A stretch of DNA of 63,966 nucleotides, filler included, from Phoronis australis (lineage: Eukaryota; Animalia; Phoronida): assembly GCA_002633005.1 (NCBI GenBank). It is 6 parts of 6 records of this genome, joined end to end, with 100 filler letters (N's around TTAATTAATTAA, not from the genome) between each part and the next. Parts side by side here need not be neighbours in the genome. Positions count along the whole stretch, not along the records: positions 1 to 19,600 come from NMRA01000876.1; 5 more parts are not named here. One strand, 5' to 3'. Positions 1-63,966 of the stretch are shown here, in pieces. Position 1 is the stretch's first letter, and each line of letters begins with the position of its first letter. The notes under the pieces were generated by a model. The model had not been told where the DNA came from. It did not search any database and saw only the letters and a program-made list of their open reading frames with translations. The translations under genes and the position numbers were made by a program.

Positions 1-792
1 GGTTTTTGGCCATAACACTAGTTATAGGAATCTGATTATGAGCGCGCAAGAGAAGACGGAACATATTTGCGACGTTTCGGTTACTCAAAGTTAATGAGCC
101 TAAACGTCAGAAAATATTTGTTTTCTCTTTCTCGCTTATAATGATTTTCAAGGGTTTCCGTCATTCAATTTCGGTAAGGTCGTCGCTTTCTCGCAAAACT
201 ACCGATTGGATGATCAATTACGCACTTATTTGCTCTCCGATTTAACGTTGATCATCGTCAATACACCTCCAAAAATTGCACATCGTCTTTGCGCAAACTA
301 CACTGAGATTTAAGTCTCCCGAAAAAAGTTGAAGATCGGATAGTGTTTAAAAGTCTAATTCTAAATTTCTCCAGTTAGTGCACAAATGAAGTAAAAGAAA
401 GTAGTTCTGCTTGTCGCGTCGGCTGTTGGTATCATTATCTCGATTTATTACCCACAACGCGTGACTGGACAAAGCCTTTTCAAATTAGCCGGTGGAGCGT
501 GAGACCCCTGAGGTCCCAATCGAGTCCTCACGACAACTTTGCGTTATGTAATTGTTGCTGTACGGCGTATAACTTTTATGCAACTGTACTTGTACACCAT
601 TAATTTTTTCATTACTATATTGTAAATTGCCGGTTTACAAACAGAGGCCGCCACTCCTATAGGCACGATCACAAAACTCCCGTGTGCATGCTGAATTTAG
701 AATTTACCACGGGATTTTCTCCGAGACTACCTCCACCCCTTGACGACTTACGACGTCCTAGTTTCGTCAGCGTTTAAACATCCTTCACTCAC

Positions 793-837
793 CAGTCTGA
801 TCCACACAATGGCATCCAGGATTTGGGTTTTCTCTTC
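793..837 (-). CDS. Exon 5: 45-nt nAChR-type exon (loop D region); gene continues left of the window
   Basis: Acceptor attatag, donor gtgagt. EEKTQILDAIVWIRL resembles the 45-nt DEKNQ(V/I)LTTN.WL exon of nAChR genes. Confidence 0.88.
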
Positions 838-1174
838 CTATAATTGAAACATTTGGTCACTCAATGATATTTAGTCAGCCGCTACGCGCTACAAACTGGT
901 TAACCATACTTCTCGGATAGAGGTAGACTTAACACGCCCAATGTACCGCGAAGAAAAATCTCCTATTTGTAGCATATGAAATAACCGTGCCTTGATTGAT
1001 TTCCACTGAGGAGATGATAGAAACGAGATCCATAGGGAGGTCAATGGTATGATCATTTCACTCTTTAACCATCATATGCGCACTTAATAATCTAAATCTT
1101 ACCACGAACGTGTTTATCAATATCTTTGTAAACACCATTATTTACATTTGTTAAAAGAATAGCGACCAACTTAC

Positions 1175-1311
1175 CAAGTCAAGTATTGTGTATAAAGACA
1201 AGCCAATGGAGACAACCACGTTGTTTTTGTAGTTTTTGAGAGGTCTGGCACTGCTGACATAGTTTCCAAGAAGGTGTTGTTGCAGCTTAGCGTCAAGATT
1301 TTCGGCACTTA
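1175..1311 (-). CDS. Exon 4: start of Cys-loop (nAChR-like) ligand-binding domain
   Basis: Acceptor ttgttttcag, donor gtaagt; 137 nt, phase 1 to 0. (V)SAENLDAKLQQHLLGNYVSSARPLKNYKNNVVVSIGLSLYTILDL matches the nAChR pattern L..LL..Y...RP.....V.V..GL.L..I.D. Confidence 0.88.
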
Positions 1312-2279
1312 CTGAAAACAAACGTAATACAGGAAAATCTACACAACTGATAGAAACAATGTTCTTGTCGACCGTTTTAAACTTAATTATGAGAACTTTA
1401 GTTGAACTGAAACTACGTTGATTCTGTGAGGGCGTCCGGACTCGGCCGTAAAATATAGTGCGTCATTAAAGGTTAATGCCGGGAATTCTGCACATTTGGA
1501 TAAACAACAAGAACTAAAATACGAATCTTTATATGACAGGATATCATGTTTTTGTAAAAATAATAATTCGAAACCCAAGCTTTCTCGAAACCCGGGGAGA
1601 CTTAAAGACGCATGGAACGCGAAAGCTCGTCAAAATATCTCTTAAACGATTCCTGGCGAAAGTACCATTACGCAGCATCTACATGTACTTTTGATAGAGT
1701 AATTCACTTTTCTCTGTGAGAGAATTACCACGAAATATCCAAAGTTCTCGTTTGTGGAATACGCGCAAAGGAAAAACTCTGTAGTCTCCACATAGTTTTT
1801 AATCTTCCTCCCACTTGTGGTAAACAAGCGCATGCGCCCACAGCCCTTCGACAAACAGTCGACTAACAAGAAGGATGTTAGCGATAGATTATCATGTGTG
1901 ATCGCATTCCGAATCTCAGGTTGACATTACAGTATGACGTAAGCCCATGAAGCAAGAGATTTCCCAAAGAGAAACCCCGGTGCATTTTAGAATATAGTTG
2001 AATACTACGACACCTTTGCAACCTATATTAAACACAAGTTGCCTCTTAACTAGATGACTAGTAGCCATTTCACCAAGAGACAAAACTTTTGGATACAAAG
2101 TTAAAAAATTTCCACGCGGTTTAAAGTGTTTCTGAGGTCGTTCTGTTGAATCTTTTTTCTCGCTACGCGGTATATACATGTATTTCGTATTTGAAGTTCA
2201 CCGAGAATGAAGTTATGTTATTTTGCTTCACTTGTGAAATATTGTGAAAATGCCCAATTTTAGTGAATAAGGCTTGGGA

Positions 2280-2520
2280 TATCCTTAAACTGCCACCCAT
2301 GTCTGAAACCATGGAATGGCCCCGGGCAAGACATGGTATTCCCTAAGATGCTACAGGAAGCAAGAGACAAGCCTTTCCAAATTCTGTCTAATCTTTATAA
2401 GGCTAGTCTTATACCAGGCTACATCACAGAAACTTGGACTAAGGCGAGGGTTGTTTCCATTTATAAACCTGCTAAGGATTCTTACTTCTAAACTGAGCAC
2501 TATAACTCTTGGAAGTGCTT
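2280..2520 (+). mobile_element. Degenerate non-LTR retrotransposon RT N-terminal fragment
   Basis: Reads GPGQDMVFPKMLQE...LYKASLIPGYITETWTKARVVSIYKPAKDSY, matching the PG.D...IP..W..A.V..I.K..K.DY pattern; interrupted by a stop. Confidence 0.65.
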
Positions 2521-4752
2521 ATTGGTTTGCCCCTCTTGCATATTTACCTCAGCAGTGAAGCTGTGCTAGCAGTTTACTGCATGCGGTGTAATGGGTAGTA
2601 GAATAATGTGCGAATCACTGATACTGTTTCTCACAAGAGCCATAATAGTGTATGCAACAGGTTAATGTCAAAAACTGGAATACTTTTGGCAATGCCAAGT
2701 GATGTTTTAGTGACAACCCTAAATCACAGACACAATTTCTACACAGAAATTGGATACGGTCACGACATGCTATGTCAAATAAGGAGACGCGCTTTGCCTT
2801 GTGGGATAAAGCAATAGATGAGCAGTTGACATATCGTTTTTGAATTTTTAAACCAAAAGAAAAATGTTTTGACATCAACAGAAATTCAAAGTCTTTAAGA
2901 ACAAACCGTAAATATATCTGTTGAACATGTTGGATTCTATTTCAGTGGCAGAGAGTCACTTTGAATAATGCATTTTACAATGTAGTCTGTTCTCGTGTTA
3001 CATGCTGCAAAAGCAAGATATCGTGAGATTCCACGAGATATCGCCATTATTTTCAATGACAGCATGTAATTTTTGCTACATTTTTTCGCTGCGACACAGT
3101 TACTGAACTCGACTTCAAGCGACTTCACTGCCATTTTATGCTGTGCGTTGTTATTGCAAAATCGCCTTCTTCGTTGCCAACTGAAGTCATTGGTCTATTT
3201 CTTAATTTTAAATCCAGGTGAATAATTCGTGGGAGTTTTGTAAATTCTTAATATACATGTATCTGTAATCACAGGAAGCCCATTAGCTCGCCCGAGTGGG
3301 ACTTGATCTATGCTACGTGCAGTAGTACGCGACCGTGTCTGCAGAGTTGATGAACAGAGCAAGACTGACTCTTGGTTGAAGAAGAGTTTTGCGTGCCCGA
3401 CTGTATTTGTTTCCGGCGTGTTGCTCATACTGAACAGATTTAAACTCTTCCTCGGCATACACCGTAAACATTTCTGCCACTGATAAGTGCACAGAATGAA
3501 ATGAAAGTGAATTCATGTGACGTCGTTTTATTTCGACAAATAGCTGTTTTACAAAAGTGATATCCAATTATCTAAAAAGTCCCTTTAGTTCCCAATATTT
3601 ACTCAAACGTCCGTTAACGCACACTGACATCGTAAACTAATGTGACTTATTTCTGAAGATACCGGTGAGTTAAGGATCTATGTAATGGCTTATATCTAGT
3701 GGGTCCAATTGTCGTTTAGAAAAGGCTGTACGTTTAGTTTTTGTGAAATTTTTAATTTCAACTTTCCCGTGCCATATATTGCCAAGTACATAGTTTTCGA
3801 ACTAAATGATTACTATTACCAGAGCCTCCCAAAATGCCCTTCGTGCGATGACATAGTCACGCATGCGCTTACATAGGCACGCATGCGCCTACATAATTGT
3901 ATCTCCCATCAAAGTCGCCATCTTTCCATTAACATTCGATTCAACCGGAGAAGCACGCGAGAATCACGGGACGTAATCGGTAAAGGGAGGCAGGGAGAGA
4001 AATTAATGACTAAGAGTGCAGAAATTGAAATTTGAAAGGCTAAGTAAGGAGCGATAAGTACTCCATTTCGGCTGGCGACTCTGGGGATTTGTTTTAGAAA
4101 ATTTATTTAAAAGACAAAGACGTTTGTTCTTGTCCCAATTTACAATTGCTGAAAAAGGTATAGTCAAGTTATTATGAGCGGATAACTGTCTGGAAATAAT
4201 TGACAGAAATTATCTAAGTAACTATCAATTACGTGCATATTCTCAGAGGCTGTGCACCTCTCCTCAAGGAAATTTAATTATTTTCCTGAAATAGTTTTTG
4301 GTAGCGTCAGATCAATTCTCTGACTCAAGAAATGTTTCGTGAAACAGATCATTGGATTGTATTACTGGACGAACCTTTCAAAACTAGTTCAATCGCACTG
4401 TGCGTTTTTTCTTCCGCAAAATGGAAGAGTTGGATTCGAGGCATAGTGGAAAATCTTTGCCCTGTCACGGAGCATAACGTGGACGCAAGAAATTCGCAAG
4501 ACAGTTGTGGTGAGATCAGCTTATGGAAGACGTTTTACTGACACAAGTTTACTGACACATTTACAATTCCATTTCAATCGACCAAGCACTATCCTTTCAC
4601 TAGCGTGACTTTACAAGGTTTGATGTGATCTCTTTTTTTCTCAAGTAAGGCAACCCACGCAAGGAATAATTGGGCCACCTACCTAAACTCGGGTGAAACA
4701 TGTACGCTACATTGACCATATTGAACGTGCCTGTGTAACTAGTAGTACCTAC

Positions 4753-4842
4753 CATCTGTAGGCTTTCCAGAAGCTGACGAGCTAGATGTTGTGGCGAAAC
4801 CACGAGTGTCATCTGTCGTTGCTTCAATGCGGTTGGTAGAAA
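4753..4842 (-). CDS. Exon 3: 30-codon Ser/Thr-rich linker
   Basis: Acceptor tttctcttacgcag, donor G|gtaggt; 90 nt, phase 1-1; encodes (V)STNRIEATTDDTRGFATTSSSSASGKPTD. Confidence 0.7.
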
Positions 4843-5140
4843 CTGCGTAAGAGAAACACTTGGTGTTAAGTTTAAAGATAGTGGGAAACAATTTCTTGTA
4901 TTTTTACTACAACAAAGTGACGAAATTCTTGTTCAGCTGCTCGTTATTCACTCAACAGAAGCAGAGCTACACGTGAACACAGCAAGTTGTAGCAGAAAGC
5001 GCAAGGGCGCGAAACCTGGTAGCAACGGGAGGACTGAAATTAGCTTGGACATCAGGCAGACGCCATTAACTTTACCTTATTTTTGCAATAACAGAGGAGA
5101 TTCCGTAAAAATTCTATATCTGGCTTTCCATGTACTAAAG

Positions 5141-6432
5141 AACAAGAGCAACGCGGAGCGTTGAAATGCGCCCACGAATGCATTGCAAATGGTGTGCTTT
5201 TAGGGTGATTTATTTGTATCATAAAATGGCCACTAGATGGCGCAAAACATACGATCCCTCCAAAAACAGGAACATGCCACACGTCATAAAACTCTGTCAA
5301 GAAGCTTCAGAGAAACAAAGGAAAACGGAATAAAATGAAATTGCCACTAGTGGGCACAGTGTTCGTTGGATCTGCCTGAAAGTCGTCGTCGTCTGCTGTT
5401 ATCTTCATGTAAATACACTTACTAAAGTTAGTAAAGATCCTGCAGTGGGTTTAAGACATACAACTATGGGCGCAAAACAAAACTACCACTAGGAGGCGCC
5501 ACAGTAGTCAGTCACCATCATCAAAGGCCGTCTTCACACTGAGAGCATATATGCCAATTTTCAAATGATTTGGTTGATACAGGGGTGGACACCAAAAACA
5601 AGATTTGAAAACAGCAAAAATGACCACTAGGTGGCGCAAAATACCTCAATTCCATCCAAAAACAGAAAGATAGCGTCATCACACCAATAGCTGCCTATAC
5701 TTAAAATTTTATGAAAATCTGTTGAGGACCTTTGAAGATACTGAGTTAAACGTAAAAACTAAAATTGCTACTAGGGGGCACAGTAATAGTCAGATCTAAC
5801 AGAAAGTCGTCGTCATCCGTGGTCAACATCACATCAATACACTTGCTAAATTAAGTAAAGATCCTGCGAACGGTTTAGGAGATACAGCTATAGGCGCAAC
5901 AAAAACAAAACTGTCACTAGGAGGCGTCCCAGTAGTCGAAATCATCGGAAAATCATCGTCAACCGTCCTCTTTATAGTAAGCACATACAAGCCAATTTTC
6001 ACAATCATCCTTTGAGCGGTTTGGTTGATAGAGGGGTGGACGTAAAAACAGACTCGAAAACAGTAAAAATGGCCACTAGGTGGCGCAAAGTACGTCGAAT
6101 CCATCCAAAAACAGGAGGATAGCATCATCTCACTAATAAGTGCCTACATACCAAATTTCATGAAAATCCGTTCAGGACTTTTGGAGGTACAAAGGAAAGC
6201 GTAAAAAAACGAAAATTGCCACTAGGGGGCACATCGGTAGTCAGATCCATCCGAAAGTTCGCTCATGCCGTCCCATACATGAATAGAACATATGTGCCAA
6301 ATTTCATGAACGTATGTCAAAGGGTTTTGGACATAGAGCAGCGGACGCCGGACAGACGAGGCCCGGAAAAACGGACGGACGGACGGAGATGATGGCATAA
6401 TGCGTCCACATATAAATATGTGGGCGCATAAT
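5141..6432 (-). mobile_element. Helentron-associated non-autonomous element (HINE/DINE-1-like), copy 1
   Basis: Subterminal IRs ATGCGCCCAC/GTGGGCGCAT. One end has hairpin atgcgtccacatataaatatgtgggcgcat next to (GACG)n; the other has stem-loop caacgcggagcgttg. Internal ~145-bp tandem core repeats and A/T-rich flanks. Confidence 0.8.
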
Positions 6433-6720
6433 AATGAGTGAGACCACTAATTCCGGAATAAACATGTCCGCGATTGTACTTCGGGGACCGTTTTTAGTTA
6501 TTCTATTGCTCATGGCCCTAATTTCGCCTATGACTGTATCATTAACTTGAACAGTTTTAACGGGCTGGGGTAAGTAGTCTTTGAAGGAAATGGCCGCACA
6601 CGCATGCGTATCACATGGAAGACCACAGCAGGAAGACAAGAACAGAGACAAAAGACAAAGATTACGGAATGGAGATTTTACGAACCGCTATCAATTAAAC
6701 AAATGGAAAAGGTACTCCGG

Positions 6721-7011
6721 TTAACGGTTGAAGCCATGGGTGCAACTTTTAAGTAACAGCCAAACGTCAAACAACGTTAGTAGGGTTAGCGCATAATCTC
6801 TCACAATCACGTTCAAGGCGGGTATGTCTCTATGCCATCCACCCCACAGTCCACTGGCGCCTAAGTGGAAAGTACACGTTATAGTGTACCATGTAAACTG
6901 AAAGTCATTATGGTTTCGTAAATGCCCCGAATTCAAATACGTCTCAGACAGATTCACCGTCCAGATACTCTGTATGGTACTCATGGGAGCTGACTCAACT
7001 TTTGATATCAA
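6721..7011 (-). mobile_element. Possible degenerate LINE APE-endonuclease fragment
   Basis: LSETYLNS...FTWYTI...WGG...DVWLLLK loosely matches the LSETWL / GY.I / GGG / LWL motifs of CR1/L2 endonucleases. Confidence 0.3.
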
Positions 7012-7458
7012 GGATTTTCAGCAAATTATGCATTAAGCTGGAGTAACCATCTGGGTTAGGTGTTTTAACTCTCTTTTATATAAAGTCGGTGAGTCAAAGA
7101 ATAGACTCATGGTTGAAAAAATCATTAAATTAAGATGTGAGAAGTCAAATACAGTGTATGTGATAAGTAAACCTCCTCAGAATATAGAATTCTAAACAGG
7201 AAATGCCAGCTGCGACCTCACGTGGCTGAAGTTGCACCGTGCGTGCGTGGAATTTGATTCTATTCGCCTGCTCCGCTGTTATTTCTTGGTATGGAACACA
7301 AGGCTTAGGGACGGTGGAATGTTTGTTTGGTGAAACGAAGTAAGCTTAGAACTGCATGGCAAGCGTATCAGCAGGTATTACAGTGCATTCGTATTAGCTG
7401 GGCGGTGACATTTTCATAACAAGTCAAATTCTCAATTTTTAATTTGGTGAATACCTAC

Positions 7459-8775
7459 CCAGTTGTGTTACTGAATTACTTGATTCTAGAGATGTGTCCC
7501 CTGCATCTGTGGAGAGGACTCTTACGCTAGAAGGAGTATTCGTCTGGACGATAGTCGTTGCATCGGTGCTCCTTAATTCAGTGTTCTCGTTTCGGCTCAA
7601 TTTCGACGGATTTGTGGTTGTTATGGGATCATTTGGATCTGGAGATATTCTCCATGGTTCAGTATAGTAGAAGTTTGCACTCGATGTGGTGATTGCCTGA
7701 GCTCGAAAGAAGGTATTGGTGTTTGTCAGTCCTGCTTGCTCTTTTGTGCTTGAAGTCATTGATGGAATCGTGACACTCATTGGAGCAATTGATTCTGAAG
7801 ACATGTCCCCGCGTGTCTGAGTGGAGTGGACACCTTCACTCAGTGAGGCAGTCGTCTGAATTAAACTCAGTGCATCGGTACTTGGTAATCCCGGAAGCTC
7901 GTTTGCGCTTGAGACCGTATACGGATGTGTGGTTGAAGCCGTATACGGAGGTGTGGTAGTCGATGGATCGTTCGATTCTGGAAGTGAGGCCCATGTTTCT
8001 GTAGAGTGGATGGTGGCACTCGACGTGGAAGTTGTCTGATCGCTGCTTGGAAAATCCGTGTGTTCATTTAGGCTTGAAGTTGTTGACCCATTCCCGTTTA
8101 TAGGCTTAGTAAGTCCACCGGTTGATACCGTACTCAAGTTACTTCCATGAGAAGCCACCATGTTTGCCGTGGGTCCAACACTGACCCTGACTGTTTGCGT
8201 ATTGTTCTCAGATTCGGTAGAATAGAAGCTTGCACTCGACGTGGTGGTTGTCTGAGCTCGAGCAAAAGTATTGGTGTTTGTCAATCCTGTTTGTTCTTTT
8301 GTGCTTGAAGTCATTGATGGAGTCGTAACACTCATTGGAGCAGTTGATTCTGAAGACCTGACCCGTGTCTGAGTGGAATGGACACCTTCACTTAATGAGG
8401 CACTCGTCTGAATTAAACTCAATGCATCGGTACTTGGCAATTCCTGGAGCTCGTTTGTGCTTAACGCCGTAGACGGAGGTGTGGTAGTCGTTGGATCGTT
8501 TGATTCTGGAGGCGAGGCCCATGTTTCTGTAGAGTCGATCGTGGCACTTGATGTGGCAGTTGTTTCATCGCTGCTTGGCAAATCCGTAACTTCATTTGGG
8601 ATTGAAGTGGTTAACCCATTTCCCGCTGTAATCGTAGTAAGTCCACCGGTTGATACCGTACTCAAGTTACTTTCATGAGAAGACACAACGTTTGTCGTGG
8701 ATGCAACACCTACCCTGAATGTCTGCGTGTCGTTATCAGACGTTGTATTACCGCTCGCAAATTCCGGTACCACAG
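7459..8775 (-). CDS. Exon 2: 439-codon Ser/Thr-rich mucin-like domain with internal duplication
   Basis: Lies within ORF 7439..8902. Acceptor ttttgccctgttgtag, donor G|gtaggt; 1317 nt, phase 1-1. Completes the signal peptide (..LSVAVVPEFASG|NTT). Confidence 0.85.
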
Positions 8776-10959
8776 CTACAACAGGGCAAAACAGGGCTCT
8801 ATATTTAGGGCGAAACGCCGTTGTATACTCAGGGTGAAACGCCGCACTATGTTCAGAAATGGCGGAGTGTGTCCTATCATTTACTAAGTTTGCATATGTC
8901 ATGACTTCTTTAACAACGTTTCACAAAAAATCCCGCTATTTCCCGAGTTCTTTGGATTATATGCCCATCATGGACCTCATCATTCTGTACAGGTCCCTTA
9001 AAGGTTGTTGCCATTATATGAGAGCTAAAATCACAACATGTACTTCCTGACATAATCATGCATTTTTCGTCAGAAACTTTGGTCTTTTTGGCAGGTCCAG
9101 TAAAGTCACTGGACTAAGGTCCATCACGTGAAATACTATTTTACTTTTCAAACCCTTCCACGAGGTAGAAATGTATAGAAGAGACAGAAAACAGTGCACA
9201 GTATTCCCACACGAGACAAAGAAGACAAACTACATTTTTGGGAACTCAGCAAACATGCATATCTCGTTTTAGACAGCACAATTTGGTTTTACTCGTTTAA
9301 AACCCATGAATATATGGCAGCACCATACGTTGTAAATCCCATCGTTATAATTCGCTTCCATAACAATCTTTAAAGCGGCAATAAGTTCTCATTACGTCCA
9401 CAAAACAAACGCAAGATTTAAACAAACTATTACAAAACAACACCGCTTTACGCTGGTCTCAGCTTGTTCCTTACTCGGATAAGTCACTTTTGGCTTTGTA
9501 CAGAACTGACACTTTTTCACTCCCTGCGACCATATTCTAGAGGTTGGTCTCAAGCCACAGATATTATTCAGTTCTGTCGAAGTCATTAACGAAAAAGTTA
9601 AGCCCAATTTCATAACAGAAATCGTCCTAAATCAACTGTTTTTTGTGAAGGAAGGTGGGTTCATTGCCGCTTTAAATATTGAGTTTGGCACCAACGCATG
9701 GACGACGAACAAACGTACAGTCAGATAAACGGATAAACAAATAAACGACACTATACGGCTAGAAAGAGGGAGCAAACAGGTAGACATACATGCATGCGCC
9801 ACCGTACGTAGAACATTCATCGTAATGCTTTCAGACTATATTTAGTCACGCTCAGTTGTCACATGGAATACACGCACTTAATATAATTCAATTAAGTCAA
9901 AACAACGGGAACAGTCAATTCCAACTCCTAACTCCAAAATAATGATCATTTTTTAACTCGGAAAGGTGCTAACGTACATGCAAGGAAATGAAATCGTCAA
10001 CGTCCGGGACCTAGTTTCGCAGGGCTTCACTAGTCACCGGCACGCACGGTGTTCCACTGCAGACCAAGTCAACTTGATGATCACTCACAGACAGGCGCTG
10101 GATAATCTCACTACGTTGGTTAAGGTGGAAATCTCTCGCCGATGCTCGTTACCTCAGAAAGCAGTTCAGGCTTTGGTGTGCTTTTAACTACTTCCTAAAC
10201 CCACCACCAGGAGAGAACAAACCTAGTGCCGCAAATTTCCGTAAATAAAAGCGTGACGTGGGTCTAGCCTATTCAGAAAATAAAATTGCTCGTGCCAGGA
10301 CGGAAAAGTAAATTCAGCCATACGCTTGCCCCCCCCCCAGTCGTACGACGTAGGCCTATATTTGGCATAAGATACGTAGCCTGTGTCATGGTAAATGTGT
10401 TCTCTGGTAAGTAAGTTTCCCAAACAGTTAAAAACCTTCCCAATACCCAGGTCTGACCTATCTCAGACCCAGATTGACCTTCTACAAAATTTCTTAAGCG
10501 TAAAGTAAAAAATAAATATATCATTTATGAGCAAGTCCCATTTTTAACAATTCGCTTACTCATAAATGAGTACATAAGGGAACTTCTACTTACTGGGGAA
10601 TCTATTTACCGAGACACTGGCTGTTAAATCGAAAACTCCACGGTCATTATACGGTTACATAAGGTAACTGAATTGTTTCATTAATAAATTGCACGGCAAT
10701 GAGTTATGCATAATTATCACATGCGCTTTGAATCAGTCGAGTGTAATAGAGTCACGTTATATTGTTTTCCGTATTCCACTCCCGGACTACTTCAACAGTG
10801 CCCTCTGACATGGAAAGTTCAATAGGTAGGTCAATGTCGACTCGACATCGTTAGCTAGTTCGATCATCAAACCAAAATAGTTTAAAGTAATATAATTGCA
10901 GCAGTAGAAATAACACTCAAGATACAATCAGGTCCCAAACGTAACATCTGGTACAAAAC

Positions 10960-11330
10960 AGTTAATGCATGACACCTCTGTCTCAGTTTTCAATTGCTAA
11001 ATACGATATCGTCTGCAACTCAGGCGCCGATTCTTCAGTAACTACACTGTCAAATGACGTTGTTATTTAACTAGTTAACTAATTTCAAAATAATCTTGAA
11101 TAAACCCCTCCAGCTGTAAGTGCTTGGACAGCCGTCGCGAGAGAGAACACACCTTGAGTCCAATGTAACGCTGCTCACGAGAATGGAGACGAAGACATTC
11201 GTCCATATGACATGTGAATTGGTAAACAATGTACATTTGGCCTCTGATAGTAGTCTTTTTACGAATGTGGTTGTTTTTCATGACAAGATCATTTTGTACA
11301 TCAACATGACCGAAAAATAACTGGGCAAGA
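10960..11330 (-). mobile_element. Penelope-like element GIY-YIG endonuclease remnant
   Basis: ORF 11075..11281 reads VMKNN...IVYQFTCHMDEC...RYIGLKVCSLSRRLSKHLQ: VY-x-YIG with Cys/His spacing typical of PLE endonucleases. Confidence 0.7.
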
Positions 11331-12853
11331 AATAGTAGACAATACCATCATTCGCTAAATTGAAAATGACACATTTCGGCTAAATATCCGTCACGAAAAT
11401 CCTGTGTTAAAAAGCAGCTCACAGGTGTGTATCGCACGCTGGCTCAATCTGTTTCCATAGGGTTGCAGCCTTCCTACCGTGTGTTGCATTTACAGGCTCT
11501 GCTTGTATGCCCGTCTTCCCGTTGTCACGTGTATTTCACTGTTTATTTCGCTCCCTGTATGTTCATTCCACTCATTGCCTGATGATGTGACATGCAGTCT
11601 CGAAATATAGCTAGTGTTTTAATTTGTTTTTTTGTTATGTCTCTCGGTGCTTTACTACATAGCTGCACACCTGAAGAAAGGAGATTGTTCCGACACTACG
11701 AGCGAATCAGTATCAAGCTTTCAAACAAAAAGCTAAGACGTTTTCAACGATGTTTGTGTTAACGAAAGGCTGCAACCGAACTACACTTATGTTATAGAAG
11801 ATGAATGTCATTTTCAATTGAGTGTCCGCTTTATGACTACCTAAGAACAACTTTCAAGTCAATAATTATACTGTAAATTTACTTTGTAGACATCATGTTG
11901 AAATGTAGTATTTTAAAGTTGGTTCAGTATTTGTTGGCTGCTGGTATATAAAGGGACGATGGAAATTCATTATTTTTGTATTTAAAACCATGTATATGGG
12001 CTGGAGGCCCGCTTTGCACAACAAGGAAAATAAGCTCACTCAACACTATTACGTCACTTAGCTGAATTTGTACAGTGGTGACCTCTTCATAACACATCCA
12101 TTACACGTACATGAATGAAGAACATCGTTTTTCAAAACTCTTTTACCGGAGGGCTCGCCAAAATTTTGGAATAACATTATCAGGCGATTTCTCAAAATAC
12201 TTTGAGCAAAAAAATGTACAACAATGTCGTCATGTCATGTTATCTACCGTAAAATTCATTTTCCGTGATACTGTAGAGTGTAGAGATGTATTGCGAAATC
12301 GGACAGTTCCTTTGGGTAGGGGCATTTGCCGGGAACAATGGACCCTTTGAATTTGCCAAAGGTTAGTGCTGCCACGTCAAAGATGCCACTATACTCAACG
12401 GCATCTGCCCCTGGACTACAGAGTATTCATAGGAAAGTATACTGCATTTAAAAGCCACGCCATGTGTTTATTTGTATTCCCTTCTCGAAATCAACTTTGA
12501 CTGGCTTGTTTTTGTTTAGGAACTTAACAGGTAAGGTCATTGTAATTTCGTGGATATGTAGCAGCGGTAGTAATCGGGAGCATCAGCAAAATATCACTTT
12601 CTTGTTTTCATTTGGAACAACGCAGTAAGTAATCGGAAAATGTACCTACGATTCGTTTAAAATGAATCGTACGTCTGGAAGCGCAGTAGGGTGTTTCTAG
12701 ACGTTCAGTTCAGCTAATGCTAAGTTCAATGAAGGCCACCACTATTAATCACGATTACGTGGACTCTTCTCTTTTCTTTTCACGGAATCACAGACACGTA
12801 ATGGCACTGGCAGAATCCTTTTTCTTGAAATAATAAAATATAAACCTACTCAC

Positions 12854-12896
12854 CGACAGATAGCGTAAGCAAGGCGATCGCTGTAGAGGCTTTCAT
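12854..12896 (-). CDS. Exon 1 (signal peptide) of mucin-domain Cys-loop receptor-like gene
   Basis: ATG at 12896 gives MKASTAIALLTLSV plus 1 nt, then a GTGAGT donor (phase 1). Basic N-terminus followed by a hydrophobic core. Confidence 0.8.
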
Positions 12897-13354
12897 TTCG
12901 AGAAGTAAGTGATGCTCCAACTACTTCTAAGCGATACGTGTACTGAAAATTTCATAACAAGTGTTATTTAAGATTTTAGGAAAAAGTCCTCATTTGGTCA
13001 ACTTACAAATAACACTTTTAGATATTATACTTTATACAATGTTCTTCAAAAACTGCTAGAAATTGTCTTAAAATGGCCTACTTATGCACGAGGGGTTATA
13101 AAATTAGGATTTTCATAATGCAATCAATTAAACTTGTACCAAACGAAATCGAAATGATAATTTAGGAACACGGTTTTCGATATTTCATTTAAAAATTTAC
13201 ATGTATATCAAACAAAATTTGGCCACGTATTGATATTGTTGTTTTGCTATGCATGTACCGTTGAATCATTTCTGAAAATTTTTTACTTAAACGACATGTC
13301 GTCAACATTTAAACCAGATTACATAATCACAACCGGTTTTACACACATTCTTTC

Positions 13355-14378
13355 ACACAGGTGAGGCAACATGACCGCTGGACACTAAACAGGGTCATCG
13401 GCCCTCCAAGTAGAACTGACTCACCACAAAACACGACCAGAGTGTATCAAATGGACCTTCAGGAGCAGAAAATGGGGCCGATACACCTAAAACATAACTA
13501 ACCCACCACGAAACAGGACAATCGGAGACCGAACGCGACCGCCTGACAAAATATTTTCTATGGCTGTGAGATTTTGGTTCTGGTGGTACTTTTCCCCAAG
13601 AAGCAGTTATACACGAACGCGTTTTTGACTAAAACGTCAAATTGGACAAATTGGGGAGTTCTTTTGTTCTCAAAACTAACATAATGAATAACATTATCAT
13701 CAATTGGTTCAAAAATATGTTTACTTGTTCATTTTTTACCCACATCGGCGCAAAGATGTATATTTAGTAAACGCAATAAGGTTAGTTATGAGGATACTCT
13801 ACCTGAAAACCAGAACGCCCGTTTTTTGACTTGACTAAAACGTCAAATTTGAAAAAATGAGTTTCATTTTGTTCTAAAACTAACGCAGTGGATAAAATTA
13901 TGATTATTTACCTCAAAAGTGTGCAACGTGTTTGGTTTTTGGTTTGATTTATTTCTTTTAAATGTTGACCTTGTTTCAATTGTCACATACAGCATCAGAG
14001 TCTGGTAAAGTAAAGGTCTGAAGCGCCGCGTTTTAAAATGCGATCCTGTAGCGCACAAAAGATGTCAGTGAATTAATCAGCTTGAGACCTGCATACAAAT
14101 AGCTCCATTATCCGTGTAGGCCAACATTGTCAACTGGCCGGATTTAAAACTTAACCTGGTTGTCGTTGTTTCAATCCCCGGAGGTCATGTCCAGTCTCCG
14201 GCGTTCCTGTTTAGTGGTGGGACGGTCATGTTTTTAGGGGCGTCAGTCCCATTTTCTGGTGCGACGGTCACATTTGATTCCCGTAGGTCGATTATTTTGT
14301 GGTGAGTCGGTCCCATTTGCAGGACCGGTAGTCATCTTCTTGACCGTGGTCCGGCGGTCATGTTGTTTCTCACACGTG
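13355..14378. mobile_element. MITE-like element with ~200-bp imperfect terminal inverted repeats
   Basis: 13355-13545 (cacacaggtgaggcaacatgaccgc...) is the approximate reverse complement of 14170-14378 (...gcggtcatgttgtttctcacacgtg). Same family as 23143-23395. Confidence 0.6.
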
Positions 14379-14519
14379 AGTATATAGTCAATCCTTTGAT
14401 GGCTAACCCACTACTAGTGAGACTGGAATGTGGTTATACCAGCTCATTGGTCGGACTGACCACGTGATGTTGGAGAAATTCCAAAGATTTCTCCAAATCG
14501 ATCCTTATCTCGTTTATAG

Positions 14520-14711
14520 CATGCTCGCACCCAGGGGGGGGGGGGCGAAATGGGCAAAAAGGTCCCCTCAGAGAAACAAAAAGTCCGAGGGAACGCGACA
14601 AAAGTCCACTAAAAAGACATAATTTTTTAGTCCTCCCGCTTATTTGTCAGCAAAAAGTCCACATCACCACCATCTCGAGCCTCTCGATATTAAAGGCTGG
14701 GTGCGCGCATG
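14520..14711. mobile_element. Small MITE
   Basis: TIRs catgctcgcacccag / ctgggtgcgcgcatg with a poly-G subterminal run. Confidence 0.55.
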
Positions 14712-17575
14712 TAAAGGGTATGTTTACATGTAGCATGGACAAGATGATGTCACCGATTCAAAGACAGGTCAAAGTCAAACTCTACATGTTCTGTGCTTCC
14801 AAAAATACAGTCTATAGAGTTAAATTTGACGTTTCTGTACATGTACATATTTGGCAAAAGCACAGACTGGTGAATCAATGTAACTTATCAACCTGAAAAC
14901 CACAATAGGTTTGGTAGTTATTCAGTTATGATCAAAGCAAAAACAAGCACATTGTGTACCGACATTTAATACAATGCATAGGTATTTGACCTAATCGAGG
15001 TTACTTGTCCAAGTTGAATGGCCCATGTATTTGTCGTACGTGTGGTTAAAACCAGCTCCAAAATAGAGAAGCACAGAACGCTAGCGTCTTCAGTTGGCAT
15101 TGCTTGTCTCATCAGCAACGTGGGAAGTCCGTTCCAGTGTAAGCCTACTATATACATACCTCCCTTTGAGTACCCTAGACATATTGTTTACGCTTGCTTG
15201 ATATAGTGTTGATTAGTAGCGAAAATATTTTTCCTCGACTTCAATACATATTCACTACCTAGATCACCATAAACTGCAAGCGCACTTCCGAATGTTTCAA
15301 TTGTACTTCTTTTACATTTAAGTGCAGTTTATGCTGGTGCTGATTACAATTCTACTCCATTCCGATCTGAACTCACCACCAATGCCCGTTATGGAAACCG
15401 AAGTGACCGAGCCCTGGTCAGTGTCTGTACGTTTTGAATGTTAAGCTCTGTCGAAAAAACTAAAAGATCAAAGCCATAATTAATGACAATTCAAACCTGG
15501 TAACTAGAGTGGCCCGTCCTGGAACTAACTTACCAATTTTATGGTGGGAAGAAAGCAACGCTGGCACCTTTGCCTTGGTCAAAGTAGCACAAATAAATAA
15601 GACTGGCGGTTATGCGCAACAAGACTATGAACCGTTGGAGACACGGAAGGGTCGTATATCCTCAACCTAATAGTGAACCATTGTGTAGCCTTATAGAAGC
15701 GCTGGTTATTCAACTTTTGATTGCACAATCGGACAGGTAGCCGAATCACCATTATAGTTAATAAAAGCACATAAAAGAAAGGATATCGGGAGGGGGGGGG
15801 GGCTACTCAGTCTTTTGGCCTACAATGAACGTCAGTGACTAGAAAGACGCCATATTGAAGCTAGGCATGCATGGAAATGGGCTACAGTTTATACTCTCAT
15901 TCTGAATAAATCCACTAAACAAGCGCCAGTGTAATGGATCACACCGACACGGCTACCGACTGCGTAATTGTCCTTGGCAGAGTATAGGTACGATGCATGC
16001 AACATCAAAACTTGAAGTCGGTTGCTCGGAGAAGTTTGGAAGCGAATTGTTAATTGATTTCAGTTGGACTCTAGCCGCCACAACTTACCCTTCCACAGTT
16101 TTTACAGCGGACATTTGCGGCTGTGACTGTCACCCATTCCTCCAGTTGCCAGAATGTTCGCCGACTCATCCTCAAATTCCACTCTGACTCTGGACGAGGA
16201 TGGACGCATTCTCAGCGAAGCGGTCGGAGTAAGCCACAGCTGCGTCTTACAGAGGCGGTCCGTGCATAATATAGCGAGGCCCAACCAAACTGAAGCTTAA
16301 TGGACTGGTTGGGAATGAACGTCCACGAAATGGTGACTTTATCATACGTTCTGTAACCCCCAAATTCTATGGACATTTGAAGCTAGCCGTTACCCGCATA
16401 ATAACCACGGGTAGTAGCTATTGTATGGGAAATGCGGAGGGGAAATAGCTACACCTTCAAGTGATTCCTCGTAAGAGACAGGGATATTTCTTGAAGAGAC
16501 CGTTTTATTTTAAAGCTTCAATTACAATTTTTGTCAGATTTTGGCAAGTGTGTGGGATTCTATCCGCAGGAAGGGGATTATTTTTTTTCTCTCCAGAACA
16601 TTTGACCCTGCTGTAACATAACGTACGGTAATCAGCTATTCTTTAAAGTGAAAACTAAGGAAAAATTGAAAAGAATAATGCCGTAATACACAAAGTGTAG
16701 GTCTACAATGTATTTACAAAAGTCACATAAATGTACATACTAAGGTAGAAAGCCAGCTAGCTGTATGAAGACTATCGTGAACTCTGGACGTTAAACACCG
16801 AAGCTTCACACAACTCAGGTAGCTCAGATCGTCACCTCATACGGTCGGCGGGGGTGTATTTGTGGGAATCAAACGACACTCAAACTGTCCGTTACAGTCG
16901 TTTAAGTAGCAAAACAATCTAATAAACCTCGTTTTTGCGTAATTCTCCGCCTTTTGTACGAAAGAAAGCCCTGTCGCGGTGGGAGATGATGACAGCCTCG
17001 CAGCAGATTGGGTTTGTTGGTATTAAAATACTAAAAACTTATAACGAAATAATTCAGTTCAGACTGTTATGGTATGCACACAACTTCGTGGAAGACTGAG
17101 AAGAACAGTTGTACTGAAAAATCGGGGAAATCTGCCAATACGTTACGCAATGGCACCGAAAGCCGACATAAGAATCCACCACAATTTTAGCAGCAAAATA
17201 ACGGTAAAACGCCAGCTTTCCCAACATCGGTAAATAATTGTTTACTCAAGGAAGAGTTTATTTTTTAATGTCATCACTAATTTTGGCGACGACAGGCCAA
17301 GAAGAAGTACGGTGCCACTGAACAGTTAGACTATAGCAACAGTTCAGGCATTTTCTAATACAGAACGTGTGTCAAGTTTGGTGGGAGGTTTGAGGAATTT
17401 GTTGAAGAAAATTGCCAGGAAACTGATTTACTCGTGTTTTTGAATCAGAAAAGCCAAGTTTTTTTAGCCGTGACCAAATTTCCATGCAAAATGGTGGCTG
17501 TCGCTTGCTTTCAACCCCTGTCGCCTGCTGACTAAGAAAACGGATGTACATGTAATTTCAGGTGGCTGTCAGTCC

Positions 17576-17731
17576 CGGTGCTGTAGTTGGGCGTAGGCGC
17601 ACGTAGGCGTAGCCAATCACCTTTTGGCATTTGAACGTAGCGCCTACGCACCGTAAGTTACGTTCAGTGCTCAAGGTGATACGGTGGGCATTGGGCGCCT
17701 ACTTACCTCTAATTTTACTACTACAGCACTG
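17576..17731. mobile_element. hAT-like MITE
   Basis: TIRs cggtgctgtagt / actacagcactg, flanked by near-identical 8-mers tgtcagtc / tgtcagac. Confidence 0.6.
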
Positions 17732-18545
17732 TGTCAGACAGATCAAAGTTGCAAAAAAGTAGCTGGTAAGGGGCGTACTATGACCACATTTTTAAAATTA
17801 AGAGCGAACGAGCATTCTGAATCTGCCGCCAGATTTTTTCTAGCACTTGCCTGGAAGTAGTTAATTTGGGGAGAAAACTGTCAAATTTGGTGGTTTTGGT
17901 CCTGTTTTGTGTGCCGTTTTTTCCGATGTCAATTAGCCGATTAAAAATCTGTAGCAGAATTAAGTTTCAGTTATCATGAGTAGTGCTTTTGAGTTGGGAA
18001 ACTCAAAAAACCTTTTGTTTTTTTTTCAGACTCTCGATAAGGACGTGAGATTAGGACTCGTCTCCACTTGGGTCTGAGTCGGCAGCTAAAACCCTGCAAT
18101 AACTGTAGTATGCCTCCTTCGGAAGCCGGAAGGAGTGGAATTGAACTGACGGATTGAGGTCACCCAGGCCAAACGTTGAACCGACGGACTAACGTTACCA
18201 AGACCAGTAAGAAACTCGCGCGATGGCCGGTGCACTACCTGGGACCATGGCGGTGCCGAAAAGGGCGCAACGAAGATCTTTGTGGAGCGGGGGGGGGGGC
18301 GAGTTTGTGTGAACGATGCATTTTATATAACAGATAGTCCAAAGGCACCAGGCGCGTTTAAAAGAGTTACCCCCAGCTCAGATGACGTAATTTATCTTGG
18401 GATGTTTATGTAAAGCACTGCCGAATACAATAGAAACGTACTGCGTCGTTCGGTTGTGCCTTGGGGCACGAAGTATAGGCTAGCGGGTAATCGAGTGACG
18501 GAGAAAGCAAACCGAAACCTGACGTCAATGCGTTGCCATTGAGTG

Positions 18546-18619
18546 CAACGCCTCCATTGACCTTTCCGTCCTTCGTAGTCTACTCGGTACGAAGGACGGG
18601 AAGGTCAGTGGAAGCGTTG
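18546..18619. repeat. 32-bp inverted repeat (long hairpin)
   Basis: caacgcctccattgacctttccgtccttcgta, 10-nt loop, tacgaaggacgggaaggtcagtggaagcgttg. Three non-Watson-Crick positions, two of them G-U on the + strand. Confidence 0.85.
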
Positions 18620-19600
18620 ATAATTTTGTTGGAGTAAATTAACCCCCCCCCCCTCCTCCAAATCTTTTAGAAACACAAGTTCTGAACTGCAATGGATATG
18701 TGTGTGCAGGGCAAGGCAGTTACGGTCGGCAAGACGTATAGTAGATGATATCTTAAATCGTGGATCAGTGATGACGACTGGACAAACACGACGCGTTCAA
18801 CACATGGTTTGTTTGTAATGTCATCAGGCATGGCGATATTCTTGGAAGCGACTTTTGTGCGCAATACATTTTCTAGTTCAGATACTGTACGCAAACTGGT
18901 GCAAGTAAAATTGCAACCGTCTGTAAAACCACCTGAGCAATCGTACCGATTGAACCATGAAAACATGTGCAATGCATGTGTACACTATAGCAGAGCATGC
19001 TGCCGCGGATCTGAGAATTTTGTTAAAGGGTGATACCAGGCGCTCACTCTCGTCTCTTTTAGATTTTTGACTGAGTGCTGCAGCGAAACAAAATAGTTAT
19101 TTACAGACATGGTACTTGTCAAGCTGTCGACGGCGTTACTCTCTACAATTGCCGGGAAGATCCAAAAGAACGCACAGGGCAATACTTCGCAAAATCGCAT
19201 TTTTAGCGTGAATTATTTTCAGAAAACATGGGTTTTCTTTCGGACACATGTCAATCTAACTTGTGTATTGCGTGTTTTTGTATAGGATGCAATGGGGCTA
19301 TTCGGAAAATCTACAATAACTAGAGGGCGTGCGTGTACTAGTGGTGATAGATTAACAGCCTCGATTTCGCGCGCCCTTTAAATACATGGTGAAATGGCTT
19401 GCAGCCGTGCCAGCTGAATCTGAGATTGCGTAAAAAGGGTGCTTCTATGAGAGGAAGTAAGCACGACCTCATACAAAGGTAAGGTTTGTGATTATTTTTA
19501 CGATTATTCCATGATTATTCTACCGATGCCTGTTAACTGAGGCACTCGCCGAAGTCGACTTCGCGGCAGTCAGTCGCCAGCCAGAGTCTGGTTAATCTTT

Positions 19601-19700
19601 NNNNNNNNNNNNNNNNNNNNNNNNNNNNNNNNNNNNNNNNNNNNTTAATTAATTAANNNNNNNNNNNNNNNNNNNNNNNNNNNNNNNNNNNNNNNNNNNN
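19601..19700. other. Artificial contig spacer (N-TTAATTAATTAA-N)
   Basis: Identical 100-nt spacer also at 23043-23142, 34361-34460, 45298-45397 and 56972-57071. Confidence 0.97.
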
Positions 19701-20146
19701 AGACTGGTAATAACTAAATGGCGAAATTCTCGTTATAGGATGGCTTGGCAACCTTATAAACTTGTTAATTTGCCTTCATTCTCGGTCTGCATGGGGGATG
19801 ACTACTTGGCATTGAATTCTGCTTCCACTCAGCCATCATTGCAGGGAAGTCTGTGGTCATTTTGTCTGAATACTTTTGACAAGTACTGTACATAAACAGA
19901 ACTTTTTAATGCCAGATTACACATATATACATCAATTTAATGACACATAATCGATTATACGTTGCTTTAATCCTGTCACCTGCAACAGACCCAAAACTGA
20001 CGAACATTGGTGCTAATCATCATAAATTAGCAACAGATGTCAGGTAAACTACATAGTCCTATTGAAGAAGTCATCGAAGTCTCGAAGATCTACTAAAGGT
20101 AATTTGTGATTGCTGTACTATGGCAATTGGGCCATAATTTTTTCTG

Positions 20147-20318
20147 TTAGCGGACTAAAGGTGTTTGTTTAAGCTGAAGCAGTATTGATCGCATCCTTGA
20201 AACATCTTTTGTGTTCTTGGAATTTTTCGGGTTGAATTCACACAGGCGAGCAATGCGTTCCCAGTCCTGCCCTGGCACTGATTCATCCCTGTCCTTGACA
20301 AATTCTGCTTCTGCCTCT
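20147..20318 (-). CDS. Clc: Clathrin light chain, last coding exon
   Basis: Acceptor cattacag (phase 2). EAEAEFVKDRDESVPGQDWERIARLCEFNPKNSKNTKDVSRMRSILLQLKQTPLVR* is the characteristic CLTA/CLTB C-terminus. Confidence 0.95.
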
Positions 20319-21454
20319 CTGTAATGCCAAAGGTGAAAGTTTAGAATCCAAATAGCCAATCACTGGAAATTGAGATGAGAAAAACCAAGAGGTATTTTCA
20401 CAGTTGTGAAGAGGCAGAGAATTAATGTTACATTCTGTATTGTCAAAGAATTTTAAAAGAACCTAGTATTCTAACATTTGCTACATAAGGCAACACTAGA
20501 GGCTATTATCTTACTCATATCAGGGACTAAAACGTGCACCTAAAGTAGTTCTATTCCCTCAGTGTGACCGCTACAGCGTGCAATCAATTACTCATCTAGT
20601 GAACCCGGCACGCCTGTTGCATGGTAATTTATAGGTCCAAGCGAGAGTGACATGTATTACTAGAACGAGTCATCTGAGTGACAAATGAGGCCAGGACGAA
20701 CTTAGTCACTCCTTTCTCTAACTTTTGAAAGTTCAGTAACAAGTGTGGTTTCGTTTTTCTCATAAATGACTAAATATACAAAACACATCTATCAACAGTA
20801 TTTACAGTACGGTTTATTAGTTTTGAAATGAAGTGCCCTGTGTAAACTATGTTGTGTCTCATCTCACCAGACCTCACCTAATCACCCGTTTTTACATTTT
20901 TTCCATCAATGCAATGTGTCATCTGCACAAGAGTACATGTAAAGTGTTCTCACATGAGCCCAAATGCTTACAGTATCGATGTAATGAACCCTCAATAAGT
21001 TAGAAAGATTGAAATATTCACTTGTATCAGGGCACTAGAAGAACAGAGACAAAATTTTCAGTTGTAAACTGTGTACATTTGCTACAAAAAGCAGAAATGT
21101 TTTTGCCGATTGACAACGATGTGACATATGGCCAATGCAAACAACTGTACCTTTCACTCCAATGTAAATTGTACTTAACATCGAATATCTACAGTACTTC
21201 AATTGCACAAACAATACATGTGGACTAATATCTACCACAAACCACAAGTGACGAGGCTCAGAAGGGAAATTCATAGAGGTCAGCTACAAGCAATTTCTCT
21301 GATGGAGAACCTTTTTCTGAACTTATTTAAGATTTGTGGGTAGAACACAATTGTGCAACCACCAACTCCATGTCGACAAACACAACCAAAACTACAACAG
21401 GCTAACACCTTGCACCAGGTGACCGCAACAACAAACGCCATAGGAATTACTCAC

Positions 21455-21466
21455 TTGTTGGCAATC
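21455..21466 (-). CDS. Clc: Clathrin light chain 12-nt microexon (R-IANK)
   Basis: ctctcttttgccacgcttatag|GATTGCCAACAA|gtgagt; phase 2-2, in frame with the last exon. Confidence 0.75.
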
Positions 21467-21537
21467 CTATAAGCGTGGCAAAAGAGAGTATACAATAGTG
21501 AGGATTGTGCAGTAGCAGTGTTTAGTGCAGGGTTACT

Positions 21538-22830
21538 AACAAGAGCAACGCAGAGCGTTGAAATGCGCCCACGATTGCACCGTATACGGTATCCTTCTAG
21601 GGTTGTTTATTGGTACCATCAAGTGGCCAGTAGAGGGCATATATGTAGTATGTTGTACTTTGCAAAATGGAAAGGCATGGTCATTGTCTCCTCAATAGGC
21701 TAGGGGCAAAATNCGTAAAAAAATAAAATTGCCACTAGGGGGCACACTGGTAGGCGGATCTGTCCAAAAGTCATCATCGTTTGTTGTTAACATCATACTT
21801 ATTAAATTTCGTAAAGATCCTGCGAACGGTTTAGGAGATACAGCCATAGGCGCAAAAAAAAACAAAGCTGCCACTAGGAGGCGCCACAGTAATCCAAATC
21901 GTCTGAAAATCATTGTCAGCTGTCTCCTTTATAGTAAGCACATACATGCCAATTATTACAACCATCCTTTGAGCGGTTTGGTTGATAGAGGGGTGGACGC
22001 AAAAATACAGACTCGAAAACAGTAAAAATGGCCACTAGGTGGCGCAAACTATGTCGAATCCATCCGAAAACGGGAGGATAGCGTCACATCACTAATAGGT
22101 GCTTACATACCAAATTTCATGAAAATCCATTCAGTACTTTTGAAGATACAAAGGTAAGCGTAAAAAACTAAAATTGCCACTAGGGGGCACACCGGTAGTC
22201 AAATCCGTCTGAAAGTCGTAATGTTCCGTTGTTAACATCACATAAATATACTTACACAATTTCGTAAAAATCCTGCGAACGGTTTAGGAGATACAGCCAT
22301 AGGCGAAAAAAAAAACTGCCACTAGGAGGCGCCACAGTAGTCGAAATCGTCGGAAAATCATCGTCAACCGTCCTCTACATAGTAAGAACATACACGCCAA
22401 TTTTCACAATCTTACTTAGAGCGGTTTGGTTGATAGAGGGGTTGACGCACAAAAACAGACTCGAAAAAACTAAAAATGGCCACTAGGTGGCGCAAACTAT
22501 GTCGAATCCATCTGAAAACGGGAGGATAGCGTCATCTCACTAATAAGTGCTTACATACCAAATTTAATGAAAATCCCTTCAGGACTTTTGAAGATACAAA
22601 GGTAAGCGTAAAAAACTAAAATTGCCACTAGGGGGCACACCGGTAGCCGGATCCGTCCGAAAGTTCGCACATGCCGTCCCATTCAAGATGGAACATATGT
22701 GCCAAATTTCATGAACATATGTCAAAGGGTTTTGGAGATAGAGCAGCGGATGCCGGACGGACGCCGCCCGTACGGACGGACGGACGGAGATGACGGCATA
22801 ATGCGTCCACATATAAATATGTGGGCGCAT
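21538..22830 (-). mobile_element. HINE/DINE-1-like element, copy 2 (extra partial core unit follows to ~23040)
   Basis: Same termini, (GACG)n and core repeats as 5141-6432. Confidence 0.8.
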
Positions 22831-23142
22831 AAAAATAAAATAGTCACATTTAAAGATGCACGAAGATTCATTGATGAAGTCTAAAGACACAGAGACAAAC
22901 GCAAAAAAATTGCCACTAGGGGGCACAGTCATATTCGGATAAGTCCAAAACTCATCAGCAGCTCCTCACAAAGGTCTTTTAAGGGTTAAAGAGATTCAGC
23001 CATGGATTCAAAAAACAATAAATCACCAATGGGGAGGGTGGGNNNNNNNNNNNNNNNNNNNNNNNNNNNNNNNNNNNNNNNNNNNNTTAATTAATTAANN
23101 NNNNNNNNNNNNNNNNNNNNNNNNNNNNNNNNNNNNNNNNNN

Positions 23143-23395
23143 CAGGACCTCCGGGGATCAAATGGGACCGTCGCACCAGAAAATGGGACTGACGCACCTA
23201 AAAACATGACCGCCCGACCACAAAACAGGACCGCCGGAGACTGAACGTGACCACCGGGGATTGAAACCGCGTATTGTCCGGCGGTCATGTTTTTAGGTGC
23301 ATCAGTCCCATTTTCTGGTGCGACGGTCCCATTTGATCCCCGGAGGTCCTGTTTTGAGTGAGAGGACCGGCGGTCATGTTGTTTCTCACCCGTGT
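23143..23395. mobile_element. Foldback MITE (family of 13355-14378), cut by spacer
   Basis: caggacctccggggatcaaatgggacc...aaaaacatgaccgc is the reverse complement of gcggtcatgtttttagg...cccggaggtcctg. Confidence 0.65.
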
Positions 23396-26051
23396 GTTAG
23401 CAGCAAAAAAAGATGACTGATTGGACGCACAAATGGATGAATGGATGGTGATCTTTATAAAACCCTACATAAATAGTTAATAAACAAAAAACAAACAGGA
23501 GTCAATCATAAATAAATAGTACCCGATGAGGCGAAAAAAAATTACAGTATGCAAGAACCTTAAAAAGACATTGCATAAATAATTAATATTTCTAAGTTAC
23601 ATATATCACTAGGGATTAATCAACTTGGCTCCAGAAAGGGTGAAATATTCATCCGGTTGTCTCCATCAGTTTCCAGAGATGTGACAAACAATAGGTAGGC
23701 GACAGCGAACAAAAATGCAAAAATGGTGAATAATGAATTGATCAGTCGGTAAGGCCAAAAGCACAATGGTTCTGGTCTCAGATTTTGAAAATTGAGTCAG
23801 TAGTACAGTATTTTTTAGTAGCTCACTTTTTCAAAAAAGAAAATTCCCCAAAATCGAGCAAAGATGATGTGTTATTTTTTTCTCTTTGCTTGGCAACTAG
23901 CATTTTAAACCTTGCTTATGTGTTTTTGTGCAATTTTCAGCAAAAGAACACAACACAACACGACACGACACGACACCTTGGCTAAAATTAACACGGGTGG
24001 AAGTTGTTTTTAGTTGGTGAGTGCAGGTCTCAAAAGGAGTCAAGGTTAAAGACTAGAACAAATCTTTCTTTTGAGTTCATCTTTGTTAATTTGTGGTTAT
24101 ACCCTGTTTACACGAGGCAATAGATTTTGTCATAAAACAACTCTCAATTTTCTGATTTAAGACCAAGATCCTTTTCATAACAAAATTTCTATGGAAAGTA
24201 TAAACATGACCTATGGTACCTCGGAAAATAATAGAAAATTTTCAGAATTAGAAATTATAGAGAAATCTCACCAATTTAGGACACAGTATGGCCGACAATA
24301 TGGCCGACAAGTGATTTCTTTTGTTTTTCATCAAAATAAGTAACAATCTGTAATTGATGACTAGACTTAATATCAATTTTATTGCACTATCAAAACGGAA
24401 CTCCATCGTGAAAAATAACCGTACTGTTTAGACCTCTATTTCAGGAAAATACTTGCTTGACTTAGGTGCTCCCGATGCAACATTCTATAGTGAAACAAAA
24501 GGCAGCATGCAGGTCTATCCGAGAGTGAAAAATCTGTGACATAAATCTGCAACACTGGCCAGGACGAAAACGAGCCTCATTTTATGTGTCACTGCCATGT
24601 TCTGGGTGATGTTTGCCAAAATTAGCTTATTTCAAAGTCATGATCATTACATAAATTAAAAAGCCTGGCACTCTATATTTCAAGTGAAGTACCAGGCTAG
24701 CACCATTACCTCAAAGGAAGTGAGATAAAAAACACCTTGTTTGCTTCCTAGGTTTGTTCTTAAATGACAGGATGGAATTGTGCAACAGAACTAAAATGTT
24801 ATTTTTATCCCAATAATATTTACTGTCACCCAATTTTCCTGACCTTCTCTAGCAGAATGTGATCTCCAATAAGAATCTCTGAGAAAAGTGCTTGTCTAGA
24901 CAAGATAATTCACATCATAAGCCTTTTCTAAATATTTGTTTTGATCTTATGCTGCAGTATAAGACAATTATGTACTTGAGGCCCATCCCTTTGAAGTCCT
25001 ACATTTCATAAGCTGATAAACCTGACTAATACATATCCAGACAAGCAGAGGAACTGGTCCAACAGATCCCTAATCTCAGTGCTCTACCACTTTCCTAATT
25101 GCCAAACCGAAAGAGAACTTTCCCTCCTTGGTCTGGACCATGTCAAACTCCCCTCCGGCCATGATTTTGGATCTGCGCCCAGGTATAGACCAATCCAAGA
25201 ATGAAAATACTAAGCTCAGACTAAACCATGGAAAGCCCAGTGCTGATTAGCCAGGGTTATAATACATTAGGTGCATGTCAGCCACCAGCAGATACTGCTG
25301 AGTGAGATGCCCTCTAAAGTAGTTTTACCCTGCTTCAATCCTAAGATATGTTGCATGGAAGGGTACAGAAGTTCGGGGGGGGGGGGGNAGTGGCAGCTTA
25401 ATTTCCAACCCACTGATCCTGGCCACGAACAAGAACAGATGCAATGTCGTCACCGAGTATGTCATTTGCAATGAAACTTTCCAATATTCATGTATAATCT
25501 AGAAAACCGTTCAGTAGATTTGTGTAGGTGGAAAAAGGAATCTTTTGTAAAGTGAAAATTGACTCCAAAAGTGAAAATTTTCATGGGCAATTTTGTAAGA
25601 AAAGGCACCCCATGTCCTGTCTTCTAAGGCAGAGCTTCTGCAGTCGGAATAGAAGATGTTTCCTTCAGTCATCATCTGCGCACCTCTCACAGACCCCATC
25701 CATGCCTACAAACAAAACTACAAGAAACGCATTGCACTACTCACCCTCCCTCATTCTGACTTAATGACTATTAACAATTAAACTAAAAGGTATTAAATCA
25801 AATTATAAAAGCATGAAATCTATGACACTTGACAAATTCAAACTGTTGAGTACAAGTCTGTGTTATTTACTGGTATGTGACGTCAATAAGGTTCAAAGGC
25901 CTGAGCAATAAGACCATGAGCCAGACTGTTTTGTTAAAACACGGTTTTAAGGTCACTGGTTAATTGACTGTCATACACAACTATTTTCAAATATTTTGTT
26001 CCATTTTCAATAGACTCAGGATAAGTTGTACTTGACTCTAGGACCACTGTA

Positions 26052-26875
26052 CACATAGGGTACCTAATTATCGGACGGAACCTCAATATCGGACATTTCA
26101 TAGAATCTAACTTGAAGCATAATCTGAGAATTAAATGACACCAATTTTTGTTCCGTTGTAATGCATTCAATGTCCGGCACCGTCTCGTTTTTTACAGCGT
26201 TGCCTCGTTTTGATTTCACCGAGAGAGGGTGCAATTTAGACCCCCAAGTCGGACTAAAATGGACGATCGCATAAATCGGTTATAAAAGTTGAAAATAAAA
26301 TCTTTTTCCACAATGAAACCATCTCATTGAACAGACAATATGTCACTATTCCATTTTTTCGTTTGTTTTTAAACTCAAGTCAAACCCCGACCGCGCACGT
26401 GCGGGTGTCATATCAAGAAGCCTAAGTGATACTAAAAACTGCAGTGAGTTTGCACGTGCTTTATTCGTCTGCACTAATTCATTGAAACGACTTGGCGCCG
26501 TCATCAGATTTCATTTCATGGATAATTTTGTTGCGAATGGACCTGGGTTCTAGCAGCATATATGTCAAAACACTCGAGCTGAAATTTGGCGACAAGGTGC
26601 CCGCGGCCATTACGTGGTTAGTCAGTTTTCCGCGGTGTGGCGTATGGAGAAACATGGTGTCCGATATTTAGGTTCTCCGAAGGTTTGGTTGTTGTGTTTT
26701 TTGAAGATCAGTCGGAACATAAATGTGGCTTTCAGTGACAAGATATAGTAACAGAACAATTCCGTGAAGGTAAATCTTTATTTCAGCAAAGAATTTACAA
26801 CAATCCGTAATGTTTTCAATTAAATATAATGCAAAATGTGCCAAAACGTCCGATAATTAGGTCACTTGACTGTAT
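26052..26875. mobile_element. Non-autonomous DNA transposon (Tc1/mariner/pogo-like MITE), copy 1
   Basis: TIR core acctaattatcggac / gtccgataattaggt; right end ...gactg-TA. Near-identical copy at 39939-41475. Confidence 0.75.
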
Positions 26876-29843
26876 ACACATTGGTACACAGCACAGACAC
26901 GGCTTAAAACAGTGACAAATTATTCAGGTAAAATGTATATAATTTCATTAAAAAATATTAAATCTGTATTTTGCCAATGTTTAGATGTCAATGTTTAAAT
27001 CTTAACAAACACAATTTATTTAAAACATAAGCATACCCATACAGTCTTGAATTGTTGCAGAATGAGTCGTGGGACTTCAAGTCACAGACAATGTGCACCG
27101 TACATGCCCCATTTTCAAAACTGCAAGTTTTGAGTTGACCAAACCCAATAAGCACTGCAGCGGTTTTCCAATGCTCTCATTGGTAACCAAAATAAAATCC
27201 TATCATGGTGACGAATATTATGGAACCAATTTAATGAAATTAAAAGCCATCATATGATTTTCGTTCTTAGCCAACTAAACAGGAGATACATACAGATTTA
27301 ATTGAAAAACACTACAGAACTTCTGAGCAAGAATTTGTGTGGAGTGTAAAAAGTAAATGAGCAACAAAAGTGCTGAAAATTGCGTGGAAGACTGCATCGC
27401 AAATGTTATACTTAGGTTTTTTCACATTTTTCTGTAAAAGTTAGGTAGCACCAACAAGGCTTCATCATGTTCAAGTTCTGTTACCATTGGTACCATCAGA
27501 CATTATTTTGAAAAACTACTCACAAAAATCTTAAAAGCCATTAAAACTTGTAAAACAAGTGATGTTGGCGATCACTTTCATTGGAATTGATAAGACTTAA
27601 ACTACAGTAAACTCCCACAATTTTTGGAACGTCATAGTGGCGGAAAAAAGTGAAACTTTTTCTTATCCATTAGTAGCGCCAAATTAATATATAGTTACCA
27701 TAACTTCAATATCATAGTTACCATCACTCACGTAATGCTTTCACAAAAAGTGGGCAATCACAACATTAGAAACCATTGATAGTAAAAAGGTCAACATAGA
27801 CAACCATTTTTGTTTGAAATTGGTGGGATAGTGGAATTACTATAGCTCACTGCATGTTTAGTCATCTAAACTGTCAGTCAATTCCATTGGCAGTAGAGAA
27901 GCCATACAGTTTGTCAAGTGGTTTAGTTATACCTCTAGGAAATGTGTTAGTCTCAGCAGTGACACAATGCAACACCTACACCATGAAACAGCCATTTCAT
28001 GTTGTAGTTAAAAATGACATGGTATATTTCAACCTAATATAGTTTTATCTCGCTAATTTCACTTAGATTAAATTATGAGAAAATTCCTCAGGTAATTTAA
28101 AGCAACTACAGAATAATTTTGTGACACCTTTCACATGGTGCCTTTAATTAATCTGTTTTGTAAACAGATTAAGACACATTCACACTGGGTAATATCAAAC
28201 TTCAACAAGTTGCAACTGGGGCTCATTTCCAACTGGAACACAAAAATGTGACTGTTGCTATAGTTGAAATGTTTAATACTTATGATCAATATTAATAGCT
28301 TTAGTCCATCATGTTATTAGACATGCTCAGCGACCACTCAGCAACTTATCCCTATTGCTAAGAGGAGGAACATTAATCCATAAATATACCTGTATTAGGG
28401 TAATATGATGTGTGGTACTTCCATGCTTCTTAGGGTCTAAGTCACACCAAGGAAGCTTTCAAGTCAATCTCAACAACCAGAAAAAATGAAGTGGGAGTCC
28501 ATGAAGCATTGTGAAATCTGAGTAAAAACTGTGTAGGCACTTTTGGCCAAACCAGGTTTTGCCTGCCCTATAGCCATAGAAGTCTTAAAAGACAGGCTCA
28601 GATCTACTGAGAAGTGAAGAGACCTTTAAAATATACTAATGAAAGAAAAATATGTCAACTAAAAATTATATGAAAACGTGTCTTAAAGAATGCATCCACA
28701 CTAAAGTATTAATTTTGAAATAGAGATTTCACAGAAAGATTGCATTGTTTCTGAGCCAGACATTCATTTCCAGGGCCAATGCAAAAAGTTACTCAAAGTA
28801 ATGTCTAGATCAGACTAGGTACTGAATATAGGCTGCCCAGACAACACAGTTCACGCAGGTTCATAAACATTAAGCATGAGTTCCACCATTCAAGGATCTG
28901 TAAACATAATTCTCTGACTCACAAACTAGTGTCTAAGCACTCATAAATATGGCCACAACAAAAAAACATCTATTAACAAACACAGTTCACAGATGGCAAT
29001 CACAGATCTAACACTTGCAAACATGGCTCAATAATGTACTCTTCACTGTTCATCAGTCATCACCAATATGAGTCCCATCAGCTGTGCATTAGGCGTGGAA
29101 GTCATGTTTTGTGAGTATCACCAAGAGTTTGTGAATTAGTGAATTGTATTTATAGGTTTGTAAGCCTTGCTGATAAGTAAGAAACTATGCACATAAGTGT
29201 GAGCACTGCAAGCATAATTCACAAACTTTCAAATATATATCTATAATCATACTATTTGTTATTGTTATACATTCCAAAAAGAAGACAGGAATAGAAACAA
29301 AAATGCAAAATAAAAGTAAGAAACTGAGGAGAATTCCCGATGCTCATAACATGAGCAGTATTTTTTTATTTGGTTGGTTGACCACAAACAGCGAAATTAG
29401 CAATGCCTTAATTTGCATAAAACGTGAGATGACTGAAACAGCCCAGGTAAACTGTAGACATTTCAATGAAGCGCATAACACCATGCGCATTATTTCCTCA
29501 TTATAAGTCACAGGTGAAAAATGATATCAGTTCTGATACATAATGACAGAAATGAATGCATATATGGCTAGTTATTTCATGACATTTCAGTTGGTGGCAG
29601 CATATTAACATAGGTCCAACAGGATGGGGGATACCAGTCATACCTCACGCAGACACACCTAGACCCTAAGTAGATGTGGTCACTAGGAAAGTTCTTCCAC
29701 AACAATCTGTCTCACCTTAATTGTAAGGTAACACATTGACTTGAAGTCATTCGTTTGTCTTCCTTATGATATTACCCATAATTCACAGATGAGTACAATA
29801 TAAATAACAAGTCCAACTCACGGGATTTCTTTTTTTCATCTGG

Positions 29844-32800
29844 ATTTGACTGGACGATACAATTAATGGCTGCATTGGGTAGAAAGAGCATCCACAGTCT
29901 GAAGTTAGGAAACAACACAATTTTTCTCAGTAGTGAGACCCCCAGTGTGTTTAAAGAGGCATTCCCAACGTGCCCTAATCTGCCAACATTATATTAAAGG
30001 CATCATAGCCGAGAATTGTTTAAATAATGTAAATTTTATTTCCTACACGCGCATTAAGTCAAAGTGGTAACCATTGAATAGTGTTCTGTTCCTAATCGAA
30101 GCAACATTTAAATGTATGGTAAATAGGCAGCCCATAGTGACTTGAACAGCTTTATGGTAGTTCAGTGACACATGACTTCTGGACAATCAAACCTTGGTGT
30201 GTGTATCATACCAAAGAACTATATTTCTCTGAACAGACCAGACTACAGATTTCATAATGAAATGGGAAAATGTAATTAACCACCGAAACACAGCTAATTC
30301 TGGTCAAGAGCTTTGTTGCTAGTCAACCATATCTAATTTTATTTTTAAAGAAATATTTTATCTTTTAGTTACCTGTAAGTTTTGCAATTTTGAGAAAAAT
30401 AGTTTTCTTTGGCACCAGCAGTGATAATTAAATTTGATTTCGTTCTGACCAAATCTGGTAGTCCTGATTGGTGATATACATAAAGATTCATAACGATTTT
30501 GTGTACTTTAAAAGATAAAATATTTCATGCTAATATGCTAATCTAATTTGAACAAGTGGATTCTCCTTATCATGGGTGAGGTTTGGTAATTAACTGTCCT
30601 TCTGTCACTCTAGATTTTATTGAAATATGATTAATTGGCAGGTGTTAGTACTCAGTGTATTACTTGAAGAGGTCCCACCTGTAGCACACTTCCAAACACT
30701 CCACAGTCAGGCTCAACATTATCTTGGGAACACACTTAATCTTCTTCAATGGTGCACTCGGCCCACAGTTTTTTCACCTTCTTGACCCTTTTAACTAAGC
30801 CTCTTATGCCTCAGGGGGTTCTTATGACGTGTTAATATTGACATAACACACATTTTTAAAACCTAAGTGTGATGGGAAAAAATATCATTCAAACTGTTAT
30901 CACAAAAGTTCATTTTGTTTGGTCTTGAAATTATAAGCGACAGAAACAATATCATACATAAACATGTAGCTGCCTAAAACATTTTGCTAACAATGAAAAT
31001 AAACATATTTGTTCTCAAAAATAAATTCACTCACATAAATCACTAGGGTCTTGCGCACAATATTGCCCCATGGGGATTATGTAAAACTCTCTATTAGTAA
31101 GAATCCCTCTTGACAACAGTCTATTCAGGAGTAAACACATTAACATCTCCTCTGTAATTATGAGGCTACCGCTAGCCATTATGTCTTTAGCTCAAAAACT
31201 AGTACCAAATTTCTATTTGTTCAAGACTGAGTACATTTGTACAAATAATTAAATTTTAGACAAGGTACTGTTTTATTACAAAACAAACCATGTTGACCAT
31301 AGTGTAAAATATTCATATTTTTCATTTTTGTGGATGAATTAGTCAAAGACTAACTGCACTAGTCGACCAAATTGTGTGGAGATATGGTAAATGTGAAGAA
31401 TTAGCACACCTGGGGGAGGGGGGTATTAAAGTGACTATACAACCATATGATAAGGATGGGTGACTGATGGACAGGCACTCCAGCCTGAACAGACCATCTC
31501 AATGAGGGCTTTTTGAAACTGAACAAGCCGCTATCTATACCTCAACAAGTTTACTTTTACCGTTGCTGTGAATGTTGAGAGCCAGGTGAGGGTGTATCAT
31601 TAGCAGTTGACAGGTCATAAACTAGTCAGAAAAAGCATGCACAAATACATGGTCGGCACAGCACTGAAATAAGTGGGGAGCTTTTGCCCCCCCCCCTNAT
31701 TTGACTGGACGATACAATTAATGGCTGCATTGGGTAGAAAGAGCATCCACAGTCTGAAGTTAGGAAACAACACAGTTTTTCTCAGTAGTGAGACCCCCAG
31801 TGTGTTTAAAGAGGCATTCCCAACGTGCCCTAATCTGCCAACATTATATTAAAGGCATCATAGCTGAGAATTGTTTAAATAATGTAAATTTTATTTCCTA
31901 CACGCGCATTAAGTCAAAGTGGTAACCATTGAATAGTGTTCTGTTCCTAATCGAAGCAACATATAAATGTATGGTAAATAGGCAGCCTATAGTGACTTGA
32001 ACAGCTTTATGGTAGTTCAGTGACACATGACTTCTGGACAATCAAACCTTGATGTGTGTATCAGACCAAAGAACTATATTTCTCTGAACAGACCAGACCA
32101 CAGATTCCATAATGAAATGGGAAAATGTAATTAACCACCGAAACACAGCTAATTCTGGTTAAGAGCTTTGTTGCTAGTCAACCATATCTAATTTTATTTT
32201 TAAAGAAATATTTTATCTTTTAGTTACCTGTAAGTTTTGCAATTTTGAGAAAAATAGTTTTCTTTGGCACCAGCAGTGATCATAATTAAATTTGATTTCG
32301 TTCTGACCAAATCTGGTAGTCCTGATTGGTGATATACATAAAGATTCATAACGATTTTGTGTACTTTAAAAGATAAAATATTTCATGCTAATATGCTAAT
32401 CTAATTTGAACAAGTGGATTCTCCTTATCATGGGTGAGGTTTGGTAATTAACTGTCCTTCTGTCACTCTAGATTTTATTGAAATATGATTAATTGGCAGG
32501 TGTTAGTACTCAGTGTATTACTTGAAGAGGTCCCACCTGTAGCACACTTCCAAACACTCCACAGTCAGGCTCAACATTATCTTGGGAACACACTTAATCT
32601 TCTTCAATGGTGCACTCGGCCCACAGTTTTTTCACCTTCTTGACCCTTTTAACTAAGCCTCTTATGCCTCAGGGGGTTCTTATGACGTGTTAATATTGAC
32701 ATAACACACATTTTTAAAACCTAAGTGTGATGGGAAAAAATATCATTCAAACTGTTATCACAAAAGTTCATTTTGTTTGGTCTTGAAATTATNNNNNNNN

Positions 32801-33229
32801 NNNNNNNNNNNNNNNNNNNNNNNNNNNNNNNNNNNNNNNNNNNNNNNNNNNNNNNNNNNNNNNNNNNNNNNNNNNNNNNNNNNNNNNNNNNNNNNNNNNN
32901 NNNNNNNNNNNNNNNNNNNNNNNNNNNNNNNNNNNNNNNNNNNNNNNNNNNNNNNNNNNNNNNNNNNNNNNNNNNNNNNNNNNNNNNNNNNNNNNNNNNN
33001 NNNNNNNNNNNNNNNNNNNNNNNNNNNNNNNNNNNNNNNNNNNNNNNNNNNNTGAACAAGCCGCTATCTATACCTCAACAAGTTTACTTTTACCGTTGCT
33101 GTGAATGTTGAGAGCCAGGTGAGGGTGTATCATTAGCAGTTGACAGGTCATAAACTAGTCAGAAAAAGCATGCACAAATACATGGTCGGCACAGCACTGA
33201 AATAAGTGGGGAGCTTTTGCCCCCCCCCC
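29844..33229. repeat. ~1.85-kb near-identical tandem duplication (29844-31697 vs 31699-33229), probably allelic assembly artefact
   Basis: Copies are joined at a single n (31698). The second copy contains an N gap (32793-33052). Only scattered SNPs and small indels differ. Confidence 0.8.
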
Positions 33230-34043
33230 TCTAGCCCCCTATGGTGCACTGCCCATGAAATAAGCAGTCAACCCACAATACACAAACAAGACAATAGAAA
33301 ACAACTCTCTCCATTCAGTAGTGTAATGTTCAACACAAGTGTTCAGCCCCTACCAAGAAATCTGATTGGAACTCACAACCTAAATCCTTTCTCAATTAAC
33401 TGCATTACCAATTTTAGTAAAGGTTCATTACTTGAATTTAACACAGGTGAACGTTTACATTGTAACACTGGTCTACTAAACCTAAATGCAAATCAGTTCA
33501 AAAGACCCAAATCAAGACAGTTTTGATGACAGAACATGCTTTAAGCAGTTTAAGTGCAAAAGACCCACCTTGGGCATAATGGCAAGTGAGATGATAACAG
33601 AGCCTAGGAGATGTGTACCTCATCAAGCTGAATCTCTAAAGGGATGAGGTTCTTCAATAAGATCGATGGCTAAAGCTTGAGAGCATGCCTTAGATGTGAT
33701 GATACCTATCTCATTATCACCAGGTGATAGACTACTGTTGATATATCATGTTTGGCCTCCAACACATATTCATTAGTCACCTGAAAACAGCCATGGTGCA
33801 GGTTACCATGGACAGGGCTCAGAGGAAGACATACAAAACAGTAGTATTTCTGAATTAGTTTTCTCCATAAGAAGTGACCAAACATTATTTTTTCAAAGTG
33901 TTTCAATTGTTGCCATGGTGACTGTTCACGAACCTGTGACTGCAGATACAGTTGGTCCAAACATTCGGATACAGTTCCATAAAAAGAAAACTGGTTATTA
34001 ATCTGGTTACAAAATGCGAACTAATTAAAACTCCACCAATGAG

Positions 34044-34360
34044 AACAAACAATACACAGTTGTCATGCACACCCTACACTTTATATCAAACACCTCGTCC
34101 TAGACCATATAGCACAAACAATACACAGTTGTCATGCACACTCTACACTTTATATCAAACACCTCGTCCTAGACCATATAGCACAAACAATACACAGTTG
34201 TCATGCACACTCTACACTTTAGATCAAACACCTTGTCCTAGAGCATATAGCACAAACAATACACAGTTGTCATACACACTCTACACTTTAGATCAAACAC
34301 CTCGTCCTAGACCATATAGCACAAACAATACACAGTTGTCATACACACTCTACACTTTAG
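34044..34360. repeat. 69-bp minisatellite, ~4.6 copies, truncated by spacer
   Basis: Unit acaaacaatacacagttgtcatgcacactctacactttatatcaaacacctcgtcctagaccatatagc; explains the repetitive ORF 33952..34416. Confidence 0.9.
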
Positions 34361-35600
34361 NNNNNNNNNNNNNNNNNNNNNNNNNNNNNNNNNNNNNNNN
34401 NNNNTTAATTAATTAANNNNNNNNNNNNNNNNNNNNNNNNNNNNNNNNNNNNNNNNNNNNTCACCAATCAGGACCATGCAATTATAGAATTTTTCACAAA
34501 AAACGCACAAAACACCCCAACTCCTGAAAGTGTACACAAACAGGGACTTCGACAGCTTACAGGAAAGGCGACTGAAAGAGAAAATGTTATGAGGGGACAA
34601 TTCCTCCGGGTTGTCACATGAGGTGAAAGTGATCCTAAACTCAAAGAGCATTTCTGATCCAAGGGGATTTCTGGGTCTAGGAAGGGGAATTCCGTTTGAT
34701 TTTTAAATGTTTTTCTGAGAAGAAAGAAGCCCATAAAAAATCAATGCATTGAGGGCTTTGACAGAAGTGGGAATATTTTTGTACGATGATAATTTATTTA
34801 AGAAAATTGTATGTTAACATCTGCTCTTATGAAACTGCCTGGATGTTGGAAGTTTCAGTGAGGCATATCTGTCATACTCTGCATGTGGATAAACTGAAGT
34901 ATCCATTTACGAGTCACGATTTGAAACGATGACAACTCATATCCATTCTATTTAACACCCAAGGCATTTCAATTGAGGAACTAAAAATCAGAGTATGAGT
35001 GTTAAAGCCACATGCAAACAGCCCATCTTCAAACGGCCATTGTTTTTGGCTTGTTTCTTGTGGTGTAAACCTTATATTTTACATAGAATTAGCCTTCCCA
35101 ATTGCACATGATAACACTATCCACTGAATGAAGTTCACCATTTGTTTGAATGCGGAGCTTTAACGTCACTACCTAGGGTTCGTTTGAGTTAGAAGTTCGT
35201 GACTTCGGCTCAAATCTATTTTTCACTACATTGGGCTTCAATTTGAGTTCATCGGTGCATGGAGATCAAAAACTTAGTTGTTAGAAGGTTTTTAGCCTAA
35301 CGTTAGCAATAACTCGAACTGATACAATCAATTAGTAGGTAATATGGTGGTCTGAGCCTCTGGGTCAGCATGGGTTACCCACAATGAGTACGGTACATTA
35401 ACAGTACTTCTAGGGTCAGAGCCTCTGGGTCAGCCTGCTTATACCTACAATATGTATTCACCAATAGCACTACAGTGGTCTGAACCTCTGCCAGTCGGCC
35501 CGAGTTAACCACAGTGAGTACACATACTCACCAACAGTAATTTGATGGCCTGACCCTCTGTCTCAGCCTCATTGTCCATAATTAGTACATATGTACTCAC

Positions 35601-35862
35601 CAACAGTAAGATCATCCAACTCTGGCACAATAGGTAAAGTCCAGCCCAGAGGAACCAACGCATGAGTAATCTGACCCATATTGACCATTGGCTCCACTCG
35701 TACCACCTGGCGGTCTGTATCAATGTCCAGAATGTCCATCAGGTTGATGTGGATGTTTCTGCAAGTGTCTTTGTAAACACCCTGTCTAAAACTGACTGTC
35801 ATCCATCCAGGCCGAGACGTACACATGGTGTTCTTGCACCCATCTTCTCGCCATCTGCGGAC
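35601..35862 (-). CDS. DHCR24: Delta(24)-sterol reductase, exon 2
   Basis: Acceptor cataacctcag; [28 protein letters not shown]...[11 protein letters not shown]...[12 protein letters not shown](G)|gtgagt, the FAD-binding region of DHCR24. Confidence 0.95.
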
Positions 35863-35904
35863 CTGAGGTTATGAAGAGAGTCATGAGAAGACAACAAGAG
35901 AAAA

Positions 35905-36030
35905 GCACAGTGTTTATATATAACTACCGCGTGCATGGATACAGTGAGCACAGTGTTTATATATAACTACCGCGTGCATGGATACAGTGAGCACAGTGTT
36001 ATTATATAACTACTGCGTGCATGGATACAG
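35905..36030. repeat. 43-bp tandem repeat x3
   Basis: Unit gcacagtgtttatatataactaccgcgtgcatggatacagtga. Confidence 0.9.
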
Positions 36031-36189
36031 CGCAGATACAAGAGTTGATCATTATATTAAACATTGTTAGTACACATAATCACGTAATACCTTCTAGGCT
36101 GGTGCAAACCTAGTCAGAAATGTTATGGTAGGAATACACCTGACATTTTCTGTAGTGATTCTTCAAGATGATTACGAGGACAGAGATGC

Positions 36190-36485
36190 AATAAACCACA
36201 AATGACACAAAAATAACAGAAATGTCACAAGGAGGCGTAATGGAGGTTAAATCTATCTCAGTGAGACACGCCACGAGTGTTGTCTACGTGCTGGTACCCC
36301 ATTTTGCAAAATTTCAAAACAACAAAAAAATTCCCATAACAATTGGAGCAGTTCAAAAAGCATTTTCATTCATGCACTTCATAAGAAGAATGTGCATGCA
36401 TCAAGTGGTTTTGGAGATACATCAGTGGACGCTATACGGACGAGGACGACAGCTAATGCACCCACATATATGGATGCATAAAAAT
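36190..36485 (-). mobile_element. Diverged, truncated HINE-family copy
   Basis: ttttggagata...ggacg...atgcacccacatatatggatgcataaaaa resembles the terminus of the 5141-6432 family. Confidence 0.5.
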
Positions 36486-38399
36486 ATACAATAACACAAG
36501 ATGTGGCACTGTCGCTTATATGTCAGAGCTTGCAACTTTTTATTAAAATGGTTTTCCCTCGGTGATACTCATTCATCCACAAGGAGGGGCTCGACTGCTG
36601 TAGGTCATGCCTCCCTTATTCATCAAAAGCCCACTTCTGTTGAACTTCAACCTTGGCTTAAATAGCCCCTCTGTTCAATGTCCTCTTAGTGCAAATCATT
36701 TCACACACCCCTTCTCGCCCCTCCCATCACCAGCAATTTTGCATTCAACTGTTTCCCCCCCTGTTGAAAAATACAGACACCTTCAATACGGCACAAGCAC
36801 CGGTGAGCAAAGAGTTAAGATCAAAAACATTTCAAATACAAGGTGTGGAAAGCTAACCTAAACTTTCCACTTAAATTTGCTGAGGCTGGCATAACAGCGT
36901 ATCATATATAGTAAAAAAGAAAAACATTTTGCCACTGGGATACTGTATTTTCCGAAGATCGCTTATGACCTTTTTGAAAATATTGACAGCATCAAACAAA
37001 AATTTTGAATTCGTGTTCATGGATATGTCCCAGTTATAGTTCATGGCTGTTGTCACTGACAACCATCTACTTCTTCCTAATCCCCAAACAAAAGAAGTCC
37101 AAAATCAGTAAATGCCATTTCAGTGGAGAATTTCTAGCTTACACTGGTCACCCCTCAGATTCCCTCAACCCCAGACAACTTTTATGATGCCTATTCAGCA
37201 CGCCCTTTGTATTAATGTAGATCTGTGCTAATGAAGTGGAAAGGTAGCTAGCACTACTGTCTCAACAATGATGGTTGTTATTTACACCCAAATTGGTTTT
37301 CTCTGACATTTGCATGGAGTTACAGCCTGCAGTTGCGGAGAGGAGTTTTAACTAATTGTGCATTTAAAATATTACACAATGACTAAAAAAGTAAATTGTG
37401 TTTATATTGACCAAGGGCCACTTCCCAAAGGAACGATGGTTTTAAATATTTTTATTATTTCATTTTTAATACCCCTGTGTGCTTTTTTCTTAAGGGGAAT
37501 GGGTTGATGTCTTTTTATTTTATTTTCATAATTGAAGTATCAAAACAGTGGTAGATTTTGATCGCCACAGAAACTTCATCAGAACTTTAGTTAATATGTG
37601 TCATTTGTTAAAAATTAATTTTATTAGAACTCAATTCATAAAATACATACAAAAGTACAAATATGATGATAGCCAAACTGAAAATTTGGAATCTCTGGAA
37701 ATTTCAGTTGCACTGACTACATAACTATGCTAGCTTTTTGTCAGTCATAAAAAAATAAAGAGTGCGCACAAGTTACAAACAACTGTTTCCTAGTCAAAAA
37801 TCTGGTTAAACGAGATTGAAAGACCATTAAAAATCCAGGTCATATATCATTAACTTTGCTCAGCGTTTGAAAATCCACCGAGTAATATTAATAGCCACGG
37901 TCGTTTATCTTCAATTGCACCATATGGTTGTAGTTTTAGCTTAAGTTCATTAAAAACCTTATTTGGTTGCTTTTTCCAGCTGAATACCGCCGTGGTTTAG
38001 TTTATTTTCAACGAGAATCGTTGGTTAATGCATTTTGAAAATTTGCCAGTGTGTACAGGTGTTTACTACAGTTTATGGTCAGGTAATTACACTTAATTGG
38101 GCCTTAATGGCACCCGGACAATGCAGTCAACACAACTGTATCCGACTCTGACGCCACGCTCTCTTTGATCCTCAGGTAAAAGTCACTCAGGGGGACAAGC
38201 GGTGAAAATTCTGCACTAGAAAGGTGACTTCACGGTGTGTTTTAAAATTTCACACGGCAGGTGATATGATATCATATCCCCTGGTGAAATTGTGTGAAAT
38301 TGGCGAGTTACCTGTTTAGGGAACTGAACAAGGGACTGCTCGAATAAAAAGTTTGATAACAGGACAGGAGTAGGCCTATTTGTTCGAGTTGGAAGAAAT

Positions 38400-38550
38400 T
38401 GAAATACATCGACGACCACCTAAGGTGTTCCTCTATGCACAAAAGGTAGTTATTACGTGACTTAAATGTTTTAGGCAGTGCGAGGCATAATTCGCCAAAA
38501 ACTTTACAGCGTAATGAAGCGCCTAAAGCCCTAAAGGAGCTCCACCGTCA
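38400..38550. mobile_element. Half-copy of the palindromic MITE family at 41487-41995
   Basis: aaatacatcgac...cctaaggt...ctatgcacaaaaggta...ggagctccaccgtc aligns with one arm of that element. A further fragment lies at ~42165-42285. Confidence 0.55.
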
Positions 38551-38733
38551 CTATTATGGCACAGCCAGTAGAGACGGTGGTCACTGACTATGCTCGCCTA
38601 TCCCCACCCAAGAATCTGGTAACAAGCACAATTAACAAAGTCCCGAAAAACACGCGGTTACCACTCTGGCGGATAGCTTTTCCACGATAGATTATCAAAC
38701 TAAATACTTTAATTCAAGTTGGACTGAAACTAC

Positions 38734-38979
38734 CTGTCGTTGAACATCCTTTACGCGATTATCATGTTCTTTCGGAGCGCTACGAAGCTTGAAGACAATC
38801 CAGTTTCTGAAGAAGTGAAAGGCGTCATAGGCGACGGACAGCGGGAGTAGAAACAAACACACAAACACCCATCTATGTTGAATAATAACGTATTCTAAGC
38901 CTCTATACCTGGCCCAAGAGACAACAGACAATAAGGCAGGAATAACTATATAATAAACGAGATTTGACACCTCAGCCAT
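38734..38979 (-). CDS. DHCR24: Delta(24)-sterol reductase, exon 1
   Basis: MAEVSN...RGLEYVIIQHRWVFVCLFLLPLS...KLRSAPKEHDNRVKDVQRQ|gtagtt; 246 nt, phase 0. Confidence 0.95.
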
Positions 38980-39363
38980 CTCCGCTGATCACCAACCGGG
39001 AATGACAGCTCCCGTGCAAAACGCCGTATCGAACCATAGGGGGTTAATCTAAGTAGGTCAAAGACCACAGGTTAAAGGTTGATGTAGAAAAGTATAAATT
39101 ACATAAGTGAAAGGAGCTGCTATAAAAATCATATTCATTATAAATTAAGATTAAGACTATGTGTCATTATACTAATATTATATTTCAACATAATTTTTGT
39201 GGATAAATACTGCATAACATTTTACTGGATAAAATTATAATAATTTGTTTTCTTCTTTAAATTTCCTCTGTTATAGTTACCCTGTTTCCCGCCTTTCTAA
39301 ACACATGTGCCCAGATTTGTTGACGTTTTGCAGCGAATTTGTCTTTACAAGTCTTGCTTTAAA
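38980..39363. promoter_or_regulatory. Putative bidirectional promoter DHCR24/UHRF1
   Basis: 384 bp between divergent ATGs in one contig. E2F-type TTTCCCGCC at 39285-39293; AGGTCA-like half-site array at 39055-39081. Confidence 0.65.
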
Positions 39364-39516
39364 ATGTGGATTCAGGTTCGCTCCTTCGATGGCAAGACAT
39401 CAGTGCGAATCGACAATCTTTCAAAACTAACAAAAATTGAAGAACTGCGTGAAAAACTGACCGATGCTTTTGAGGCTCCACCGGAAAGGCAAAAATTGTA
39501 TTACCGCGGAAAGCAG
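39364..39516 (+). CDS. UHRF1: E3 ubiquitin ligase UHRF1, first coding exon (ubiquitin-like domain)
   Basis: MWIQVRSFDGKTSVRIDNLSKLTKIEELREKL...ERQKLYYRGKQ|gtgggt; 153 nt, the diagnostic UHRF N-terminus. Confidence 0.95.
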
Positions 39517-39938
39517 GTGGGTCAAAATATTTGAGATACAGTTCATTAGCAGGTGATTAGACACTTTGTAACGGCTGTGCTCTCTGTCTAATTGACGATC
39601 ATTTGGTAAAAGCAATATATTTGCATTGTACTGTAGGTCAAGCACATCTGCCACATCTACAAAAATTCACGCATTGTCATTGACCCTGACCTGAGACCTT
39701 GGCCTTTTGCCTTAAAGTACAAAGCATAGCCATAGTCTCTGAACAAATGTGTCCTTGTTGTGAATAAGACGGGGAGGAGGGGATTCACGGTTAGGCAACT
39801 GCATCTCTTGGGCACTGTTCAGATATAGCGGTCCCTGATTTTGAGAACCAGGCAAGCACTGAATCATTAAACACCCGCAATGGTATGAGTATCCCGATTA
39901 AAAGACTGACCACCTAAAAGACTGACCACCGTCTCTAC

Positions 39939-41475
39939 ACATAGTGTACCTAATTATCGGACGGAACCTAAATATCGGACATTTCATAGAATCGTACTTG
40001 AAGCATAATCTGAGAATTAAATGACGCCAATTTTTGGGCACTAGTCGGATATAATGGACCCTAACTTATTCCAAACAAATCCACTAAATCACTAAATGTA
40101 GGTCTAAATGAATGATTTTGGTGTCGTTGCATTCCTCAGACATCTGGCTATCCGTACAAATGCTTTTCACGACCCTCAATTACTCTAGTCTATAACTACG
40201 CTGTTCCGAACTCGGTCCACTTTAGCCACGCACATCGTGAAATCGGCAGCCATTTCAGGGAACTTACTGTATCTAGCGACATCTATCAGCGATTTGCTAC
40301 AACACACGCTGTTCCTTTTTCATCAGTCAACGTCATTGGTCGATTTCGTCAATTATTAACGACAGTCGTTATTAATCATCGTACGTCTGCTCTCGTCATC
40401 ACCTTCGTCGTCTCTCTCACGAATGTATCTGTCATCATCATGTTATCGTCGCCCATGTTGACTGATGAAAAAGGAACAGGGCGTGTTGTAGCAAATCGCC
40501 AATAGATGGCGCTAGATATAGTAAATTCCCTGAAATGGCTGCCGATTTCACGATGCGCGTGGCTAAAGTGGACCAAGTTCAGAATGGCGTAGTTATAGAC
40601 TAGAGTAATTGAGGGTCGTGAAAAGGATTTGTACGGATAGCCAGATGTCTTAGGAATGCAGCGATACCAAAATCATTCATTTAGACCTACATTTAGTGGA
40701 TTTATTTGGAATAAGTTAGGGTCCATTATATCCGACTAGTGCCGCTTTTTGTTCCGTTGTAATGCATTCAATGTCCGGCACCGTCTGGTTTTTTTACAGC
40801 GTTGCCTCGTTTTGATTTCACCGAGAGAGGGTGCAATTTAGACCCCCAAGTCGGCCTAAAATGGACGATCGCATAAATCGGTTATAAAAGTTGAAAATAA
40901 AATCTTTTTCCACAATGAAACCATCTCGTTGAACTGACAATATGTCACTGTTCCATTTTTTCATTTGTTTTTAAACTCAAGTCAAACCCCGACCGCGCAC
41001 GTGCGGGTGTCATATCAAGAAGCCGAAGTGATACTAAAAACTGCAGTGAGTTTGAACGTGCCTTAGTCGTCTGCACTAATTCATCGAAACGACTTGGCGC
41101 CGTCATCAGACTTTATTTCATGGATAATTTTGTTGCGAATGGACCTGTGTTCTAGCAGCATATATGTCAAAACACTCGAGCTGAAATTTGGCTACAAGGT
41201 GCCCGCGGCCATTACGTGGTTAGTCAGTTTTCTGCGGTGTGGCGTATGGGGAAACATGGTTCCGATATTTAGGTTCTCAGAAGGTTTGTTTGTTGTGTTT
41301 TTTAAAGATCAGTCGGAACATAAATGTGGCTTTCAGTGACAAGATATAGCAACAGAACAATTCCTTGAAGGTAAGTCTTTATTTCAGAAAAAAATTTACA
41401 ACAATCCATAGTATTTTCAATTAAATATAATGCAAAATGTGCCAAAACATCCGATAATTAGGTCACTTGACTGTA
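39939..41475. mobile_element. Tc1/pogo-like MITE copy 2, interrupted by a nested element
   Basis: Matches 26052-26875 apart from a ~707-bp insertion. Confidence 0.75.
40037..40743. mobile_element. Foldback MITE with ~300-bp arms (possibly Merlin-like)
   Basis: Ends ggcactagtcggatataatggaccc / gggtccattatatccgactagtgcc; flanks aatttttg / gctttttg; absent from the copy at ~26140. Confidence 0.8.
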
Positions 41476-41486
41476 GTTGAACTACA

Positions 41487-41995
41487 GACGGTGGAGCTCT
41501 ATAGGCGCTTCATATGCCGGAAGCTTTTCGGCAAATTATGCTTTGCACTGACTAAAACTAAAAAGATCAAAGAAAGTCACGTTGTTATAAATTACCTTTT
41601 GCGCATAAAGGGACACCTTAGGAGGCCATCGATGTATTTAATTCCTTCCTACTCGAACAAATACTCCCATTACCAAATTGTTTTTTCGGGCAGCCCCTCG
41701 TTCAGTTCCCAAAATTGATAACATTTTTAACACTGTGCGGCAGTACGTGGTATGGCGTCATATCTCCTGGCGTGCGCAGTGTTAAAATGGTGAACGAGGG
41801 ACTACTGGAAGAAAAAGATTGATAACGGGAGTATTTGTTCAAGATGGAAGGAATTAAATACATCGATGGCCTCCTAAGGTATCCCTCTATGCGCAAAAGG
41901 TATTTGTAACAACGTGATTTGATGTTTTAGTCAATGCGAGGCATATTTTGCCGAAAAGCTTCCGGCGTCTGAAACGCCTATAGAAGCTCCTACTG
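41487..41995. mobile_element. Palindromic MITE (~250-bp arms)
   Basis: ggagctctataggcgcttcatatgccggaagcttttcggcaaa... is the reverse complement of ...tttgccgaaaagcttccggcgtctgaaacgcctatagaagctcc. Confidence 0.7.
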
Positions 41996-44900
41996 GCGGT
42001 CCAGTAGAACAGTGTAATCGAGCATGGAAATTTCTTGTAATGGGCCTATTATTCATCACTTGGATTATGGCGTCCACAGGCAAATAGCTTTCCCCATGAA
42101 AAGTTACTAACATTTCAAAGTACGTAGTGAATATCATCGAATGAGGGCATGCGGTTACACAGGTGATGCTCCCATAGGGCCTTCTTACGCCAGTAGCTTT
42201 TCGGCGAAAAATGCCGTGCACTAATTAAGCCATTGAAGCCATATCGCTATAAGTACCTTTTGTGCATAGAGGGTTACCTTAGGCACTTGTAGTCAAACTT
42301 TTTTCAATCATTCCTTTGTACAGATCCCGAAATTTGCAACTGGCCATTTTTACACTGCTCGGGCCATATCTTGCTTCATATACATAATGGACTTTGAAGT
42401 TAGTGTTTTGTGTCAACTTATTCACAGTGGGTAACCCGTCCAGTGACATCATCAAAATGAACCTTGTCACTTACTGGTGACGTGATGCAGCATCTCCCTG
42501 TAAATGGACACTTAATCATTGGTGGGTGTCAGGTTCACTCTTGATGACGTCTCTAGCCACCAGTTTTATCCCTTGTTGCCACTCCCTGAATATGCAGAGT
42601 ACATTCACGATGATCTTCAGATGCCATGATTTACTGTAGGTGGCAGCACAAGTTAGCCACTATGGCAAATGTTGCTGTGTACACAGTACATGCCAAATGT
42701 TTTTCTGCTAATTGTACTTAAACTCAGCTGAACCATCAAAGTCATGTCTATAATTACTATTCGAGGAGGGACATCTGAGGAGGTTGTCTATGTCGTGAAT
42801 TCCTCCTAACTCTGGCAAATACTGTTGGAGTCCTTATAGACTCACTGAAGAGTGTAGTTGGCTCTTGTAACACAAATTTGCATTTAAATCTTGCAAATCA
42901 AAGTATTACCTGAGGTTGGTGTGATGCCTGAATGAACTAAAATACAGTACCAAGACTAACTAACTCATAAAAATTGCTTAAATATCAACACATTTCACAG
43001 CCATGTCTTGTTCCCTATACCATATTAACAAAAGTACCTCTGCCTTTATGGTAATGCTGTCATTTGAGATTTGATCGTCAAAAGTAAAGCAACACCTTGA
43101 AAGAAATCCCAGTATGCTCGTATGGTGCTAATACACCTGGCTCGATTTGACTACTTCAGATTTTGTTTGGTGATCTGGTAATAATTTGAAGTTGCCATGC
43201 ACTCATCTGGGCACACACTCAAAATATTACAGAGTGTAAACAGAAGGATGGTAGAATCGTTTTGAAAAAAGTCAGAAGGTCCCGTTTATGAGTCATGCAC
43301 AGATAAGGTGTAGGTTGCTGATCATGTGTTTTAGGAGTTCAGAAGTCTGTGGGATGTTGGACCTAAAGGGGGAAATTGTTAGTTACGGAGCACGTGAATC
43401 ATTCCTGATAGATTTGAGGTCATAATATGAATGGGGTTATTAAAAAACTGTAAGCACTTTAGGTCACCAGTCCTGTCTTGAAAATCCATGTGGTTATTTG
43501 TCGCTTCGCAGTTTTCAGATGTTGCAGGTCTGTGTGCTGTCAGATACTTAGTTGATCGAAAGATGCATGGAACGCGTGTTATTCGTAGCTGTTTGAATTA
43601 AAAGCTGATTCTCGCGGTGACATAGATAAAAGCAAACCAATACGCCTAACAGTTCGTTATATCTGACAATTTATGGCAAGAGTGGGGTCAGAGCAATGCT
43701 CTTAATATGCTGTAGGATCTAAATTTACAAGTGTTACCGTTCAAGATAGGTTTTAACATTGGCCAGTCATAGTTATGCAGATATAGGAAATGCATGGCCT
43801 TTTCGGTTCAGTAAGCTTAATATTTCTGGGCTGTATAATAATAGACTTGAATTCAGGGTTCTCCATTTGAGTTGATTTTTATGAGGGTTCGATGTTTTTG
43901 TAATGAAGCCTTTTTGCTTGATGTGCATGCAGATGTACTCTCAAAACATGGTCATCATGAATTTGGGAGGATGTGATCGCAATAACATCAACAGCCAATG
44001 GTGACCCTCAGAAGCCACTCTGTTCCAGTTGAAAAGTCACATATTTGGGATTGGCTTGTTGAAGTCAGCTGTAAGGAGAGGCTTGTCTATTGAGACAACA
44101 TTCTTGTGGTTAGAGTTAAGTTGAGTAAAAGCACCCCTCTGAATAACTTCGGTAGTGTTCACTGCAGAATTTGAATCTGGAATAAAGTTTGTGGATTCCA
44201 AATTGAATTTCACTCCTGATGCAGAAAGTGACAACTGCTGCTATAGTACATGAGTAAAGTAACCTGTACAAAACCCCTGTTATGATTGATGGCTATAATT
44301 CTGCTAATTATGAAAATAACTGATAATGACTAGGGTAAAATCTCGACAATTTTTGACAAAAAATGTTCGTTAAAATTGCCTTTTTTCAAAGGCTTCTACA
44401 TGTTTCAGATGATAACTTTGGTACAAAACTTGAACATGAAAAATCATGAACTTAGTGCTACATATCTTCTAGGGAAAGGTTAGAAAGTAATAAGATGTCA
44501 CTCGTCGGCTATATTGTGTTCTAAATTAGTGACATTTTGCCATAATGGTGACAAAAATCAATTCCACAATGGCTCAAACCGCCTTATCGACTTTCTGGTT
44601 AATTCTCCTATACATTGTCGATCATCATGGAGAACCTTGGTTACTCTGACAATGACGTCAGCTTTTGTACAGTCATCACAAAGAAAAGTTTCCAGTCTGA
44701 TTTCTTTTGGCATGTACTGATTTTCTTTGCATGCGGGAACTAGTTAAAAAAGTTTCCGTTTTCAGTGTGTATGTGTACGGTATGTGTATTGTTCCATGTG
44801 ATGTTCCATAATAAACAGAGGGCTGCCTTGTAGTTTAGAATCGCCATGATACATCAGCAAACAACCGTTTATTACTCTTTTGTTGAAAGGTTAATAAATA

Positions 44901-45077
44901 CTGGCGCTGTTTCAGATTCTTTCTTATCCTTCCTTCCTGTGACTAGAAGAAATATGTGCAATTGATAGTGACTTTAAAATGTTCCCAAAATTTCCTGTAC
45001 ATTTTATACCCCGTTCACATTCTGGTTGAAGGGCTAGTAGTTTTTTCTTACACTTACGCTCTATAGAAATGAAAACG

Positions 45078-45297
45078 CCAATAGCCATCTTACTTGAAGA
45101 GACTGCTGAAGCTAGCTCACCAATAACCATCTTACTTGAAGACATTGTGCTGAAGCTAGCACACCAATAGCCATCTTACTTGAAGACATTGTGCTGAAGC
45201 TAGCACACCAATAGCCATCTTACTTGAAGACATTGTGCTGAAGCTAGCACACCAATAGCCATCTTACTTGAAGACATTGTGCTGAAGCTAGCACACC
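45078..45297. repeat. 44-bp minisatellite x5, truncated by spacer
   Basis: Unit ccaatagccatcttacttgaagacattgtgctgaagctagcaca. Confidence 0.9.
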
Positions 45298-45408
45298 NNN
45301 NNNNNNNNNNNNNNNNNNNNNNNNNNNNNNNNNNNNNNNNNTTAATTAATTAANNNNNNNNNNNNNNNNNNNNNNNNNNNNNNNNNNNNNNNNNNNNTCT
45401 ATCCCTTA

Positions 45409-45540
<132 letters not shown>

Positions 45541-46037
45541 CTATCATAAATGATACAAATATAACACTAAGACATGCATCTAACCATTAATGCATGCAAC
45601 TGAATTAAAAAAAAAACCTCCATACTTCATAAGTAAAAACAGTTTTAATTACACCAAACAGCCTAGAACATGTGAAGTCAGAAATGAGGAGAGAAAACTA
45701 CTTCACTGGTCACAGTCGTCCCTAATGTCAAACTGGTGGACAGACAATTTTTATTGCTCATGCTTTCTGTAAAAATGTCCCTTCAGTATGGCATCTTTCA
45801 GGTTATTTTCAAATTTAAATACTTTTAAGCAAATCACTAGTTATACCCTTCTCATCAATCAAACAGAAAGGTATTCAATACATGTCAATTGCCCTCTAGA
45901 TTTAAAACTCAGTAAAAGTGGCCCAGTGGACCAATTGAATATCTGCCTACGTCCCCAGCATCAGTTATTGTTCCACACCTACCCCCAGGTAACTTAATGA
46001 GGCAACCTAGATGCATGTCAATTTAAGTTCAAAATTA

Positions 46038-46283
<246 letters not shown>

Positions 46284-47207
46284 CTAATAGATCGTCAAGG
46301 AGCGGTACAATATAAGGATTTTGGCACTAAGTTTTGCTGGAAGCATACCATGACACAGACTCCATAACTAGATGACCCAATTGTGGAACATTGCAGGAGT
46401 GCAGCGGATTTCAAAATTCAAAATAAACTAGATAACGTTGAACTCTGACAAAGTTTCAACACACAAAACTTTGAATAAATATTCATTTCTTTTCGACTAA
46501 AACATGTTTCAATTCAAGCTACGTCTCTACAAAACCTCGATAGGTGTTGATCCATGCATTGTGTAGAAATTGTGACAATTTTGCCTTGCAAGTCCCTTAA
46601 ATAAGCAGCGGCTAGGTGCAACAGCCCCACAATAAACTCTACAAAAAGTCATTTTATAGCAACAAAGTTCAACCAAACTGGCCAATAATTCTGGNCACAA
46701 AACTTCGAATAAATATCCATTTCTTTTCGACTAGAACATGTTTCAATTCAAGCTACGTCTCTACAAAACCTTGATATGTGTAGAAATTGTGACAATTTTT
46801 CCTTGCAAGTCCCTTATGTAAGCAGCGGCTAGGCGCAACAGCCCCCCAAAAAAATCTACAAAAAGTCATTTTATAGCAACAAAGTTCAACCAAACTGGCC
46901 AATAGTTCTGGAAAGGTTTATTGAAGTTTGACAGAGGCTGACAAGATTTCATTTCCGTTACCAACAACAGAATTGAAACCACCAGCGACACAAGAAAAGG
47001 CTTCAGAGTTTATATGGTTTACCAACCATGACATTGTCAATTTGAAAATAGAGCATTTACTTGTATTTTCCTTTAGTTGCCGGCCATTTGGCAACAATTC
47101 AAAAGCATATGATCGAAAATTTTTTTAACCACAAAGCGCTTAGGTTAAGAATAATTTTCTAACATTAGATTTTGCTCTTAACGTAACACAAAGTCCAACA
47201 AACGTAC

Positions 47208-47357
47208 CTTGTATCTGTCAGGGTGCTTCAGATAATCTACAAACTCCATGACCTCGACCTTGGCCTCATGTAGTCCCGCAACGTCCCTAAAGGTCACAGC
47301 CTTACCGTCCGGCTTGATGATGTCACCGCGCGTGAACTTGGCCTTGCTCTGACTCGA
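47208..47357 (-). CDS. SPG7: Paraplegin exon, duplicate copy B
   Basis: Same protein as 47930-48079 (one synonymous change); part of a ~720-bp duplication joined at n47679. Confidence 0.6.
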
Positions 47358-47902
47358 CTGAAAGTAAAAAAAACAAGCCTTTGTACTAAATGTAGTAACA
47401 GAGATATTTTACAAATACCGGCTATTAAGAGTGCTATAAACAGCTTTTGATAATGTATTCGCTAATTTCCGACATTGACCAGATGCACGCTAAAGTCATG
47501 CCATGGAGATTTCATCAGAAAGTTATCCAACGAGTTATTAGTAGTTTCTACTGAGACTGAGATTGTTCATGGTTTGGGATTGGATTTATGGTTCGCGCAC
47601 ATGATTGATTCAGAAATTTTGTGCTTTGTTTCAGTTTTATTGCAGAAACAAAACTCTAATTCGTAAAAGATGATGGCCNTTACCAACAACAGAATTGAAA
47701 CCACCAGTGACACAAGAAAAGGCTTCAGAGTTTATATGCTTTACCAACCATGACTAAGTCAGTTTGAAAATAGAGCATTTACTAGTATTTGCCTTTAGTT
47801 GCCGGCCATTTGGCAACAATTCAAAAGCACACGATCGTGAAATTTTTAGACCACAAAGCGCTTAGGTTAAGAATAATTTTCTAACATTAGATTTTACTCT
47901 TA

Positions 47903-48184
<282 letters not shown>

Positions 48185-48760
48185 CTAATTTCTGACATTG
48201 ACCAGATGCGCGCTAAAGTCATGCCATGGAGATTTCATCAGAAAGTTATCCAACGAGTTATTAGTAGTTTCTAGTGAGACTGAGATTGTTCATGGTTTGG
48301 GATTGGATTTATGGTTCGCGCACTTGATTGATTCAGAAATTTTGTGCTTTGTTTCAGTTTTATTGCAGAAACAAAACTCTAATTCGTAAAAGATGATGGC
48401 CATAGTTTGCTAGCGAACCAAAAATTCCTACATCTTGTCCTCTTTTCATATTTCTAAAAACAAAAATTGAATTTGGACCTTTACTGTCGTAAAATTGAAG
48501 TTGGACCTTTACTGTCGTAAAATTGGTCTCATAACATTCCATACCATGATGTTATTCTACTTCTGCAACAGACATAGAATCCAGTCAGAATGTTGAGACC
48601 GATTTAATGAAAATAAAAGGCATAATTTAAGTTTTGTATTATATCCAGCTAAACAAGGCAAAATGCAGTTTTGATTTAACAAGACCTCGAGGGAATTGAC
48701 CATTATTTCCTAACAACAAATCTTTAAGGGCTACTCGTCAACGTCCATTTATTTACTTAC

Positions 48761-48860
48761 AAACATCTCTGTGGGATTAGGCATCTGAAACTTGACCTTC
48801 CGCCCAACTAAATAGAGACCAAACAGGACAACGGCAAGGAATACCACAGACACCCATGAG
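48761..48860 (-). CDS. SPG7: Paraplegin exon (TM2)
   Basis: (S)SWVSVVFLAVVLFGLYLVGRKVKFQMPNPTEMF; cag / gtaagt, phase 2 to 0. Confidence 0.85.
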
Positions 48861-49361
48861 CTGCGAATACAAAACAACGTATTAAGAACACCACATTATT
48901 CCTGTGTACGAATATAAACAAGCGAGCATAAGAAGGTGTTCAAGAGTAAGACTCAACCATGTTTGTTAAAGCATCATGTAGCTACAATTGGATCCTTATC
49001 TGAATTTTCAAATTTTTACAATATTGCAAAAATCGTATTCTTCAAACTTAACTCATGAAATCATTATCCTCATTAAATTCTGACTGATGCCCAATCGCTG
49101 TTTGCTAGACTTTTGGCTGACGCCCAATTTTACATGTACCCCCTTTGCATATTAGCTGTGCCTGTTACCTCTGCCTGTGGTACGTGATTGAGACCCCTTC
49201 ACCTCTCTTTACACCCACGTCCTCCTCAACCTGTCGCACTNATTCTTCAAACTTAACTCATGAAATCATTATCCTCATTAAATTCTGACTGATGCCCAAT
49301 CGCTGTTTGCTCGACTTTTGGCTGACGCCCACCCCCTTTGCATATTAGCTGTGCCCGTTAC

Positions 49362-49489
49362 CTCTGCCTGTGGTACGTGATTGAGACCCCTTCACCTCTC
49401 TTTACACCCACGTCCTCCTCAACCTGTCGCACTTTCTCCTCAAAGTTGTATGAATCGGGAATCTTCAAAGCAAACACATGACTGTCCAC
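49362..49489 (-). CDS. SPG7: Paraplegin exon (intermembrane-space domain)
   Basis: VDSHVFALKIPDSYNFEEKVRQVEEDVGVKRGEGVSITYHRQ (FEEK.R..E..G motif). A partial duplicate at 49169-49240 is cut by n49241. Confidence 0.88.
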
Positions 49490-50410
49490 CTGCAACAATA
49501 CACAGCGATGGATGAATGAATAAAGTTATGCAAAAAGTTTGCATCATTGTGATAGATTAAGCCGTTAAGGGCGTACCGGATTACACTGCGGCACTCAAAT
49601 CTCGCTTTATTTACCCACCATGCCGCAAACATCTGTTAGGCACACTTTCTGCCTAGTTTTCGTGCCATTGAAATTCCACATGTTATTTGTTGTCTGATTC
49701 TTTGCAAGTTTTTCTCTGCAGGATTACTCTATTCGTCCTTCCAATGCCAACGAAGTATTACTGCTGAGCTGTGGCTGCAACTCCAACATTAAAAAGTTTC
49801 GTAACTATCAAATACCCGTGGATGCATGATGTGAAGTTCTTCACCTTCACAATATCAATGAGACAAGAAAATGCGAAGCGAGTAAGTAAAACAAGTTTGT
49901 CGAGTTAATTTTGAACAGAGAAGAATTCCTTTTCTTGAAGACACCCATTCAATTACTGTACTAATTTTTAAATGGCTGAAAATGGGAATATTTCCACGGG
50001 CCCTCTCCGGTCTCCCACATGAACTGCGAAAAACATGCCTGATTTCCAAAACGAGGTGACACGCTTCCTTATTTCCGAGACAAAGGAGAGTTCTATCGTT
50101 ATGTAATCTAGGACACCACCATCACATCTGAGTCTGACACAGCCACAGTTAAACCACCAGAAACTGCAATACCGATTCCAGTCTGATAATTTCGTTATTC
50201 ACTCCTGGTCTAAATATCGTCAGAAAAACGCATTCCGAAGACAAAACAAAGAAATTGGCCTTACTAAGCCACTATCAACGAAAAGTATATTTTCACGTTA
50301 TAATGTGGACGAGAAAATGCACTATCGATTGAAAATAATAAAACATTCGTAAAATTACGTTATCTATGGTTAACTCTAGAATCTAAATTTGGGAGACCAT
50401 GTCAACATAC

Positions 50411-50491
50411 CCTCCTTCCCTTCACAACAGCACCAGGCTGTAGTTTGATAATGGCCACTTCCATATCTGGTCGCACAACTACCTCAGCTAC
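50411..50491 (-). CDS. SPG7: Paraplegin exon
   Basis: VAEVVVRPDMEVAIIKLQPGAVVKGRR; 81 nt; cag / gtatgt. Confidence 0.85.
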
Positions 50492-51250
50492 CTGAAATGA
50501 AATGCACAGGTAACATGAAATGTACTAATGTGCACAAAAACACAATAATAGGCAAAGAAGCCATACTTCAATAATGGACGCTTCCAAAAAGTAACAAACA
50601 TTTTGCTCAGAGACATATAGATCAGTAATGTTTTTTTCTATTTTTTTAAAACGTGACTTTGAAACACATTAACAATCAACACTTACTTAATTTAATTTAA
50701 GAGCAAGTACTTAATAATGTCTACTATAACAATGGGTAACATGGATTGATACATGGTGGTATTGTTAAACAATGGCAAAGTGTGCCATTGTTGTTATCTG
50801 AGATATAAGGAACTGGGATTTTGAGTGAAACCATCATGACAAATCCTCATTGTGCAACGCTTCTGTCAATCATACAGCTAAGCAATGCCCAGCCCCCAAA
50901 CACTTCCTCTTGCCCTACCAAGCATATATTCATAAGTCCCATGTATTACCTACCAGAATTTTCTGCACACCCGTCAATCACACTTGTCAATCACAGTAAT
51001 GTACCACCCACAATCAACACCCTAGATGTAGTTTAGCCTCATTGGTGTTCAACATTAAAACTTCCATTAGGGCCCAAAACACACTCACACAACATTCAAG
51101 TCAAGAATGAGAACAGAAAGCCAAAGACAAGTAGTGCAAACCTCATAATTTGCCACTAAACATAGGATTTGAGCGTGGGTAAAAAAGTGAATGTTTACAG
51201 TGCAAACACGTGCAGCACACTGTTCTCAATACATCGTAATAGTCACGCAC

Positions 51251-51408
51251 CTCGCCTTTCAGTAGCATCTCATACATGAACTCGTTCCACGAGACGTACT
51301 TGAATGCTGAGTTATCCTCGCCCTGCAGTAGGCGACTCAGTGTGAAGAAAGTGAAGGCTAACCAGAACCACACCACAAACCTGGGCACCATCGGTGGACG
51401 CTCCTCAT
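51251..51408 (-). CDS. SPG7: Paraplegin exon (TM1)
   Basis: (D)EERPPMVPRFVVWFWLAFTFFTLSRLL...YVSWNEFMYEMLLKGE|gtgcgt; matches the ISWNDFVHEMLAKGE-type motif. Confidence 0.9.
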
Positions 51409-53204
51409 CTGGCAAAAGATAAAGGCTTATACGGTCAATTATGTCAAAGCCTGAACATGAAAACTGTTAAATTCATTAACTCTAACAAGCGAGTCTCGAA
51501 ATTGTCATAGCATTCATAATGATTGGTTTCCACAATCAAATTTGACAGATCAAACACAGGCAACTAAAATGAAACAGGACAATTTTGGAAGGGCTGACTG
51601 GCCCCGTTAAATGTGATGAATTCAACCTCGTTTACTTGCTTGTGCCCTGAATGAACTCTTTGGGAAGGGAAATCCTTTTCTACCCTGGCATAGAAATGTT
51701 TGCTGAATACATAGTGAGAGCAGTACCCGTGTTTTAAATTTACAGTTTGACTGTGAAGGAAATACCCCTTCAGCAAATTACAAGAGATTAAACACATTAG
51801 TTTAAGGGCCGATACTACAGTTAAAATGAACACAAGTACTACTTTTCAATTCAACACAAACCAAGCAACCAAACAGTTGCTTAACTGATACAAATAATCA
51901 CTGCCATGCAATACAATTGCTTATTGTTTCATTGTTCTATAAACACCGGTGAAATAATTGCACAACAGGTGTTGGCTATTAAAACTTCTCAATATTACCC
52001 TCAGACCCACACCGTTTTGAGGCAAAAGCTGTAATTTTCAGTGCACTTTCCATTTAATTCTAACACCTGTCAATGCAGGAATAGAACATCTCAGAAATAT
52101 CAAATAGGTCTATCTATGCTGCAAACTCCACTATCAATTGCATGACAACTAGTGCTGCAAACACGATATTTTTGACCTACGGACTTATACAAGGAAGCCT
52201 AGACAAATTCTCTTTCGCTAAACTCTATATTGTCACCAAGACAGAAAATCCCATAAGGCCAGTAAGATAAAAGCAAATATTTCAGCATAGACAAACACAA
52301 CCTCGGTATTCAGACACATTGCACTGTCTTATTAATGTGCATTGTACTTCAGCTCGTCCAGATGTATACTGCTAATGAATTATGAGTCATCGCCTAATGA
52401 GTGGATACATTGGCATCAATGTGCCTGAATCAAGTGCACTGATAGTATGACCTGACGACATGCTGTCAACACGATGAATCATACGTGTCTAGACTAGCGT
52501 CTCCCGATAGAATTAGTGGGAAATTGACGATGATAGCACAAAGACAATTAACCGTCTATTTAAAGTGAGATTGTACATGCCTTCAGAGGCTACAAAATCA
52601 ACAATTTCACAAGGTTAAGATAAAAAGAAGTTTGAAATGATCCAGGAAATTTAAACTACCACTTGTGAGCTCTACCAAGGACAGAGTCCAATCACAGAGT
52701 TGTCAACTTTCCCACTTTTTGAACTTTTGTCTCGCGTCCTGCAACAGCAGTTGTTACACACGTCGCTGAGTTTATGTCCTGCTGCATATGTTAATACTTG
52801 ACGACACTATTACATCAATTTCCTCATTCTGATTCATAGGTACAACTAAAAATACTGTTGGCATCCTGTTTGTTACAGTTTCGGTGGACAACTTCCCTCT
52901 ACATGTGCATCCTGATGTCACGCTTCTTCGTTTTGTAACCTTGGCAACTAGAAGTGATAACTCGCATTGATTAACTACTTGAGTCTGCTGTGTTGATAAA
53001 TGCGAAATCATAACAAAATATGGACTGTCACTGAAAATTCATCATAATAGTGACACTAGATATAAACCAGGGTTGGGTACGCACAATCTCACTTCAAGAA
53101 ACCAACACAGAAATTCGTGTTCAAAGTCTTGACAGTGCATTAAAAATTAATAATGATTCCTAAGACAAGTGAAGCCTGAATGCAGGCTAAGTTAAAACTA
53201 AAAC

Positions 53205-53306
53205 CTTCTGGCTTTTTCTTGTCATCTCCTTCCTGTTGTTGTTGTTGTTGCTGTTGTTGTTGTTGTTGTTTATTGATAACACTGTTGTTAAACAGTCTCT
53301 TGTGAT
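53205..53306 (-). CDS. SPG7: Paraplegin N-terminal exon with Q12 tract
   Basis: gttttgtag|(D)HKRLFNNSVINKQQQQQQQQQQQQEGDDKKKPE|gtttta; 102 nt, phase 1-1, in phase with neighbours; weak donor. Confidence 0.7.
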
Positions 53307-54433
53307 CTACAAAACACCATTAACAACAGTATTAGTTACAGCTAAATACTATGACCACCACCTGAATCCTGTTTCTCGAAGACTCTATTTGGCTTTTGTA
53401 TTGAGCTTAAGGTCAGAAATATGACTTTTTTGTCTGTTGCATTCCTCAAAATGTTCCATCTTTTGTCTAATTGAGCAGACTACAGATTTCTGTGTTATGA
53501 TTTTCAGATGTAGACAAAATTTCTGAGTTTCACCCTTAGCTTGAGTTTGGTGAAACAGCCATTTGTAGACTGATTTTTAGCCAAAACTCTGACGACAAAA
53601 CCAATTGATTCTTCGAGAAACAAGCCCCACTAATTACAAGACTGAACACTGGGCATGATGCGAAGTCGACAAATGTGACTTGGAGAAATTTCCATCATGG
53701 TGCCAAACGGGGACTGAAGATGTATCATTCTTCTAGCACAAATGGATGTTCTGAATATTCCTTAGGGCAATAAAAATATGCCCCGTCATGGAAATTTCGA
53801 GACTGCTTTTGCAGTAGAAACTTGACATGGTTTTTTTGGACAGGTAAACAAAAGGTTAAAATAGTTTTAAAGCCATATGCAGCATGATTTTCGAAAATTA
53901 TTGTTTTACTTGACGGTCTACAGTTGGAACAGGCCTTCATCTAAATGGCGTCCAGGACATCCAAATGGACACCCTGACTCAAATTTAAACACCTTAGCTA
54001 GGATGCCGAGTTCAGCATTTGGATGCCTATTAAATAAGCAAATATGCATGCATGTATCTTTTTACTTGCTAGAAGCAGCTGCGGGAGTTCATTGGCCGGT
54101 CAAGAATTAAATGTTGATTTAGAAATGATGTAAGAAATCCTGTTCCTAATTAAACGCGACAAAGGAATGGTAGAATGGAATTCATCGATTGCTTCAAATG
54201 AAAGATTTGCCACCAATAATTATCTTTATTCTAGCTGGAAGCTTGCAATGCCAGCTTGACACAATTAGCACAGAGTGCGTCTTTAGAACTGCCTTCACAT
54301 CTAAATAAAACAAGAGCACAAATCCGACTATTCAAGTCCCAACCAACAACCCTGAAAAGGAAGAAAACAATCTAGTTTCTTGAGCAAGTTTTAAAGTATG
54401 ACTGCTAAGACAGAAGACAAGTGAAACACTAAC

Positions 54434-54533
54434 CTGTTATCCCAAGCAGTTTTGCTTGATCAAGAAACGAGAATCCACTTCGACGAAATATACCGGATAA
54501 AGCTTTGACCTCATTTCTTAAAACTACGTGTGC
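54434..54533 (-). CDS. SPG7: Paraplegin N-terminal exon
   Basis: tgttgtag|AHVVLRNEVKALSGIFRRSGFSFLDQAKLLGIT|gttagt; 100 nt, phase 0 to 1. Confidence 0.72.
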
Positions 54534-54719
54534 CTACAACAGAACCAGAACAGCTATATTGATTACCAAAACTGCTTATTTAAGCACATACTCTCATCTA
54601 TGAAACACCTGTTACCTATTAATGAGTGCTTTACATGTAAACGCATGTGCCTTATGATCCACTCACAGGCACAGGTGATAATTCCTCACATAGGCGCACG
54701 TCTAAAACTGGGTGTTATT

Positions 54720-55444
54720 CACGTTTTTTTGTCCACTTGACGTTAATTTCGCTTTGAGATCATGCCTCTCCGAGTTGAAATGGGACAATTTATACATTTA
54801 TCTCCAGAAAGTAGAATCTGCGAGATATGTCAATCAAGACAGATTGAAGATGAATTTCTTATTTCTTATTTTACTATGATGTATCTGTTAAGTGTTTGAA
54901 GCTTGTTACACTTATAATCTAGACACAAAACCATTCATTGACAGTGAATTCTTCTATTTCATGCTTCCTAATGAAACTACCCCATGATCTTTCACTAAAT
55001 ATTTAAGGGATGCCTCTCACTCTTGAAAATGAACTTGCTATGCTACAGTCAATTAGTCGCAAAAATTTTTAAGTCTGGTCAGCACGCCACATATGACCAC
55101 ATCATGTGACCTAACGAACACCAGTCTGAAAAGATTTCTGCTCCAACTGGGACTTGAACTGAGGACCTCCTGCTAACCATGCAGGCACTCTAGTCCACTG
55201 AGCCATCAGGACAACCGGTTGAATACAGAAATTCAATCAGATCTAATTGCGGGCATCTCGCCCTTGAACTCCCGAGTGTATACAAATATGTAATTCTTAA
55301 ACCAGTTTAAGAATTACATATTTGCTTTTCTGTTGATGAATCGACGATGTATTCATGAGTTAAATTAACTTTCGTGTTATTATTCTAAGCCTCGTGGCAG
55401 CTAGGCATCTTGTTTAAATAATTATTCATTCATTCAATCATTCA
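54720..55444 (+). mobile_element. 3' remnant of a LINE (C-terminal zinc-knuckle region and (ATTC)n tail)
   Basis: IMPLRVEMGQFIHLSPESRICEICQSRQIEDEF matches L.IETGR..R.C..C...IEDE.H; ends aataaattattcattcattcaatcattca. Confidence 0.6.
55140..55212 (-). pseudogene. tRNA-derived SINE head or tRNA pseudogene
   Basis: A box TGGCTCAGTGG, B box GTTCAAGTCC, perfect CCTGC/GCAGG anticodon stem; acceptor and T stems are mismatched. Confidence 0.65.
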
Positions 55445-55619
55445 GTAAGGTCTTCAGCATAATAGCGAAACATTTCCTTTTATTCGAGTGACTTTGCGTG
55501 ATCTTGCTTTTCTTGAAAGAAACTTGTTATATGGAATGCCATCCAGGACGTCTTTCATACAACACTTTTCAACATACAAGGAAACCAACTGTGACAAGAA
55601 TTAATAGATTGTTATTTAC

Positions 55620-55817
55620 CCGAGGCAGATTACTGCGTGTGCTCAGACAACGGGCACAGTAAGACAACACTCCTCCTATATCTCTGCTCAGCAGCCATGT
55701 TGGATCTCGTGTTGTGGAGAGAGGGGATAATTTACATCCGTAGTTAGGGCCAAATGAAGTCTGGCGAGGGATGAGATACGCTGGCGAAGAAATTCTGTGC
55801 GCTGCACATCTATACAT
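55620..55817 (-). CDS. SPG7: Paraplegin exon with likely mitochondrial targeting sequence (exon acceptor at 55827)
   Basis: MYRCAAHRISSPAYLIPRQTSF...RCLSTRSNLPR|gtaaat; Arg/Ser-rich and acid-poor; phase 0, matching the next exon. Confidence 0.7.
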
Positions 55818-56913
55818 TATCAAACCTCTGAAAGATAAGTACACAAAAATGCATTCCGTAAAACGGGCATTCTACAGCTGCCCTTTTTAGTGGATGTAAA
55901 CGTTCTGGTGATGTTGTGATAGGTACGACGAGAATGCGCATTAGTTGACATAAATGGAGAAAGCCAATCGCGACACTTTGCTGTGAATGTTGTCGATTGA
56001 ATTAGGAAAATCTGAAGGTACTAACATGGCGTTGGAGTAGTGAACGTGCTCCGGCACATTAACAAACATCGAACCAGGAGTTAAGAATACATGTAGAGAA
56101 GCAGTTCAGAGTTGGAGAGTTTGTGTGTTCAGACGTGCTTGTTACTGTGTATGTGACTTGAGATAGTCACTGTGTACTTACATGTATATCTGCATATCAA
56201 TCAAACAATAATCATTTACTTTAGAGACCTGTAACAATTGCTACCCAGCCACAACTTGGGCTTATAAGTCACCATTTCCAAAGAGAATGTACAAAAATAG
56301 GCAACACATAGATGTGTACAATGACAAAAAGAAAATTGGACCAACCTTCTCAATCATTATTAATTAAGTGTAAATGACAACTTTTTTCACCTGAGACATG
56401 AATTATAAATAAAACTGATACCTAATTTACTAACAATAGTGCTAGTCCTCAAGAAAACTAACTGGTACTGAATTCCTCTATATAGTTTGCGTGCACCCCA
56501 TACCTGTGGGAGAATATATATAGAATAGCTGATAGTGGTGTTTAATATTCACAAGTCAAACGAATACAGTCTGGTCAGACTTTCAGCTGTGTCTGTGTGT
56601 TTTACTCAGGTGCGTAGTAAGTACTCTGACTTTGAGCGGGCTGAGTGAAGCCAACCCAAGACAAGCCGTTCGAGTAGTTTCAGTACTATCTCAGCACACC
56701 ACATAGCCAGGGATTCCATCTGTTAGCACTCAGGAAACAAGATGTTACAAAGATTTCCAGTGACTTAAAGTGCATTCCAGTGTGTTCAGATATTTCTTAG
56801 TGTATCAGTGCATGTTGGTAAAGGGGCACACAACATTACCAGCTGGTGTCAATGTCAACAAACTAGCGTCAGTGACCAACAGTGACAGTGTCTAGCTAGT
56901 ATAGTCCGGTTAC

Positions 56914-56947
56914 CTATTTTCGTCAGGCTCCAAAGTTCGTCCGCCAT
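56914..56947 (-). other. SPG7: Putative SPG7 first exon with ATG (uORF or N-terminal extension)
   Basis: aacaagATGGCGGAC (strong start context, YY1-like motif) gives MADELWSLTKI, then G|gtaacc donor; CpG-rich contig end. Confidence 0.55.
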
Positions 56948-57149
56948 CTTGTTTCGCGTGCAGCGCAACCANNNNNNNNNNNNNNNNNNNNNNNNNNNNN
57001 NNNNNNNNNNNNNNNTTAATTAATTAANNNNNNNNNNNNNNNNNNNNNNNNNNNNNNNNNNNNNNNNNNNNAGGGGTAGAGAAAGAGAAATAGTACGTTT
57101 ATCAACTTATATAACAATTAGTGAAATACAATTAAAATACACACGATAT

Positions 57150-58080
57150 GCAAAACGTACGTGGCGGGAAAATAACAGATTCTATGTGAATAGCTGGATA
57201 TGTCGTAGGATGACAACATTCTATTGAGTTGGGGCTTGTGTTCTAAAATTTTGAAACTTTCTTTTAGAAAAAAACGGAATTTACAAGCATCGTGATCTAA
57301 AATTCTAACGCTGTCAAAATATGCCTCGTGACCGTATCTCTCTACATGTATCACGTGACTATTAACAGAACTTTTTTTTCATTAGAATGTGCATTAGTCT
57401 AAATTTCAAAAATCCGACAAGTCATGCCAATATAAGATACGTTGCAGTCAATACAGCTCAAACAATACAACAAGTCGGAAATTGTTTGGATCTATCGAGA
57501 TACCTAGGGCTATTGGTAGTTAAAAATAACAACAGGTTCCGCAGCAGGTGTTACTTTGCCCAATAGCCCAACTCTCGCGATTTGACGTTTAACCTTTGAA
57601 CTTTCACCACCCATAAAACGTAGGGAGAGATAGACTTTCTTTTTGTCTGTTCCGAGAATGGTGGTATTATTATTTAGTGTCAAGTTATCGCTGAACTTGC
57701 GATGGAAAGCATCTACAAAATTTCCATGGTAACCATTGGCTACTAATGTGGTCTTAATAAACTCTAATTCAGCTGTGTTGAGTAGAACAAATACATGTTT
57801 GATGAGCCCTGGGCCTATACGGTCCTCACTAGGTTTCTTTTGTACTGTTTGGGGACGAAATTGTTACAGCTAATGTATAAACCTGTGAATGGAGGTTTTC
57901 TACAAATACTTGTAGTTATTTCACCATTTCCATGTTGGAGCTTACAATCGCATTCGTCTTCTCTAGTGGACCGAATGTTAGTGTGCTATTTTTAGTAAGA
58001 TCAAAAAATTCGGCGTCTTCAGCCGGAGATTCTCAAAAAGCCGCTTCGTCGAGGACCATCGCACATAAGGAGTACACCAT
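57150..58080 (-). mobile_element. Penelope-like element remnant (RT thumb plus GIY-YIG)
   Basis: Frameshifted pieces in the expected order: TSICRKPPFTGLY..FVPKQYKRNLV; IKTTLVANGYHGNF; YCLSCIDCNVSYIGMTCR; H..FDSVRIL..LKESFKILEHKPQLNR. Confidence 0.85.
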
Positions 58081-61000
58081 AAAACAAGTAAAGAACACAA
58101 AAAATGAGACAGTAATTACTATTTACTATTCTTACATTTGACATACATGTACATGTAAAAGTATTTCAATAAATAAACAAAAAAAAAAACAGAGCAGCAC
58201 CCACTTCGCGACATAAGCGGCCCGTTACAGCTTCGCAGCAACCGGAGGGCCCAACGTTAAAGATCATGTTGAAACACCAGGCGGGTCACAAATAACAAAA
58301 TCATTATTTTTATTATTAGTGACTGGTTAATTTATTGAAAGGGTATTTCTCGCCTCATGCGTCATAAATATGGATATCCTGAATTAAGTAGATTAATTCC
58401 CTACAAAACCGCCTACACAAATTAAGATTGACTCCGTATAAAAACCAACAGGTAGAGTCTATACCCAAAATCACAGATATTTTAGACTTAGCGCATGATT
58501 TTGCTTTGGTGAGTTGCAGAAAAAATTCGCTCTTTAAGAATTTCCATCTATTATTTCTCTTTTTATGACATGTACCTCCATTTTGCAACAAAATTGGGCG
58601 CCGAAGTAGACATGTTGGAATCCATTTTACTACCATGTATAGCTAGCTGAATAATAAATAAGTGATATGATTTTGAAGGACTATGATTGAATAATTTAAT
58701 GGCATAACGTTCAAAATTCATATTCAAATTTGTATGTTTTGATTTTGTGCGGCAAAAACGACTATTTTGAAGGTTTTCACTGAAGCCATTTTCGGCCAAC
58801 TTTGGTTCTCTGTAGCAGCCATATAATATTACACCTTTTCAAAAACTGACCTTATAATAATTTCTCTAGGCATTCCTAACCTCCTCATAATCTAAAACAA
58901 ATAATCTTGACTCTCCCGTAGTTCTTGCTTACCAACCATTACACGAACTGCACTTCGTCCTATTTGGCTCTTCTCAGTTGCCTCAATCACCAATAGGAGG
59001 CCTCTTGAAATGTGTAATAAGCTTGCAAAAACGACGTAAAGAGATTGTATTTTAGAGAAAAAGCAAACACCATTACTAAGTAAAATTCTCTCAAAACCAC
59101 ACTGAAGATTATTGATTATTACAAAAAAGTTGTGTACATAAATTGTAACTGGCATACGTGTTTCGTCTAAACGATAGATGGCGTCGCTGTTTGTTTACGT
59201 GGAGACTGTGGACGCGACAACCAGCCGAACCTATCTTAGTCGTGTTTTTTTACTTTCGTTGAGAGAGCAAGGGAGGCACCTAAGAGGGTTGTGGCCCTCT
59301 GTTCAGTGCAAAAAATCTTCAACTCGGTCAAAACTCATTGTATTTTTGCATTCATATTGTAATAGCCCCGCAGGTTGCTACAAATTTTTATTTCCGCACA
59401 GGTCGCCGTTGAATATTTCTGACAGTGCAATCATTAACGGTATGAAAAGGCGTGTAATCATGGTCAAGAGAAAACAATTCATGAAAGACAATTTTATTAA
59501 TGAATCAATTCATGACTGTCATAAAGTAAACACAGATTCTCAATCAGCCTGTCCAAACTGAGCCAGTGTCCACCGTCAAATGTTGAAGTCAATACCTCAT
59601 TCAAATTTTCTGCTGGAAGGTGTTCAAGGTACAGACATTTTGTGCTTGGGTGGAAACCGGGACCCGGCAGATTCTATTCGATGAACATTGCATATGATTT
59701 GACTTCACGACTGGTCCTGCCCAGTCACAAATTTACCCGGCTATCCTGGCGACTACGACAGCTCGTACGCTAGCACAACATCTCACAGTCTGAAGTAAGG
59801 TCTGACTAAAACCACAAAACTTTCGGGGTCGCACTCGTTTGATCAAAACTCTCTAAACCCTCAGAAATGGACTTTGTTCTTCCTTTTGAGAACATGGTAA
59901 CATCAAAATCAGTCTTTACGCATAACAATTCTTACAAATTCAAACTTCAAAGGGCTTTATTTCCATTTAATTGAACAGCAACTGTCAAATAAATAATAAT
60001 GGAATAAAACAAGAGGGTTACATGTACAAGTTTTTTATACATATACATCCTCAAACCTAATGTCAACTGACTCACTGGACAAAAGTCATCGGGTTCAGTT
60101 CTGATACTGATGACGTAATACATCCCTAAAACAACTGGTTTTCATTTGAAAGACCTTAGACTTGACTTTTGTAACAACTAAAGCAGATTTCTTTCTCAAA
60201 TTTTCGTTAAATTTGTCTGTAAACTATGCCCATCATTTCCAAAATCGACAGTTTCGCAAGACAATTTTCACTGAATGTAAAGTTGAGGTAAGATATTTTT
60301 TGATTAGTCACCAAGATTGACTCTTTAGCTGTTGTATGTTCAAAAAGTTCCATAAAGTTACAAGACGCAATATGGCAGTAAGAAGGTCACAAAAAACGGC
60401 CACTTAAATTAGCGAGTAAAAGTGGTCTGCTGTGGGTTATCTCCCTGCCTTGCACAAAGCTTGAGTAAATGCCAAAGAATTATTTACAGTATTCCAGCCA
60501 CCAAACAAAAGAAAAACTTTCAATATATTTTGTAAGTTACTTATTTTCGTTGCGGAAAACAAAGACAATTTTGGAAACGGCTGATGTGACCAAATGTGGT
60601 CTAGTGCTCCAGCGGCAAAAATAAGGGTCATTAAGTGCACAAAATGTGGCATTTAGATTTTTGTTAGAATAGCTATCCATTTACAAAAAATGAAACAGCT
60701 AGGGTATTCTGAAGCGAAGCAACCCCGCCGACTCTCGCGAGCCTATGCAGTCTCAAATCAGCGCCATGATCTGTCAGTGGTGTTGCAGTGTCACTATGGG
60801 ACCAGGTAAAGCTATAACAGCAGCGTAACTGACTTTGTTTCATCTTGAACTGATGTGGTGATGGGGTATTTTGGTAGCGCATTTCTTTCAAATAGGTGAC
60901 CTAATACGGGTGTTTAGTATAACGTGTCTGGCACTATTATGACATGATTCCGCAAACAGGAATGAATCGTGTTACAAATGTTCACAAAATTTCCAGGCCG

Positions 61001-61775
61001 GGCTTGCGGTTCCCATCAGTTAACCACGGGAGCATTTTAGCACTTGAAACTGCAAAATTATGTGTATGGAATAATCCTTGTGCTCCACCCATTAAGCTCC
61101 AGGGGAGTTGGAGAGGATTTAAGATTTACATTTTCCTTTGTCCGAAATTCAAGGGCAGAAATCTGACGACATTGTGCGAAATTCGTGGACCATTGAAAAC
61201 AGTTTTTGGACCTTGTACGAATTTCGTGCATTACGGAAAACTCATTTTGGAAATATTTATCCAAATATGACGGACTCTACGGTACCAGGTCCAAAGCACG
61301 GTAAACAAATTAAAAGTGCTTAGTAGTTTTTCATTTTGGTATTGGGGTACTAGGACTACGAAATACCTGTGTTAATCTCAGCTGGGTCTAAAACGTCATA
61401 ATGACGTCATACTAAACCATTGAAAACGAGATGAAGTGGTGCAATTTTTGTCTGACCGTGACTCTCAAAACCGCACCACTTGTTTTGGAAATACCTGTTC
61501 TTAATCATAAATATAAGAGATACTCGCCAAGCTACCACCGATAGATGTTTGTGTAGCTTTGAAGATATACCTAAAAGTGAAGCGGATATATTTTTCTTCA
61601 GCATGACGACCCAATCGCTTAATAACCACCGTCCACCGACGATCGACACTGTGACCGTCGGTTCTCGTAATTGATCAAGCCTGAAAACATCATTAATTCC
61701 TTGGAATGGTTGTCGTTAAGTACACGTGAAATGTGTGGACGTGACACAACGCTAACTGTAAGCGGTATAATATTA

Positions 61776-63079
61776 AACAAGAGCAACGTGGAGTGTTGAA
61801 ATGCCCCCACGAATGCACCGCAAACGGTGTGCCTCTAGGGTTGTTTATTTGTTTCATACAAATGTCCAGTAAATGGCGCAAAAAACGTACAATCCATCTG
61901 AAAACGGGAGCATACCATCACTTCTTTAATAGAAAGCTATTTAGCAAACTTCTTAAAAATCTGTCAATGAACTTTTAGAGACACAATGGAAAACAGAAAA
62001 AAATGAAATTGCCACAAATACGGGGACGAAGCATTCGCTGGATCTGCCTGAAAGACGTCATCGTCTGTTCTATAGCTTCATAAAAATACAATCACTAAAT
62101 TTAATAAAGTTCCTGTAATGGGTTTACGAGATGCATCTAGGGGCGCAAACCAAAACAATACTACCACTAGGAGACGCCACAGTAGTCAAAGTCGTCATCG
62201 TCAGCTGTCCTCTCACACTGAGAACATATATGCCAATTTTCAAAATCATCCTTAGAATGGTTTGGTTGGTCGAGTGGTGGAAGCCAAAAACAGCAAAACA
62301 TGGCCACTAGTTGGCGCAAAGTACCTCGATTCCATCCGAAAACTGGAGGATAGCATCATCTCACCAATAGATGCCTACACTCTACCAAATTTTCTGAAAA
62401 TCCGTTGAAGTACTTAAGATACAGAGGTAAACCTAAAAAACTAAAATTGCCAGTAGGGGGCACACCGGCAGTCAGATCCGTCCGAAAGTTGTCGTCATCT
62501 GTTGTCAACATCAAATAAATACACTCCCAAAATTTAGTAAAGATCCTGCAAACATTTTAGGAGATACACCCATGGGCGCAAAAAAAAACAAACCTGCCAC
62601 TAGGAGGCGCCACAGTAGTCAAAGTCGTCGGAAAATCACCGTCAGCTGTCCTCTTTGTAATAAGAACATACATGCCAATTTTCACAATCATCCTTAGAGC
62701 GGTTTGGTTGATAGTGGGGTGGATGCCAAAAAACAGACTCAAAAACAGCAAAAAATGGCCACAGGGTGGATAACGTCATCTTGCTAATAGATACCTGTAT
62801 GCAAAATTTTATGAAAATACAGAGGTACACTGTAAACGTAAAAAACTAAAATTGCCACTAGGGGGCACACTAGTAGTCGAATGCGTCCGAAAGTTTTGCT
62901 TATGCTATCCCACGCATGAAAGGAACATGTGTGCAGATTTTCATGAACGTGCGTTGAATGGTTTTGGAGATAGAGCAGCGGACGCCGGTCACTGGAAGGC
63001 TGGACAGACGGCTGGACGGACGGCTGGGGATGATGGCACAATGCGTCCACATACATTGTATAAATGTGTGGGTGCATAA
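61776..63079 (-). mobile_element. HINE/DINE-1-like element, copy 3
   Basis: Same termini and core repeats as 5141-6432, more diverged. Confidence 0.78.
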
Positions 63080-63966
63080 AAGTACTCCCCGATAAGTCAG
63101 TCTCCAGTAATGTTGTAGTTAGACAGACTAGGCAAAAAATATCATTAATTTACTTTGTACGAATTCGATGCCTCTCTGTGAATGGTACAAGTGACTCTAT
63201 GCCTTTGGGTGATCAAGGTTCGAGTCCCCATCGAAACAAATAAAACCTGTATGCAGAGGCAAAATTTTGAAACGTGATACAAATAAAAACATGTCTACCC
63301 AAAAGTGCGCTTGTGTTTGATTTGTGCAATTTTGAAAAACAATTTTTGTCGATTGAAACGTCTTGTGACATTGAATTAAGAGCACTGAATGTAGAGTGCA
63401 GTAATCTATGCCCAGTAGTGTTTCATGATTTACTTAAAAGTTTGACAGGCTGGTTTTGTCGTCAGTTCTTCAAATGCCGTGCAGTTTTGATACTTTCAAA
63501 AGTCATATCTCATAGTTATTGCGTCTGAGATGACATATACGTTGGTAATTCACTGTATCTTTAACTAATGTGCTAATGGGCAATGGTGACAACCGAATCA
63601 CTCCAGTCGTGATCATGACCTAAAGCATACTTCTTCAGATATCCATCAACGACATAGCCAGTCAGTGAAATACAGATGGGCGTGCTGATGAACGGACGGC
63701 CATGAAAACACCGTGTCCCCTGCTTCACGCTAACTAATAACAGTAAGAGAACAAACACGCCTCAGATACAGTTCATATGTAATGTTGTATTTAGTGGTAA
63801 CACCATGCACAAGTCTCTTCACACAGCAATTACACAGTATTGATCTCCCCCATGATGTTAACTGGTCGGTTTTTGTACTTCTCCGATATTTCATGTTCAA
63901 TCTGAAAATGAGAATTTATAAACTGTGACAATAAAGAAATAACCATAGAAACTGATAAAGGCTGAC

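Follow-up and report, generated by a model that had tools for sequence, protein, structure and literature searches.

A candidate nicotinic/5-HT3-type receptor gene of Phoronis australis predicted to carry a long Ser/Thr-rich N-terminal stalk

A locus of Phoronis australis appears to encode the start of a nicotinic/5-HT3-type subunit that carries, within one chain, a Ser/Thr-rich stalk of ~460 residues. We regard it as somewhat probable that the two parts form a single protein in which the stalk serves as a passive glycosylated brush. The gene lies on the minus strand of the window, by which we mean the whole stretch of 63,966 nt that was analysed (filler included), and comprises five exons (Table 1). 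All donors are GT and all acceptors AG, the phases after exons 1–5 are 1, 1, 1, 0 and 0, and the 1632 nt form 544 codons without a stop. No N occurs before position 19601, so the five exons lie in one contig. A sequence-only reading had described this same exon chain, and our recomputation reproduced it.

Table 1. Features of the locus, in positions of the window
Feature	Position	Strand	Size and phase	Content
Exon 1, coding part	12896-12854	minus	43 nt; phase-1 donor	ATG and most of predicted signal peptide, residues 1-14
Exon 2	8775-7459	minus	1317 nt; phase 1-1	Signal-peptide end and Ser/Thr-rich low-complexity stalk, residues 15-454
Exon 3	4842-4753	minus	90 nt; phase 1-1	30-aa Ser/Thr-rich linker, residues 454-484
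Exon 4	1311-1175	minus	137 nt; phase 1-0	Initial 45 residues, Cys-loop extracellular domain
Exon 5	837-793	minus	45 nt; phase 0-0	15 residues including E-K-x-Q-I-L and W-x-R
Likely 5' UTR, same exon as exon 1	12897..12942	minus		RNA to 12913; extent to 12942 from depth arithmetic only, ambiguous
Interspersed repeat, non-coding part of locus	5141..6435	.		Fills half of intron 2
Stalk repeat unit 1	8213..8740	minus	528 nt, 176 aa	
Stalk repeat unit 2	7658..8212	minus	555 nt, 185 aa	77% aa identity to unit 1
Older partial third repeat unit	7460..7657	minus		Exon 2 end; local alignment to unit 1 residues ~74-133

Transcript evidence for the gene model

RNA data came from four runs of the species label, with reads placed at 97% likeness. 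Placement at 90% likeness was dominated by the intron 2 repeat, which has copies at 21538-22836 and 61776-63079 and attracts a deep multi-copy read pile. Two of the four joints are listed in RNA, each in two runs. The exon 1–2 joint (12854/8775) is crossed by a contig of run X4 (depth 12.8, side 53) and two X2 reads, and the exon 3–4 joint (4753/1311) by an X4 contig (depth 12.2, side 67) and one X1 read. Both match the prediction exactly and have CT..AC ends on the plus strand, indicating that the signal-peptide exon leads into the large Ser/Thr-rich exon and the Ser/Thr-rich mini-exon into the receptor. Moreover, exon 3 feeds exon 4 in both runs that show the exon 4 acceptor, so that one result named beforehand as refuting the model, a different first exon between 1312 and 4752 feeding exon 4, was not seen; no candidate signal-peptide exon was found in that interval, and none that was strong in 4843-7458.

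The remaining joints are less well covered. Transcripts across both 4753/1311 and 7459/4842 had been named as the check on the model; the former was seen, whereas no listed RNA read or contig crosses the latter (exon 2–3), 7324-7737 and 4820-4839 are devoid of X4 contigs, and 7459/4842 is not listed among the joints from read runs. The exon 4–5 joint (1175/837) is likewise absent from the listed joints and is implied only by depth arithmetic on one read pair, with ~21 nt of X1 depth within 700-1113. Outside the repeat bins, three contigs account for the whole X4 depth of the gene; they lie on exons 1–2, 2 and 3–4 at similar depths (12.8, 17.6 and 12.2). In each run, a single cDNA fragment may underlie each observed joint. 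About 10 reads inside exon 2 (about 8 in X1, 2 in X2) have the orientation opposite to that of the spliced reads, and no sense-oriented pair lying wholly within exon 2 was seen in the RNA runs. At the 5' end, X4 contig 5 covers 12854-12913 with its first 46 nt unplaced; an AG at about 12943 is a possible acceptor for an upstream non-coding exon.

The splicing of exon 2 to exon 3 is suggested by several features of the two exons. Exon 2 ends in a phase-1 donor, TGG/GTAGGT, 18 nt ahead of the read-through stop. Exon 3 has 13 Ser/Thr in 29 codons, whereas Ser/Thr make up about 15% of intronic frames (binomial p ~1e-4), and its composition (S 0.19, T 0.21) continues that of exon 2 (S 0.21, T 0.24). 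The open frame within which exon 2 lies extends over 493 codons, compared to longest frames of 115-177 codons in 20 shuffles of the window.

The receptor domain and the stalk

The sequence-only reading had assigned the receptor part to the Cys-loop (nAChR-like) family and named the lack of a ligand-binding-domain match as a refutation; domain and structure searches bear the assignment out. Exon 4 matches positions 3-40 of the 216 in the Pfam ligand-binding-domain profile PF02931 (E 1.9e-4, 21.3 bits), the only family match at E <= 1; being a 45-aa fragment, it scores under the curated 26-bit whole-protein cut-off. At E <= 10, 31 of 33 PDB matches are pentameric ligand-gated ion channel (pLGIC) subunits (16 5-HT3A, 15 nAChR; among them 6w1j, 4pir, 5fjv and 9dmg), the best being 5-HT3A (E 0.004), followed by nAChR subunits, and neither an anionic subunit nor an AChBP is among the 33. 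Judged from these 45 residues, exon 4 is thus nearer to nAChR/5-HT3 (the cationic clade) than to GABA-A, GlyR or GluCl. By homology, it corresponds to the N-terminal helix and beta-1 of the extracellular domain. Since the PDB matches start at residues 2-8 of mature-numbered chains, the stalk directly precedes the first helix. AF2 folded exon 4 alone as one continuous helix, an uninformative fragment model.

Exon 5, which we take to be the beta-1/beta-2 segment with the loop-D Trp, is too short for searching and gave no Pfam or PDB match, also with intronic read-through. Its motif is unique in the six frames of the window, and its W-x-R presumably resembles that of 5-HT3A and alpha9/alpha10. 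A motif scan of 1-792 found no further receptor exon or expected downstream motif; the Cys-loop and TM1-4 would lie beyond the left edge of the window. A motif scan found no second nAChR exon set in the window, nor did a Pfam scan of 150 of the 155 open frames with at least 62 codons that lie past 13 kb.

The chain begins with Met-Lys and contains a sole hydrophobic 19-mer among its 544 residues (KD 1.69 at residue 3; hydropathy only), as expected for the predicted N-terminal signal peptide. Between this and the receptor lie about 460 residues (~24-484); the long Ser/Thr-rich N-terminal region proposed earlier therefore stands, although at slightly less than the ~470 aa then claimed. The exon 2 portion is 39% S+T and 46% S+T+P, has no Cys, and contains six N-glycosylation sequons; Pro accounts for about 7% of the stalk. 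Long, Ser/Thr(/Pro)-rich, low-complexity, repeated and Cys-free, the stalk has the sequence character of a mucin-like (PTS) domain, and its composition predicts dense O-glycosylation. It has no match in Pfam and no SEA, vWD or EGF domain. AF2 gave a mean pLDDT of 35.5, with 433 of 437 residues below 50, although single-sequence, alignment-free folding lowers pLDDT regardless. Repeat units 1 and 2 differ by indels of 24 and 3 nt, both frame-keeping, and dN/dS between them is 0.47 (p = 0.03-0.055 with transition-bias control), giving a modest indication of purifying selection. We asked whether a 239-nt 'goes back' joint in X4 contig 4 could reflect a back-splice or an additional repeat unit, and rejected both, as it has no GT donor and is out of frame.

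We propose that the first intron acquired two symmetric phase 1-1 exons, that the larger of them grew by internal tandem duplication, and that a Cys-loop and four TM helices are encoded downstream of the window. The stalk would be N- and O-glycosylated. No Cys, RxxR or dibasic site occurs in the 544 aa, and the lack of a furin-type site suggests that the stalk stays attached. A pentamer might carry one to five such stalks, according to its partner subunits, forming a sugar brush above the channel mouth and outside the gate. Such a brush would pass small agonists while keeping away large proteins, peptide toxins, proteases or apposed surfaces; it would fit best at an exposed, non-synaptic location. 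Skipping of exon 2 alone, or of exons 2 and 3, keeps the frame and would yield a near-ordinary subunit. One caveat is that short N-terminal tags can lower surface expression of neuronal nAChRs and impair assembly, according to the available text of PMC4786271, and hence a long stalk may not be tolerated.

Competing readings of the locus

As the exon 2–3 joint is unseen in RNA, exons 1 and 2 could encode a secreted mucin-like protein ending in intron 2, with a separately produced receptor that starts from another first exon or skips exon 2 and bears only a 30-aa Ser/Thr extension. We consider this unlikely. An ATTAAA at 7443-7438 on the minus strand overlaps the read-through stop (7441-7439) just inside intron 2 and could serve as an intronic poly(A) signal, giving a secreted isoform of the stalk alone; no RNA support for this role was seen. 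A skip from exon 1 to exon 3 keeps the frame, and there is a weak hydrophobic first-exon candidate at 5052-5016 (donor CAG/GTTTCG). However, the exon 1 donor joins exon 2 in both runs that show it, no exon-skip joint is listed, half of the 2.6-kb gap is repeat element, and chance would have to account for both the phase-1 donor at 7459 and the agreement in composition between exons 2 and 3. The idea that the mucin exons end in their own poly(A) site also finds no 3' UTR coverage behind exon 2, where depth in 6496-7323 is zero in all four runs at 97% likeness, although at this low depth the point carries little weight. Alternatively, the fused chain may be real and the stalk a repeat expansion that is tolerated and close to neutral, with splicing often shortening or removing it; the same is suspected for exon 2 of rodent GABA-A epsilon. 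The latter has six splice variants, and whether its repeat is translated is unknown (PMC11641399, in part); exon 2 of the Phoronis gene also contains in-frame internal donor-like sites (8671, 7480) and acceptor-like sites, selection between its units is weak, and no homologs were found. Yet its 437-codon frame stayed open through two duplication rounds, both indels have lengths divisible by three, there is an excess of synonymous changes, and the exon 1 donor was seen joined to exon 2 alone. This explanation, too, seems to us distinctly unlikely.

Other readings accept the fusion and differ in what it would do. Mucin domains are typical of secreted proteins, and the product might be a pore-less, AChBP-like ligand-binding protein that its stalk retains in mucus or matrix, where it would buffer agonist or toxins. 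No receptor exon follows in 1-792, TM exons would lie outside the window, and LBD-only genes are common in the mollusc and annelid nAChR sets of Table 1 in PMC6896357. We find this improbable, in that 31 of the 33 PDB matches are channel subunits and none an AChBP, LBD-NTM is the majority architecture (69.4%) in the same survey, as far as its accessible portion goes, and some LBD-only models may be truncated predictions. A bolder proposal is a nicotinic-family cation channel fused to its own glycocalyx, every subunit bearing a mucin stalk of up to about 100 nm. Anchored by these stalks in the mucus or matrix at an exposed surface, the channel would sense contact or touch, and exon skipping would switch between a stalked sensory and an ordinary synaptic form; we think this very doubtful. 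Least probable in our view is a stalk that acts as an active tether, binding matrix, mucus or surface and pulling on the N-terminal helix to yield a mechanosensitive channel or contact chemosensor, an idea of the sequence-only reading for which we found no support. The stalk does join directly to the first helix, which tops the extracellular domain; as cephalopod chemotactile receptors illustrate, the family can be repurposed for contact sensing (PMC13174522, in part), and the N-terminal domain of bacterial DeCLIC modulates gating (PMC12664993, in part). But the stalk has no recognisable binding domain, Cys for cross-linking or confident fold, and a long disordered chain would transmit force poorly unless anchored and taut. 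The passive brush remains the account we prefer.

Comparison with known systems and meaning

Protein searches with exons 2 and 4 revealed no homolog sharing the stalk-receptor architecture. For exon 4, none of 21 candidates among longer proteins reached E <= 10, and none of 1.84 billion representatives reached E <= 0.001. For exon 2, 7985 and 7989 candidates among longer and near-length proteins gave no match, and exact look-up of two read-through forms of its frame returned 0 of 2. Of 595 pattern matches in metagenome contigs, none was confirmed and no related locus emerged, and neither exon 4 nor exon 2 had a usable match in the ESM Atlas. Such negatives carry little weight, since 45 aa is too short and the stalk is of low complexity.

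In nAChR genes, the signal-peptide exon is followed by exons of ~140 nt and 45 nt. The Phoronis gene shares this order, and exon 4 aligns with the initial ~45 residues of the mature extracellular domain of 5-HT3A and nAChR subunits; however, that domain starts a few residues past the signal peptide in those proteins, compared to about 460 residues here. The receptor part, at 60 residues, is too short to read subtype, agonist or alpha/non-alpha status. Like membrane-tethered mucins and mucin-stalked receptors, the product has a signal peptide and then a long Ser/Thr/Pro-rich, Cys-free, internally repeated region, but with ~7% Pro, a long repeat unit, no SEA/vWD/EGF domain, and an ion channel rather than a single-pass helix as anchor. 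The Drosophila alpha5 subunit may have a long N-terminus, but we found no confirmation of this in the literature, including the available portion of PMC9110030.

The first three introns are common to all vertebrate nAChR genes (PMC6354393, in part). The accessible parts of PMC1363348, PMC3269439, PMC2792709, PMC11037462, PMC4795631 and PMC8634148 are silent on long Ser/Thr stalks, on exon sizes and on the loop-D motif, PMC11037462 mentioning only a 54-aa GRD insertion. Expanded invertebrate nAChR-like families show comparable lineage-specific diversification, with 33 domain combinations, some including dynamin or GAIN domains; that survey counts SMART domains and, in the part available, lists no mucin or low-complexity stalk, nor would it detect one (PMC6896357). 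Cephalopod chemotactile receptors are described as intronless with a remodelled pocket (PMC13174522, in part), whereas the Phoronis gene is intron-rich. The prokaryotic pLGIC DeCLIC also has an extra region N-terminal to the extracellular domain, but one of folded, calcium-binding lobes (PMC12664993, in part), in contrast to a low-complexity stalk with no predicted fold.

The sole comparable published extension that we found is in rodent GABA-A epsilon (Gabre), whose exon 2 encodes a repetitive Pro/Glx insert of 400-483 aa (PMC9312946, PMC1975676, PMC11641399, each in part). The architecture thus has a precedent, contrary to the sequence-only reading, which knew of none in eukaryotic pLGICs. 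In both, an animal Cys-loop subunit bears a repetitive, low-complexity and lineage-specific insert within its extracellular N-terminal region. Epsilon, however, is an anionic subunit with a Pro/Glu/Gln-rich insert confined to mice and rats, whereas the Phoronis gene is of the cationic clade and has a Ser/Thr-rich stalk with N-sequons, units of 176-185 aa and two symmetric exons. The two are non-homologous by any test applied here, and convergence seems the likely explanation. For the cationic clade, we found no earlier example of a Ser/Thr-rich N-terminal stalk in the literature.

Animal Cys-loop subunits normally begin a few residues past the signal peptide. Because its symmetric exons can be removed in frame, the stalk offers a clean test of what N-terminal extensions do. 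Surveys of invertebrate nAChR expansions that rely on domains overlook low-complexity extensions, and gene callers may split loci of this kind. If the model is correct, the stalk is as long as the rest of the receptor, the top of a pentamer can carry large glycosylated chains, and the gene would join rodent GABA-A epsilon, with its repeat of no known role, as a second and independent case.

Exon structure and the receptor start

The locus is a real, transcribed gene of unusual architecture. Its five exons sum to 1632 nt, or 544 stop-free codons, with phases of 1, 1, 1, 0 and 0, and the AG and GT boundaries throughout agree with the canonical, phase-compatible splicing proposed in the sequence-only reading. 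As the first N of the window lies at 19601, this part of the gene is contiguous. The open frame of exon 2 runs to 493 codons, compared to 115–177 in 20 shuffles of the window.

Exon 4 (45 aa) has PF02931 as its sole Pfam match (positions 3–40 of 216, E 1.9e-4), which bears out the ligand-binding domain expected there. When exon 4 was compared with the PDB at E up to 10, the 33 matching sequences comprised 16 of 5-HT3A, 15 nAChR subunits and 2 internalins; 5-HT3A was the best match (E 0.004), and GABA-A, GlyR, GluCl and AChBP were absent. The PDB matches start at residues 2–8 of mature-numbered chains, indicating that exon 4 encodes a normal receptor start. Among the six frames of the window, an E-K-x-Q-x-L-type motif occurs only in exon 5, which we take to encode the beta-1/beta-2 segment with the loop-D Trp; exon 5 alone gave no Pfam or PDB match. 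In nAChR genes, the exons following the signal-peptide exon measure about 140 and 45 nt. According to PMC6354393, every vertebrate nAChR gene shares the first three introns. The receptor portion inside the window ends at exon 5, a motif scan of 1–792 found no more receptor exons, and the Cys-loop, loop C and TM1-4 would fall beyond it. Exons of neighbouring genes (clathrin light chain, DHCR24-like, UHRF1-like and paraplegin-like) show an intron-rich animal genome.

Features of the window, with positions along the whole stretch
Feature	Position	Strand	Remarks
Exon 1	12896-12854	-	GT donor
Exon 2	8775-7459	-	AG acceptor, GT donor
Exon 3	4842-4753	-	AG acceptor, GT donor
Exon 4	1311-1175	-	AG acceptor, GT donor
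Exon 5	837-793	-	AG acceptor, GT donor
Stalk repeat unit 1	8740-8213	-	176 aa, in tandem with unit 2
Stalk repeat unit 2	8212-7658	-	185 aa, 77% identical to unit 1
Interspersed repeat, about 1.3 kb	5141-6435; 21538-22836; 61776-63079		internal tandem unit of ~450 nt
Clathrin light chain, last coding exon	20150-20359	-	PF01086, E 2e-18; upstream neighbour, same strand
FAD_binding_4 exon	35572-35868	-	E 3.5e-5; presumably resembling delta-24-sterol reductase DHCR24
Ubiquitin-like domain exon	39301-39531	+	E 1.2e-7; presumably resembling UHRF1 N-terminus; between DHCR24-like and paraplegin-like exons, opposite strand
m-AAA protease AAA and FtsH_ext exons	46038-46283; 51146-51466	-	weak PDB match to paraplegin; paraplegin-like gene, as judged from peptides
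Self-inverted elements	40037-40743; 41493-41990		84% (726 nt) and 76% (534 nt); resembling foldback elements or MITEs
Direct duplications	29844-30934/31699-32792; 46955-47678/47677-48401		98.9%; 96.7%; adjoin single-N gaps; both probably haplotype or assembly overlaps
Weak tRNA match	55139-55212	-	scores 31.2 bits against a cut-off of 29; may be a repeat derived from a tRNA

Composition and repeats of the stalk

The stalk, encoded by exons 2 and 3 between signal peptide and receptor, spans residues about 24–484. It is 39% Ser+Thr, Cys-free and carries six N-sequons; the two exons are acidic (D+E 45 versus K+R 18), and exon 3 keeps the composition of exon 2 (Ser/Thr 13/29). Across the 544 aa, the only hydrophobic segment is N-terminal, and there are no RxxR or dibasic sites. 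The stalk has no Pfam match. AF2, run on the single sequence without an alignment, returned a pLDDT of 35.5, which is consistent with disorder but falls short of proving it.

Indels of 24 nt and 3 nt distinguish the two tandem units of exon 2, and the exon also carries an older, partial unit. Between units 1 and 2, dN/dS is 0.47 (Fisher p 0.004), but under transition-bias simulation the selection signal reaches only p = 0.03–0.055, and the absence of stops in the units alone is unremarkable (p 0.12). Coding constraint on the repeats is thus likely, yet modest.

RNA evidence and the probable link between stalk and receptor

RNA data, selected by species label, comprised three read runs (X1–X3, 18–19% of each sampled) and a contig set (X4), presumed to be RNA. 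Splice joints were called at 97% likeness and listed when seen in three reads or one contig. Eight of the 11 listed joints fall in the intronic repeat, one within exon 2 and two between exons. The exon 1–2 joint (12854/8775) is carried by an X4 contig (depth 12.8, short side 53 nt) and 2 X2 reads. An X4 contig of depth 12.2, with a short side of 67 nt, shows the exon 3–4 joint (4753/1311) predicted from sequence, as does 1 X1 read (21 nt). Spliced reads are oriented as minus-strand RNA predicts. By depth arithmetic, three contigs of 156–161 nt fully account for X4 depth in the exon bins. The same arithmetic reveals an X1 pair with 21 nt on exon 3, 261 nt within the bin of exon 4 and about 21 nt in 700–1113, a pattern that points to an exon 4–5 splice. 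Each exon joint that was seen may rest on one fragment per run. The exon 2–3 joint (7459/4842) is uncovered, X4 being empty over 7324–7737 and 4820–4839.

The 1.3-kb repeat family yields very many reads, with a strong bias to one strand. Another X4 contig (depth 17.6) jumps back 239 nt within exon 2 (7763–8001); this joint is out of frame, lacks a GT donor and is absent from X1 reads, and is likely a template-switch artefact.

We consider it highly probable that a fused stalk–receptor transcript exists. A phase-1 donor lies 18 nt ahead of the read-through stop of exon 2, with a phase-1 acceptor 2.6 kb further, composition matches on either side of the gap, and no good first exon intervenes. 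A scan for hydrophobic ATG-to-GT first exons found five candidates in 4843–7458, of which three lie inside the repeat and two have weak donors and share the ATG at 5052. The scan found none in 1312–4752, where the sequence-only reading had allowed for a different first exon feeding exon 4. Counting against the spliced reading are reads of opposite orientation within exon 2 (7473–8565; about 8 X1, 2 X2), in libraries that are stranded (1187 versus 26 on the intronic repeat). These reads, which have no matching coverage in the flanking unique intron, may derive from an antisense exon or from transcription of a copy at another locus. It is also possible that an exon 2 transcript ends in intron 2, apart from the receptor, giving two genes or products; ATTAAA overlaps the read-through stop. 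A 3' UTR behind exon 2 was not seen (zero depth in bins 6496–7323 in four runs, at low overall depth). Skipping of exon 2, exon 3 or both keeps the frame. Because intronic polyadenylation and in-frame skipping are possible alongside the fused form, the signs of one gene and of two can both be true. On balance, stalk and receptor are probably fused.

Precedents, origin and possible function

The sequence-only reading knew of no such architecture in eukaryotic pLGICs; long repetitive N-terminal inserts are, in fact, already known there. In the openly available literature, no cationic subunit with a Ser/Thr-rich, mucin-like stalk was found among the listings and abstract openings from full-text searches, nor in passages of PMC6896357 (a survey of nAChR domains), PMC4795631 and PMC13174522. 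Domain surveys omit low-complexity regions, so invertebrate proteomes may contain many comparable examples that go unannotated. Protein searches, weak for such a query, returned no homologs.

Most likely, the first intron gained two symmetric exons, the larger of which would then have expanded by duplication. The product is predicted to be a subunit of a cation channel whose vestibule-rimming helix carries a disordered, glycosylated chain. Five stalks per pentamer would need a homopentamer. The proposed tether function is unsupported. Having neither a binding module nor Cys, the stalk would more probably act passively, as a spacer, a shield or a trafficking signal, than by transmitting force. 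Densely O-glycosylated chains extend 0.25 nm per residue, and the synaptic cleft measures 20–50 nm. If densely O-glycosylated, the stalk could reach about 100 nm, exceeding the cleft, which suggests that the receptor occupies an exposed or extrasynaptic site.

Follow-up and report, generated by a model that had tools for sequence, protein, structure and literature searches.

The window analysed here, a 63,966-nucleotide stretch of joined Phoronis australis records (GCA_002633005.1), carries near its left end the start of a gene read on the minus strand. Five exons (E1 to E5) were placed as follows.

12896-12854, minus strand: coding part of E1, 43 nt (14 codons plus 1 nt), with the start codon and the n- and h-regions of a predicted signal peptide.
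8775-7459, minus strand: E2, 1317 nt, a 439-codon Ser/Thr-rich mucin-like exon, phase 1-1.
4842-4753, minus strand: E3, 90 nt, a 30-codon Ser/Thr-rich linker exon, phase 1-1.
1311-1175, minus strand: E4, 137 nt, phase 1-0, with a V-S-A/E motif (slash, predicted cut) and the start of a Cys-loop ligand-binding domain.
793-837, minus strand: E5, predicted, 45 nt, phase 0-0, prolonging the ligand-binding domain.

E1 ends in a gtgagt donor in phase 1, E2 lies between a ttgtag acceptor and a gtaggt donor, E3 between acgcag and gtaggt, and E4 between tttcag and gtaagt. E5, overlooked in the initial annotation, is predicted from its ttatag and gtgagt sites and a frame that stays open on from E4; this very short query alone returned no Pfam and no PDB match. 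The frame remains open across all five successive exons, each with canonical sites, and all four combinations of the first four (E1-E4, E1-E3-E4, E1-E2-E4 and E1-E2-E3-E4) are open in frame. Scored with our own splice matrix, the donor of E2 ranks lowest among the four (2.5 versus 4.1-5.3); this donor at 7459 and the E3 acceptor at 4842 are predicted sites only. A scan of 1312-20000 identified E1 as the sole first exon that looks like signal-peptide coding sequence and ends in a good donor, and found none between E2 and E3, so E3-E4 requires E1 or E2 upstream. A weak first-exon candidate from a relaxed scan (3065-3002) was dropped, as it lies downstream of E3 and E3 is spliced to E4. Further hidden phase 1-1 exons were not found by a scan whose cut-offs would also miss E2 and E3. 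Base composition is ~40% GC and introns are GT-AG. Outside the protein-coding part, the E2-E3 intron holds a dispersed repeat element of ~1.3 kb (5141-6431), with copies at 21538-22836 and 61776-63079.

E4 matched Pfam PF02931 with an E value of 1.9e-4 over profile positions 3-40 of 216, its 21.3 bits lying below the whole-protein cut-off of 26 for a query that is a fragment. Among its PDB matches, 31 of 33 were 5-HT3A or nAChR subunits, 5-HT3A being the best. By its homology to PF02931, E4 is assigned as the start of a Cys-loop ligand-binding domain. The gene is likely the 5' end of a nicotinic/5-HT3-type Cys-loop channel subunit, a branch assignment taken solely from the best matches of a 45-residue fragment. 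Of the ligand-binding domain, the window covers the first ~55 residues; the Cys loop, helices M1-M4 and loop C would fall past its left end, with the remainder of the channel. Wider searches returned no relatives: for E4, none of 21 candidates among 5.8 billion proteins (longer lengths only) and none among 1.84 billion representative proteins; for E4 or E2, no usable match in the ESM Atlas; and none among the 587 and 106 pattern matches in metagenome contigs. A paraplegin exon, queried to place the lineage, gave no homologue from its one candidate.

In nAChR genes, a short phase-1 signal-peptide exon is followed by an exon of ~140 nt and one of 45 nt. With E2 and E3 left out, the plan in the window reads 43 nt (phase 1), 137 nt (1-0) and 45 nt (0-0), and E5 presumably resembles the third exon of those genes. 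According to the available part of PMC6354393, introns 1-3 are ancestral and common to all vertebrate nAChR genes. Together with the E4 homology, the V-S-A/E motif and E5, this supports the initial annotation's placement of the Ser/Thr-rich exons at ancestral intron 1, and their membership of a Cys-loop subunit gene.

E2 contains 39.5% Ser+Thr (46% Pro+Thr+Ser), no Cys and six N-glycan sequons, and its peak 19-residue hydropathy of 0.63 marks it as non-hydrophobic; E3 contains 45% Ser+Thr and 48% Pro+Thr+Ser. The sequence is long, Pro/Thr/Ser-rich, Cys-free, non-hydrophobic and repetitive, as is characteristic of mucin-like (PTS) domains. No Pfam family matched E2, and a search among 5.8 billion proteins, longer ones only, yielded no homologue from 7985 candidates. 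The E2 open frame of 438 codons compares with a maximum of 201 and a mean of 73 in 2000 shuffles, and E2 is more than a chance ORF. Its repetitive character includes one large duplication.

7658-8740, minus strand: tandem duplication within E2, 8740-8213 versus 8212-7658, 82% identity.

The two copies, of ~180 residues each, differ by indels of 24 nt and 3 nt, and the frame is kept across both. Between the copies dN/dS is 0.47 (29 of 132 synonymous sites versus 45 of 396 non-synonymous sites; Fisher p 0.0036), and the E2 coding sequence is under purifying selection. Joined, E2 and E3 would encode an extension of ~469 residues that is likely disordered and, from composition only, likely O-glycosylated.

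Splicing was assessed in assembled contigs, which lose rare variants, of a single public sequencing run, X1. This run shares 0.07 of the words searched; no listed run is registered as RNA, and X2-X4 were picked by species label. By depth arithmetic just three X1 contigs fall across all four exons. Two of the five joints listed for X1 coincide with predicted splice sites, each backed by one contig of ~160 nt: 8775/12854, joining E1 to E2 (depth 12.8, short side 53 letters), and 1311/4753, joining E3 to E4 (depth 12.2, short side 67 letters), both exactly on the predicted GT-AG. Both extra exons are spliced into RNA. The E1-E3, E1-E4 and E2-E4 joints were not seen in X1. Of the three junctions that the initial annotation had singled out, 12854>8775 was accordingly observed in X1, and 12854>4842 and 12854>1311 were not. 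Both informative contigs include the extra exons and neither skips them, so switching was not seen in these very thin RNA data, where zero of two places the upper 95% bound on skipping at 78%. The E2-E3 junction lies outside X1 coverage, and since no contig spans E2 to E3, the two observed junctions could stem from different transcripts; the missing coverage at the 3' end of E2 is neutral, evidence for neither side. The third contig carries a join, 8001>7763, inside E2 and off the splice sites. A back-splice or an allele was set aside as its origin, given its position and the shifted frame, and a frameshifting join in one of three contigs means that the library may generate chimeras. In the four runs taken together at 88%, intronic repeats, the ~1.3 kb element among them, dominate read depth, and none of the 15 joints listed out of 336 links two exons. 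X2-X4, at 18-19% of each run, are uninformative on splicing, with exon cover of ~260 bases in X2 (E4 bin) and zero in X3 and X4.

Several features that had suggested a switchable cassette were borne out as descriptions. The splice sites and frames place both Ser/Thr-rich exons in phase 1-1; skipping them joins E1 to E4 in frame, with a V-S-A/E site after residue 17, and including them gives an A-S-G/N site after residue 23, whose -6 position is Pro; the N-termini agree with those of the initial annotation. A further (-3,-1) candidate in the full form, after residue 15, is absent from the earlier reading. As arguments for a switch, these features are not discriminating. E1 supplies a basic n-region and a hydrophobic core, and the (-3,-1) sites follow hand rules that 78% of random continuations satisfy: E1 fused to random open sequence gave a site in 3886 of 5000 trials, and E1 joined to in-frame points of E2 gave one at 375 of 419. 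Cleavage sites in both forms are therefore no better than chance. Likewise, any exon within a phase-1 intron must be phase 1-1, so phase symmetry does not separate constitutive from skipped exons; the symmetric phase of E2 and E3 and the frame retained on skipping are necessary for a cassette, not sufficient.

The reading that we favour, with about an even prospect of being right, is a subunit gene whose usual transcript is E1-E2-E3-E4, encoding a channel with a mucin-like N-terminal extension. Here E2 would be joined directly to E3, the signal peptide would be cleaved after residue 15 or 23, and the extension, probably glycosylated, would follow the signal peptide and precede helix 1 of the ligand-binding domain. 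The Ser/Thr-rich exons would have been gained in ancestral intron 1, with the internal duplication of E2 following later. In pentameric ligand-gated ion channel (pLGIC) structures the N-terminal helix lies on the rim of the pentamer farthest from the membrane, so each subunit would hold a mucin-like bristle out over the extracellular vestibule. The extension would most likely act as a spacer or shield, one that alters surface expression, spacing or clustering or that protects a receptor on a mucus-covered surface; a part in ligand binding is less favoured. Small N-terminal insertions are able to reduce nAChR surface expression, according to the available part of PMC4786271, so an extension of 469 residues may not be tolerated. 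A weak donor at E2, with a stop and an ATTAAA just beyond it, also points against the E1-E2-E3-E4 reading.

Regulated skipping of E2, or of E2 and E3 together, would produce three kinds of subunit (plain, short-linker and full-mucin), each at an appreciable level, as initially proposed. Every combination is in frame with plausible cleavage sites, E4 still opens with V-S-A/E as a complete cleavage region for E1, and E2 combines great length with a weak donor; moreover, the six splice variants of mouse Gabre all fall in exon 2, which carries the insert, in the available part of PMC11641399, and zero skips in two contigs bounds skipping below 78%. Yet the contig at the E1 donor leads into E2 and the one at the E4 acceptor is joined to E3, the phase and cleavage-site arguments do not discriminate for the reasons above, and V-S-A/E is equally explained as a remnant of the ancestral second exon. 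The proposal is unsupported so far, and we regard it as unlikely. The sequence past the E2 donor could allow a different kind of product.

7436-7458, minus strand: read-through past the E2 donor, six in-frame codons and a stop, with ATTAAA at 7443 overlapping the stop.

Intronic polyadenylation at this hexamer is possible, and E2 could then be an alternative last exon encoding a secreted mucin-like protein of ~459 residues, with the channel made from E1-E3-E4, a short-linker form, or with E2 spliced on part-time. The two observed junctions fit this arrangement, E2-E3 being outside coverage, as does the weak E2 donor; poly(A)-type hexamers number 10 in 11541 nt on this strand, giving a ~2% chance that one falls 25 nt or less from the donor, for a feature noticed post hoc. 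However, no E1-E3 junction was seen in X1 and 3'-end or poly(A) support is absent, E2 and E3 are alike in composition and phase as in one continuous linker, and AT-rich introns normally show in-frame stops shortly past a donor; this arrangement is quite improbable. A more general form, in which one gene uses a splicing or intronic-polyadenylation switch to produce bare, short-linker and mucin-crowned (~470 residues) subunits and possibly a secreted mucin, is a tentative possibility that we lean against. Least probable is a gene that encodes no channel, being either a decaying copy or the source of a soluble product that is akin to acetylcholine-binding protein and bears a mucin tail. The window spans just ~55 ligand-binding-domain residues with no Cys loop or transmembrane exon, protein and metagenome searches gave no relative, and a frameshift is present in one of the three X1 contigs; against this, the five exons keep an open frame with canonical sites, E2 is under purifying selection, and only a minority of the Cys-loop family is soluble.

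Animal Cys-loop subunits normally begin nearly at the ligand-binding domain. E4 aligns with the first helix and strand of 5-HT3A and nAChR subunits, in whose solved chains the match starts ~50 residues or less from the beginning unless tag-fused, whereas here it would start after 488 in the full form. The model for the proposed switch is found in CD45 exons A/B/C and the CD44 variant exons, which are symmetric, Ser/Thr-rich and N-terminal or in the stalk, and whose splicing tunes O-glycan load. Those are single-pass proteins with documented skipping, whereas the gene described here would encode a pentameric channel for which skipping was not seen. If skipping were true, a glycocalyx on an ion channel would be tuned by splicing; the isoform mix would set glycocalyx height on the pentamer and access to the vestibule, in the manner of CD45, on a cation-type Cys-loop channel. 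An accessory N-terminal part, situated above the ligand-binding domain and able to modulate the channel, is also found in DeCLIC and further prokaryotic pLGICs, in the available parts of PMC9897478 and PMC12664993, but there it consists of folded periplasmic domains of bacteria rather than disordered Ser/Thr-rich exons. The available part of PMC4795631 leaves out terminal extensions, and no mucin-bearing Cys-loop subunit was found in the accessible open literature, subscription papers and database annotations being outside the scope of that search.

The close precedent for a large exon-2 gain in a Cys-loop gene is rodent GABA-A epsilon, so far as the available parts of the sources describe it. 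The Gabre exon-2 insert measures 483 aa (PMC1975676), or ~400 as a Pro/Glx repeat (PMC9312946), and whether it is translated is unknown per PMC11641399. In both genes, the second exon encodes, near the N-terminus, a repetitive low-complexity insert that is specific to the lineage and 400-480 residues long. Gabre belongs to the anion-channel branch and its insert is Pro/Glu-rich, in contrast to the Ser/Thr-rich, mucin-like sequence of a nicotinic/5-HT3-like gene here, which lies in two separate symmetric exons; splice variants are documented in Gabre and none was seen here. The concept has a precedent in GABA-A epsilon, and the switch was not seen. The separate symmetric exons allow a clean test of the effect of the tail on assembly, surface expression and gating. 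Rodent GABA-A epsilon would be joined by a second, independent example of a sizeable low-complexity gain at intron 1 if a nicotinic/5-HT3-like subunit bears a transcribed and constrained mucin-like extension of about the subunit's own length.

The four exons (E1–E4) and a predicted fifth (E5), which the initial annotation had overlooked, were rebuilt by script from the minus-strand sequence of 1–13500. E2 and E3 are the Ser/Thr-rich, mucin-like exons.

E1, 12896–12854, minus strand: 43 nt, phase 1, GT-AG-type end
E2, 8775–7459, minus strand: 1317 nt, phase 1-1, GT-AG ends
E3, 4842–4753, minus strand: 90 nt, phase 1-1, GT-AG ends
E4, 1311–1175, minus strand: 137 nt, phase 1-0, GT-AG ends
E5 (predicted), 837–793, minus strand: 45 nt, phase 0-0, frame kept

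The claimed exon structure and in-frame joining were confirmed, with an open frame in 4/4 exon combinations and, in the genomic sequence, an in-frame stop nine codons 5′ of the E1 ATG. In the full form (E1-E2-E3-E4), 488 residues precede the ligand-binding domain's first helix, 469 more than in the skip form (E1-E4).

E4 matched Pfam Neur_chan_LBD at positions 3–40 (E 1.9e-4, 21.3 bits; whole-protein cut-off 26), and 31 of its 33 matches to PDB sequences at E up to 10 were 5-HT3A (16) or nicotinic subunits (15), with a best 5-HT3A match of E 0.004. On these matches, the exons are assigned to the 5′ part of a Cys-loop-type gene, predicted to be on the cation-selective branch, whose Cys loop and membrane helices would fall outside the window. 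The sequence collections searched yielded no relative of either E2 or E4, which is weak evidence with such short or low-complexity queries. E2 is coding, since its open frame of 438 codons exceeds the longest among 2000 shuffles (201 codons) and since the copies duplicated within it, 82% identical and differing by one 24-nt and one 3-nt indel, have a dN/dS of 0.47 (synonymous 29/132 vs non-synonymous 45/396 sites, Fisher p 0.0036). E2 and E3 consist of 46–48% Pro/Thr/Ser, lack Cys and any hydrophobic segment, and matched no Pfam family.

Splicing was assessed in four public sequencing runs, one of contigs (X1) and three of raw reads (X2–X4). At 88% likeness, the signal from all four was dominated by intronic repeats and the exons were almost without cover in X2–X4. 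X1 alone, compared at 96% likeness, placed 166 contigs with five joints in total. These included E1>E2 at 12854/8775 and E3>E4 at 4753/1311, each in one contig and with GT..AG borders on the gene strand (CT..AC as read on the plus strand); this precise removal of introns shows that X1, labelled 'RNA?', contains spliced sequence. Two further joints lie in repeat regions and one within E2 (8001>7763). None of the five is E1>E3 (12854>4842), E1>E4 (12854>1311) or E2>E4, and the E2 3′ end is without cover. By depth arithmetic, all X1 cover of E1–E4 comes from three contigs of 156–161 nt, and either junction could thus reflect one molecule. Skipping appears in 0/2 informative contigs, a result that still allows skipping of up to 78%, and contigs lose rare variants.

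The 8001>7763 join runs back 239 nt at depth 17.6, is frameshifting and away from splice sites, and may be chimeric; alternatively, it comes from an allele or a paralogue whose repeats are arranged differently. At the 5′ end of the E1>E2 contig, 46 letters without a match in 1000–13000 (window 12913 and upstream) are possibly an untranslated exon further upstream, with AG sites available at 12942 and 12920, or else mark a chimera. On E2 (7524–8765), X2 has a small number of reads, about 1200 bases in all, with first mates opposite in strand to its few E4 reads; these may be antisense RNA, DNA or a paralogue.

The initial annotation had proposed that splicing switches between plain, short-linker (+30 aa) and full-mucin subunits. 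Its mucin exons in a Cys-loop gene were borne out and are included in RNA; the switch was not seen in the X1 joints. The predicted cleavage sites were reproduced: V-S-A|E after residue 17 in the skip form, and A-S-G|N after residue 23, with Pro at −6, in the full form, which has a further candidate after residue 15. The E1-E3-E4 form has candidates after residues 16, 17 and 22. Neither argument drawn for the switch discriminates. Phase 1-1 is forced on every coding exon inside a phase-1 intron, and is therefore compatible with insertion and says nothing on regulation. Good sites in both forms are equally uninformative, because E1 has the entire hydrophobic core and nearly any continuation completes the signal peptide: 3886/5000 random open genomic continuations gave such a site, as did 375/419 in-frame points of E2 joined to E1 (strict (−3,−1) site at residues 15–25). 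V-S-A|E at the start of E4 is expected of an ancestral second exon, whether it survives as a relic or still serves for cleavage. Mucin exons aside, the 43-, 137- and 45-nt exons with phases 1, 0 and 0 presumably match the nAChR gene plan, which makes insertion of the mucin exons in ancestral intron 1 reasonable. Also in its favor, introns 1–3 are common to all vertebrate nAChR genes (PMC6354393).

In a scan of 1312–20000, E1 alone combined the features of a signal-peptide first exon with a good phase-1 donor. Under relaxed settings one weak extra candidate appeared on the 3′ side of E3, whereas the E2–E3 interval gave none; E3-E4 therefore requires E1 or E2 upstream. The evidence favors E1–E4 as one gene. 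We give about an even chance to a usual transcript E1-E2-E3-E4-E5 onward, encoding a mature subunit whose tail, predicted to be disordered and O-glycosylated, would stand on the pentamer's membrane-distal rim and serve as spacer or shield, or change trafficking. Appreciable regulated skipping of the mucin exons is unlikely. It is distinctly improbable that E2 is an alternative last exon of some transcripts, yielding a secreted mucin-like protein. In favor of such an end, E2 has the lowest-scoring donor among the four exons (2.5 vs 4.1–5.3, by a weight matrix), and reading past it gives six codons and a stop overlapped by ATTAAA, a coincidence of about 2% by local hexamer frequency that was spotted after the fact. 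A soluble or decaying gene is very improbable.

Elsewhere in the window, paraplegin (SPG7)-like m-AAA protease exons lie at 46110–51408 on the minus strand (same strand, upstream in the joined window; best PDB match paraplegin, E 7e-21; FtsH_ext, E 0.004). One ATPase exon occurs twice (ORFs at 47408 and 48184), and 46955–47678 and 47677–48401, flanking an N, are 96.7% identical; the doubling is probably an assembly overlap. Several duplications surround single Ns (for example, 29844–30934 vs 31699–32792, 98.9%) and suggest haplotype or overlap artefacts. Five gaps (44 N, a 12-base AT spacer and 44 N) lie between 19601 and 57071; 1–13500 is free of both. A non-coding element of ~1.3 kb with an internal ~440-nt repeat (5141–6431, 21538–22836 and 61776–63079; copies 74–79% identical) reaches depths in the thousands in the RNA runs, strongly one-stranded. 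At 34045–34360, adjoining a gap, a 69-nt tandem repeat (4.6 copies, 97%) keeps an open plus-strand frame with no match in Pfam. Long imperfect palindromes (76–84%) at 40037–40743 and 41493–41990 are likely foldback or MITE-type elements.

No Cys-loop subunit bearing a mucin was found among the titles and abstracts of a largely open-access literature collection, and unremarked cases may exist among annotated invertebrate proteomes. Surface expression of nAChR can fall with small N-terminal tags (PMC4786271), which puts tolerance of a long tail in question. A low-complexity, spliced N-terminal insert on a Cys-loop subunit is already known from rodent GABA-A epsilon (Gabre), where it is Pro/Glu-rich and lies in exon 2. 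The P. australis insert differs in being Ser/Thr-rich and mucin-like, in being split over two symmetric exons and in belonging to a sequence that groups with the nicotinic/5-HT3-like branch.
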